Assembly (NCBI GenBank): GCA_965645245.1
Contig: OZ287079.1
Span: 310,001-374,000 of the forward strand
Source of the DNA: Massalongia carnosa
Lineage: Eukaryota
Length of the DNA: 64,000 bases
Reading direction: 5' to 3'
Positions 1 to 64,000 of this stretch are shown piece after piece. Within the stretch, counting starts at the first letter, position 1. Each line of letters opens with the position of its first letter. Both the position numbers and the translations under genes were made by a program. Below the pieces are notes generated by a model. The model saw only the letters and a program-made list of their open reading frames with translations, was not told the DNA's origin and did not search any database.

Positions 1-1617
1 GTCCTCGGACTAGCCCTGCCACATCACGCGACCCGGAAAGGGCTTACATAGATGACCCGAGTCTCTTTCTCGAAGGTCAGTTGTCGGTCTTTTGACTCTT
101 CTATGACCCTTATCGGTGCCGTTACCTTCGCCAGCGCTAGGGGGCCTTTTAATTGGATGAATTGATTTGAATGCTTTGAATTTGATTGGGCATGGGAACG
201 ACACAGGTCAGCTCGGGCAGGCCTAGGCACGTGACTCGGGGTCGGTGCTGAGGTGAGAACCTCATCTTCTAGGCCCGAGGCGTCTGCTGGCGCTCAACGA
301 TCCGATAGATGATGCCCGTCGGCGGTGCCCGACGGCGATGATCTAGATGGAGGTGCCCGGCGGCGCTCCGGATCGATGCCCTGGTTGACCTGTACTGTAC
401 GCCCATCGCTCACTTATGGTGGCTTCTAACTAGCTACGAATCTCGGGTGGCCGAGGGTGGGGAAAAGCGGCAAGCACCGACAGCGAGGTAGGGGCACCGA
501 GACAACGTGGGGTCGACGACGAGTCAGTGAGATGGATGAGGCCGAGTGAGAAGAAGTGAATGAGGAAAGAATTTTCGGGGGTTGATTCTTTGTTTACTTT
601 TACTCAGGGGCCTCACGTGACATAGAATCATCTCATCTTTCTATGAATTCAGCCCTACGGGGTGTTCATCCATTGCCTGTCCACGCAGCACCTCACAGTT
701 TGTTTATCGTTTGATAATAAAATAGACAGGAATCATCGGTTGCGTGAACTTGTCGATAAAATTTCTTTAATCGATAAATTCGATATTGAATTATTATTGT
801 AATTATCGTCTCGACATCGAGTGTTTATAATGTGTTATCGAGTGCGATCTAAACATGACATGCACAACAACAGAAAGAAAATGCAATCGTATCTATTCCC
901 GGGGAAAACCTTTCGGCCCCCTAACTACAGTATGGTGTAACTCTGCAACAACTAGATTCGTGATTGGCTGCAAACCGAGAGCACACGTTTCCGCCCCCAC
1001 CTTTCCAGCCCTAACTAAATAACGAAATCCACCAAAAACAGGTCATTCCGAGAACCCTACCTAACGTTGTTACCTTGCATACCCGTAACATGGCACACGC
1101 TCCGGGTCCAAATCTGCGATGATGATGATCCATCCATCCATCCAATGAGAATATCCGTTCGGAAGGGTCTATTTCCATCACCCATCATCCCGGTCTCGCA
1201 TCAGGCCATGCATTGCAGGTTGATCGAAAAATGGGCATCAGTCCACCCACCCCTCTTGACTGAATGGAGAAGGGAATTCGACAGCGATTTTCCGCAAAAC
1301 GCTATGCTTGTTTGTTCCAAGGCAGATTTGCTTGCACCGCTTCATTCTGCTGCAATCAACGATCTAACTAACTAACTAGCCATGTGGTCAGCTTCGGAGT
1401 AGTCTTGCTGGACATGGCTTTCTTTTTTCTCATCTCAGCATGACTTTTCAAAGCACGGTTCCGTCTTCGTTTCATTCTCGCGCAACCGTTGCAGTCCCTC
1501 ATATCTCTTGATAACGTTATTCGCTCGCAAGCTGGACCACTGGATCAGCACTCAATTCAATCGTCAAAATCTCTCTTGCACCGCGCATGACCTGGAAAGG
1601 AATATAGCCGAAAGACA

Positions 1618-2727
1618 ATGGAGCTGCAACCTCGCGGCTCGTCCGGGGGGATCCTCCGGGGTCCACTGCCCGAAGACACTACCAGGACCTCGCTTCTTGT
1701 GGCGATGTTGACCCTCGCCATTTATATGGCGGTGATTGTCGACCTCAAAGTGTTCACGACCTTTAAGCGGCGCAACACGCTCTACTTCTGGTCGATACTC
1801 ATCGCGTCATGGGGGATTATGAGCCACTCGACGGGCATCATTCTGAAATGGTTCGTCGGGGCATGTCCGTGGACCGTCAACACGGCCTTTGCCACATTTG
1901 GCTGGTGGGGGATGGTGACGGGCCAGAGCCTGGTGTTATATTCGAGGCTCCATCTGGTGGTCCGAAAACCGCAGGTGCTGCGTGCCGTCCTCGCCATGAT
2001 CGTGGTGAATTTCCTCGTCTTGCAGGTACCGACGACGGTCTTGACCTTTGGGAGTAATCAGGAGCATCCGGGAACGTGGCTCACCGTCTACAATCTGTAC
2101 GAACGGATCCAACTGATCGTCTTTACCCTGCAGGAGCTACTGATCTCCATCGTCTACATCCGGGCGGCCAGTAAGATGCTCCTGCCAACCGATCCCGCCG
2201 ACGCCCAACACACCAAGAGGTTCTTGATCTACCTCAACGTCCTGTGCATCGTCCTGGACGTCGTGTTCGTGATCGAAGTCTACAGCGGCGACTGGGTGTA
2301 CAAAACCGGCACGCAATCGCTTGCCTACGCCATCAAGCTCAGCATCGAGTTCATCGTCCTCAACAAGCTGATGAACGTCTATCGCTTCGGCCCGGGCTCG
2401 TGTTCGGCTTGTCGCCGGAAACTCAACGTGACCGGCCTCAGCCAAGGCTCCCACGGCCGAACGCCGGCCTCGACCGACGAGACGCGCACCTCGCTCAGCC
2501 GTCCGAGCCCCGGTCGCCGCCAAAGCGCCTTGGGCAAGCGCATGCGCTCGTGGTCTCGAGTCTCCTTGCGGAACGTGAGGCGGCCCGGGTCGGTCGAGAG
2601 GGCGATGGTGAAGCAGGATCTTCCTGAGCCCATGATTTACTGTGTCGGTGTCGGAGATGAGACGCGGGATTCGGACTTGGAACGCGGACGGACAGATGCT
2701 GCAATAAGTTACGAGATACAACGGTAA
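1618..2727 (+). CDS. Fungal multi-pass integral membrane protein (DUF7703-like), intronless, 369 aa
   Basis: Long GC-rich ORF with about 7 hydrophobic segments, family-typical motifs YFWSILIASWG, MVTGQSLVLYSRLHLV and YAIKLSIEFIVLNKL, and a hydrophilic C-tail. Confidence 0.8.
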   Translation: MELQPRGSSGGILRGPLPEDTTRTSLLVAMLTLAIYMAVIVDLKVFTTFKRRNTLYFWSILIASWGIMSHSTGIILKWFVGACPWTVNTAFATFGWWGMVTGQSLVLYSRLHLVVRKPQVLRAVLAMIVVNFLVLQVPTTVLTFGSNQEHPGTWLTVYNLYERIQLIVFTLQELLISIVYIRAASKMLLPTDPADAQHTKRFLIYLNVLCIVLDVVFVIEVYSGDWVYKTGTQSLAYAIKLSIEFIVLNKLMNVYRFGPGSCSACRRKLNVTGLSQGSHGRTPASTDETRTSLSRPSPGRRQSALGKRMRSWSRVSLRNVRRPGSVERAMVKQDLPEPMIYCVGVGDETRDSDLERGRTDAAISYEIQR

Positions 2728-3558
2728 TGCGTGAATTATATGATACATGGGGCGTTGGCTGGACGGAGACGATCCGCTCCCAACATCGATAAGGTGATCC
2801 AAGGAAGTGGAAAGAAGGGCGAAGTTGAATAGTGAAACCCCAAAGATCTAGCAAAGTTTCAACTCCTTTCCTGAAGGAAACAATTGTCAAATGCTGTTTT
2901 TTGTTTTCACGGATAGGAATGCATGGGCCGCTGTACACAAAAGAAGCGACTAGGATCTAACGGTTAATATTCTCTCTTTTTAGTGGAGGTCGAGAAGAGA
3001 GGAGGGGAGTAGTTTGCCAGGATTAGAGGTGAGAGGAATAAATATGTGAAGGGAAGAGAAGAGAAGAGAAGAAGAGGCGAGAGGAATAAATATGTGAAGG
3101 GAAGAGAAGAGCAGAAGAGGCGAGAGAGCTAATATCTTTATTTTTGGACGTTATTCTATCATGTTTGCGCAATTCGAAGACTTGAAAAATAGTATTCGAT
3201 AGCATAAACAAAAGCTAATCATGACGACCGATCAATAATCCTAATCCCTGCTTGATTAGACGAAATATTCATACAATCCTCATCAGCAGCAGAATTGGAT
3301 AAGAATGATTCCCGACGTAGTCTGATGCTTCGCGTCGAGATCTGGGCTTGAGCGTTGATTGACGAAGAGACAATATTCATCTCGTCAATGTGAACTCAAG
3401 ACGATTCGTGAGACATATGGTAAGCGATGATAGGCGTAGTATGTCCGTGCATCCCCGTTGTCCTTTATCGGCGAAACCCACAGCATCGGCAGCTCCCATT
3501 CGAACTCGAAAGAGATTTATTGTTCTTAGCGTTGTCTTAAGCACACAGGACAGGTATT

Positions 3559-4805
3559 TCACCTCCACGCTGGCGTGAATGTTTCGGGCTCCAACGGATG
3601 ATAAATCTCCCCACGTTCCGCCGCTTTGATCCTCCGTATCGATTTCCACATAGGGAAGACATTGTCAATCCCATTCTCATCGGCTGCTTGCAGGGCTCCA
3701 TCAGCCCATTCATCGGCATTGGGAGCACTGGGTGAAGAAACACATTCCGCTGGGCAGAGCGAGCGATCGATCGAACTTGGTTTCAAATATGGAAAGGCAG
3801 CCTCTTCCCTTTGATTTAAGTCGTCGATAAACGATACAGCTGTTGACAGGGGAACTCGGATAGCATGGATGTTTTCATCCGCATCGGCCCTTGCGAGTGG
3901 AATGGACTGTGCATGGATACTATCGAATCTTATTAGTGCGCTTAAAGACCCTTCGTCACCTGTTAAGACTATTATCAGGTTTTGCTTCGGTATGACTTTC
4001 TCCAGGTACACGTATCCTCCTTCGCAGTCACGGGTAGGAGCAAGCTCGTCAAGGATCATTATTATTGCTCGACAGAGCGGAAGCAATTTGAATCTCGAGG
4101 GTCAGGCCATCTCGCTATGGGGTGCCTATCGATTTCGCCATGTTCAATCTTATCAAGCAGACCAGTTACCTGCTCGCAAAAGGCCTTGTGTGCCATGAGG
4201 ATGGCAGATATCGTCGGGGGACCGGTCGCGGTGATATGCACGGGATTTGTGAAGAAGTGTCCGAATTCGATATTCGGGTTGTGGCCGTTGCAGCGATGCC
4301 ATTCGTAGTAGATACATCTAAAAGGCAGCAATGGACACCTACCCCGTATTTGAGCCGAGTGTGGCCAGTACAGCGTCCTCGGTTTGTCGCAGAATATCTT
4401 GAGCCGCTGACAGCCAATGGCTTGCGGTGACAAGGTCGTGCTCGTCAAGCTGAACATCTGCTCGCTTGTCCAATTCCTCCTGGCTATTTGACGCTGGTTG
4501 ACATCTTTTCGGCAGTAATGGTAATACTTTATGAGCTCCACCCTTAGCTTGGCCTTCATCTCCGGTAACAGTGGCTCTTCGTTTGGAAAGCAAAACCATT
4601 CTCGGTCTTCAACGTGGAGGGCCTTCTGTGCCTGAATGGATAGGTCGGACGCTGCGTGTGGGTTGGTTTGTGGCTTCAGTGCGCTGAGAAACGGGCCCAG
4701 CATGCATTGATAGGTAGAAAATGAGGAGTTGGCGAAGCTGTCCTGTGACGAGGGAATCAAGTTGGTTGAGTCTGACGACGCCCGGTTGTGGTCAGTTCCG
4801 GACAT
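3559..4805 (-). pseudogene. Hypothetical fungal protein gene split by a single frameshift (or assembly error) near 4090
   Basis: ORFs 4062-4805 and 3559-4086 overlap. Adding one T (GATTCAAATTG to GATTTCAAATTG) gives a continuous ...RWPDPRDFKLLPLCRAII... of about 415 aa. Confidence 0.5.
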
Positions 4806-5483
4806 GGTGGCAGTCCCGCGGAGTGGAGGAAAGGAGTAGCAATGTTTCCAACAGTGCTCAAGTATTTGAACAATCTATCTGTGTAATGGAATAGCGGAAA
4901 ACTACCGAGTTGTTGATGAAAGATGAAGTTCCGTCAGAATCTAGGAATTATCATGGAAAAGAAGTTCTCGCCTACGGGTACGCACGAAACCGGCGAGATC
5001 GCACATGCAAGAACGAAAGCCTGTTCCTTTTACAACATCTTCAATCCAATCGGCCTCATATGCATTCGGAAGATGATTCCTTGACTGAACTTGTCGTTGT
5101 GATCTTGCCGTCACACCGTTGGTCGATTGATCGGTTTTGGATGTGCCGACCTACTTTGCTGCCATCTCTCAATGAACGGAGAGCGCACCCAGAGACACCG
5201 CGTGAAGGTGTAGGGTCGGACTTGATCTCCGAGAACGATGGTGAGCGGTAGTATGACAACTACCCTGATTAACCCGGAGAACAATGCAGTCCACAAGCTG
5301 TTGCAGGCTCACGAATAGCCTCCCCCCGACGTACTGGGCCGTCGTGCGTCCGAAGACCGCCTCCACCCTTCGTGCATTCGCAACAGCTCTCGTGAATTGT
5401 TCTGGTTAATCTCTCACCAGTGCTGAGGCCGGGTCGGTCGCCGGCCTCAAATATCGTGAAGACAAGTGATGCCATGACATGCA

Positions 5484-6096
5484 TCACTTGGAAGATTTGG
5501 CTTGCGTGGCGGCTTGGTGAACAGGACGAGAGGCCGGACAGCACGATGAGAACGATCGTTGCTTGCCGAGTTCCTCCATGTCTGCCTCCTCCCTTGCCGC
5601 CAGTACAACGACCTTCTCCACGACCCGATATCCAATTTCGGCCTTATGGTCTAGCAATATACGCAGCATTTGGGCCCCAAAGATGCTTCCAAGCACCGCA
5701 AAAAGCCGCGATCTTGCTTGGTATGTACTCGGTGACCTTTCTCGTCCGAGATGCTTGCTTCAGATACCCGAGCCGATTGCCAGATTACTGCCAATGTGGC
5801 CTGATTGACGACGTGAGGTTAGGCGAGCACGCGAAGTCGATCCGGCTGGACCCCGTCTTTCCGGCATGCTATGATAAAGGACTGCCACACCACTTCGGAG
5901 CAGAATAGTTTTTGATCTTCGGTATTGGTGTCTCTCTTTTTGATATTTTCATAGTGGATAATGGCGCTACTCCGCCCATTGACTCGATTCGAATAGATGG
6001 CGTTGATGTCGGACTTCCCGTGGAGATCTCGCACGTCCACCCAAAGGAAGCAATTCGTGATTTTTCAGCGTGCAAGCTCTCTCTCTCGCTCTTCAT
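5484..6096 (-). pseudogene. Degraded hypothetical fungal protein gene
   Basis: Consecutive fragments in shifting frames (YSNRVN..SEVVWQSF..; LGSIFGAQMLRILLDHKAEIGYRVVEKVVV) resemble a widespread uncharacterised ascomycete family. Stops and frameshifts are present. Confidence 0.3.
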
Positions 6097-7429
6097 TTAG
6101 TCATCTTCTGCTGCAGCGTCTTTCCGACAAGTTTATAGAAATACGCGAGGACAAGCGTTGTGTCAACCTTTCACATGAATTCAGGAAGGATGAAAAAGGC
6201 TGTATTCTGTATGTGGGAAATGCCCACATCTAGCTACCTATATAGAAGGGAAAAGGGGTCATGGCAGCAACGATATCAACCCCGGCAAATTGAGGGGTAA
6301 AGGTGTGGAAGAAATGGCGTAGCTTAGCGGCATCTGCCGCGACAGGGGGTCGAGGATCGGCGATGAGAATCGACCACATTCAGGTTTGACACGTTGATAC
6401 AAGGGCGAAGAGGTGCGAGAATGGCTGAACTTAAGAAAACACTTCAACGTGAATGCATTTTCTTTTCTCCTAATAACCGAGGTCAAAATGAGATGTTATT
6501 TGAAATGTAATGAGGATCTCAATTTCAATAACAACCGAAAAGCTGAGTACAATGTCTAAGCGGGTTTTATCCCGAACATCCACTGCTTCCATAAAGATTT
6601 TAGTGGCCTTGTATGCCCTACCATGTAGATCCCAATTCAGAATACGTCTTCTTACTACTATGTTTTATAACCTTTCACTTCAAAATCCTATTGGCGCCTC
6701 AATGCACCAGGCTCAGCATGCTTGTGGGAAGAGCTTCAGGATTGCATAATGAGACTAATATGTTATTGTGAGTCCACCTACCTGCACCTGGCATAGTACG
6801 ATGACTACGTCTTGGTGCTTGGTTTGGTGGATGATAAATGGATTCTATCTTGGAAGGGCTACTATCTATAGTGGGCGGATACGTGATAAGCACGTGCCCG
6901 CTTGTTCTAGCCCTTCTGTTGTATGTTCAACTTCTACCAGCACAACTAGAGATTAGATTAGATCAGATCCAGCCTCACCGCATTGGTTACTCAGGCTCGG
7001 ATAAACTATTATCACTTCGCTTAGTAGAGGGTGACCAGTTAAAGGAGAAGATTGCTCTGTAGCAATTCTTCATCTTACACATCAGGGTCATACATATTGT
7101 CATTTGTTACATAGCCATATAGCCATAGTCATATACCTATTTCAACACCTTCCGATCCATTCTATTCTAGTCTTATCAGGCTAGTCCCCTTCCTTCTAGA
7201 ATCCCCCTAGAATCCCTTTCTGGAATCCCCCTTTTGGTACCCACAGTAGTATATACATACATATATGAATTGGTAATGTTTATACTTAACGTGGATTGCA
7301 AGGTTGGATCCATTATAGCGAAATAATATCAATGATTGAGAACATTCACACTTGGTAAGAAACGTCAGCACAGCAGCATATACATATATTACAGGGAATA
7401 CACCCCGAACTTAGTAATGGGGATTGCCG

Positions 7430-7630
7430 TCTTGAGACGAGAAAGGGAGCAGAGCCGCTTTAGAGAGAGCAGCGAGAGAGTAGTGAGAGAGCAGCAAAGG
7501 AGCAGTGAGAAGCAGCGAGAGAGCACGAGAAAGCATTAAGAGAGCAGTGAGAGAGCACGAGAAAGCATTAAGAGAGCACGAGAAAACACAAAGAAGCATA
7601 GAGAGAACACCAAAACGAGCAGAGAAGATG
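7430..7630. repeat. Purine-rich low-complexity repeat (GAGAGCA(C/G)-type units)
   Basis: Repeated gagagagca / gagagcacgagaaagcattaa blocks are directly visible. Confidence 0.7.
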
Positions 7631-8232
7631 CAGTAAAAATAGAATATTAATCAATGATGCGAATTCAAAAAGATGAAAAGAATTGTATTTTTTGAGGAGA
7701 AAATGCTCACATTTAACTAGCTATATAGAATGAAAAGGAGGTCATAACAGGAATCTCAGAGAAAAAAGGAATAAAAGTAAGGGATCATGTGATCTCGTTT
7801 GATTGACATCTGTCGAGACAGGGGGCCGAGAATCGGTGTTGAGGATTCGGTCGACATCGAGGTTTGACACAATGCGAAACAAACTTCCGTAATATCAACC
7901 GTGATATTCTACGCTTGCACACTGAAAAAGAAATAACTGCACTTCATCTCAGAGCTTTACAATCAGAATATTCAGTACTGCACCAAGGAGCTAGACCTTT
8001 TGAGAGAGTTCCTTCTCAGGCAACTTTTGATTTTCATTAGGCTGATATGGTGGATTTGTCGAAAGACTATCTGACAGGAATATGTCTATAGCCCGATGAA
8101 AGATCGACACATGCAATCACGCTGATGGCGTTGACAGCTTTTATCGAACTTCATCGTTAACAATTCTGTTTCTCGGCAAAAGAACATCTTCAATTACTCG
8201 CCAGTTGATTGTCAAAATAACTTCAATGAAGT

Positions 8233-8615
8233 CTATCTATTCTTATCTAGACCATTTCCAACCAAAACAATCAAGACAGCGGTATACCTAGATTCAAAGG
8301 TTAGCCAGAGACACAAACACGTGAAAGCACATCCAGATCACAGGGGTAAACTAACGCAGCTACAATGGCAAACATCTCCTGATTCTTGCAAGCTGTCATA
8401 GCGGCAAGCATTGTCGCAAAAGTAAGAGCAAAGACAACCACAAGAGCGAGCCGTATAACCAAGCGACGTTCAAAATACAGCGCAAACATAGGACCAGTTA
8501 TAACAGAAACTGCAGCAAGAGTTACGAACATTCGTACAATATGATGAATGGTCGTCAAGCTGAAATAGGAAACATAGGCTTGATCAGAGACAGCATGAGG
8601 TTTGAAACGGTGTTT
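8233..8615 (-). pseudogene. C-terminal fragment of a DUF6594-like membrane protein gene
   Basis: Hydrophobic helices ending EMFAIVAA|YTAVLIVLVGN, with a canonical intron (GTTAGT...CTAAC...TAG) at the A|Y junction. The 5' part of the gene is not visible. Confidence 0.55.
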
Positions 8616-9119
8616 CTAAATGATTGTTAACTCTTTACTTTCAGCTCGATCGTCAAACGCTACCCATAATGTTTATTACAAGCGTCATTTTTAAATTTTA
8701 GTTTGAATCTACAGTATCGAGGTTCACAGGTTTCTTTGATGAATCACTCTGAACACCTTTCTCTGCATTGACGCCTTTTATGGCAACTTCACCGTTGGAT
8801 CTGCGACTCTCCACCTTGAGAGGCTTGCTTTCTGTGGTACGAATTGAGGTAGGAGCGTCCAGGGGTTGTTCCGGGGTGAGTGAAGAGCCAATGCTGGCTT
8901 TGTCGAAGAAATTCTCGGCCCCATTGATATGAGACATCACAGTATCTTTATCCTTTGAAATCTGCCCATCACCAGTGCTCGACCCGCGACGAGGCCGAGA
9001 AGATTCAAGTAACTCAGCTGCATGCTGTGTGACTGAAGAGGGTTGAGAGTCGTATTCAAAGCTTATCCATCGATTGAACTTGAAGTAATTAGCGGATTAT
9101 TACTTGCAGCGAAGATGAG

Positions 9120-9515
9120 ACGCACAGAAGCTAAACGGAATCCAAGCCAGAGGATCCTTTCCGCCCGCGGCGCTGCCATTGATGGCAACTCCAACACACG
9201 CTCTTCATCGTCGATCGTTGTATCGTCGAACCAAGTCTCGGGGAAGTACCATTGACTGTAAATTTGACCTCGGATGATGAAGTCTTCCGGTAGTGGTCAA
9301 CCAAAGCCTTCTTCGGGTTTAGGGGAGGTCTCCGCCTGAACCCGAAAAGTCAGAGTGTTTGGTTTTGCCAATTTATTCAAAAAAGAACAGATCTCGGTCC
9401 AAGGAACATCCTGTTCAACGTATATCATTGCTTTCTCGACTGCGTCAAGGCTCCATAGAAATACGAAGTAAACGTGGACCAAAGGGAAAACATTCTTGTC
9501 ACCAATACGGCTCAA
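9120..9515 (-). pseudogene. Internal fragment of an Est1/Ebs1-like DNA/RNA-binding protein gene
   Basis: Reads VPWTEICSFLN...G*PLPEDFIIRGQIYSQWYFPETWFDD...ERILWLGFRLA, matching the fungal Est1-type RPLPED..RG..W.LG motif. There is an in-frame TGA at the conserved Arg and a 5' truncation. Confidence 0.6.
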
Positions 9516-9519
9516 TTTC

Positions 9520-9612
9520 TGTATTTTCTTTGTAAAAATCGCCCGTCTATGAAAAAAATTTGCTATGACCCGTATTCGTTTAAAAAGGGTTCGTTATAAA
9601 AGGGGTTGATTG
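9520..9612 (-). mobile_element. Probable orphan Tc1/pogo terminal fragment
   Basis: Minus strand reads TA|CAATCAACCCCTTTTATAACGAACCC, similar to pogo/Tigger-type ends. It abuts the truncation point of the Est1 fragment. Confidence 0.3.
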
Positions 9613-9717
9613 TATATAGATTCCGCAGTGCTGATCACGTGAGGGGCAAGCTCACTCTAGAAGATTTCACACCACTCAAAAGTGGGCAATGTGGCTAGTT
9701 AATTCAAAAGCATGTAT

Positions 9718-10988
9718 TTGGCAGCTGGAAACTTTCAATCCCTATGATCCAAACAATCTGGACAATCTGGAGACGAATAATCAGCCCCCTTACCTCGTCA
9801 AATTCAACCAAGGGAAATGGTCGACATAGAGTATGGATTGGAGCATCAACGGGGACCAAAAATTCAAGAATCCACGCAATGGAGTGATCCCATCCGGGCA
9901 GAGGAATGGGATTCTTGCATAACTAGTACGAAAGAAGCTGTTTCGAATTTGATTCCCGGAGTAAGTCAGCTAAACAGAAGACGAATGTCTCGTAAACGAC
10001 TGAGACCAGAATCCGGAAGATTGGGACTCGCCATGGAAGATGCGAAGCAGGCTATAGCCATAAAGCTACAAAAAGATTAAGAGGCTGAAAAGAAACGAAC
10101 GGACAATAACTTCATGAGGTTATGGCGAATGGAAAGAGACGACAATCACGTCAAGGGGGTAGCTGCTCGAAAGGCAGAAAGGGATCGAGTCAAACGACTA
10201 AAAGAAATGAAGAAGACTTTCGGTCCCATTTCGGTTGAGCTGTATGAAGTAATTCCCGATCTGGAGGCCATTTGGAAAGCAATGAATGAGGTGTGGACAG
10301 CTGAGAAGGCGAAAAATGAAGCAAGAAAAAATCCACCGTGTCAGTGCCAGTGCCAGTGTCAATGTTAAAAGAGACATCACGTTTATTATAGATGAGGCTG
10401 GGCATGGAGACATTTCAGGCATTTCAGAAGAAGAAGCATGGTTGTATGATGATTTCGTATCTTTCGATTTCGACGAATCTTTGCAACCAGGAGATGCGAA
10501 TGATTATGTGGAGGATTAGGATGCAGGGTACGCGAAGTATGCGGAAAATCAGGAAGATCAGGAGGGTCAGGGGGTTCGGCGGGATGATTTTGACGGCGGC
10601 AATGATGATAACGATGCTTTTCAAGCTTTGTACTGTACTAAGTAATGATTAATCAATGTGGTTGAGGGTACATAAAAGCTGAAAAATGTTGAATGGCGGT
10701 TGCGATTATGGCTCACTGCCTCATAACGTAAATAGCGGGTAGTCTAATCTTCTCTAGGAAGGTTTTAGGTTTAGCGTGCTTTGCCCTTTGGTGAAAAGTC
10801 TGCTCTTTTCCTTTTAGACAGCTATATAGTCAATGCGATCACCTGCAACTAGAGTCTCCTGTTAACTAAAAAGATGAAAAAATTTCAATTTGGAAGGATG
10901 CATTTCGCTTTCAGGATGCACTTCGCTTTTCCCGACTAAAATGCGATCGACAATTTATTCGGAACCCCCAGGTAAGCGAGCCGACGAT
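9718..10988 (+). mobile_element. 3' remnant of pogo family A DNA transposon
   Basis: Transposase C-terminal peptides (QWSDPIRAEEW, RKAERDRVKRLKEM) are homologous to 53214-54278. It ends in the family terminus GCGAGCCGACGAT|TA. Confidence 0.85.
10687..10867 (+). mobile_element. Solo LTR (Copia type, TG...CT termini) inside the family A TIR
   Basis: AAAAA 5-bp TSD on both sides. Both ends match the LTR at 61866-62017 (TGTT.AATGGCGGTTG ... ATAGTCAATGCGATCACCTG ... GAGTCTCCT.TTAACT). Confidence 0.75.
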
Positions 10989-11031
10989 TAACATCGAATC
11001 CGATTCAGCCTTGTATGAGTGATGATGAATA

Positions 11032-11218
11032 TGTTGATGTTACGCTAAACATTAGCCTAACGGACAAGTGTCAGGCAGTTGGTGACTGCTTGGCCGGAAT
11101 GGGCCTAGGGTAGTTTAGCCGATGTGGGTGCTCAAAAGCACCCACGATAGAATTAATCAAAACTATTCCTTCTAAATATTCGTACATGCACTATAGTGAT
11201 CAACAATTCACTTCAACA
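11032..11218 (+). repeat. 5' LTR of Copia element
   Basis: TGTTGATG...CTTCAACA direct repeat of 17544-17730. Confidence 0.95.
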
Positions 11219-14200
11219 GGTTATGAGAACCCGGATGCGTACCTGCATTATAATTACATAGTCACTACGAATATATTCTAATCAGGTAACCGACCAACCA
11301 GTCAGCGTTCCTGCGACCCCAAACAAGCAAATAGTCGACCAGCCAGTCAACTTTTGCTTCGACCCCCCACCAAACGGTGCAGACGCACCAGATCGACCAG
11401 ACCCGACCGAACCAATCATATTTCAGTACCGCAGCCATGGGATCTGATGCAAAGTATGATTATAGCTTTAAAAAGCTGACCGGTTCAACCAATTACAAGC
11501 AATGGACTCGCGACATGTCTTTTGCATTGGAGGAAGCTAAGCTATGGGACCATGTTCTAGGAACGGCTATTCCACCTCCAAGATTGGTAGCGACCACAAA
11601 TGATGATGAAGAAAGGGCCGAACGAATTTACCAGCGGTCCCTAAAAATCAAAGACTTCAACGATGACTCGCGCCGTACGGTAGCAAAAATTGGGCGAATG
11701 TGCACCGAGACCGTCCAGAAAGAATTCCTATCCAAAAACACACTCGCTAGATGGACTCCAAAAGAGCTATGGGACCACCTACAATCGCGATACACGTTAC
11801 AAAATTGGGCATCAAAATGGAATACACTCGGAAAGTTGCACTCCATCCACCAACGGGACTGCAAGAACGTGGCCGAGTTCATCAGTAAAATTATGGACAT
11901 TAATTCTGAAATAAGTGACCTAAAAATAACCATGGACGAGGCGGTCATAATTCATACCCTAAATTCATTAGACACTCAGTTCAAGTCCTACCTGGCCATC
12001 CTCAGCCATGAGTCGAGGGAGAAAGCAGAACTTCCAACACTCGAGGTCCTAGCAAAGGCCTTGGAGGATGAAGAGTTACGACTAGCCAATCAGGACAAAG
12101 CAACCGCGAACTACACGCAGAAAGGAAAGAAAGGTGGGGACTCCGGTAAAAAGAAAAAGCCGGGGGAGAACTCCAACTCCAACTCCAATAACACTTCCGA
12201 CAGCAAAGACACATATGTCTGCACCAGGTGCAAGAAAACGCATGGAAAAGGTGATTGCTGGATGGACAAAGCGGAGTGTAATGGGTGTGGTAAACGTGGC
12301 CACATCAAGAAGTTCTGTAAAAAGAACAAGACGAACCAGGAAAGTGAGGTGACCACCCCAGAGGCAACCACCAAAGGGCTATCTTGCTTTATCAGAAAGA
12401 TCATACCGATCACACCGACCAATGAGGTCGAAGAGAAGAAAGGAATGGGGGCCATTCATTTGACGTGTAAGTCAGTGGCCGCAGTCATTCCAAAACTAAA
12501 CCCCTACGTAATCATAGACTCTGGGGCCACCGACCATTTCTTCTCAAACCGAGGCTTTTTTACCACCTACACTGAGTACTACCATGAGTTCCAAACGGGC
12601 TCGGGGCAAGTTCTTCCTGCCTTCGGGTATGGTGACGTAGTCCTAAACATGGTCCAGGAGGATGGATCAATAAATGTCCTGACAGTAAAAGATGTAAGCT
12701 GGGCACCTGCCCTAGGCCACAACTTACTGAGCACCGTTCCCCTTGCAATGAAAGGTGTTGAGGTGTTCCTGAGACGTACGGATGTTCCTACTCAATTAAT
12801 TCATGAGAACAAAATCCACGGACTAGCTGACGTTATCAATCGACAATATGTTCTTCGAATTAAAAACCCGGAGATTATGCAGACGAACTTCGCAAACACT
12901 AAACCAGTAGTGAATGCAATTAAACCAACCATTGAAATTTGGCATCAAAGAATGGGCCACCTTGGTTATCGAAACATCCTCAAACTTCCACAAATAGCTG
13001 AAGGAATTGAGGTGAAAGGGCCGGTCCCAGAGGAAATTTGTGGGCCCTGCATGAAGGGTAGACAGCAACGTAAGCCGTCACGAACTCCCATGCCCCGAGC
13101 TTCAAAATTCCTGGAAGAGGTCCATAGTGATTTGGGAGGCCCATACCCGGCCTCCAGAAACGGGTTACAATACTACATATCTTTCAAAGACGATGCCACT
13201 GGAACGTACCATGTTTATCCAATGAAGCTAAAGAGCCAGGCCTTTGAGAAGGCAAAGGAATATATCGAATGGACGTCTCAGGAAACTGGCATGCAGATGG
13301 GAGCACTCCATTCGGATGGGGGAGGTGAATATGACAATGAAGCCTTTCAGGACTATCTTAAGAAACAACACATCAGATGGAAATGCAGTGCCCCATACAC
13401 ACCCGAGCAAAATGGAAAGGCCGAGCGACTGAATTATACTCTGATGAGTTCAGTTCGGTCCATCTTATCAGCGATGAAATTACCGAAGGGCCTATGGCCT
13501 GAAATCATCAAAGCAGTGTGTTATCTGAAGAACAGAAGTCCTAACACGGACGGGGTGACACCATATGAGAAACTAAACAACAAAAAGCCTAACCTCGGTC
13601 ATCTAAGAGTGTTGGATGCACGCGCTTGGGTTCATATTCCCAAGGAAAAGCGAAAGAAGCTAGACGAACGGTCCTGGCAGGGCATCCATGTGGGCTATGA
13701 AGGCACCAATCAGTACCGGATATATGACCCCTGCACAGGCAAAGTTCATGTTACTAGAGACGTAACTATTGATGAAAAGAACCTATTTGACCGGAAAGCC
13801 TACAGATCAAACGAGCTTGTTGATGACGAATGGGCACAAACAGACGATGATCAGTTCGGAAATCCAGACGATTTTGACGACGAGGGAAATAACAAACCCG
13901 AGGACTATTACACCCCTCGGTCAAATAAACCTCACCTACCTACACCCCCCGATTCTCCTCCAAACACGGAACATTCACACCAAAATTCAGTGGGAGATTC
14001 ACAACAAACAAGGCCAGAAGGGAGAAATGTCGAAGAAAATTATGGAGGGGGAAATTATGATAGTCCCTATAAGGCCGAAATTGAATCTCATACCGAAAAT
14101 GGCACGTGGGAGTTGACCGAAGCACCAAAAGACCGACGGGTAATCACCGGACGGTGGGTGTTCAAACTGAAAAAGGATCGACATGGAAATATCCTAAAAT

Positions 14201-15426
14201 ACAAAGCACGATGGGTGGTTCATGGCTACAAGCAGGAAGAAGGTCTAGACTACATCGACACCTTCGCTGCAGTAGTCAAGCCCATGTCATATAAGGCCAT
14301 GATGGGTGTAGGAGTTAAACATGGATTTACCATTCGTCATATGGATGTTGTGACCGCTTTTCTCTATGGATATCTGGATGAACTGATATTTGTCGAACAA
14401 CCTCATTTATTCAACCCGACACCGCACCTAGTTTGTAAGCTTATCAAAGCACTTTATGGACTGAAACAATCACCCCAAGTGTGGTACCAGACCCTTGTTG
14501 ATTTCCTGAAGAAACTAGGATTTCATCGCTTGGAACTTGATCATGGAGTGTTTGTTTCTGATGACAAGAAGCAATTCATAGCGATATATGTGGACGACCT
14601 ACTACTCTTTGGGGCAGACATACCCCGCCTCGAGTTCATACAAAAACAACTATCTGATCGGTTCAAAATGACGAACCTGGGTGACGTCTCTCACTATTTA
14701 GGAATGGAAATTGACGTTGACGTTGGAAAAACAATAATCCTTCGTCAAACAACCTACCTCAAAAAGGTTCTGGACCGTTTCGGAATGACCGACTGCAAGC
14801 AATCCTCCATACCAATGGATCCGGGAGTAGCAAGCTCCCTTCTACCCTCAAAACAGGTGGCGGACAAAGCCACTGTGGCCTGGTATCAGTCAGCAATTGG
14901 GTCACTGATGTGGCCAGCAGTCCACACCCGACCCGATATCTCTTATTCTGTGGGAGTCCTCAGCCGCTATTGCAGCAACCCCGGACCCACCCACATACAG
15001 CTAGTCAAACAAATCTTCCGCTATTTAGCAGGGACACTGACCATAGGACTGACATTTTCGGCTGACTCTCCGGATGAACTAATCGGATACACTGATTCTG
15101 ATTGGGCGGGGACCGTAGATGGAAGAAAGTCGACCGGTGGGTACGTTTGGATGCTTTCGGGCTGTCCAATTTCTCACCAATCAAAACAACAACCGACCGT
15201 CGCTCTGTCTTCATGCGAAGCTGAGTATATGGCGATCACTGAAGCAGGGAAGGAGGCCTTATGGTGCTCTCGCTTCCTCGAGGCCCTCGGGCACAGACGA
15301 TCTGACCAACCAGCAGACCTCCGAGCAGACAACAAGGGGGCGATTGACCTTACCGCTAACCCAGAGTTCCATAAACGAACAAAGCATATTGACGTACGAC
15401 ATCATTGGATAAGGGAAGTTGTACTA

Positions 15427-17368
15427 ATCGTGCTAGACCACTTTCGGAATGCAGAGAGCACCCCTTAGTGCTTACCGGCTCAAAGACGCTACCGGCTCAA
15501 AGACGCATTTTTCAACACCTCAACATTAAAAAAATCAGACCTTCATGAAAAGACGTCCAAATAGCTTCATTTCGGGTTTAAAATCTACTGCTCAGTCTGT
15601 TCTACTAACAGGCCCTGCCCTAGTAAAAATCGGACGTTGTCTAACTGGGTTGATGAGGCCTTTTTCCCCTTATTAGCCTCCCTTTGTTCCTTTCGTCTAG
15701 CCTTTTCTTCCTCTTTTTTTTGACGAATTGAACATAATTCTCTACATTGACTGACTTTTATGACTCCACCCTTTGCAGCTACCTGACCCCCGAGAGCGGC
15801 CCGACTTTTACGCGATGTGGTGGCTTTTTGCACTTGCTGAAGGTCCCGCGTAGTCAAATCTAGGGTGTTGGCGGAGGTGATGGAGGCCCTAATAAATTTC
15901 TGAAAACCGTCCACTGTTTTTTTATCCATCCATCCACCGATCGGCCCGGCCGCGGTCAATGCCCTTTGCAATTTGTGACCGAATTTTCTGATTGATTCGG
16001 GGCCTCGAGGGGTGCGCTCATGAAATTGAAGAGGTAGGGGGCTCGGGGTGCGGGGTTCATTCCTAATTTCCAAGGCTGCAGCTTGCTTCTGACGAATGAC
16101 GTCGAGTACCATGTTCGGATTGAATGGGACGATGCCGGTAGTCCTGAATGCATGACGAATAGTAGATGATTTGAATGTCTTGTTGCGAAATTCCTGGAAT
16201 GCGGCTAAAAATTCCAATTTTCCAAATTCCGTGTCTCCCATTCGTATCGCATGATCAATGGCCTCAGCATGATAGTGTTTGTACGGCTGAAAAACACCTA
16301 CATCTAACGGCTGAGTCAAATGAGTAGAATGTGCTGGAAGACGAAATAGAACGATCTGATTTTCAGTGGCCAGCTTCAAAAACGGAATGGTTGAATGAGA
16401 CCCAAACCCGTCGATGACTAGAAGTAGCCAAGCTCCACGTCTTTTAGTCCGTGTATGCTCGATGAAATGACGAAGCCAATCCATGGCTAAATCGTCATTT
16501 GAATAGCCGGTCTCGCTGGTCCCAATCAACGTCTCTCCGTCGAGATCGTTGTGTTGACACCATTTATGAAGAATATGAATACCCGAAAGAATAAGTAATG
16601 GTGGAATAACGTCACCGGCCGAGCTGATACACTCTACAGAAGTAATGTAGTCACGATTATCCGGATCAGTCATACGAAGAGGCTTTCGTGGGTCCAAGGT
16701 GATTACTATTTGAGCTCGTCCGCATCCAATTCGAAAGCCTGTTTCGTCCATATTCCATACATCCAGCTCCGTTATTCCCTTTTCCCTCATCACCCTTTCT
16801 AATTTGCTGAAATATTCAACCATATCGTTAACGTCGTGACTATTTTTTCGATCGACTGCGAGAGGCTTCTGTTTTCGTACATGAAGCTCGGGATTTCGAT
16901 CAAGAAATCGCTTCAGCCACTGATGACCAAGAGTACGATTCTCAAAACGAATCAGATAATTTGCAGCCCCCACGATCAATTTGGGTCGCGCACACATGTT
17001 GGCCTTGTCCAATCGCTCGATGTAGTCACGAACAGCTTGTTCTTGCTCATCCGTCAGAGCTTTGTTGGTACTAGGTCGACTGCTTTTGGAGTTGCCTCCA
17101 TTCCATCGTTTTTGAACCGTACGAGGGGCAACGTCAAAAGCTATAGCTGCAGCTCGACAATTAGTATACAAACCATCATGTAACGCGTCAATTGCACTGT
17201 CAATTCGATCCTCGATAGCTGAATATGAATTGACCATTATGTTGTTGATTGTTGACGTGTCGAAGTTGAGGTGTAAAATGTTGAAAATGCGTCTTTGAGC
17301 CGGTAGCGTCTTTGAGCCGGTAAGCACTAAGGGGTGCTCTCTGCATTCCGAAAGTGGTCTAGCACGAT
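15427..17368 (-). mobile_element. Fot1/pogo-family DNA transposon, full length (1942 bp)
   Basis: Near-perfect ~90-bp TIRs (ATCGTGCTAGACCACTTTCGG...) with an internal direct repeat TACCGGCTCAAAGACGC x2, and a TA TSD on both sides. Confidence 0.97.
15585..17237 (-). CDS. pogo/Fot1 transposase (HTH-psq, CENP-B HTH, DDE_1), about 550 aa, intact
   Basis: Open frame from MVNSYSAIEDRI, with catalytic WNMDETG, LVIDGFGSH and QPLDVGVF. The longer ORF-track start lies outside the TIR. Confidence 0.93.
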   Translation of the reverse strand: MVNSYSAIEDRIDSAIDALHDGLYTNCRAAAIAFDVAPRTVQKRWNGGNSKSSRPSTNKALTDEQEQAVRDYIERLDKANMCARPKLIVGAANYLIRFENRTLGHQWLKRFLDRNPELHVRKQKPLAVDRKNSHDVNDMVEYFSKLERVMREKGITELDVWNMDETGFRIGCGRAQIVITLDPRKPLRMTDPDNRDYITSVECISSAGDVIPPLLILSGIHILHKWCQHNDLDGETLIGTSETGYSNDDLAMDWLRHFIEHTRTKRRGAWLLLVIDGFGSHSTIPFLKLATENQIVLFRLPAHSTHLTQPLDVGVFQPYKHYHAEAIDHAIRMGDTEFGKLEFLAAFQEFRNKTFKSSTIRHAFRTTGIVPFNPNMVLDVIRQKQAAALEIRNEPRTPSPLPLQFHERTPRGPESIRKFGHKLQRALTAAGPIGGWMDKKTVDGFQKFIRASITSANTLDLTTRDLQQVQKATTSRKSRAALGGQVAAKGGVIKVSQCRELCSIRQKKEEEKARRKEQREANKGKKASSTQLDNVRFLLGQGLLVEQTEQ

Positions 17369-17543
17369 TAGACCGAAAGATAATCATCACATACATTTCA
17401 ACGAATGAAATGATAGCAGATGGGATGACAAAGCCGCTACCACCAGCAAGGTTCCAGGCCTTTAGGGCCATGATAGGCATGAGGTAGGGCAGGGCAATTT
17501 CTGAATAGCATCAACCAAGGCAGACACCATGCCTGAGTGGGAG

Positions 17544-17730
17544 TGTTGATGTTACGCTAAACATTAGCCTAACGGACAAGTGTCAGGCAGTTGGTGGCTG
17601 CTTGGCCGGAATGGGCCTAGGGTAGTTTAGCCGATGTGGGTGCTCAAAAGCACCCACGATAGAATTAATCAAAACTATTCCTTCTAAATATTCGTACATG
17701 CACTATAGTGATCAACAATTCACTTCAACA
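17544..17730 (+). repeat. 3' LTR of Copia element, immediately upstream of the NLR gene
   Basis: Direct repeat of 11032-11218, followed by the GAATA TSD. Confidence 0.95.
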
Positions 17731-17772
17731 GAATATTGTATCGCTTGCTCTTCTAGGCACTCGAACTTCGTA

Positions 17773-20700
17773 ATGATATGCAGTAAAAGCATAGTCAAGG
17801 CCACAGGCCTTAACATCTGGGTCAATGGTAAGCAGGATCACCATGAACCCAGAGTCAAGTAAGTCAAACAACGCTTGATGAAATATAAACAGAATCACTG
17901 ACGGGTGTTTAAGCATCATCGCAGTTCAAGGTCTTGGTGCTCATCCATACTATACATGGATTGGGAAGCAAGCTTCTGTCAAAGGGGCGAGATCTAAACG
18001 TCGACGGCCACTTGATCTGTTACGAGGGCGCGGGAAGAATGCTCATGCTGACGGATTCCCGGAGATTGCTCAAACGGCATCGGAGGCTGTTGAAACAATG
18101 TGGCTTCGAGACCTCCTACCGAGCTGCGTTTCACATGCTCGAATTGCGACTTATAGTTATGAGTCGGATTGGCGAAAAGCGGATGTAAAAACGAGTTTGC
18201 GCAAATGTGGCGAGCAACTGCTCAACGTTCTTTATCAATGTCGATCAAGCGAGAAAGTTAGTAGTGTTATTCTAGACATTTATCCGATTCTGCTGAGAAT
18301 CTCGGCAGGAGTGTCGACGACCGCTGATCTTTGTCGGGCACAGTCTTGGTGGATTGATCATCAAACAGGTCGGTACGGCCTCGATTCTGGCCAACTTTTT
18401 CTGCACTAAAAACTTCATAGGCGCTGGTATTAGCCAATCACGGTGACGATTTCAGTAATATTCGATTGTCTACGGCTGGGATCATTTTTCTTGGAACACC
18501 ACATCACGGAAGTGATGCTGCGCTATATGGTGTATGGCTTGCTCTAGCAGTGGGCCATGATAGAAAATTACTGGAATCCTTGAAGAAAAACAGCCATGCC
18601 CTTTATGAGATTGCGCGGGATTTTGAGACCAGCTATCGTGATGCTGATATCGTATGCTTTTATGAAAGCAAAGAGGCGTCTTATGGACCTTGGAGGACGC
18701 AGGTATGTCCGCTTTAGTCTATACGCTTGACTGACTGAGTGTGAAAGCTTATGATAGACGTAGCTCGTTGATCAGCAATCAGCCACTTTGCACGGCAGAA
18801 GAATGATTTATCTGACCACGGATCACTCAGGGTTGAACAAGTTTTATGGTCTCGAAGATGAGAACTTCTGTTTGGTGCGGCCTGAGATTCAGCGAATGGT
18901 TCGGATAGCGCCTTCAAAGATCGAGGCACGATATCGATGTAAGGGCTTTTTCTTTATATCACTCGCTACGTCCACTGAAAGCCCTCTGACCTCTCGCAAG
19001 CGCATTCTATGATCAATGAAAAAGACTTTCGCATAGGTTTCAGTCTGCGAGATATCCCTATAGTGAGCAGATTCGTGACGCGGGATGCGGAGATGAACCG
19101 ATTAAGGGATGAGTTACTGCCCAGCTCAACGAATGAAATGCGTCGCAAAGTATTCGTCCTGCATGGACTTGGCGGGATCGGGAAGACTCAGCTGTCTGTG
19201 GAATTTGCTCGGCAACATCAAACGAGCTATAGTGCGGTCTTCTGGATCGATGGCTCGACCAAGGAAAGATTGAGGCGAAGTATTGCTGACCTCGCCGGTC
19301 GATTACCACCAGATCAACTTTCCGAAAGAGCCAAAAGCTATTCACAGGAGGAGAGTTCTAATGTTGATGAAGTCGTGAAGGAGGTGCTTAAGTGGTTATC
19401 TCAGCCCTCGAACAACCAATGGTTGCTGATTTTTGACAATGTGGATCGAGAATATTCGGCTTCATCGAGCGATTCGGAAGCCTTCGATGTGAAAAAGTAT
19501 TTTCCGGAGGCAGATCACGGATCGATTCTTGTCACTTCTCGACTCGCGAGCCTATGGCGGCTAGGACCCGATATAAAACTAGAGCCGATGAATGAATTGC
19601 AAGGAGGGAGCATTCTCATGAATAGTTTCGGAAAGTCTGTTGCAGGTGAGCGTACTTCGAACGCGGCTTTATTCAGACATTATCTGACCTGTGGAGCTCA
19701 ACAGGTGGGTCAGAAATTGTCAAATTATTGCAAGGTCTTCCGTTGGCGATCAATCAAGCCGGCTCGTACATGCGAGAAACAGGCACAAACGTGTCAGAGT
19801 ACATAAAGTTGTACGATCACGCATGGAGAAGACTGATGGCGTCGCGAGAAAATGCAGATCGTAGCGTTTTGACGACGTGGACGCTATCTTTTGATCATCT
19901 CCGGGCGCAAAGTGAGGAGGCGGCGAATCTCTTACTGTTATGGGCGTTTCTTGACAACCAAGACCTTTGGTATGGCCTTCTCGCACCTGCACTAAATCAG
20001 GGAATAGTCGATAAGATGCCTGATTGGTTTGCTAAATGTGCGGGTGACGAAGTTGATTTTAAGGAGTGCATGGGACTTCTTTTGAAACACTCCTTCATTG
20101 ACGTCAAAAGCGAGTCATCGTCGTTCTCTATGCATTCTGTTTTTCATCAATGGTGTTTTCATGCGTTTGAAGCAGATAAGGCTGTTATGAGCCAGCTTGC
20201 GGTGATAGTTGTAGCATCCGCTGTGCCTTCAGAAACCACGCCTCATTATACGCTTACACAAAGACGCCTTCTGCCACATTGCGATCGTGTTTTCTTGTTC
20301 GCGCAGCAAGGCATGCAAGGAAGATTGATCAATGAGATGAATGGTCAGTGGCAAAGTGATGCAGATCATCGGCTAGGAGGTTTATACTTGGATCAAGGCA
20401 AGATGAAAGAAGCCGAAGACATGTACTTGCGGGCATTGACAGGATACGAAAAGGCATGGGGTCCTGAGCACACATCGATGCTTAATACAGTCAACAATCT
20501 GGGAAATCTGTACTCGAATCAAGGCAAGATGAAAGAAGCCCAAGACATGTACTTGCGAGCATTGACAGGAAAGGAAAAGGCCTGGGGTCCTGAGCACACA
20601 TCGACACTCGATACAGTCAACAATCTAGGAAATCTGTACAAGAATCAAGGCAAGATGAAAGAAGCCGAAGACATGTACTTGCGAGCATTGACAGGAAAGG

Positions 20701-22334
20701 AAAAGGCCTGGGGTCCTGAGCACACATCGACACTCGGTACAGTCAACAATCTGGGACTTCTGTACAAGAATCAAGGCAAGATGAAAGAAGCCGAAGATAT
20801 GTACTTGCGAGCATTGACAGGATACGAAAAGGCTCGGGGTCCTGAGCACACATCGACACTCGATATAATCAACAATCTGGGACTTCTGTACTCGGATCAA
20901 GGCAAGATGAAAGAAGCCGAAGACATGTACTTGCGAGCATTGACAGGAAAGGAAAAGGCCTGGGGTCCTGAGCACACATCGACACTCGATATAATCAACA
21001 ATCTGGGACTTCTGTACTCGGATCAAGGCAAGATGAAAGAAGCCGAAGACATGTACTTGCGAGCATTGACAGGAAAGGAAAAGGCCTGGGGTCCTGAGCA
21101 CACATCGACACTCAATACAGTCAACAATCTGGGAATTCTGTACTCGAATCAAGGCAAGATGAAAGAAGCCGAAGACATGTACTTGCGAGCATTGACAGGA
21201 AAGGAAAAGGCCTGGGGTCCTGAGCACACATCGACACTCGATATAATCAACAATCTGGGACTTCTGTACTCGGATCAAGGCAAGATGAAAGAAGCCGAAG
21301 ACATGTACTTGCGAGCATTGACAGGAAAGGAAAAGGCCTGGGGTCCTGAGCACACATCGACACTCAATACAGTCAACAATCTGGGAATTCTGTACAAGAA
21401 TCAAGGCAAGATGAAAGAAGCCGAAGACATGTACTTGCGAGCATTAACAGGATACGAAAAGGCCTGGGGTCCTGAGCACACATCGACACTCAATACAGTC
21501 AACAATCTGGGAATTCTGTACTCGAATCAAGGCAAGATGAAAGAAGCCGAAGACATGTACTTGCGAGCATTGACAGGATACGAAAAGGCCTGGGGTCCTG
21601 AGCACACATCGACACTCGATACAGTCAACAATCTGGGAAATCTGTACAAGAGTCAAGGCAAGATGAAAGAAGCCGAAGACATGTACTTGCGAGCATTGAC
21701 AGGATACGAAAAGGCCTGGGGTCCTGAGCACACATCGACACTCGATACAGTCAACAATCTGGGACTTCTGTACTCGAATCAAGGCAAGATGAAAGAAGCC
21801 GAAGACATGTACTTGCGAGCATTGACAGGATACGAAAAGGCCTGGGGTCCTGAGCACACATCGACACTCAATACAGTCAAAAATCTGGGAAATCTGTACA
21901 AGAATCAAGGCAAGATGAAAGAAGCCGAAAACATGTACTTGCGAGCATTGACAGGATACGAAAAGGCCTGGGGTCCTGAGCATACATCGACACTCGGTAC
22001 AGTCAACAATCTGGGAAATCTGTACAAGAGTCAAGGCAAGATGAAAGAAGCCGAATACATGTACTTGCGAGCATTGACAGGATACGAAAAGGCCTGGAGT
22101 CTCGACCATAAAAAGCCACTTGATACGAGATATAATTTAGCTCTTATATATATAGAAAGATCACTTTTTACGAATGCAGCACAGCACTTGGACCTTGTCA
22201 TAGAAGGCTATACTAAAATATTAGGTCCCGAACATTGGGAGACGGTCGACGCCGTAAATCAGCTAGAAAAAATAACCAAAATAATAAAAGATATAGTCAG
22301 TAACGAAGAGGTGGAGGAAGAAAGGAGTAAATGA
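17773..22334 (+). CDS. Fungal NLR: SesB-like alpha/beta hydrolase + NB-ARC + TPR array. Predicted exons 17773-17858, 17914-18256, 18309-18368, 18421-18702, 18764-18938, 19001-19645, 19705-22334
   Basis: Six GT-AG introns splice into one frame: IIAVQGLG, MWLRDLLP, FVGHSLGG, FLGTPHHGS, DHSGLNKF, P-loop GLGGIGKT, Walker B LLIFDNVD, LVTSR, GLPLAI, MHSV, then TPRs. The start codon is the least certain part. Confidence 0.9.
20367..22130 (+). repeat. Coding tandem array of 14 x 126 bp (42-aa TPR units), followed by one degenerate capping repeat
   Basis: Unit NNLGxLYxxQGKMKEAEDMYLRALTGxEKAWGPEHTSTLxxx, near-identical at DNA level. Confidence 0.97.
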
Positions 22335-23004
22335 GAGAAGACAATATAAAGTAGAGAAAAGTGAGAGCGAAATCGAAAGAAACTAGTGTGAAGGGAAGAA
22401 TAAAATGAAAGTGAGCGAATAAGAATAAATAAAAAGGAATAAACAGCACCATGAGATTATATCCAATAGCGTGCGTGTTAATGATATCAAGACATTGCTT
22501 TGATAATGGTATAGACTGACATTTATATCTCTCATATAATACTCATTATCTAGTCACTTAGATCTGGGGCGCCAGCGCGAGGCCTTTATCGTACACACGT
22601 CTATGATTTATGATTTTCTCTTGCTAACTACCGTCTCGACGACGTTGAGATTGATGAAGAAATAAAGATGAAGGTATCAGGTAGCTGTGAAGAATTAGGA
22701 CTCCTTGCTAAATGGAAAGGGTTTGGGAATTATAAATTCGGATACGAAATCAACAAGCAGAAGTCGCCGTGCAGATGAATCGCAGATTAGACCGAGGAAA
22801 TGCTAAGGTTCATAAGTATATTGATCCGTGCGGAAGGTCCAGTAAGGAGTGAATGGTGCGAATCGTAACCCATGAAGCGTTTGGGGATCAAAGAAGCCAC
22901 ATGCCAGCTCATCAACTAAAAAACATGCGATTCGATTTCATGCCTCAAATAGATTCCACGACTCATTTTGATAGTGTTAACCTCTATACGCTTATTTGAA
23001 GGCT

Positions 23005-23390
23005 GTAGATATCAGTACCCCCCTTTTGTTAGCAGTACCCCCCTCAGATGTTACCAGTACCCCCCTTCTTGTTACCAGTACCCCCCCTTACCCTTTTAGG
23101 TCAAACCCCCACCAGAAAGTGGTGAGTCATCCCCCTTACTTTCTCTGTTTAGGTGTAGCTTCTTCAAATTATCATGCACCTCTCTCAATTGCATGCACAT
23201 TGTATCAAACATCTCGCTTTATCAACCAACCAAGATGGAGCTTTTACCTCTTGATCTACCTGATCCTTATCCTTCCCTGTCGGAACTCGTCACTGCCGTC
23301 AATGTTTTCTCCGGCCCTTAAGGATACGCCGTGGTTAAGAAAATGTCAAGAAAAGGACGAAAACCAGTAAGAAGGGTGTTCAATTCGTTG
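23005..23390 (+). mobile_element. 5' fragment of a Mutator/MULE-like transposon
   Basis: Four ~20-bp subterminal repeats (CAGTACCCCCC) precede MELLPLDLPDPYPSLSELVTAVNVFSGP*GYAVVKK, a typical fungal MULE N-terminus. Confidence 0.55.
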
Positions 23391-23402
23391 ATGTTTAATT
23401 AT

Positions 23403-26400
23403 TGTGGGTTTACCCCAACTCGTGGCACCAGACGTATGACTACGTCAGTGCTTGAGTTAGATGGTAAAGTTTGTTCTATTAGCTAGTAGCGAGCGTGGGC
23501 TATATACATAGGCGTGTGCCCCTTTTCGGGGTCACGTGGCTGGCTAGGCGTCCCGTGCCTAATACGTGACGCGGGCCTTAATAGCCTCTAGTCGTGCCCA
23601 CAGCCCGTTCTATCTACTGGTGCTACTAACACTGGAACCACTTAGAAAAACGAAATAAACCCCCTCTATGCCTCGATGTTGGGTTGCATCTATGCCTGCT
23701 GTCCCCCTACGCCCGGCTTTGCTTGCCTGTGTGAGGCCTCACATAGCGTCTCACTCAACCCAACTCGCAACTGACATAGCACGGCCTCAGGTTCATTGAA
23801 CATCATCACCCTGCCTTCTTATTGCCGCCCTACAGCCTGATGCCCGTTCTACCCACTCGGTCGTATCTAGGTTGATGCGATTAGTATCAATCACCGTCTT
23901 GAGGGCCAAAGATGCCTTTGTCTTGGTCATGGAGTCGGCGGGGTTGTTGTGGCCATGAATCCATTTCACCTCGGTCACCTCACGTCTCTCTTGTATGACT
24001 GACGGAGACTCATGACATCAATCATTAAGCGTTTCTCCTGGGTCGTCCCGAGTTTTACTAAGCAGTCATATAGCGATTTTGAATCCGTGCAGAGAATCAG
24101 TGGAATGTCGGTTCCGAGAAGTTTGCTGAGGGTTGCCTTTATGACGGCCCCGATATCGAACCCATGTGCCATGCCATATAGCTCGGCGGAGTGGTCCATG
24201 ATAGCGTTCAACTAGACCGATGGAGTGATGCGCTTCGACGGGAACGTTTTTGACAATGATTCCCATGTTTGCAACATATTGTCGGAATTCCCTGGCCATG
24301 AACTGTTTGCCTGCATCGGCCGAGTTGAGGTCGGGGGGGCGGAGATAGGTATCGATCCAACATGCCCGTAGCTGATCCCATACATGTCTGGCCGAAATGT
24401 CCTTCAGCCACCGTCCTGCTTGAAATCGAGTTGCCTCGTCGACTAACTGCAGCACCGCCTTGCCTTCTATGTCGACGACAATGTGGTAATTAAATTCGAC
24501 GTCATCTTTTATGGTAAAACCGAACCTGCCTGGCGACTTTTCGTGCTTCTGACAATGGTGGCAATATTTAACGAGGTATTCTAGGGCTCGAAGGTCGACA
24601 TCATGACCTGATCGCTCGAGAATCTGATGTAGGCGCGAGACTGATGGGTGCCCGAAGCGACAATGTAGTCGACGGAGCTCGGTGGTAGTCAAGAAGCATG
24701 GATTTTCCGAGAATAATTCAATCGCGAGGGCATATGCAGATGTGCACCATAAAAGAAACGCATGACCATACCGGCGAATCACAGGATGAGTATGTTGGGC
24801 CTGAACAACTTGATTGGTTAGGTTATTGAAGAAGGCACCTAGCTTGTCCATGTCGGCGAGGCAGAGGAGAAACGGCGTATTGACTCGTACGATATGAAAG
24901 ACGATTCTTCCTATGGGGGTATTCAGGTTGACCGTGCCGATTGAAGACGTACTACCGATGCCAAAGACGAAATTGCTGACCCAGCCGTTGTCTCGTCGAG
25001 TTTTATCGAGATGATCTTCTGCAAGGCCTTTAGCTGCCCAATGCCACCGGTTGACCGAGTTGCAGCACCGGAATCGATCAGTAGCCCTTTAAATTCGGAC
25101 TCGTCGTAGCGATTGTCGGTTGACGTGATAAAACTGTAGGGCACTGAGACGGGGGCGATGGTATTGTCTGACCAAGATAAGCGATGTTCGAAGGCCTTAT
25201 TGGTCAGCATGTTGATCGCATTAATAGACTCAACTGCATGAAGGGTGCCAATCGAGGTATGAAACATCTCGGTAGCGACCTCTGCATCAAGAGAAGGGTC
25301 CTTTGCCTCGATAGACAGGTCTCCGAAAAAGTGAGCTATTTCGTCTTCATCTTCATCATCATCATCGCCCTCATAATGAGCGATGTATTGACGAAGATTG
25401 CGTTGATAGCCTGAGCGATTTTTGTACTTGGGATGCCTATCTCCCCAGCGCTTCTTGGAGTCCTCCTGTTCTTTCGATGAGTGATTCGTTGACCAGCATC
25501 CTTCTTCGTCGCATACGAAGCAGCGTTTTCGACGCATTGGGCCACGAGACGGGTTTCGAGACTGGTTTCGAGATGAATAGCTTGATCGGTTGAAACGTTG
25601 TCCGCCACGAGAGCGAGGGTTGAAACCGCCTCGGCGATACTGCCGATCAGTGAAGAAAGACTCCTCATCGTCCTCATTCTCGCCTAGATAGCTCCCCTGC
25701 GCGGACTAATGCACCGCTTCGTAATTGACGATTGAGGCATAGAGGTTATTGACCAATCCTGGTGTGTCCTGTGGTGGATTTGTTAAACCGGCCGCGAGTG
25801 CTGGGTGACCTCTACAGGCCCGAATGATGTTTTCTCGCAGATGAATTGACCCGTGGTATGCCATGTTGATGCCTCGTTGTATCGTGTCCAGCTCGGTGCA
25901 TAGCTTTCTGAGACACTCGGTTGTCGACAGCGAGGGGTTGGCCGAGATAACATCGTTTAGGGAGATAATTTGCCACTTTGTCAGATTGTAGCGTTCCCAC
26001 TCGGGCCCTTCAAAGAATGTCCTCATGTTTTGACAGAAATCATCAAACGACGCCGCGGAACCTCGATTTGCATAGTAATGAGTCAATGCCTGACCAGAAA
26101 GCATAATCGAGGCTTCGTAAATGAACGCGATATGAGGTAGTCCGACTCGCCTGCATTTGTCGAGGAATATGGTGAGTTTGAAACCGAAATTGTCGCCCGT
26201 GCCACTAAACTTGTCGTTATCCTTGTAGATTTTCTCTAGCAGAGTCAATTCCTTGGCGTATCGATTGGTCGAGTTCTCCTGAAATTGATGATAAGGCGTT
26301 TGATGCGATGATTGACTCGGAGGTAGTTGTTACGAGATCTGCTGAGTAAATTGTGGGGAGTGCGACGCGAGGGGTGCCTGAGGTATGTACGGATTTGGTG

Positions 26401-27270
26401 ATGCAGACTGATGCAATGGGGTCTGGAGTCTGGTATCCTGGTACGATTGTGTTCTCAGATCCGCAGATAGACCTCGCGAGTTTGCAGCAATGAGATTTAG
26501 GTTATCTGACTCGATGGTGCCCATGAGTTCTCGCTTTCGGTCGAGGGTTTTCTCGGATAGATGTTTATATCGTCCTTGAGCCCATTTAATTTGTTCGAGA
26601 GTCCAGTCCAGTTCCCATTCCGTGTTGATAGCCTTTATCATGAAGGATGCGCGAGTCCTGCCGGGCCCGTAGTTGTGATCGATCCAAATGCCGTGTTGAT
26701 AGCAGTAGGCCTTTACGAGTTCCCAGGTGTCTCGATCGAATTTGTTGAAATGCTCCTCTTTGAAGTGCTCGAAGTTTCCCTGGACGATATTCCATAGATA
26801 GTAGTCCTCGTAGTCATTGTCTGCGTATCTTTGGAAGTGATATTTAACATATTTCTTGATAGTCTCGGCATCGGCCGTCTCCGGATCGATGCCGTTGGGA
26901 AAGGGATTTGTTGACTCGATTGACCCGATCGCGTTTTGGGCGCTCGGTGCAACGCTCGGAGAACCTGCCATCGTCAGCGATAGTGAGGTTTTTCAGGTCT
27001 TAATGATTGGGGTATTCTGATCTGAATAGCTAAACTGATCAGTGTGGGTTTACCCCAACTCGTGGCACCAGACGTATGACTACGTCAGTGCTTGAGTTGG
27101 ATGGTAAAGTTGTTCTATTAGCTAGTAGCGAGCGTGGGCTATATACATAGGCGTGTGCCCCTTTTCGGGGTCACGTGGCTGGCTAGGCGTCCCGTGCCTT
27201 ATACGTGACGCGGGCCTTAATAGCCTCTAGTCGTGCCCACAGCCCGTTCTATCTACTGGTGCTACTAACA
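23403..27270 (-). mobile_element. Copia (GalEa-type) LTR retrotransposon, internally deleted and non-autonomous
   Basis: LTRs 23403-23631 and 27043-27270 have about 3 differences. ATTAT TSD, and a palindrome CTGATCAG next to the 5' LTR. Confidence 0.9.
23793..26971 (-). pseudogene. GalEa-type gag-pol remnant lacking reverse transcriptase
   Basis: CFVCDEEGCWSTNH knuckle, LIDSGAA protease, LRRLHCRFGHP, integrase core, and RNase [27 protein letters not shown]. Stops and frameshifts are present. Confidence 0.85.
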
Positions 27271-28329
27271 ATTATTTATACATTGAGTAATACTCTGAAT
27301 AGCAACAGCGCCTTGCCATTCAATCTTTTCTCTATTGCTTCTTATTCTTCCCCTGCTCCTGCTGCTGCTGCTACTATTGTTTATTACGCTTTTCTTTTGT
27401 GCTAGAGACGAAAACGTTCGTGTTGATAAAGCCGCAGGAAGATATCAAATGTGGGAAACCGGTATATTACAATTCTAGATTCCGCAGCGATACTGAGTCA
27501 GATGGAACAAAGGGGTTGATCCTCAAGGAATGGAGGCAGCTAGGAGTCATTCTCATAGACATCGGTCTTGATGCAAGAGTGTCATGCATCATCACTGAGT
27601 AGCAGTAGTCTAATATTAAGTTGCGCAACGCAGCTCTCGAGCAGAAATTTCTCCTCTACTCCGTAAGTACAAATATTGCGCTCGCTTGATAGCATATAGT
27701 TGGATATCAGCTCGGACTGGATAGAACTAGTCGATCATTGACCTACATACTGTAGGTTGTTAATCAGGTCGCTAAACGCGGGTGTTCAACCGCACAGTTG
27801 AGATGTTCAAACTATTCCGTAAACTCTGTAGCTTTAAAACCGGTTTTAAATATCCGTGGCGACGGCGAGAACAGCCACTTTAACCTCTCTTCTGCAACTA
27901 CTGTAATATTTATGCTCCGTGACGCTTTTATCAGGGTATAAGCGTGCTGCATCGATACAACCTAGTGCTCCAGCAAAGTTGATAGTAAGGACTGAGTCCG
28001 ATCTTTGTTCAATAAATTCCCTTAACCTATTCGCTTTTTCAAAATAACGTACATAACATATCACTTACAGCCACATTTCTCAATTAATTGATCGACCATT
28101 ATAGCGTGCAAAGGTTTGGGAACATTGTAGCCAATCCTCAACTGTCCCGCATGATGTCGTCCATGTAAGCATCATGACAAGCATTAAGGTGGTCCCACAT
28201 AGCTTGTGAGACTTGAAACTTCGGTGTTCTTTACCCAGTTTTCCGATGCATTTTCAGCAATATCAGCAAATTCCATGAGTGTCGGACATGCCAAGGGCAG
28301 ACGGCCGCCGTATGAATTCTAGGCGATGG

Positions 28330-28590
28330 ACGATGCCCAGGCTCAAGCGACGCCGGCTACTTGCGGAAATTGATGAAAATTACACCAAAAGAAGGCGTGC
28401 ATGTTAAACCAGATGGCAATGCAGGAGCTGCGAGCCATGTTGCAAAAAGGAGGCATGTTGGGACATTTTACATAGATGCTTGGGGGGATAAGGGGTAATT
28501 GAGGTGTTGTACTCCGTACCCATTATCGTCGAGAAGGGGAAATTTAGTAAATCTAATTGATCAGATTAAAGTTATTAGTCATTACCCGGA
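28330..28590 (+). mobile_element. 3' fragment of a piggyBac-like element
   Basis: Diverged reverse-complement match to 56020-56270 (Cys-rich tail CCKKEACWDILHR and the following subterminal sequence). Confidence 0.65.
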
Positions 28591-28692
28591 GACGAACAGG
28601 CGAAGGGATAACGCACAAGTCCCCTGCAATGTTTCGCGCTCGCAAAAATGCTGCAGGGATATGTACTCCGTAATAAATCTACCAATACTGTA

Positions 28693-30252
28693 ATCGTCGG
28701 CTCGTTTAGCTCCGTTGGATCCGACTAAAAGGCGTTCGCCTTCTAGTCGGAGAAAGCGAAGCATCCCGGCAAGCGATGCATCCTGCCAAAATCAGAAAAT
28801 TTTCAACTTTTTCAACTTTTCTCAGCAACCACCTTGATTTATTGATTCTATATTTCATGAAAAGCTCGAAAGGTATCGTCATCATCAAAGCCGTGATTAA
28901 AATCATCCCCCTGACCCCCCTGACCCCCCTGATCCCCCTGACCATTCTGATCATTCTGATCTTCCGCATACCCCGCATACCCCGCATCTTCCCCATCCCA
29001 ATCATCTCCCGGTTCGAAACCTGGATCGAAAGATACGAAATCATCACGCAGCCATGCTTCTTCTTCTGGAATGTCCGGAATATCTTCATTTCTAGTCCCA
29101 GCCTCATCTACAATAAACGTGACGTCTTCTCCATCATTGGCATTGGCACTGGCACATGGATTCTTCCTGGCTTCCTTTTTCGCCTCCTCAGCTATCCACA
29201 CATGATTCGTTGCCTTCCATAATGCCTCGGGGTCAGGAATTGCCTCATACATCTCAGCTGGAATGGCATCGAATCCTTCTGCATTTCTTTCAGTCTTTTG
29301 ACGCGATCTCTTTCTGCCTTTCGAGCAGCAACCCCCTTGACGTGAATGTCGTCTCTTTCACCTCGCCATAATCTCATGAAGTTATTGTCCGCCCGTTTCT
29401 TCTCAGCCTCCTCTTCCTGTCAAGTTTTTATAGCTATAGCTTCATCCGCATCTTCCTTTGTAAGTCCCAATTTTCCTGTTTCGGGCTTCAATCGCTTGCG
29501 AGATAGTTTCCGACCATGCAACTGTTGCATTCTTGTCTTTTGCCACATTGTCAGTCCTGCCTCTTTGAGAATCGATTTCGAAACGACTTCGCTAGTGTTG
29601 GTGACGAAGGAATTAAATTCCTCAGCACGGACAGGATCGCTCCATTGCATGAATTTCTGAATTTTAGGGGGAGGCGTTGGAACAATCCATGGTTGGTTTG
29701 GCAGACTGAAAATGCGACGAAGGTTAAATGCTGGGAAATGCGACGGAGGCGATACAGTGCTGCAAATAAGGTAATTGAGATGTTATTTTACCGTGTAGCA
29801 CGTCGACCTAGATAGAAATCTAATAGGGACTATGTACGAAAACTAGTAAGATGAAGAAAGAAAGCTATGTACAGATCGCCGGTTAATAAACACTCATACC
29901 CGTGCTAAGCCTAATGCAGGTTTTCATCACCGTCGTTGAACTGCTCATACCACGCGTGTTAATAATGTCGCTACAAGCAGTGCTTAATCCGTTTTCAGTT
30001 AGATAAGGTGAATAGCACTACGTCATGTGTTGCCTGAGGTTAGAGCGTTGTAATCCGTGACATACCGAATAAATGCTGCAAGGGCTACACGTATCAATTT
30101 TTGAAATTTAGAATCAATAAATCAAGGTGGTTGCTGAGAAAAGTTAAAAAAGTTGAAAATTTTCTGATTTTGGCAGGATGCATCGCTTGCCGGGATGCTT
30201 CGCTTTCCCCGACTAGAAGGCGAACACCTTTTAGTCGAAACGAGCCGACGAT
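28693..30252 (-). mobile_element. Non-autonomous pogo family A variant (A2) with ~160-bp TIRs
   Basis: TA|ATCGTCGGCTCG ... CGAGCCGACGAT|TA. Only the transposase C-terminus is retained (28850-29670), plus ~430 bp of unrelated filler. Confidence 0.88.
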
Positions 30253-31721
30253 TAATCGTCGGCTCGCTTACCTCCGGGATCCGACTTGAAAAAATGTCGA
30301 CCGCATTTTAGTCGGGGAAAGCGGTTGCATCCCGGAAAGCGGTTGCATCCCGGAAAGCGGTTGCATCCCGGAAAGCGGTTGCATCCCCTCAAATTCAAAT
30401 TTCTTCATCTTTTTGATCATTGACCAACAACCACATTGATTAAAAATCTGCCGATACCGTACATAGCTTGAAAATCATCGCCGTCATCATCACCGTCGTC
30501 AAAAACATTTCCCTTGAACCCCCCTGACCCCCTGACCTTCGTGATTCTCCGCTTACTCCGCATACCCCGCATGCCCCGCATTCTACCAATCATTCGCATC
30601 TCCTGGTTGAAAAGATGCTTTCAAATCGAATTCTTTCAATGATTCTTCCAAATCGAAAGATACGAAATCATCTCGTTGCCATGTTTCTTCTTCTGGAAGA
30701 TCTGGAAGGATTGAATTATCTCCATGACCAGTGCTATCTACGATAAACGTGACATCTTCCTATTGACATTAGCACGCGGATTCTTTCTAATTTCCTTCTT
30801 CGCTTCCTCAACTATCCATACCTCATTCGTGGCCTTCCATAATGCCTCGGAGTCAGGAATCTTCTCATACATCTCAATTGGAATGGGACCGAGCATTTTC
30901 TGCATTTCTTTCAGCTGTTTGACTCGATCTCTTTCTGCTTTTCGAGCAGCCAATCCCTTGACATGCATTTCGTCTCTTTCTATTCGCCATAGCTTCAAAA
31001 AGCTATTATTCGCTCGTTTCTCCTCAGCCTCTTGATCCTGTTGTAGTCTGATGGCTATAACCTGCTTTGCATCTTCCGTTGTGATTCTCAATCTTCCGGT
31101 TTCTGGTCTCAGACGTTTACGAGACATTTGTTCTGGTCGAGGCATGAAATTTTTTTTTTTCATGAATCAACTACGTTACTTTATGAATAAGCCGGTTCTT
31201 TTGTAAACTGACCGGCCATTCATAAATGGACGTCTATTTATGAATGACCCAGTTTATTGATGAAAACATGACTCGACTAACTGCCGCTTTTAAAAAGATG
31301 CATTGCATTGCATCTGCCTGGATCTAGCTGTATGTCAAGGACTGGGTTGGGATTGAACTAATATTTCTAGAATTGGATTGGGTGATCAAGATGTCTTTAT
31401 TAATGAAGCTATAGCTAGGGGATGGTTTGCTACACCAGACGTCGGACGAGGAGTCAACTATCTACTGGATATGTCCTCTTTTTATACCTGAGCCAGCCCC
31501 TTCTTTCTCATGTTTTACCTTCACCCTAGATGAGAGATTTGGTGATAGTGGCGACGATAAGGTGGAGCGATAAGTGAGCCAGTGGATGTGATAAGATTGG
31601 TGGAGTGGAGTAAGGGGGTTGTTTATTTAGACTCATACCGAGGATGAATCTGAATAGGCTTTCAGGTGGCTTTTACCTCGATCGCCGCTTGGCGATTCCG
31701 GGTAATCAATTAGGTTTTAAC

Positions 31722-34700
31722 TCAAACTTTGATTTCATGACAGTAGCTCCCCCTTCGAAGGCTGAGCTCCTGCGATTCTGGTTCAGTCATGACACTGACA
31801 TCGAGGAATGAGACAGGGATTATGTGAGGCCCTATGGCATGAGGGTAAGCTTCATGAAATTCATCGATTGCTTGCTGACAGTTTGTTAGCAGGTTAAAAG
31901 GTTCCCATGTCATAGGATGTCCTTTCCAACTCACAAGATATTTGAGGAGCGGTGGTTGATAACGTCGATCCGTCTTTGAGTTGAGAATACTGTTGACATA
32001 CCACTCGCGCTGACCGTCTGTACCGACTATAGGGTTTCGAGGTTCGTGAAGTTGGCCAGGAAGAGGATCGTCTGCATCGTGCTGCAGAAGGTTGACATGA
32101 AAAACGGGATGAACTTGTAGCGTGTCGGGAAGTTCAAGCTGAACGATAAGAGGATTGGAAAATACTTTGGTGACCCTATAGGGGCCGGCGTGTCGATCAT
32201 TCAGTTTGGCTGCCGGTCGGGCTGTCTGAATGTTTCGAGTATTTAACCAAACCATATCATCCACGAGATAGCGGGGGCACGGGCGACGATTCTCGTTGGC
32301 GGTGGCTTCGTAGGAGGCTTGTGCGATTAACATTTCGTCATGAAGATGAGTATCTACATCCTTCATCTTATCCACGAACTGATTAGCGGCAACTAGGTTG
32401 GCTCTTCCTTGAGCGGTCAGATCATTGGGTAGAGGTTCTTCGGGCTCGAATCCTACTCGAGGATGTTGTCCATGATTGGCTAGGAAGGGAGAAGCGAGGA
32501 TACTGGATGAGTCGGTGTTGTTGCTAGCGAATTCAGCACCTGGTAAGTACTGAGCCCAGTCGTCTTGCATATAATTGACATAAGCTCGAAGATAGTGCTC
32601 CATGGTCACATTAGCCCTTTCGGTTTGGCCGTCGGTTTCAGGGTGAAGGCTGGTTGATAGCCTAGCATCAATCTTAAGACGTTTACACATGAGTTCCCAG
32701 AAGTCGGAGGTGAACAGTGTGCCTCGATCAGAGGTCAAGACGTCGGGGAGTCCGTGTAATTTCCACACGTTCTGATAGAAGGAGTTGGCAGCTTCTTCTG
32801 CCTCCATGGAGGTGGTGGGGACAAAGTGTCGCATCTTGGAGAGACGGTCGATGAAGACCAGAACATATCGATAGGTGACACCCATGAAGGTACTAGGAGG
32901 CAGTGGTCCTACATAGTCTATAGAAACATCACGCCATCGACGTTCAGGCGGGGATAGAGGACGCAGCCAGCCTTGATATCGCTGACGGGACGGTTTGGAT
33001 CGCTTACAGGTGTGACAGTTGCGAATGAATCTTTTTACGGTTTGATGCATATTGGGCCACCAGTACGATCGACTCATCAACTCATAACACTTGGAGCGGC
33101 CAGGATGACCACCCGCTACACTGTCGTGGGCATGCTGGATGAGACGAAGTCTCAGGCGATCTGACTTGGGTACGTACTTGCCGTCGCGAAAATAAAGAAC
33201 TCCATCTCTATTCTCATACTCGGCTAGCTGAATTTTCGGATGATGACGGACGTTGTCATGGAGTGCGTCTAGGAGTTTTGATGCGAATTGATCTGGAAGT
33301 TGAGCCTGTTCCCATAACAGTTGAGTGGGGACATCTAGAGGGTCTTGATCGGGATCGACTTGATCGGTAGGTTGATCCAACTGGGGTTCGTCAGCTCGGT
33401 CGGGTTCGATGAGCTCGGGATCGGGTTCAATGAACTCGGGGTCGTGTTCGATGGACGCAGGGGCTAGCATTATGGTGGAGAGGAAGCTTGCTGCAACTTT
33501 ATCATCTAGGTTGTGAGTTTTCAGTATGGTTTGATGCTGGTATTTTTGTCTTTCGTCGGTTTCATCCCCCTCTTTAGGGAGATCTCCTGATCGACGAGTT
33601 AATGCATCTGGCTTTCCTCCAGCTTTTCCGGGTCGATAGACTATTTTAAAGTCAAAACGAGACAAGAATTCAGACCAACGGGCCTGTCTGCGACTGAGTT
33701 GCTTGGTGGAAGAGAAGTATTCCAAGTTTTTATGGTCTGAAATTACGCTAATGGGAAAAGCAGAGCCTTCCAACTCGGGTCTCCATTCTTCAAAGCAACA
33801 GACGATGGCCATTAACTCTTTGTCGTAGATCTCGTAGTTGCATTCGGCCGGATTGTGTTTTTTGGAGAATTAGGCGATGGGGCGCAGCACGTTTTCATCA
33901 TCATATTGCGAGAGAATACCAGCGGAGACATAATCGGAAGCGTCAGTTTCGACGATGATGGGTTTGTCAGGGTTGAAATGCATAAGCACTTTTTCGGAGG
34001 TAAAAGCCTTTTTGAGAGTATTGAAAACTTGCTGACATTGATCAGTCCAGTTGAACTCGACTTCCTTCTTGGTTAGATTCGTTAGTAGACTGGCTATATT
34101 ACTGAAGCCATAGATGAATCTTCTATAGAAGTTAGCGAATCCCAAAAAGCTTTGAACATCCTTCATGTTGATCGGGGTTGGCCAGTTGGTAACGGTTTCG
34201 ACTCTGGCAGGATCTATTCTGATACCCTTGGTGGTTACGATTAATCCTAGATATGCAACCTCTTTAACATGGAATTTGGATTTGGTAATGTCGCATTGTA
34301 GCCCGTTTTCTATCAATTTGTTGAGAACTCTTCTGACATGAATCTCGTGTTCGCCTTCGATTTCACTATAGATGAGGATATCATCGAGATAGGCTGTACA
34401 GAAATCGTCAAGAAACTCTCGAAGAATGTCGTTGATGAAATGTTGAAAAGAGGCGGGTCCGTTGCACAGACCGAAAGGCAAGACCAGGGATTCGAATAGG
34501 CCGAAACGAGTTCGAAAGGCGGTGAGTTCCTCATCCCCCTCTTTGATTCGAAGGCGATTAAAGGCTGCAATGATATCTAACTTGGTGAATATCTTGGCCC
34601 TGGCTAATCGATGCAGGGTTTCAGCAATCAGGGGAAGTGGATATCGATTTTTTACGGTGACTGCATTGAGACCTCGATAGTCCACGCAAAAGCGAAGTCC

Positions 34701-36147
34701 TCCTCCCGGCTTTTTTACGAACATAACCGGGGACGTGGCGGGCGATTTGCTCGCTCGAATGAAACCTTTAGCCAGGTTCTCATCCAGATAGCGACGAAGT
34801 TCTTGAATTTCATCACGGCTCATGCCGTAAAGAGCTTGATTGGGTACCTGAAAGCCTTCTTTTAGCTTGATGGCATGGTCATAAGGTCGATGATCGGCTA
34901 AGACGTCAGAGTCTTTTTTGGAGAAGGCGTGCAATAGGTCGTGGTATTGCTTGGGCAGGAGGAGGGCTGGATCGACGTTTTTCTGCTTGCGATATTCGTC
35001 TAATTCTTGGGCGGTCACTGATGTCTGCAGTGTCAGGGCTTGGTTCATGCAAAACAGGGCTAGATGCTAGATGAAGTTCCTTTTCACTAGGACTGTGACG
35101 CGGGTTGGGTTAATAGGTTGGTTTTGGTTTATTCAGACTGCTATGGCGACTGAATTCGGTTGCAGATTGGATTTCGGTTTTGGGTTCGGTTGGGGTCACT
35201 CCGAGGAAGCGATCGATTTCTTTCAAGGAGAGGCTAAACATCTCGTGGTTTTCTTTGCGTCCGAGACGATTGAAGTTCATGGCGCTTATCTCGCAGATGT
35301 CCATGACTGAGGGTTTGATTTTTTGCTGAGCGGCGCGTCTTTCGACCGACGTTCGTTTGGAGGGGGGGCTTCGGTATCGAATTTTTGGTGGGTTGCCTTG
35401 TTCAATCGCTTACGGAGGTCTCCTGGCCGACGTTTTCGGGCGTGATTGTGATTGTTGAGGTTTCGATTGAGGCTGGATTTATGTCCTCGGATTTCCACAC
35501 CTCCTGACTTTCAGCAGGCGAAAGAAATTCTTCCTCAGTATGAGCTTGTACTTTGACCGGATGAGGACAGCAGTGAGCGAGGCAGAAAGGAGACGCCAAT
35601 GATAGAGAGTTGGTGTTGAAATCGATATGGGCTTGATGCCGACGCAGCCACGGGTGTCCGAGAACAATGGGGTATGTTTTCAATCCAGTTACGAAGAGAA
35701 TCATTTTTCCGTGTGTCCGTTTAGATCCATGATTACTTCGGCCGCATGAGTGATGTTTCCAGTCAGGGCCGGCTGACCGTCAAACCCTTCGAGGCGTCGA
35801 GCGTATTTCAGAGGATGAAGAGGGATTTGATGAGTTTGCGCGAATTTCTTGTCAATGAATGCATAGCCGGATGCACCACAGTCAATCAAATTAAGAGTTT
35901 GAATTCGAGATCTACCGAGACGTAAAGTACATGAAACCACTAAGTGGCTATCTCTAAACGCCTCTTCAGACTCAAATTGCTCCAAAGCGGTTGCTGCAGA
36001 AAACCGAGTGTTTGATCGGAAGGGGGGAGAAAAAGAATTGGCTAGCAGACAAGAAGAAATGAGAAATGGTTCCTGCACGCGACGATGCGCAGGACCTAGG
36101 CTTTTGAGTCTTCGAGCTCGGAAATGGAGGTCGTATCTGATGAGCAA
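31722..36147 (-). pseudogene. Gypsy pol (protease, RT, RNase H, integrase, chromodomain) with frameshifts and one stop
   Basis: LIDCGA, YLDD, ETDASD, HPG..CHTC, GPY/F, and a chromodomain EWYVNSIL..YLVSWKG..TWEP. Frameshift at ~35703 and TAA at 33870. Confidence 0.92.
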
Positions 36148-37145
36148 AGACTGGTTTTCTTATTAGGACAGTCGATGGCTGTCTTCTCCGGGTGTTTTTG
36201 CTTGCAATAAAGGCAGAGATTCCATTTATCACAGATATCCCTCACCCCTTCCGTTTTCAGAGATTTACCTTTGACGGCTGCCATAGCCTGGCTCAGGTCC
36301 ATGGGATCTCCGATAGAAGAATTCGGGACTGGTGCAGAAGGGATATCCGGTGTGCGAGCAAGGGGTGCGGCGAGAGTGATGGTCGCGTTATCCTTTCTCT
36401 GAGACGAGGTGGTTGTGGATGTCGGGGTAGTCCTGTTGTTGGGAGCCAGGTGTTTGATCTGGCGAATTTTCCGATCGGTATTCAACCACATTGCGACATG
36501 TTGATTGAAGGTGACTGGTTCCAGGTTGGTTCCGGGGACTCGATAGTGGACGGCGGCTTGAATGGCATAATTGATGTTGGACTTCATGGCATCAATTAGA
36601 GAAGCATCCTCCATTTTGGAGCGATCCTTTTTCTGGGCGAAGAGGTTATAGTAGTCTTCGAAACTCAGAGTACCCTGTTTAAGGGTTTCGCGAAGATACT
36701 TGCGAGCATCTTCCTGCTCGAAGGGGTTACCGCAAGCCTTACGAAGAGCGGTACGCCATTCGAAGAAGGTCTTCAGCGTGCAGATGCCGTCTAATCGATA
36801 GGCGTTCATGAGGTTGTGAGCTCTTTTCCCAATAGTGAGTCTGTTCTCCGCATAGGCAATCTTGGCGACGTCGGTTGGATAACGATCATGATTAACATGC
36901 ATTCGTTGGATCAGGCTTTGTTCCCAGGAGTCCAATTTGGCTTCCTCACCATCGTATTCGGAGATGTCAGGGAGCTTCTCGGAACGGATATCGACGGGTT
37001 TCTTGGCTAAGAGGATCTTCATCACCTCAGCCAGCTGAGAGTCCAAGGTGGGATTGATAGCGGGAGCGGGGACGGGAGCGGGGACAGGAGCCTGAGTCGA
37101 CAAAGCATCGATTCGTCGATGAAGTTCCGCATTCTCGGCCTGCAT
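36096..37145 (-). CDS. Gypsy Gag
   Basis: 349-aa ORF with LKQGT..EDY major-homology-like motif, DPMDL and CLYC..H..C. It overlaps pol in the -1 frame. Confidence 0.85.
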   Translation of the reverse strand: MQAENAELHRRIDALSTQAPVPAPVPAPAINPTLDSQLAEVMKILLAKKPVDIRSEKLPDISEYDGEEAKLDSWEQSLIQRMHVNHDRYPTDVAKIAYAENRLTIGKRAHNLMNAYRLDGICTLKTFFEWRTALRKACGNPFEQEDARKYLRETLKQGTLSFEDYYNLFAQKKDRSKMEDASLIDAMKSNINYAIQAAVHYRVPGTNLEPVTFNQHVAMWLNTDRKIRQIKHLAPNNRTTPTSTTTSSQRKDNATITLAAPLARTPDIPSAPVPNSSIGDPMDLSQAMAAVKGKSLKTEGVRDICDKWNLCLYCKQKHPEKTAIDCPNKKTSLCSSDTTSISELEDSKA

Positions 37146-39422
37146 GCGAGCGATGCTATCAACGAGTCCTTGAGGGTTTTCGTTGATATGTCCTTGAAGA
37201 TATTCTGCGGCGGTTTAAGTCAATTCGGTATCCATTTGATCAGTCATGATGATGGATTATGGGAAAGGGGATAGATGGAAGAAAAAATGCTTTGGAGGGC
37301 ACTTATAACGATCAGGTCCGACGTAATGTCAAGGACTGGGTTGGGATTGAACTAATGTTCCTAGAATTGGATTGGGTGATCAAGATGTCTTTATTAATGA
37401 AGCTATAGCTAGGGGATGGTTTGCTATACAAGACGTCGGACGAGGAGTCAACTATCTACTGGACATGTCCTCTTTTTATACCTGAGCCAGCCCCTTCTTT
37501 CTTATGTTTTACCTTCACCCTAGATGAGAGATTTTGGTGATAGTGGCGGCGATAAGGTGGAGCGATAAGTGAGCCAGTGGATGTAATAAGATTGGTGGAG
37601 TGGAGTAAGGGGGTTGGTTATTCAGACTCATACTGAGGATGAATCTGAATAGGCTTTCAGGTGGCTTTTACCTCAATCGCCGCTTGGCGATTCCGGGTAA
37701 TCACTTAGGTTTTAACTCAAACTTTGATTTCATGACACTGTATCTATCTGCACTTTCCTGCCGTGCCTGCACCTACCAACCGCGACTGCACCTTCCTGTC
37801 GTGCTTGCATCTCTCGTCTTATCGACGCCTCCTACCTTCGCATCTCGTTCCTGTATAGAAAAAAAAATCTACAGAGTCAAATGGTTAGCTGTTGCCAACT
37901 AGACCATAGTGGCCATGCTATGGACGAAATGCCACCTATTAGCGGTTATAACTCAGAAAGCTCGCAAACCTCTTACGTCGTCAAGCACCCAGCTCATTGC
38001 GCCGTCGAGGACCGAGCCCCTTGCGCCGACGAGGGCCGAGTCCATTACGCCATCAAGAATCGATATAGCTAGCTGTATTTTCGAGATGTCACATACGATA
38101 CGAGTGTCTATAATTCAATGATTCGACGTCTACAAAGCTTTGAATAGTGATACCGAAATTGCACCTCTCAGTTAGAACTATCTATCTAAATCCGTTCATC
38201 TACATTCGTCTAATCATATGTTTCTGCATCGATAGCAGGAACAGAAACATTAATGATCGCATACTCATTAAAAGCCGAACCTTCTGCCTCGTTTTCGCAT
38301 AGCTTGTCTTTGCCGTGACAGTAAATGCTGCATTTCTTTCCGGCCTTGCGACAGCGACATCTTCCGGTGCATGGTAGCTTTTTACAGCGACAGGAAATTC
38401 GTGGACGACCTGAATTTTGTTAGACTTATCATTCCTCGGCTTTGAATGTTATTGACGAAGAAGAGTTACCTGTATTGGATTCTTGTCTAGCCAGCTCCGA
38501 AACCATCTTCTTGACGGGCCTACCTCGAGGGGGTTATGGGCCTTTTTCAGACTTACAATAGCCTTGAATACCATCCGATATGTAGGAAGAATTCCATGCA
38601 TCAATAAGGACTTAATAAAGCCAGTAATTGACCTTGCCTCATGCTCCCTCAGTATCTGATTTTGTCCTCCATTTTTCCTCCCTTCTGGTCGACGGATGGA
38701 AGACGTCAAAGTTTTGACGTTGATATTGTAGATTCTAGCTGCAGTCGTTTTACTTTCTTTGGGATGATTTGTCAGAAATTCCTTCGCCTTTTTCAATCTT
38801 TCCATGGGGTTGAGAGTGAAGACAAGGGAGGTGTCGTTATCTATAATTCGAAAGGGGAGATTGGTTCGGGGGATTGATTCGAAAGGAAAGGATTTGAATT
38901 GATGATCAGTTAGGTAGGAAAAATGATTTTCAAGCTATGTACGGTATCGGCTGATTTTTAATCAATGTGGTTGTTGGTCAATGATCAAAAACATGAAGAA
39001 GTTTGAATTTGAGGGGATGTAACCGCTTTCCCGGATGCAACCGCTTTCCCCGATTAAAATGCAGTCGACATTTTTTCAAGTCGGATCCCGGAGCGAGCCG
39101 ACAATTAGTTAAGCTTAATCTCTTTCGGATCGACTAGCCGGCTAGTGCTTCGTTCAAGCAGCTTAGGTTGGTTCGATGAACTATGTAAGGTTTGGTTCAA
39201 TGAACTAACTGGCAGGTGCCCAGTCACCCCATGACATTTTGATAGTTTCATATTGATCTAATATGAGTTTAGACAAAATCTTATCACGTCAAAAAAAAAT
39301 CGGAACTGTAGCTCAATCGTCAGGTCCGGTTCACGTCAATATCACTCATAATACGTCTCATATCATTGAAGTTTACAATTACATCATAGTCTATTATCAT
39401 ATCATCAATTACTCGCCCGTGT

Positions 39423-40728
39423 CTAAGTCCTAACTACGGCTTGGTCGGGAGATTCAGCTTCGCCCCGTTCATGTATGAATCTGCCAGTTCCGGAATGTTT
39501 TTTTAGCGTCCCCGACATGCCTCGTGCCGTTGTCTCCATGGTATCCAGTTCCACGCCCTTGGACCTCTCGTCATCTACTTCAGCAACGAATGGCGAAGAC
39601 CCTCCTAACTCCGAGGAAAACGGATGATCCTTTGCATGTGACTGCCCTCCCTGACGCGCCTGATATTCTGCCTCCCAGCGGGCATGAGACTCTTTCTCCC
39701 ATTCGATACGTTTCCGCGCCGAGCGGCGTCGCCAAAGAATGACGACGACGGCCAAGCTGACAGCGAGACCCCCAACCCCAACGCCCACGCCAACACCGGT
39801 TTGGACTCTGTTGTTATGCGATTTTTTGGCGGATGATGCGAATGAGGCAGAAGCTACGGCTGCTGACGCAGACGAGACCAAAAAGGCGGTGAGCGACGAG
39901 GGTGAGGTCGTAACTGTGACTGTCGATGCTCCGGATGTGGCGGCATTTGAAGCGGAGGTCGCGGGGAAGAGATCGAAGTCCAGCTTGAGTGTCTCGCCCG
40001 GCTTCGGCTGCTGATCGCAACCTGCTTTCAAGACATGCACATCTGAACAGAATGGTCAGCATGTAGACGATGATCTGATATGAGTCCCGTGGACGCACAG
40101 TTGACCAAAGTCTTCGCGTTGGGTACTTGTTCCAGGCATTTCGCGCAATCATCTGCGACTTTGGAGAAAGCGCCGTCCCCATCGTTGCAATACTCATATT
40201 GTATTGTCGCGTTGGTCTGCAGCAGTCGGTCCACCAAGGCGAGTTTCGCATTCCCACCAGGGCCACTACAAACATCGGCACAACGTACGTTTGCGGCTGT
40301 GCGGTTTGCATTGTCCGGATAGGCAAACACACACCAGTCGATGGAAAATTTCAGGTTGACTAAACGCAGGCAGCAGCAAGTTCAGCAATTGCGAAGCATT
40401 CCCGCATCGGGCGAGAACATTCCAACGTACATAGAACCCAGTAAACCTCATTTTGATTCGTGTGTGAATCCGTGGCGGTACTGTTGATCTCACAAGTCAA
40501 GCAGCTTTTCCATTTGCGTCCACGGACGGTCGAATTCGCACCGTCAAGTTCATAATCGTCACATATCACGTCCCGGCCCAAAGTATAGGAATTTCCATCA
40601 TCACCAAAATTGGCCCCGTTAGAGATGTTTTCATCGCAGAGAGGGCTGCATCCGGAGTTTGGAGTCACCTCGAGAGTCTGCACAAGGCGGAATAAGAAAA
40701 GGAGAACTGCAAGATTAACCGTCCGCAT
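39423..40728 (-). CDS. Cys-rich type I membrane/cell-surface protein. Exons 40728-40431, 40359-40099, 40042-39423
   Basis: Signal peptide MRTVNLAVLLFLFRLVQT, Cys-rich ectodomain, Ser/Thr/Ala stalk, and TM GVGVGVGVGGLAVSLAVVVIL followed by WRRR. Two canonical introns keep the frame. Confidence 0.85.
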
Positions 40729-42061
40729 GGTGACGACGTTGAATCCGTGACAGACTCGTAGAGCCGGAATCAGGATGAGGGAAATGGGTGGATAAATAGC
40801 CTTCCCCAATCCTACGGTTCGCCATGGCTGCGCCGCACGCCCTGCTGAACGACTTTTCTCGTTTTATCCAATCGGCTTCAGGAACGAATCCTCTAGCCCG
40901 GCGATTATCAGCACCGGTGGCTCGGATGGTTTAGCAAATAAACTCCCTTGGGAAGGGTGATGCATCGAATAGGAACGGCGAAGCTAAGGCTGAAAGGTCC
41001 GGTCCGACTAGATCCAATGCCGTTGCCTGAAGCCTTGGAAATTGGACACTTAGTGGGGACAAGGCATCGCCATAAGCTTATTGGGGGCGGACAAAAATAG
41101 CAAGGAGAGAGGTTATTGTGTAGATCCCTGAACTAGCGACGTTTTGTCTCGAAGTTAAGCTCCTCGTAAGTAGGAACATCACGTGCAAAACTTAATTAGT
41201 GTTTCAAAGCAATACGTAAAGGCTCAGCCCTACCAGCAGGGTGAATCATCAGATTTATTATCATTTGATACGACGAGACAATGACAGAGGAAGGCGAGAT
41301 AGCATCTGCCTCGGTCATCAAGGTGTCATTTGCTACTTTAGCACCGCAGCCTTTGCTCGAGCAAAGATATTTGTCAAATGCCAGCTATACTGGCATTAAC
41401 CAACATTGGTCAACGGGGCCCGTCACATGCCCGTCGCATGACATTGCCACCGCGGCACAGGTAAAAATTCTTCATCCCCCACATTCTTTCTTCCTTCCGA
41501 GACATCTCCTGATCTATCCCCTGGCGGCACACCTAGCTAGAAAATCATCTAAAGATCAATGCCATTCATTTCACCTCATCTGGTCAAGACGTAAATCATC
41601 TCATCTGATCATCAGGGCAAAAAGCCTCAGAGTTATATTAAAATTCAGCTGTTTCTTTGAATTTAAATACAATCCTTTTGTCACTATACCGAGGTTAATT
41701 GTCTTACTTACCCGACATGACTCTACCTTCCTATCGCATGGAACATTCTATGAGAATCTATAATTCCGTTATTATCGCACGACAAGGCCCCTGCGACGAA
41801 CGCGATGGAAGTTTCTCGATTCCATGAAGGCGATATTCAGTATATATATTTGGGCAGGTAATCTCACATTTTTTCTTTCTTAGATAGTTCAGTTTAGTTC
41901 AGTTCAATTTGGTTATATAGCTTCAAGCACAGCATATCAGCCTTTTCATTGATTCAGTGCAACTCCCCCAGCCCCCTCTATTCAACAAGAAGGGTCTATA
42001 AAGGGAGACATAAAAACCCCCAAGCTGAAATCGGAACAACTATCAGTCCTAGGCCAGAAAC

Positions 42062-43540
42062 ATGAAGATAGCCCTCGACGCCAAGCTTCTATGGGACCTG
42101 GTGAAGGGGGCCATACCGGAACCTGATAGAAGAACCAGGCCAAAGGACAACCGGGTATGGTGGATCGACAATAATCATGCCAAGATGTGGATCAACATCA
42201 ACCTCGAGGAGGACCAACAGCATCATTGCAGCGATGATGAGAAGTATGCTTACAACTTATGGAAGACCCTGCACAACGTCCCACGGGATGGACAGTCAGG
42301 GTAGGATGATGATGTTGAAAAGAAAGTTTAAAACGTACAAAGCCAAAACGGGTGAAACCATAGATGAGATAACCAGCGAACTAAGCCGAATCCGGTTTTT
42401 AACTCGGAAAATCCGGCCTACAGAAGCGCCAAGTGATTTCGATTTGGCTATGTGCTTGATGAACGCAGTCGACAACGAGCAATACGAGTTCGTCAAACTA
42501 CACCTCGAAGAAGATAATAACCTTACCCTCAAATACACAAAGCAACGGCTAAAAACGGTCGAACAGAAAATTATTGATCAGGGACGGGCAGAGAATGCCA
42601 ACAAAGCGCTCACCTCCTCGAACCGCCTGTGCTTCTTTTGCAATAAGCCCGGACACATGAAGATCGAGTGCTTCGGATGGCTAAAAACTGGAGGAAAGGC
42701 ATACATTAAGAAGAAGGCTAAAGAAAAGGGAGAAGGGAAGCCGAAAGCGACTTAGGATAACAAGAATGACAAAGCATGCTCGCAGAAGAAGCCCGGAAAG
42801 CCACAGCAGGGGCAGAGGCGGGGGCGGAGCGGGACCGCTCGACAGGCTCAGGAAGAGTCGACGTCTGAATTCACGGAGTCAGAAGAAGACGAAGAGGTAG
42901 GCTTCATGACAATAGAAGAGGATGAGGAGATACTAGGGTTCGAGGTCTCGAAGACCCGGAAGGCAAATATCTTCATTAAAACACCTCGGGTTGACAGGGA
43001 TTTGGGCAGGTGGATAATTGATTCAGAAGGGAGTCGACACATGACTTCATCAAGTTTCAGAACACATCAACAAGTGTTATCATCGCAGATGGGACAAAGA
43101 CATCATCGCTCGAAAAGGGGTGACATCAGCATTGACCTCGGAGGAAAGAGGGTCCAAATGAAAAACGTTCTGTGGGTGCCTCAGCTTGATTCAAACTTAT
43201 TGTCCATAAAGGCCCTGAATCGAAAAGGACTCTCTGCTCTTTTTCATCCGGAAGGGGTGAAATTTTTCAGAGATGGTACCATCGTCGTCACCGATTTTTA
43301 TAAAAGCAACATGTTCCTACTTCGAAACTCGAAGGTCGCATTGAAAACAAAGGAGCCGGGGGATCATGAAGAAATTTCAGAAGAATTTCGGAAAAAGGAA
43401 TTAAGCGGGGATCAAGCAAGCGGGCTGAGGGCAGAGTTAAGTAAGCCGAAGACAGAACAGGCCAAAATAGGTGCATATTTACTCTGGCACGCTCGACTAG
43501 GGCATGTCAGTGCTCGAAGAATTCAGCTTTTGTTCAAGAA
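42062..43540 (+). pseudogene. Copia gag / protease / gag-pre-integrase remnant
   Basis: LLWDLV, CFFCNKPGHMKIEC, WIIDSEGSRHMT, LWHARLGH. Frameshift and stop present. Confidence 0.8.
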
Positions 43541-45220
43541 AGTTGCTTTGCGGTCGCTAGACTATTCGGTTGGGGCGGGACTTATTATATTGGGAGTTGA
43601 TTCTAGTGGAAAGGGGTGGGGCGCAATCTTGATGCAAGAAAGGGAGGGCAAGCGACATCCGTCGCGATATGAAAGCGGTATTTGGTCCAACACGGAGAAG
43701 TCGTATGATGCTGCAAAGAGGGAATGTCGAGGGGTTCTAAAGGCTCTCAAGAAGGTTCGCAACTATCTTTATGGGGTACGTTTCTTGCTGGAGACGGATG
43801 CTTCGGTTTTGGTGGCACAACTAAATCGTGGGGGGGACTGATCTACCTGGGGCACTGATTACCCGCTGGATAGCCTGGATTCAACTCTTCGACTTTGATG
43901 TAAAACACATTCCAGGCAAGAAACATACAGCGGCGGATGGATTATCACGGAAGCCACCCACTGAAGGAGATATACGAGAAAGGAAGATGGAGCCAAACAT
44001 AGAAGAATTCATAGATATGGAGTTAGGATCTATGAGTTGCTCCTATCACGATTACTAATGAGCTACCTGTTAGATGTTTGATGATGAGGCCACCATCAAC
44101 ATGGGCATCCATCATGAGCCCCGGAGGTGCCTGGCAAGCAGATATGGGAGCTGTTGAAGGCCGAGATGTCTGCTTTTAGAAAAGGGCACTAACCCCAACG
44201 CGTACTAGCTATGGGAAATATTTGGATTGGCCACCTTGGGATTTATCATCAACATCCCGCGTCTGATATTCTAGGAGACATTCGAACATTCTACAGTTGA
44301 TAATGAGGCAAATATGTCAGCTTCGGAACTCCGCCAAAGACGAGCTTACATATCAGCATTTGACTGACCGATCACATACAAAGTGGGAGAATCGTGCTCA
44401 AGGCAGGCAGCGGTATATAATAGGCTATATGCCTCCATAGATAGCTTCACCTTCAATGACAATCATGCTATTATACCTACAAAGTGAATTTATATTTCAT
44501 ACTACCCTTGGAGGGTAGCTATTCGGACAAATCTCAACAGATTGCTACTTATCTTACCAGCCTGCAGCGACCGTCAGGAATGAGTGGGAAGGAGTTCTTC
44601 AGGTTTAAGAAGGGAGCAATGAGGTACTGTGTGCAAGAAAAGAAACTGTTCCGCCGAAACAACAAAAATGTCCCTATAAGGAGAGTTGTGGATGACAACA
44701 AGGAAAGACACGAGATCATGGAGAAGCTACATGACGAAAGTGGTCATAAAGGTAGAGAGGGGACTTATCGTAGAAATGCTGACCGTTATTGGGGGGATGG
44801 ACCGTTTGAATTCGCTCCCTGAGACGGAAGGGTGGTTTGAGGTAGGTGCAGCGGTGGGTGTCTTTGGGGAGGGATTTCGTAGGCGGTGATGCCAGGGGAC
44901 GGCATCATTGGGAGTGTGTGGAAGATCTAGTGGGGTGGAGGTGATGAGCAGGGGTGGAGGCAGTGTGGAGGGGGGTTTTTCCGGGGCCGAAGCAGTCCCG
45001 TCTGCTTATATAGGGGAGTTCAGGTAGACAGTAGGGGCACCCATTCTTCTTCCTTTCAACAATCAAGAGAGTTTTCTTTCCGTGTCTAGTCCAGAGTTCG
45101 ATCAGGTTAGAGTACACTCAGAGTTCTGTTTGTGTTTTCACGTGCGTTCCACGTCTGTTTTCGATCGCCCCTCTAGAGGTCATCACCCTACGCACCACCC
45201 ACGACTACCCCTCTTCAACA
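43541..45220 (+). mobile_element. Gypsy remnant (RNase H, start of integrase, truncated 3' LTR)
   Basis: GVDSSGKGWGAIL..RECRG..ETDA..AADGLSR and LHDESGHKGR. An LTR-like segment with a TATA box ends CTCTTCAACA at 45220. Confidence 0.75.
44068..44501. mobile_element. Solo LTR inside the Gypsy remnant
   Basis: CTACC TSD on both sides and a TG start. Removal restores TNELPLEGSYSDKS. Confidence 0.75.
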
Positions 45221-45373
45221 TGTATTTTTTGTATATTTTATCATGACATTTCTTTGTGTACTTAAATCATAACGCTTCCTCGCCGCTTTGTATATTAAAG
45301 ATAGACAAAACAACACAAAACATCAAAATTGTTTTAAGTCAATCAAGCTTTATTTCAACAGTTTCTTCTTCAA

Positions 45374-46081
45374 TCAAGTCGTAGAAACATTATAGTGCGT
45401 GTTATCTATCAACAAAGCAGCAAGCTTGTTGTCCATGATGAACGTGATGTTGTATAGCGGTTGGGAAAACTCATCCGGCAACTTCACATATTGCATCGGT
45501 ACCGAACTGGTCGGGTTGACCGGAGGGGTGAACGTGTAAGACGCAAGCGCAATCTGCTTGTTGGTCTTCGGCTGAAAGCCCGCGACGAGGATGGAGCACT
45601 GTTCAGCCAGAGTCGCCGTCGGTTCCATGGTGCGAGACGTACAGCCGAAGTAAAAGTCGATCAGGGTAAAGGACTTGTACGGCTCCGCGACGGTGATGGA
45701 AGGCGTTCCCCTTTGCAATTGGATGTCGACCGCTGTCAAGCTGACCTTGGGCGGCGATTCGGGCTTGACGCCGCTGACTTTGACTGGCACGCTGCTGAGA
45801 GCGCTTGAATACGACCATGCGTTGTAGGTGAGGAAGAGGTAGGTTCCCACAGCGGATTCAGTGATAGAGTCTGGGAGATTATCTTACTTTTAAGACGTCA
45901 ATGGACTCGTGTGAGAAGAGGATGGATGAAGTCTTTTGGAGTCAGATGAGTATTAATGTGATCGACATGATTATCAAATCCATGTCTAAATACTTACTGT
46001 CGCTATATATTCGACGGTGCTGCCCGAGACAGAGCCAGCTATAGCAAGGCTAGAGAGCAATCGAAGGAGTAGCGATCTCAT
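45374..46081 (-). CDS. Small secreted protein (DUF7371-like), possibly pseudogenised
   Basis: Signal peptide exon MRSLLLRLLSSLAIAGSVSG (46081-45998) with GTAAGT donor, and a second exon with FTLIDFYFGC. The obvious acceptor places TAA in frame. Confidence 0.55.
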
Positions 46082-47589
46082 GATTGGAGGTCTTCTTTAT
46101 TAGACAATGGTCTACTCGAGCTGTGATGTGTTGTGAAATTAAAAGATATAAGAGTTTTTGGTGTTTGAGATGAGTTGGAGAGCAAGCCAGGTATTTATAA
46201 GTTGTGCTGTTCATCGATTCTTTGTTCCAAGAACTCCGTCCCACAGGCACGATGCTTAAGATGAATGATGATGTCAATAAAATTAGCTTACATCGACGAC
46301 GCTCGATTCTAGGCATGAGGCAATGCGCAATTTTTCTTCTCACGCATCTATTTTATTCATCGTATTCGAATTCTTCGATTCGTTGATATAGGACAGCTCC
46401 GACGATGTCCTTGAAGCAATTGCATTGTGATTGAACACCCTGAAAAGCAAAGCGGGTGTTAGCGAAATCGATAGTGTGAACATGACTGTTTTGAAAAGGC
46501 ATTTATAAGGCATGACGCAAGTTCTGACAGAGAAATCGGGATTAAGTTTGAAGATCCCTTCATGATGCGCGGCAGTTTGCCTCTTTTGACTTACATCAGA
46601 GATATCCCGATGCCAATTGTGTAATATCTTGGATCGTTGTTTAAGGGAAGGGCTATTCTTATTGGTTAACGAATGCTCTTTAGCGGAGTTTAAAGATGCA
46701 GATGTGAAACTCTGTTGTGAGATGTCCATTGAACTGCATGCGCTCGGAAGATCTTCACATGAATAAACTGGATTCCGGGCCTGAAGGATGGGGAAGTGGG
46801 ACCAGTGCAACAGCAAGCCTCCTCGTCTGTAGAACAGTCGAGACTTCCACATTGATCGGATGCGGTGGGGAATACAGTCATAGCCACCGTTATCCAGTAG
46901 ATCGACGCTTCTTATTTCTCCATGTGCGACATTGATGATCTGTTCTGGCGTTGCGCGATTGTCGGACTCGAAGAGATTGAGCTCAGTCCAGAAACTTGAC
47001 TTTCATATTAGCGATAATCTATTTGTTCGGATCGAAGACCATAGAACCTAAACACGGCTGTACAGAATATGAGAAGTTGTGGTGGAACTGCTCCGGGATA
47101 GTATAACTATAGATTTATTAGAAATGAAAGCAGAAAAGTCGAGGATGTTCACATCATGCATCAAGAAAACCAGGCTAGTTCGGCATGAGGACTTCGTATC
47201 CGAGGACGAGCGATGCAGGTTATGAGCAGAACTACACATGCAAAGCACAGGCTAAGAATATACTGTTTAAACTGTGGATGCTAGCAGCAGGGGAAATGGG
47301 TAATTCATATACTATCCCCCCCCCTGAACAATCTTGAAAACATGGGTTTTTTGCATGGGGGGTGCAGGGGAAAATACAGGGGTAAGTTGACCAATCAAAA
47401 TCAGTAGACTTTTACGACCGAGGCTAATTTCAATATTTGGTAGGACCGCCTTACAGATCAAACACCTGTCGAGGCCGCGGTGGTAGATTGCCATGGAGTG
47501 TAAGGCGAACTCCTGTGTGGATACTAGCCGGGAACTCCATATGGAATCTCCTGGCCTACTCGGAGCTACTCGATCTCTTGATGGATTAA

Positions 47590-48420
47590 GAGTTGTAGCA
47601 GGAGGCACGGCTAGCTGGACGCAGCTTGAGCTCGGCCTCCTATTACTACGCTGGTAGTGATGTCGGCTGAATGAACCTACATGACCTCGTTGTCTAGACC
47701 TTGTGTCTAGAGGCAGGTCCGCAGTGTAGCGAGGTATTCAGTCGGAGGTAACCTTCCATCACTACGTTTGTAGTGGTGACGGCGAAATGAAGCTACATAG
47801 CCTTCGGCGTCTAGACTTTATGTTTAGAGGCAGGCTAGCAATGTAGCGAGGGATCTAGCTGGAGGTAGAACTGTTCTACCTTGCAAGGGAAGATCTAGAA
47901 GGCTGCTCGAGGCTGACTAGATGATCCAGCAAACTCCGGGTTCGTGGATGGATCCTGAGGGATGGTTAGATGTAAGGCGACAGACAAGGTCAGATGTGAG
48001 TTGCAAGGCTCCTAAGGTTCTAAGGCTCCCAAGGCTATAGGCTTGGGGTGAGTAGGATAAATATTAGAACGAATCCTGTAGTATTCGTTAGCAATTAGTC
48101 TTTGTTCTATGAACAACCTACGGTTGGGTCTCGGACGAGATCTCTTGGTCTAAGCACTTTCACCACCGTTAGTTCTTTGGATCACGTATACTCTCGGAGA
48201 CTAGCACGTAGTAGCTATCTTCCACCTCTCGCGCTGAGCATTTCCTCTTTCGAGATCAGTGTCGCTCGTGATTAGCTTACTGGTTTCGTAGCCCTTTACA
48301 CTGCTGTTGCTGTCGCAACAGTGACTAGTTTCTACGAGAATGTTGAGACTGGTTCTGAGAATTTCCTATTGACTAAGTTTTCTACAAAATTTCCAGATGA
48401 AGTTTCGAAGCTTCGTGAGT
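47590..48420 (-). other. Heavily mutated repeat relic with a ~118-bp tandem duplication (47645-47866)
   Basis: Two diverged tandem units are visible. Many CTAG/TAG triplets occur where CAG would keep a minus-strand frame open. Confidence 0.4.
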
Positions 48421-48500
48421 GGGAGGCTATTTGTCTTCTTTCCTTCGTGACCTAGTCATAGTCTTAGTAGCTTTAGGAATCTCGATCCTATCTGTGGTTG

Positions 48501-48600
48501 TCTCGATTCTGTCCTGTCTCGATTCTGTCCTGTCTCGATTCTGTCCTGTCTCGATTCTGTCCTGTCTCGATTCTGTCCTGTCTCGATTCTGTCCTGTCTC
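48501..48600. repeat. 16-bp minisatellite TCTCGATTCTGTCCTG x6
   Basis: Perfect tandem copies. Confidence 0.95.
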
Positions 48601-48734
48601 TATGTCCCGGAGGTTCATTGAACGTCGCCTCGTTCATTGAACTTACCTCGTACCTGAAGTTTATTGAACGTACCTGAGGTTCATTGAACTTACTAGTTCG
48701 TCTATAGCGAGAGCTAGTGCGGGACCGATGCTAT

Positions 48735-48824
48735 TCGGCTACCAGCGGATTCGGCTACCAGCGGATCGGCTACCAGCGGATCGGCTACCAGCGGATCGGC
48801 TACCAGCGGATCGGCTACCAGCGG
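48735..48824. repeat. 15-bp minisatellite TCGGCTACCAGCGGA x6
   Basis: Near-perfect tandem copies. Confidence 0.95.
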
Positions 48825-48834
48825 TTCTCCACGC

Positions 48835-49548
48835 ATGACAGGGACAACAGGTGATGCAAAATCCGGACCTCTTCGGTTTTGCACGGTTATCCGCCAGGAG
48901 CTGGTTCGGATAAACGACGGGGGATCGGATAGGGAAGGATGGATGACAGGGGGGAGATGGAGGCTATATAGAGGGCCAAAGCAGTCCTACATCTCCTCAT
49001 CATCTCGGATTCGGAGGTAGCACTGCATAGTAGTTTTTGAGTCCGATCCAACAATCCTCCAACCTAACGAACAATCTATCCTTCTTCCCTTCTTCATCTT
49101 CGATAAACACGTATAAACCTAGCTCCGCTCTACTCCCTTCCGTAAACAGAATGCCTACTACCCGCCGCATTGCGTCCACCGCCGACGATAGCGGCTCCAC
49201 TGGCCCCCTCACCCCCCTTGTGCCTGACTCTCAGCCGACCTCCGCAACAATGCAGGCCGGCCAGCCAGCGGAAGAAGGGCCTACACGCCCCGGTACCCCT
49301 GATGAGCTACTTGAACTTCGCGTACAACGCGACATTTTGGTACGAGAGGGGCGCCAGGCCGAAATGAGAAAGCTTAGGAAGGAAATTGTCGACAGACAGG
49401 CCCCTCAATAATCTTCAAACCCGGACCGGATTTGGGGGATACATAACCAATTCAAACAGAAATACTCCAACGCCCTACCCTTACCATCGGTATAACACAG
49501 GCAAGGACTGCTGAGACTGCAGATACCAACACTTCTGCAGCAACAACT
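48835..49548 (+). mobile_element. Possible tyrosine-recombinase retrotransposon (DIRS/Ngaro) gag remnant
   Basis: TATA, then MPTTRR... coiled-coil N-terminus and a degenerate finger YHRYNTGKDC*DCRYQHFCSN. Confidence 0.4.
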
Positions 49549-49975
49549 TAAGGTTCATTGAATGTCGCCATGTTCAGTGAAGTCTGTCCTGTCCCTATGT
49601 TCCGAGGGTTCATTGAACGTCGTCACGTTTATTGAACTTACCTCATTAGCCTTATTTGTCAGGTTGGGCCCTGACACAAAATGTCTCGGGCCTCATCTTG
49701 GCCAATCCCGAAATGATGAGGTCTGATCGCATACCTTTCTCCTCATGTTTTGTTCGAGGCTCGACATCCCATGGCTTCTCCACATATATAGACGGCTGAA
49801 TGTCTATCTTTACTATTAATTTATCTTTATCTTAATAATCCGTGCCTCTGTTATAGACCTGTGTTGAAGTAATAACTTTTATGATCTATCCAAACACGCT
49901 ATTGATAAGAAAAACTCTTCTTTCATCGGTTACTTTCGTTCTTCCTTATATGTTTTGTCTTTGTCCCAGAAGATT

Positions 49976-52523
49976 ATGGCTACCGCTCCTATCACACCCG
50001 TTAACCGCAGATCTGTGACCGCGAGGACCCCAAGAACAGCTAGTAATGGCGAATCGCTTGTTGGTACAATCTATACTGCCATTGAACACGAGTTCTTAGA
50101 ATGGCTTCGAAATCCCGAGAATGCCGAGAGGAATAAATTTCGAATAAGTCACGAACAGAGACGCGAATACAAGACTTTCTTGAAAGATCCTACTAGAAAA
50201 GGAACCACTCCGAAGCTTCGTAATTGGAGAAATCGAGCCATCAACAATTTCACTCTGCAAGATGGTCAGCTTTATCATCTGGGGGGGGCAAAGAGTAACC
50301 TTCGAAAGGTAGTCATGATGGACGATGTCTGGGAGTTTGTTTGGCCACTGCACGTTCAGGGTGGCCACATGGGACGAGACAAGACGTGGGCAGAGGTTCG
50401 AGACAGGTATTTGTTACGACCCTAGTAGGGATAGGACATCCTACTATGGATCGAACAGATAAACCGTTCTGGGTTTAGACCCAGCGGGAAGCTTACCTGG
50501 CTCACTGGCGAGCAGAGCGAGCAGATGCTCACCGGGCTCACGGGCGAGCAGAGTGAGCAAGGACTATATAGGTAGCGAAGATTCCCTTATGGAAGCTTCG
50601 TGTTCAATCCTCCCTACCATCTTAACTTCATAGTTACAATCTTCTGCATTGACGATTGTTCCCATCTACGTGAAGCTATTCCCGTTGCACCTGACGAATA
50701 CTACAGACCGCTCTATATAAGACCAAACACTCCTCGCGCCTGAGGCACCGAAGAAAACGCGTAGCAGTATTATAGAATTACCAAGGAGGAAGTGGCCTGG
50801 ATCGTTGATCATTGCGAGTTATGTAACCAGAACAGGCCTTCTACCACGAATGCGCCGTTGACTGTCATCTCTAGCAACAATCTATTTGAACGAGTTCAAG
50901 TAGATCTCATAGATATGAGAGCCGAGCCCGACGGGATATATATATGGATATTACATGTGAAAGTAAGTGAATGAGAGTTGACGACAATAAAGATTGGCTG
51001 ACATCTTTTCTGAACAGGATCATTTCGCCAAAATCTCTTTTCTCTGGCCTCTTTCTTCCAATCACGCCGTCGATATGGCTGATGCCATGATTCCTTGGCT
51101 GATTTGCTTTGGGCCTATGAAATACGCGCAGGCAGACAACGGAGGTGAATTTAAGGGAGCTCTTTTGATCTTGCTAAGAAGGCACGGTATTGGAATCATC
51201 AATGGGAACCCTAGACACCCCCAATCACAAGGTCACGTAGAACAAGGCAACGGCACGGTTAAGGCACGGATTCATGCTTGGATGAAGGATAACAAAACCG
51301 ATCGTTGGTCCTCTGGATTATTGGAGGTATGTCTTTCATATCATTTTATTAATGCTGTTCTTTGATTAGCAAATTCTTCTAATATCTATTAGGTTTGTTT
51401 GGGAATCAATCGTACTCAACACAGTGCTACTGGTCAAAGACCCTATGAGACTGTATTCGGTAGTCGTCGTCCTTATCTAGATGGATGGGTTCTTGAGAAT
51501 CGAAAGCACAAGAAGCTGATCAATGAAGACGGGGCTATATCGGATGATGAAGACAGCATAAACTTTCAGACTCGCTTTGAACGTACCGAGGCAGAGGAAT
51601 CCATAGAGAATCTACCCTTTGCTGACGAAGATCAAACACCTCGTATGCAGTTTACGAATTTCGTTCTTCCATCAGCGAGTGCTACAAGATATGTTAGTCA
51701 GGAAGAGGAACGACAGAATTTGAATGACGATCAATCATCGTTTGAGGGGTTTGATCCTGATAATTCGAATCCTGATATTAATGCTGACAATAGTCGTTCG
51801 CCGTCGACTTCCTCTCTCAACCCTCAGGTCAATGAGGTCTCTCGTTCTGCATCGAACTCGGAAACTCTTCAAACTTTCGAAGGATCGTCCTTATCTCAGC
51901 AGGAAGGCATCGATATCACTGTTCTTAAAGCTCGCCAGCGTCTGCAAACATCCCGAAAACAAATGGCAACCAGTTATAATAGACGCACCAAGGCTCAGAT
52001 CTTTCAACCTGGTCAGATTGTCACCGTGAAGATACCAAAGATCGACAGATCAACGGCTACTGGATCTCGTCGTTGCTATGCGGAGATCCTTCGAGCTAAG
52101 AACAGCCGATACGAGATGCGAACAGAATACGGGGTTTTGGATAGATGGTATGCGGCAAGGGATATTTGTGTTGTTCCTGAAGCTCTAGCCAGAAATAAAT
52201 CCATTCCCGTCAGCGACAGGAAGGTGTCATTGAGAGAGGTGGCTAGACAAGAATCCAATTCAGGTAACCCTTCTTCGTCAATAACATTCAAAGCCGAAGA
52301 ATGATAAGTCTAACAAAATTCAGGTCGTCCACGAATTTCCTGTCGCTGTAAAAAGCTACCATGCACCGGAAGATTTCGCTGTCGCAAGGCCGAAAAGAAA
52401 TGCAGCATTTACTGGCACGGCAAAGACAAGCTATGCGAAAACGAGTCAGAAGGTTCAGCTTTTAATGAGAATGCGATCATTGATGTTTCTGTTCCTGCTA
52501 TCGATGCAGAAACATATGATTAG
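49976..52523 (+). pseudogene. Intron-containing rve integrase/transposase (HHCC, DDE, C-terminal CXC). Introns 50963-51017, 51327-51392, 52264-52323, solo LTR at 50412-50766
   Basis: Reconstruction gives HVQGGHMGRDKTW..RYYRITKEEV..CELC, VQVDLID, KDHFAK, ADNGGEF, PRHPQSQGHVE, N...HSATGQRPYE and SCRCKKLPCTGR.RCRKA.KKCSIY.H. Confidence 0.88.
50412..50766. mobile_element. Solo LTR in the integrase zinc finger
   Basis: TGTTACG...CGTAGCA with GTATT TSD. Removal restores the reading frame. Confidence 0.9.
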
Positions 52524-52923
52524 ACGAATGTAGATGAACGGATTTAGATAGATAGTTCTAACTGAGAGATGCAATTTCGGTATCACTATTTAAAGCTTGT
52601 AGACGTCGAATCATTGGATTATAGACACTCGTATCGTATGTGACGTCTCGAAAATAAAGTTAGCTATATCGATTCTTGATGGCGTAATAGGCTCGGTCCT
52701 CGACAGCGCAAGGGGCTCCGTCCTCGACAACGCAAGGGACTCGGTCCTCGACGGCGCAATGAGCTGGGTGCTTGACGACGTAAGAGGTTTGCGAGCTTTC
52801 TGAGTTATAACCTCTAATAGGTGGCATTTCGTCCATAGCATGGCCACCGTGGCTTAGTTGGCAAAAACTAACCGTTTGACTCTGTAGATTTTTTTTTCTA
52901 TACAGGAACGAGATGCGATGGTA

Positions 52924-55474
52924 ATCGTCGGCTCGCTTACCTCCGGGATCCGACTTGAAAAAATGTCGACCGCATTTTAGTCGGGGAAAGCGGTTGCATC
53001 CCTGAACGCGGTTGCATCCCCCCAAATTCAAATTTCTTTATCTTTTTGATCATTGACTAACAACCACATTGATTAAAAATCAGCCGATACCGTACATAGC
53101 TTGAAAATCATCGCCGTCATCATCACCGTCGTCAAATCATTTCCCTTGACCCCCCTGACCCCCTGACCCTCGTGATTCTCCGCTTACTCCGCATACCCCG
53201 CATACCCCGCATTCTAACAATCATTCGCATCTCCTGGTTTAAAAGATGCTTCCGAATCGAATTCTTTCAATGACTCTTCCAAATCGAAAGATACGAAATC
53301 ATCTCGTAGCCTTGTTTCTCCTTCTGGAAGATCTGGAAGGATTGAATTATCTCCATGACCAGTGCTATCTACGATAAACGTGACATCTTCCTCATTGACA
53401 TTGGCACTCGGATTCTTTCTAATTTCTTTCTTCGCTTCCTCAGCTATCCATACCTCATTCGTGGCCTTCCATAATGCCTCGGGGTCAGGAATCTTCCCAT
53501 ACATCTCAATTGGAATGGGACCGAGCATTTTCTGCATTTCTTTCAGCTGTTTGACTCGATCTCTTTCTGCTTTTCGAGCAGCCAATCCCTTGACATGCAT
53601 TTCGTCTCTTTCTATTCGCCATAGCTTCATGAAGCTATTATTCGCTCGTTTCTCCTCAGCCTCTTGATCCTGTTGTAGTCTGATGGCTATAGCTTGCTTT
53701 GCATCTTCCGCTGTGATTCCCAATCTTCCGGTTTCTGGTCTCAGACGCTTACGAGACATTCGTGTGTTATTTAACTGACTTCTTCTTGATTCTCGATGCA
53801 TTTCCAGCTCCGTGCCATCGATAATCACATTCGAAACAACTTCATTTGTATTGTCTACAAATGAGTCCCATTCCTCAGCCCGAGCGGGATCATTCCATTG
53901 CATGGATTTTCTGATTTTCGGTCCCCATTGACTCAAATCATACTCAATGTCAGCTACTTTTGTCGGTTGGATTTGACGAGGTAGGGGTAGAGGTAATGAG
54001 GGCTTATTATTCAGACTGTTTAATGAAGCATTGGGATCATTGGGATTGAAATTTTTCAACTGACGAATGCATGCCTTTGGATCAATCGGCCACATTCCCG
54101 ACTTTTCAAATTCATGCCGAATCGTAGAAGTCTTGAATGTATGATTTCTGATTTTGGTCAAGTCCTGCATAAATTGAGACAGAGAATACTCGACAAATGA
54201 CGACGCAACGACTTCCTCAATAGCTTTGCAATGCCAATGCTTATAAGGCTGAAATACGCCCACATCCAATGGTTGCATGCAATGAGTTAAATGCGGTATA
54301 AAGAGAAAGGGTCAAATGCGATTCTCATTGGCCAAAAGTGAAAATTCAGGGGTTGTATGACTGCCGTGATTATCCATCAGCAATAATTGCCATCCCGCAT
54401 CAGGTCCTGCAATTTGTATGTTTGATGAGATGCTTCAAATATTCAATTGCTATCTTATCAGATGTAAAACCACTGTTCGAGGGCACGACATACGTGCCCT
54501 CGGGCACACCTTCCAAAAACCATGTGGCCATGATGTCATGACCCTGTACGATGATCATTGGAGGGTTGGATAGTCGCCGGCAGCATTGATAGTCTCAATA
54601 ACTGTCGCAGATCTGCGATTTTCCGGGCTGACGGCGTAGAATTGTTTGATTTCCGCAGATACAATAATTTCCTGACCCCTCATGCATCCAACCCGAAAAC
54701 CAGCTTCATCAAAGTTCAAAATGTTCCGACTTTTTCGAATTTTCAACTCTTTTAACACCTTTCTATACCTTTCAAACCATTCTATCACATCTGATTCTTG
54801 GGCAGCTTCATAACGAATTATTGCTAGTGGTTTTGTCTTTATTTTATGAAGTTTGTTACATTTCCACCAGCTCCGAAACCATCTTCTTGACGGGCCTACC
54901 TCGAGGGGGTTATGGGCCCTTTTCAGACTTACAATAGCCTTGAAAACCATCTGAAGTGTAGGAAGAATTCCATGCATCAATAAGGACTTAATAAAGCCAG
55001 TAATTGACCTTGCCTCATGCTCCCTCAGTATCTGATTTTGTCCTCCATTTTTCCTTCCTTCTGGTCGACGAATAGAAGACGTCAAAGTTTTGACGTTGAT
55101 ATTGTAGATTCTAGCTGCAGTCGTTTTACTTTCTTTGGGATGATTTGTCAGAAATTCCTTCGCCTTTTCCAATCTTTCCATTGGGTTGAGAGTGGAGACA
55201 AGGGAGGCGTCGTTATTCATGATTCGAAAGGGGAGATTGGTTTGGGGGATTGATTCGAAAAGAAAGGATTTGAATTGATGATCAGTTGGGTCGGAGAAAT
55301 GATTTTCAAGCTATATACGGTATCGGCTGATTTTTAATCAATGTGGTTGTTGGTCAATGATCAAAAAGATGAAGAAATTTGAATTTGGGGGGATGCAACC
55401 GCTTTCCGGGATGCAACCGCTTTCCCCGACTAAAATGCGGTCGACATTTTTTCAAGTCGGATCCCGGCGACGAT
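52924..55474 (-). mobile_element. pogo family A, most complete copy (~190-bp TIRs)
   Basis: TA TSD. TIRs carry GAAAGCGGTTGCATCCC repeats. The empty site is visible in the paralogous Ginger copy at ~37833. Confidence 0.95.
53214..55220 (-). pseudogene. Family A DDE_1 transposase with frameshifts around 54300-54570
   Basis: LNFDEAGFR and MQPLDVGVFQPYKHWH, with a long charged C-terminal extension. Confidence 0.9.
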
Positions 55475-55750
55475 TAGGAGGCGTCGATGAGGACAGGAAG
55501 GCGCAGTCGCGGCAGGTAGGTGCAGGCACGGCAGGAAGGTGCAGATAGATGCAGCTAGATCCAGGCAGATGCAATACAATGCATCTTTTTAAAAGCGGCA
55601 GTTAGTCGAGTCATGAAGTCATCAATAAACTGGGTCATTCATGAATAGACGTCCATTCATGAATGGCCGGTCAGTTTACAAAAGAACCGGTTTATTCATA
55701 AAGTAACGTAGTTGATTCATGAAAAAAAAAATTCATGCCTCGACCAGAAC

Positions 55751-56001
55751 TGTTATGATCTACCTAGAGACAAGTCATAGGGACACTAGAAACGAATACA
55801 ATAAAGATGAAGAAGGAAAAAGACAATCGATAACCAGAACCTGCCCCTATATATCCTCTACTGCGCTACTACTCATGTGGTATAGTCGTCATGGAACCTT
55901 CTAGCAGCTGCGGGAACGAAATCGAAAGCGCCTGCGTGTTCCATCTACGATTGCCCTAGGCGGTGCCGAGTGCCGAGGTCGTGCCGTGTAGAATCGTGAC
56001 A
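55751..56001. mobile_element. Solo LTR inserted 1 bp inside the Ginger right terminus
   Basis: TGTTATGAT...ATCGTGACA with AGAAC TSD (55746-55750, 56002-56006). Confidence 0.88.
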
Positions 56002-57919
56002 AGAACACACGCACCGTCACCGGGTAATGACGAATAACTTTAATCTGACCAATCAGATTTACTACATTTTCCCTTTTCGACAATAATGGGTACAACACCT
56101 CAATTACCCCTCATGATCTATGTAAAATGTCCAAACATGCTTCCTTTTTACAACAAGGCCCACAGCTCTTACAATGCCAGATAGTCTGACTTGCACGTCT
56201 TCTTTTGTTGCAATTTTCTTCAATTTCGGTAAGTGGTGGGCGTCGTTTGAGCTTGGGCAGCTGACTTTTGCAGGCCAAACAATAGTCCTTCTTAGATAAA
56301 TGCTCCCATTTGCATACTACCTCGTCCGAAATTGATGATGCTGAGACGCCTTTTCGTAGGACACCTCCTTGATTGGTAAGTAGAGTTTTGACTATTTCCT
56401 TTTGAAGTTCCGAATGACTGAGTCTCGAATCAGGATAAAGAATCGACCACAATTTGAAGGCATTCAGCACGGCCCATTTTAAAAAAAAGATAAATAATGG
56501 CCACCAGTATCGTCGATCAGATCATTCAGGGCAATAGTACGATCTTTGCTGAGCATTTCCATCTGACCCGCCCATGTGCTGGTTATATTCCACGATTGGC
56601 TTGGGAAATGAAAGCTTTTCTTCTTCATCAACGATGACTTTGGAATTTGCAGGAATTCTATGACGTCGACGAGCATTCTTGTAGAAAGCTCTCTCCATAT
56701 CCTCAATTGTATGCACTGTGGTTATGAATTGTACGGTGTTTAGATCTACCCATGCAATACACAGAATGTCTCCTTCTTCCACGATTATGTCTTTTTTAAC
56801 TATGGTTATTGCCTTCTTCCCCCAGTCTTTATTCTTGGTGGTAGCAGCACGAAGACGTAGTAAATCAACTGGAAATCCACATCCCGATTTGGCCGTCCCA
56901 CAAGCCCCAATTCCAATGCTTTTCAATGCTTTGAAAAGTCTGGTATTGGTGAAGAACTTATCAAAGAAAACGACGTATTTTGACGTCTCATAAGAAGGTA
57001 AATTCCGACACAGTTGAATGAAAACCAGATAAGGTGGGGTTAAATTCGATTTGCTGACTGAAAAATGTAATTGTCGAGCTGTTTTCAACTCACTAAATTT
57101 TGACACCTAGTTATCAAGGTTAGTTAGCTCATTTTCAGCTCATTTTTCAGCTCATCCTTTGACTCACCTTAGAGGTAAATAAGAAGTCGAAAAGATAATT
57201 TTCCTGACATAGACTATAGATTTTGAAGCCGACACTAGCCGCCTTGGTGGCTATTTGCATGGTATGGCAACTCCGTCCCCTGAATAAAATCAATTGCTCA
57301 TCAACTGATAAATGACTGCCCGGTATCCAGTATTTTTTTGAAGCTGTACGAAAATTCGTGGCCAATGGTTCCAGCTTTTTCCACCAATCAGGACCTCGCG
57401 TATCAATCTTCTCATCTTCGTAGGGGTTGGATATCTTCAAAAGTCGCTTGATTTGCTCCCATCCTTTAAGTCTCATGGCTTGACTAATCATTTCATGAAT
57501 GGCAAAGTTTGAAGTGGTATTCCAATAGTCGGTGCTACGAGGCATAAGAGCTAGGCCCATATACTCGTATTCACCCCCATTTGCAACACATCCCCATTTG
57601 CAACACGCTATTCAGTAAGCACCCCACCAAAATCCGAAAAACTTTTACCTTTCAGCTTCGCATGCCACTAAAATTGCTAGTAATTGCAAGCCAACTGATG
57701 AAGTCGGTTCGGAATAATCTGAACATTTGACCTTAAATATAACCCAATGGCTGCATCAAAAAAACTGGAATTGAGCTTTGTATGTACGTTTAAACCTTAT
57801 CTTTTCACTCCCCCTCCTTTTCCACCCCACTTTCCAGCTGTCTGACAGCAGCAGACTGTCCTAATAACTTTCCCTTGACCAATCGATGTCCTCTAATCAA
57901 CGAGGTCTTCCAGTTTAAG

Positions 57920-58368
57920 TGTTAGGGGAGGGCTGGAGAGATACAAGACTCTATCTTGCAGAACGGATATCTAGATATACTAAAACTAGAAGTTGAGAAT
58001 AATACACAAGACGTCCGATAGAGAGCTCTAAACACCTGGAAAACCACATATACTTTATAGCCATGTCTTTCAACTCCCCTATTCTCGACTTGCCCCATCT
58101 CGGTTCCTATACTAATTTCCTTAATATGATTGCTTTGACCTATCCCGCCTTTATCTGTGCTGAAGCAATTTCTCTGTACTGGGCAGTCTCAGTCATAAGC
58201 CTGGATAGTGGAGACGTTGAGATTGGATACGGATGGTAGGAGATTGATAGTACGCTGAGGGCGGCAGAAGAACGCCTGAGTACTATGGGTGAGGTTTTAC
58301 AGCAATGGGCCCTGTTAAATACTAACCCGATCAGGACAAGTAGGAGGGTGCGAAGCGATTCCGTGACA
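57920..58368. mobile_element. Solo LTR (same family as 60458-60881, opposite orientation)
   Basis: TG...CA with TTAAG TSD. Confidence 0.9.
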
Positions 58369-58771
58369 TTAAGCTTCGAAAAAGCGATACTGTTGATCAA
58401 GAAGGCGTTGCTTGTGTTGGATCGGAGGAAGCTTTTTTAGGATGGGTCCTGAAGTCCCATCAACATCATTTGACAGATAAACTCAGGGCAAATAAACATG
58501 TGAAAGGACTATTTATACGTACAGAGACTTTTTATTGGCTCGGAGGAGGAGGATCATGCGTACGAGGCGAGTTTCTAGTTCTTTAATCAAGCCTATGCGA
58601 CGACTTTATTGTCCTACCACTTCGACTGATGCACATTTCTTTCATTCTATTCGCCTCCGGCTCAATCATGAAAGTCTTTTTTGGCAATAAATTTCCTCTC
58701 GATCGCTTCTTGATAGGACTGGGCGAGAGAAGTATGATTGAATCCGAAGGCGGAGGAAGCATCGGAGGCCT

Positions 58772-60420
58772 TTAAAGAGCTTTCCTGATAGGACTGCGTT
58801 GTTTTGACTCCATGAATAAATCGGGACTGAGTTTGTTGAAAGATTTCACCAAAAGATTGATCTCTTTGGTCATTTGTTTATCAGTCTTTTCCTTTTCTTT
58901 GCTAGCTAGTTTTTGCTCTCGTTCCTCGAGAACCTCCGAATTCATGATTCTAGCAGTACAATTATGTCCCTTCGCTCGATTTGCTCTCTCGTGTTTACGA
59001 CGAGCAGCTACAAGAAGTTCTTCGTTTGTAAGCTTGAGAAGATGACTGCTTGCCAACGCGGATTTGCAGGCCTTTCCAAGCTTGTCGAGAATCAATTGAT
59101 TTGAGTCATTGTCAGTCAATTGCTCCATCAAATTATTGACTTGAGCAGCATTTACTGAAGTAAATGCCACTGAAACAGAGACATCATTTGAACTCGTGAC
59201 TGTCATTTTCGGAGGCGTAGAAGGATAAGGTGGACTAGGAAGTTTTTGAAGAACTATAGCAGGATTGAATGGAAACAACCCACTTTTGGGTCAGGCATGC
59301 AGAATATTTTGAGTGGATAAAGCTCTGTTTCGAGCCTTTTAATAAAGAAGCAGAAAGTCTGATTTATGAATTGAATAACCAACTCCTAGTCTAGTATACT
59401 TCTCCAGTTCCACCCGATAGGCCGTAGACAATGGATGAAAAACATCAACGTCTAAAAGGCTGAAGCATGTAGGTTGAATGAGAAGGAAGACATAAAAGAA
59501 TGATGTCTTTTTCCTTACAAAACTGAATCGCTTCTGAAGTAAGATGAGAAGCATGTCTATTGAGAATAAGAAGACGATAGCGACCTTTTAAATGGCTTCG
59601 TGTTTCCGGTTCAAAACACTGCTTTAACCAATCCAGACCGATTTCATTGTTTGTCCATCCATTCTCACTGAGAGCAATGTGACTACCTTCTTTGATAAAT
59701 GAACGCCAGGCCTTTTGCTGTTGTTTACCTTTGAAAATAACCCATGGTTTAAGAACCGCTCCATCAGCAGATACACATTCGATTAGAGAAACCCATTCTC
59801 TATTACCGCATTGAGTCAATAATGCTGGTCGATCATGCTTAGAGCAAATTACTCTGAGCTTGCCCACTAGTCCCATAGCAAATCCTTTTTCATCCATATT
59901 GTAGCAGTTCTCCTCATTGAATCTATATTGATTAAAATTCTTTGCGTACAGCTGAAACCATTGATTGAGCATTTCCGCATTATGCATTAAAGCTCTTTCC
60001 TTGTCCAATGCCTGACAAAACACAGTATCCAACTCTTTATGACGGGATAAAAATTTGCTCACCCAATTGATACCCAAATCATTGCGATCGTCTCGCTTTA
60101 TCAGCATTTCTAACGCCATAAAGCGAAGTTGTAGGAGGCCAGCCCCATGCCTCAATTTGTATTGTCCAGTCCACGAGAGCGGATTCCCCCTCCGGAAGTA
60201 GTCGCTGCTGCAATAGAGCAGCTTCTTTAGGAGTTTTCGTTTCTGCAAGTCGTCTAGTAAGGGTGGAATGAATAATACCATGCTGACGGGCGATTTTTCG
60301 AACGGATGGCTTGTCTTCGAAAGCTTTGGGACCGGCTTCCCGGTCATTAAATGACCCTCTATAAGCAGCAATAGCAAGCTGAATGCGCTCCTCTTTGGGC
60401 AGTACGTCTGCTGAGTTCAT
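58772..60420 (-). pseudogene. Element C transposase with frameshifts
   Basis: SVRKIARQHGI HTH, YNMDEKGF, ENGWTNNEIG, LPSHSTYMLQP. The second catalytic Asp appears as Asn (LILNRH). Confidence 0.88.
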
Positions 60421-60457
60421 AATGAATTAATTGAGTTGATAATGCAGATAGAAGAGG

Positions 60458-60881
60458 TGTCACGGAATCGCTTCGCACCCTCCCGCTTGTCCTGATCGGG
60501 TTAGTATTTAACAGGGCCCATTGCTGTCATCCATCGTGCTCAGGCGTTCTTCTGCCGCCCTCAGCGCACTATCAATCTCCTACAATCCGCATCCAATCTC
60601 AACGTCTCCACTATCCAGGCTTATGACTGAGAGTGCTTCAGCACAGATAAAGGCGGGATAGGTCAAAGCAATCATGTTAAGGAAATTAGTACAGGAACAG
60701 AGACGGGGCAAGTCGAGAATAGGAGAGTTGAAAGCCATGGCTATAAAGTCTATGTGGTTTCCCAGGTGTTTAGAGCTCTTCATCGGACGTCTTGTGTATT
60801 ATTCTCTACTTCTAGTTTTAGCATATCTAGATATCCGTTCTGCAAGATAGAGTCTTGTATCTCTCCAGCCCTCCCCTGACA
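60458..60881. mobile_element. Solo LTR
   Basis: TG...CA with AGAGG TSD. Reverse complement of 57920-58368 with two small indels. Confidence 0.9.
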
Positions 60882-61316
60882 AGAGGGAGAAATGTAAAAA
60901 ATTTGATATACCGGAGTTAGCGGATTTTAATGCGGGTGCTTACTAACTAGCGTGTTGCAAATGGGGGTGAATACGAGTACAATAGAATTCCTAAAAAAGC
61001 TCCGATTTCTGAGGTAGAGGTGTCGTGCCAAAGGCGTTATTCTTTGCTGCGTCGACAGTACTCCTTCTTGGCTTTTTGTTAAATAAACAGTTGACGGCAT
61101 AATGTTGAAATTACTACGGAGGTGACTGCTTATAGCATGGCAGCCTGCAGGGCTAAGCGAGTATTCCAACACTTTTAAGTTAGAGAACAAGCTGTATGGA
61201 GTCTGATTTATCGTGGTCATTGTCTCCTCCGGCTGAGATGATCGAAATGGGATTGATATTGGAGTGTATTTGGAAGAAGATGAGGGGATAAAGTCAATAA
61301 TACTCTGTACGCTAGG

Positions 61317-61764
61317 TGTCAAGGACTGGGCAGGGGATTGAACTAATATTCCTAGGAATTGGATTGGGTGATCAAGATGTCTTTATTAATAAGGCTATAG
61401 CTAGGTGATGGATTGCTATACAAGACGTCGGACAAGGAGTCAACTATCTAATTAACTTGTCCTTCCTTTTATATTTGTCTCGAACCCCTTTGCATGAAGA
61501 TTCGATCAGTGTTCATCTCCCCCTATTAGGAGACGTACGGCACGAAGGTTTGACGAGGTGTTTGACGATAAAAGGTGGAGATGAGGTTCTCCTGTCGTTG
61601 GTACGCTTTGATGGTGATGGTACAGCTTTGACCTGAAGCCGTTGAGAGGGGTCTAAACTCGATTTAGTTAATGAGATTCTGACTAAGCTGAATAGAGGAA
61701 CGGGAGCTTAGTCAGATTCATCTGCGGGATTGATTCTGGATCGGGTTGGTTCGATTTCATGACA
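61317..61764 (-). mobile_element. Solo LTR related to the chromovirus at 31333-37737
   Basis: The first ~135 bp and the terminal GATTTCATGACA match that LTR. TSD CTAGG/CTGGG has one mismatch. Confidence 0.85.
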
Positions 61765-61865
61765 CTGGGCTTATTCTTTTTGGTCTGTTCTTTTAATTCT
61801 GAGAGGGGCAAAGCATCTGATTAGTCGGGAAGCTCAATTTCTATGCCTCTCATAATGATTTATTC

Positions 61866-64000
61866 AGTTAAAAGGAGACTCTTCTTACAGGTGATCGCAT
61901 TGACTATGTAGCTATCTAGAATAGGTTTATTGAACATTTGACATGTTCAATGAACAAGGCTTAGCGCCATCTAAGCGACACCCAATCCCAGCTGTACAAA
62001 TCAACCGCCATTTAACACTCCCCCTGCGGTGTGATATTCATTCTCCTTCACAATCTTTGCAGCCCCAATTGATCGATGAAGCGTTTGAAGATAGGCTTGT
62101 TCAAAGGCTTGGTTAGCCCGTCAGCAATCATTTCTCCGCTTGGTACATAGTCGACATGAATTCGATTTCGCTTGTGTAGATCTCGAATATGATGGTATGT
62201 CACGTCTATATGCTTAGACCTATCATGAATGTGAGCGTCTTTAGCCAACTGGATGGCAGCCTGATTATCTCCCTTCAGCTGTATTGGAGAGTCAACCTGA
62301 TGCTTGCCGTTTTCGCGAATGTTGACACTGGGATCGAAGTATTTAGCAAAGCCTATATCCTTCATTAGCTGAACGAGCCAAATGCCCTCTTTAGCACATG
62401 TGGATAGAGCCATGTATTCTGCTTCGGTGGTTGAAGTAGCAACCGACTTCTGCTTTCTGCTCATCCATGATATAGGCCCTCCTCCTAACATGAATACATA
62501 TCCTAAAATCGACTTTCTCTCAAGTCTATCGGCCGCGTAATCCGAATCGGAGTATCCAATAAGACTATGATTTCTCTCTGTTCCGTAGAGTATGCCAAGA
62601 TCGATGGTGGATCGAACATATCGAAGAAGTGCCTTGAGCGCATGACCGTGATGAATAGCAGGATCGCTTAAATATTGGCTTAGCCTTCCAAGAGCGAATG
62701 CTATATCTGGTCGTGTGTGAATCGCTGCGTACATGAGACTTCCAACGATTTGCTGATACTCCTTTTGATCTATGCGTTTGTCGTCTTTTCCAGCTGGTCG
62801 CAGTGAATCGTAGCCATTCATGGGAATTTCGGTAGGCCTATGCTTGTCAGCGCTCATGTGCGCTCTTTCCATCACATCTTTGAGATAGTGCGTTTGATCC
62901 ATTCGGAGTATGCGATTCTTGCGATCTCGGGTGACTCGAATGCCTAGAACTTTTGACACTTCTCCTAGATCTTTGATGCTGACGGCAGTGTTGAATTCTC
63001 GTTTGAACCAGTTGATTTCCTTCGTCATCTTGGCGGCTATCACTAAGTCATCTACGTGCATGAATATAATGATACCTTTGACAGGATGAGTGAATAAGCA
63101 TGGATCGGAAGGGCATTGTGCGAAGCCTAGCTTGATCAGCTCATTGGTGCAGCGGCTATGCCATTCTCTGGCAGATTGCTTTAGACCGTAGAGACTTTGC
63201 AGAATCTGAAGAGCTCTACCGGGGGCGACCTTGACTCCTTCCGGTGCAGTCATGTAGATGGTATCCTTTAGGGATGACTGAGTGAATGCGTTATTCACAT
63301 CTACTTGATGGCATTCCAAATCCTCCAGGGCTACTATAGCGAGTACTGTGCGTAGAGTGTCTGATCTTACCGTGGGAGCAAAAGTGTCTTCATAGTCGAT
63401 GCCGTATTTCTGGGTAAATCCACGGGCGACTAATCTTGCCTTTAACTTCTCCAACGAGCCATCGATATTCAGTTTGACCTTGAATACCCATTTGCAAGTG
63501 ACAATATTCGTTTTTGGAGGTGGGACAACTTCTTTCCATGTCTTATTGCTAATCAGCGCGTTGATCTCGGTGTCCACTGCTTCCTTCCATAACTCCCCCC
63601 ACACTGGATCATTCACCGCTTCGCGATAAGATCTAGGTGTTGGTATGTTCTTTCCTGACGAAAACGTATTTGCGGACATGGCAGACTCCCATTTGAGATG
63701 TCCATCTTCGTCATTGTCATTGTCATCAGCGAATAATGCCAGGAAGGCGCGAGGTATTTTGAAAGCCGGTTCCTCGGGAGCTAAATCTTCATTAGATCGT
63801 TTGCGCTTAGGGATCGCCACATGTGAGAATATGGGTGCGGTTGCGGCAGGAGCTGATGTGGCTGCAGCGGGAGCTGGGTCATTCGTGATTGGGGCTGGAT
63901 CGGGAATTGATATTGGTGATGCGTCTTGGGTGACATCATTGTTTGGATTTGATTGATCAGGAGCTTCATGTGTTGGTTGATCTTCGTTGCTAGGAATCTC
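61866..64000 (-). mobile_element. Ty1/Copia element, 3' part (3' LTR 61866-62017), continues beyond the window
   Basis: PPT AGGGGGAG at 62018-62025 next to TGTTAAATGG, with an RT-RNase H ORF upstream. Confidence 0.9.
62048..64000 (-). CDS. Copia pol C-terminal part (RT, RNase H), open to the window edge
   Basis: KARLVARG, LYGLKQS, HVDD, GYSDSDYA, SKHID, MIADGLTKPL. No stops. Confidence 0.92.
   Translation of the reverse strand, partial: EIPSNEDQPTHEAPDQSNPNNDVTQDASPISIPDPAPITNDPAPAAATSAPAATAPIFSHVAIPKRKRSNEDLAPEEPAFKIPRAFLALFADDNDNDEDGHLKWESAMSANTFSSGKNIPTPRSYREAVNDPVWGELWKEAVDTEINALISNKTWKEVVPPPKTNIVTCKWVFKVKLNIDGSLEKLKARLVARGFTQKYGIDYEDTFAPTVRSDTLRTVLAIVALEDLECHQVDVNNAFTQSSLKDTIYMTAPEGVKVAPGRALQILQSLYGLKQSAREWHSRCTNELIKLGFAQCPSDPCLFTHPVKGIIIFMHVDDLVIAAKMTKEINWFKREFNTAVSIKDLGEVSKVLGIRVTRDRKNRILRMDQTHYLKDVMERAHMSADKHRPTEIPMNGYDSLRPAGKDDKRIDQKEYQQIVGSLMYAAIHTRPDIAFALGRLSQYLSDPAIHHGHALKALLRYVRSTIDLGILYGTERNHSLIGYSDSDYAADRLERKSILGYVFMLGGGPISWMSRKQKSVATSTTEAEYMALSTCAKEGIWLVQLMKDIGFAKYFDPSVNIRENGKHQVDSPIQLKGDNQAAIQLAKDAHIHDRSKHIDVTYHHIRDLHKRNRIHVDYVPSGEMIADGLTKPLNKPIFKRFIDQLGLQRL

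Follow-up and report, generated by a model that had tools for sequence, protein, structure and literature searches.

Fungal receptors built on near-identical repeats

Fungal NOD-like receptors (NLRs) with high internal conservation (HIC) of their repeats are associated with transposable elements and exchange TPR units, as described by Ament-Velasquez (2026). The HET-E / HET-D / HET-R receptors of Podospora undergo unit gain, loss, and shuffling as well as exchange between paralogs, according to Ament-Velasquez (2025, 2026). For Pa_2_10340, Dyrka (2014) reports a polymorphic repeat number (2 to more than 15 units) and positively selected and polymorphic sites that were modelled on the concave side. 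PLP-1 / HET-Z is described as the only functionally studied fungal NLR combining NB-ARC with TPRs; it binds incompatible SEC-9, requires its P-loop and lipase domain, and self-associates (PMC12881547). In the kinesin light chain KLC1, an Asn-Asn pair hydrogen-bonds the peptide backbone and the bound peptide lies extended across the groove (Pernigo 2018). NLR biology in lichen-forming fungi has been little studied, with no dedicated paper among the matches listed.

The gene described here lies in a 64,000-nucleotide stretch of Massalongia carnosa DNA (the window; assembly GCA_965645245.1, contig OZ287079.1, positions 310,001 to 374,000 of the forward strand, with all positions below counted from its first letter), and it is a member of the published HIC class (Dyrka 2014; Ament-Velasquez 2025, 2026). 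It resembles Pa_2_10340 in its three-part architecture and its highly conserved TPR units of the 42-residue type, but Pa_2_10340 belongs to another species and is not an ortholog, and polymorphism between isolates is known there whereas a single allele is at hand here. Near-identical 126-nt units and a few hypervariable codons are shared with HET-E / HET-D / HET-R, while those receptors differ in carrying WD40 beta-propeller repeats, a NACHT NOD, and a HET effector. Membership in the PLP-1 / HET-Z group is marked by a patatin domain and a linked polymorphic sec-9 gene; the N-terminus here is DUF676/sesB-like with no patatin match, and no sec-9-like partner adjoins the gene, whose neighbours are transposons, making PLP-1 a working model only. 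The closest solved fold by sequence is that of kinesin light chain KLC1/KLC2 (6FUZ, 6FV0, 3ZFW), which shares the 42-residue TPR and the Asn-Asn pair and whose described contacts sit at the positions that are hypervariable in the array. Kinesin light chain is, however, an animal cargo adaptor with six dissimilar repeats and lacks NB-ARC, internal conservation, and repeat shuffling. The best full-length relatives are three Lasallia pustulata proteins (P0009, P0069, and P0001) with a DUF676-type N-terminus, NB-ARC, and TPRs. In P0009, 13 of 13 units are conserved and the variable positions are 5, 8, 9, 27, and 40, all of which vary in the array too. These relatives are unannotated hypothetical proteins, their hydrolase lacks the 41-aa insertion noted below, and surface positions of helix B set the consensus of their units apart.

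The interpretation of the locus follows the standard reading in the literature (Dyrka 2014) and is right but not new, and the array is a clear but ordinary case of well-described receptor diversification in fungi. The region offers a clean, fully open example of a diversifiable receptor surface made from near-identical repeats, and it leaves current understanding unchanged. The best protein matches, together with the "lichen metagenome" labels of sequencing runs with a small share, suggest that the DNA is probably that of a lichen-forming ascomycete.

Gene structure and genomic setting

The gene occupies 17773..22334 on the plus strand and is modelled as seven exons separated by six introns on the same strand (17859-17913, 18257-18308, 18369-18420, 18703-18763, 18939-19000, and 19646-19713; 52-68 nt, all GT..AG), giving a single open reading frame of 1403 aa with its stop codon at 22332-22334. 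The splice sites are predictions from the sequence, and the modelled protein aligns colinearly with both P0009 (1281 aa at 54% identity) and P0087 (1220 aa at 41%). The best database matches to the gene are just 52-74% identical. Comparison of the gene with public contigs revealed a second haplotype, either a paralog or an allele and ~5% divergent, with indels located within introns 2 and 4.

The N-terminal domain (17914..18938, +) is a putative alpha/beta-hydrolase of the DUF676 / sesB-like type, an effector class assigned through homology to the DUF676-bearing part of P0009 and the GHSLGG elbow. A tblastn search with P0009 residues 46-233 matched the domain with a summed E of 6.7e-14, and DUF676 is recognised in P0009 itself across residues 51-194 (25.2 bits, cut-off 20.3), while single exons of the domain run directly on Pfam gave a sub-threshold DUF676 match (E=0.016). 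The hydrolase motifs are the GHSLGG nucleophile elbow at ~18336-18353, GTPHHG, and TDHSGLNKF. The domain also carries a basic insertion of 41 aa at about 17960-18095 that the homologs lack; an unspliced intron was rejected at this position, where only poor GTCAAA donors fit, and the insertion is read as coding. The NB-ARC nucleotide-binding domain follows at 19018..19645 (+; Pfam NB-ARC 25.5 bits, cut-off 23.5; AAA_16 35 bits, cut-off 32.6), its translation showing GLGGIGKT as Walker A, LLIFDNVD as Walker B, and a SILVTSR motif, and the exon after it carries GLPLAINQAG near 19740-19770. A helical linker (19714..20366, +) joins this domain to the repeats; it matches DUF7779 weakly (19.6 bits, cut-off 27) and does not resemble the repeats, since units -1 and 0 share 25-26% identity with the repeat consensus. 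The repeat array itself (20367..22130, +) consists of 14 in-frame units of 126 nt (42 aa) and is followed at 22131..22334 (+) by a degenerate 15th TPR, whose nucleotides match the core consensus at 40%, and then by a short acidic tail at the C-terminus that ends in the stop codon. Pfam detects the TPRs as TPR_10 (451 bits, E=1e-139, 15 stretches) and TPR_12 (437 bits), with profile positions 1-40 of the 42 in TPR_10 matched by the array. The scores for NB-ARC and TPR_10 and the homology of the N-terminus to the DUF676 region of P0009 bear out the original prediction of an NLR-type gene, and, judged by its sequence, the gene is an intact fungal NLR composed of a DUF676/sesB-like hydrolase, NB-ARC, and 42-residue TPRs.

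The open reading frames flanking the gene belong to copia, pogo-type, and gypsy elements. The copia retrotransposon spans 11032-17736, with 193-nt direct repeats at 11032-11224 and 17544-17736 that are 98% identical and an internal ORF containing gag, integrase, and RVT_2 domains. Its 3' LTR (17544..17736, +) stops 37 nt upstream of the predicted ATG, and expression of the gene may have been changed or abolished as a result. The 98% identity of the LTRs and the 100% identity of the 88-nt inverted ends of a nested transposon indicate that both insertions are recent, and a contig from organism C has no similarity upstream of 17747. These observations would suit a decaying or silenced gene, whose regulation was knocked out by the upstream insertion and whose array variation is a functionless relic. 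Such decay is nevertheless unlikely, given that the 1403-aa frame is fully open, the six introns are canonical, neither the catalytic motifs nor the P-loop are disrupted, the composition is not of the RIP type (TpA/ApT 0.51-0.54), and pN/pS outside the variable slots is 0.23. Additionally, LTRs can supply promoters, which counts against silencing.

Structure of the repeat array

The array had been described as 14 units that are almost invariant even at silent sites, and 14 in-frame units are indeed present in the register set by that description (20367+126i). Tandem Repeats Finder delimits the repeat at 20385-22101 (period 126, 13.6 copies, 94% matches, 0% indels), and a 51-nt core is found 14 times with at most one mismatch, compared with no occurrences in 100 shuffles of the sequence. 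The mean pairwise identity of units 2-13 (504 aa) is 94.6% for nucleotides and 89.4% for amino acids, which exceeds the threshold that defines HIC repeats, namely an identity above 85% among repeats across 100 aa or more (Dyrka 2014); units 6 and 8 are identical in nucleotide sequence. The Asn-Asn pair at unit positions 1-2 is nearly invariant (N1 in 12 and N2 in 13 of the 14 units). Outside the variable codons, identity to the consensus is 100% in units 5-8 and 10-12, falling to 87.6% in unit 1, 89.5% in unit 14, and 40% in unit 15, and this combination of a homogeneous centre with decayed edges is as expected from unequal exchange. The 126-nt period without indels, the TPR_10 signature, and a match to KLC1 at 1e-45 identify the units as 42-residue TPRs of the kinesin-light-chain type.

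Eleven distinct slot combinations occur among 13 cassettes, and all four gametes are present in 20 of 66 site pairs (Rm 3; the test treats related units as independent), in agreement with the claim that alleles recur in differing combinations. At positions 8 and 27, where the alternative codons differ by two bases each, all four pairings of alleles are present. A recent two-unit duplication or conversion was found at 20896..21395 (+), where 20896-21143 is identical in nucleotide sequence to 21148-21395 (248 nt, offset 252), the sole exact in-register tract of at least 200 nt returned by the search. The four-gamete failures, the 248-nt tract, and the homogeneous centre with decayed edges indicate recent unequal recombination; the array may also be "actively" recombining, as was originally proposed, and variable between isolates. 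No paralog was found within the 64-kb window, the sole outside match being a 32-nt piece of LTR. In public metagenome contigs, the 51-nt core had no matches, and 29 stretches matched by pattern to the linker protein were not upheld by tblastn.

The combinations would be partly an artefact if the contig were an assembly mosaic, in which the units are real but their number or order is the reconstruction of the assembler. HIC repeats in short-read assemblies can have units omitted, created, or chimerised, according to Ament-Velasquez (2025). The Logan contigs of four sequencing runs (X1, X2, X4, and X5) stop at 20413-20419 and start again at 22068-22071, covering parts of the array but never spanning it, and of the 3586 contigs in X1, 2973 can be placed at two positions, which leaves the order of the array without independent confirmation. 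However, a short-read assembly is expected to break at the array in the same manner as the Logan contigs, which points to a long-read assembly, and the array lies in a 64-kb stretch running through several transposons, and its period is exactly 126 nt, free of indels, with a single frame open across the 14 units. A mosaic origin of the array is quite unlikely. One difference at slot 9 was observed in X2 (position 21525), ambiguous since the contigs fit several units.

Variable positions within and between proteins

Across units 2-13, 21 of the 126 nucleotide columns are variable, and 12 of these fall in codons 5 (N/L/I), 8 (S/K), 9 (N/D/S), 27 (K/Y), 40 (D/N/G), 41 (T/I), and 42 (V/I), whereas the remaining nine are singletons (five synonymous and four nonsynonymous). 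All recurrent differences are confined to these seven codons and show an excess of amino-acid change, as the proposal of residue swaps at fixed slots requires. The per-codon check of nonsynonymous against synonymous differences that accompanied this proposal gave pN 0.32 and pS 0 in the seven codons, compared with pN 0.008 and pS 0.036 in the other 35, where the pN/pS of 0.23 indicates purifying selection. Nucleotide cells differing from the consensus number 41 of 180 in five slot codons that were defined from other proteins, versus 15 of 1332 elsewhere (nominal Fisher P 6e-28, the cells being non-independent). The unit alignment confirms both multi-base swaps (TCG/AAG and TAC/AAG), and the D-II...L-SD block occurs three times as stated (TPR 5, 6, and 8 of 13 cassettes). 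At position 27 the order YKKYKKKKYYYYYY, with K early and Y late, is also as claimed, but the gradient is not clearly beyond chance (runs test P=0.086). RIP was rejected as the overall source of the variation on the basis of the TpA/ApT composition. Among the nine private mutations, four are in CpA/TpG context (P=0.053), a weak hint of RIP only.

The same positions are variable in related proteins. A survey yielded 120 homologs, of which 107 have at least five conserved units, a sample biased in that it consists of the best matches to this same repeat. Within individual proteins among these 107 fungal NLR homologs, position 40 is variable in 100, position 5 in 98, position 27 in 95, position 8 in 91, and position 9 in 85, and the next most variable position reaches 46 of 107. 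These five family-wide slots all fall within the seven recurrent positions of the array (hypergeometric P=2.5e-5). Positions 41 (T/I) and 42 (V/I) are variable in merely 22 and 14 of the 107 homologs, respectively, and are not KLC1 contacts; positions 14, 18, 21, and 25 vary between homologs and not within one protein. Neutral recent amplification, with random mutation at tolerant surface positions and no diversifying selection, could by recent expansion explain the high identity, and nine private mutations outside the slots do resemble ordinary decay, but it is highly improbable when slot differences are ~9 times the silent divergence (pN 0.32 vs pS 0.036), include two-base swaps without intermediates that recur in shuffled combinations, and affect the same five positions at which 85-100 of the 107 homologs, which come from many fungi, show internal variation.

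Correspondence of the slots to ligand contacts

Two comparisons with TPR structure bear on the location of the slots. Positions 5-28 of the Pfam TPR_1 profile align to unit positions 1-24, and by this alignment the slots correspond to TPR positions 2, 9, 12, and 13, which Magliery and Regan (2005) describe as hypervariable, ligand-contacting positions of the concave face. Searches against the PDB matched the array to KLC1/KLC2 (1e-45, ungapped over five units) and to the 42-residue TPR-like Podospora entries 4Y6C/4Y6W (1e-15). The 15 KLC1 contact residues named by Pernigo (2018) translate to unit positions 1, 2, 5, 6, 8, 9, 13, 27, and 40, a groove mapping that relies on the ungapped alignment to KLC1 (the best-scoring matches) and on hand-derived numbering. 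All five family-wide slots align with KLC1 residues that touch cargo peptides in the crystal structures. The equation of slots with ligand-contact positions thereby finds its counterpart in a solved complex of 42-residue TPRs with a peptide, and by homology the slots probably lie on the ligand-binding face. The recurrence of five slots in nearly all homologous arrays and their match to KLC peptide contacts should generalise, and they provide a concrete target list for specificity-swap work.

Model of diversification and recognition

Every testable part of the earlier interpretation was supported, and the array is very probably the sensor domain of an intact HIC-class fungal NOD-like receptor, diversified at ligand-facing slots by unit exchange. 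Unequal crossing-over or gene conversion among the 126-nt units keeps the framework near-identical, silent sites included, and diversity persists at a small number of codons, among them the five family-wide hypervariable slots. Under this model, the invariant Asn-Asn at positions 1-2 and the slots of neighbouring repeats would together build a concave groove for the ligand, and gain, loss, or reshuffling of units would in turn alter the binding surface. Binding of the ligand would release oligomerisation of NB-ARC and the N-terminal lipase/esterase-like effector, presumably serving allorecognition or defence in the way that NLRs do elsewhere in fungi. A role as a "non-self sensor" is suggested by family membership, and, since neighbouring repeats form the pockets of KLC1, specificity may by analogy be set by the order of the units.

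The array of this receptor might also read an extended polypeptide in modular fashion, with Asn-Asn binding the backbone whatever its sequence, in the manner of the KLC1 Asn pairs, and the five slots reading successive side chains. Such a reader is favoured by the presence of N1 in 12 and N2 in 13 of the 14 units and by the extended course of the peptide across the KLC1 groove (Pernigo 2018). If true, the 13-14 cassettes, read in order, would represent a linear epitope, open in principle to decoding and re-programming from sequence, comparable to designed armadillo or TALE/PPR-type codes. The idea is nonetheless doubtful enough to count as a long shot, and a simple code is disfavoured because the slot alphabets of the homologs are broad (2.5-3.2 bits), coupling between slots is weak, and 813 of the 951 homolog cassettes are distinct, a diversity that led to the rejection of discrete "letters", by which the whole family would share a small set of cassette types.

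Gene model and domain architecture

The repeat array forms the 3' half of a single predicted gene on the plus strand, and the original prediction of an NLR carrying a TPR array agrees with the Pfam matches: TPR_10 in 15 stretches (451 bits) of the ORF 19650-22334, and NB-ARC (25.5 bits, cut-off 23.5) together with AAA_16 in the ORF 18979-19806. Pieces located 5' of the NB-ARC match the N-terminal region of P0009, a Lasallia pustulata protein among the best full-length relatives (tblastn, summed E 6.7e-14), and in that region Pfam scores a DUF676 putative serine esterase domain at 25.2 bits (cut-off 20.3); all Pfam hydrolase matches of the GHSLGG-bearing exon taken alone are sub-threshold. With six GT..AG introns of 52-68 nt, the predicted splicing leaves one reading frame open between the ATG at 17773 and the stop at 22332-22334 (1403 aa), and the encoded protein runs colinear with P0009 (54% identity, 1281 aa) and with P0087. 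Small indels of a second haplotype found in public sequencing runs (18279-18281 and 18744) lie within predicted introns 2 and 4, which is consistent with the six-intron model. The domain architecture is intact, and the gene is predicted to be spliced and expressed. The combination of a sesB-like/alpha-beta hydrolase, NB-ARC and TPR is listed among the common fungal NLR types (Dyrka 2014). The hydrolase domain also contains a 41-aa insertion (17960-18095) that is missing from the Lasallia homologs and carries a basic SKRRRP patch; since no good intron fits it, the insertion is probably a coding loop.

Repeat units, selection and exchange

Tandem Repeats Finder reports one array (20385-22101; period 126, 13.6 copies, 94% matches, 0 indels), and a search of the window for a 51-nt unit core, allowing up to one mismatch, gives 14 matches versus 0 in 100 shuffles. 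In the register 20367+126i, the array resolves into 14 units, each of 42 aa and all in frame, after which come a degenerate 15th unit and a short tail. The near-identity of these units, silent sites included, is borne out by mean identities of 94.6% (DNA) and 89.4% (protein) among units 2-13, with units 6 and 8 identical in DNA. Only 21 of the 126 nucleotide columns vary in units 2-13, and 12 of these fall within seven codons: 5 (N/L/I), 8 (S/K, TCG/AAG), 9 (N/D/S), 27 (K/Y, AAG/TAC), 40 (D/N/G), 41 (T/I) and 42 (V/I). The swaps at fixed slots that had been proposed, two of them multi-base (TCG/AAG and TAC/AAG), are therefore present, as are three occurrences of the D-II...L-SD block, and the remaining nine columns are singletons (five silent, four nonsilent). 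Position 27 reads YKKYKKKKYYYYYY along the array; the succession of K and then Y is as originally described, but its non-randomness is not clear (runs test P=0.086).

Nei-Gojobori counts for units 2-13 give pN 0.32 and pS 0 at the seven variable codons versus pN 0.008 and pS 0.036 (ratio 0.23) at the other 35, such that the difference at the slots is about nine times the silent-site difference. The latter values indicate a framework that is under purifying selection and homogenised even at silent sites. With the variable codons excluded, identity to the core consensus is 100% in units 5-8 and 10-12, 97-99% in units 2-4, 9 and 13, 87.6% in unit 1, 89.5% in unit 14 and 40% in unit 15, and this fall from the centre to the edges is the pattern that unequal exchange produces. 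A 248-nt tract (20896-21143) recurs exactly two units downstream (21148-21395), reflecting a recent two-unit duplication or conversion. When each TPR is read as a cassette that joins positions 40-42 of one unit to positions 1-9 and 27 of the following unit, the claim that alleles recur in different combinations holds, with 11 distinct combinations in 13 cassettes, all four gametes in 20 of 66 pairs of non-singleton sites, and a minimum of three exchanges (Rm), statistics that take related units as independent and are indicative only. All four combinations of positions 8 and 27, each a two-base swap, are present; exchange between units can account for this, recurrent mutation not easily. The units are thus homogenised with exchange between them, and diversity is kept at positions that, as placed by homology, would lie in the TPR groove.

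Of the nine private mutations that lie outside the variable codons, six are C>T or G>A changes, four of them in a CpA/TpG context (about 1.5 expected, P=0.053). This excess is a faint RIP-like trace; RIP composition is absent across the array region as a whole. On the minus strand (20625-22136), long ORFs of 272 and 230 aa cross the array in antisense; the simplest explanation is that a unit with a reverse frame open by chance has been repeated.

Variable positions across homologs and the TPR groove

An HMM built from units 2-13 was used to cut the 120 best homologs into units, and the 107 in which five or more units lay within 80% of the protein's own consensus were kept; as the best matches to the Massalongia repeat itself, they are a non-random sample. 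A position was considered variable within a protein when minor residues occurred in at least two units and at least 20% of units. By this measure, position 40 is variable in 100 of the 107 proteins, position 5 in 98, position 27 in 95, position 8 in 91 and position 9 in 85, followed by position 1 (46); positions 41 and 42 are variable in 22 and 14, respectively. The top five are all among the seven recurrent positions of the Massalongia gene (hypergeometric P=2.5e-5), and with slots defined from the other proteins, 41 of 180 nucleotide cells are off consensus in the slots versus 15 of 1332 elsewhere. Positions 14, 18, 21 and 25 are diverse between proteins (entropy 2.5-2.9 bits, 1228 units) but seldom variable within one of the 107 homologs, and behave as neutral surface sites, drifting from gene to gene but kept homogeneous inside each gene. 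The best protein matches, mostly from lichen-forming fungi (Lasallia, Sticta, Pseudocyphellaria), are only 52-74% identical, and the protein collection searched contained no ortholog.

Positions 5-28 of the Pfam TPR_1 profile align to ORF residues 324-347 (unit positions 1-24), placing the canonical TPR position at unit position + 4. Unit position 40 then corresponds to TPR position 2, unit position 1 to 5, unit position 2 to 6 (the classic Asn), and unit positions 5, 8 and 9 to 9, 12 and 13. Magliery and Regan report TPR positions 2, 5, 9, 12, 13, 33 and 34 as the most variable, all of them on the concave face, and ligand contacts in HOP through positions 2, 5, 6, 9, 12 and 13, where the Asn at position 6 binds the backbone of the peptide. 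The array also aligns without gaps to five repeats of kinesin light chain 1 (KLC1; E 1e-45), for which contact residues for the JIP1 and TorsinA peptides are named in Pernigo 2018 (chain index = paper residue number minus 20, matched by hand, with 15 of 15 checked residues in agreement). Unit position 1 matches the named contacts N259, N301 and N343; position 2, N302, N344 and N386; position 5, V305 and L347; position 6, L348; position 8, R266; position 9, K309 and N351; position 13, Y313; position 27, R327; and position 40, K340 (N469, beyond a gapped stretch of the alignment, was left out). By homology, all five family-wide slots therefore correspond to ligand-contact residues, and the nearly invariant NN pair of the array corresponds to the KLC1 asparagines that form hydrogen bonds with the main chain of the peptide. 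Positions 41 and 42 match none of the contacts named there; in this array neither changes without the other or without D40/L5/S8/D9, and both may simply travel with that cassette.

Relation to known fungal NLRs

Highly conserved TPR units represent about one fifth of the annotated TPR repeats in fungal NLRs, and the Podospora gene Pa_2_10340, which shares the architecture of the Massalongia gene, has from 2 to >15 units depending on the strain; a KLC2-based model placed those of its sites that are under positive selection or otherwise polymorphic on the concave side (Dyrka 2014). That study concluded that contraction, expansion or shuffling of units will alter the binding interface. According to Ament-Velasquez 2026, such genes are transposon-associated, always length-polymorphic, and swap TPR units between genes. 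The Massalongia gene is a further member, and a textbook case, of the phenomenon described by Dyrka 2014; the factual statements of the original prediction were all correct, and its interpretation of the array as a recombining, putative non-self sensor is supported. The one functionally studied relative, covered in a review (PMC12881547), is PLP-1/HET-Z (patatin/NB-ARC/TPR), which binds incompatible SEC-9, requires its P-loop and lipase domain, and self-associates. By analogy with the family, neighbouring cassettes would form a groove binding a protein or peptide ligand, binding would lift NB-ARC auto-inhibition, and oligomerisation would gather the N-terminal esterase/lipase-like domains, leading to a cell-death or defence response; candidate targets are conspecific non-self (incompatibility) or a foreign organism.

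Public sequencing runs and a second haplotype

Twelve public runs contain part of the gene, and four were compared, all as Logan contigs. In two samples of one source organism (A; runs X1 and X2), the contigs are a perfect match between 19623 and 20413/20419 and again from 22068/22071 on; no Logan contig in either run crosses the array, and many of the short ones can be placed on several units (X1: 2973 of 3586). Short-read assemblies of such arrays are known to be unreliable (Ament-Velasquez 2025). We infer that the genomic contig is long-read based because it spans several transposons and an unbroken 1.76-kb array.

Runs X1 and X2 also contain a second haplotype, ~5% divergent over 17768-19242 and at about half depth (e.g., 962/1838, 160/340). 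Run X5, from another source (organism C), has this haplotype alone at the positions listed; its 4716-nt contig shows 133 differences between 17747 and 20397. Candidate explanations for the second haplotype are a paralog, mixing of genotypes in the sample, and an old allele that is shared. The organism C contig lacks one base at 19787 in a coding exon (239/239 depth), a deletion that, if real, would shift the frame of that copy.

Transposons and other features of the window

A copia-type LTR retrotransposon (11032-17736) with 98% identical 193-nt LTRs (11032-11224 and 17544-17736) and a gag-integrase-RVT_2 ORF (11335-15468) ends 37 nt upstream of the NLR start codon. The organism C contig matches only from 17747 on, and the insertion therefore seems to be absent there. 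Nested in the copia element is a pogo/Tc5-type DNA transposon (15424-17371) with perfect 88-nt terminal inverted repeats and a minus-strand DDE_1 + HTH_Tnp_Tc5 ORF (15585-17510), probably a very recent insertion. Further elements, namely copia fragments, a gypsy element whose integrase has a chromodomain, one more DDE_1 and one more RVT_2, occupy 24066-25705, 31722-35066, 42756-43841, 59445-60416 and 62048-64000, and the sole ordinary gene noted in the rest of the window encodes a DUF7703 protein (1591-2727). This transposon richness fits the association of transposons with NLRs of high internal conservation reported in Ament-Velasquez 2026. Short perfect tandem runs of an 18-nt motif, GGAAAGCGGTTGCATCCC or its complement, occur at 30316-30387, 39015-39054, 52986-53020 and 55390-55425, probably at the termini of a repetitive element. 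Two other perfect tandem runs are present at 48499-48600 (16 nt, 6.4 copies) and 48735-48824 (15 nt, 5.9 copies).
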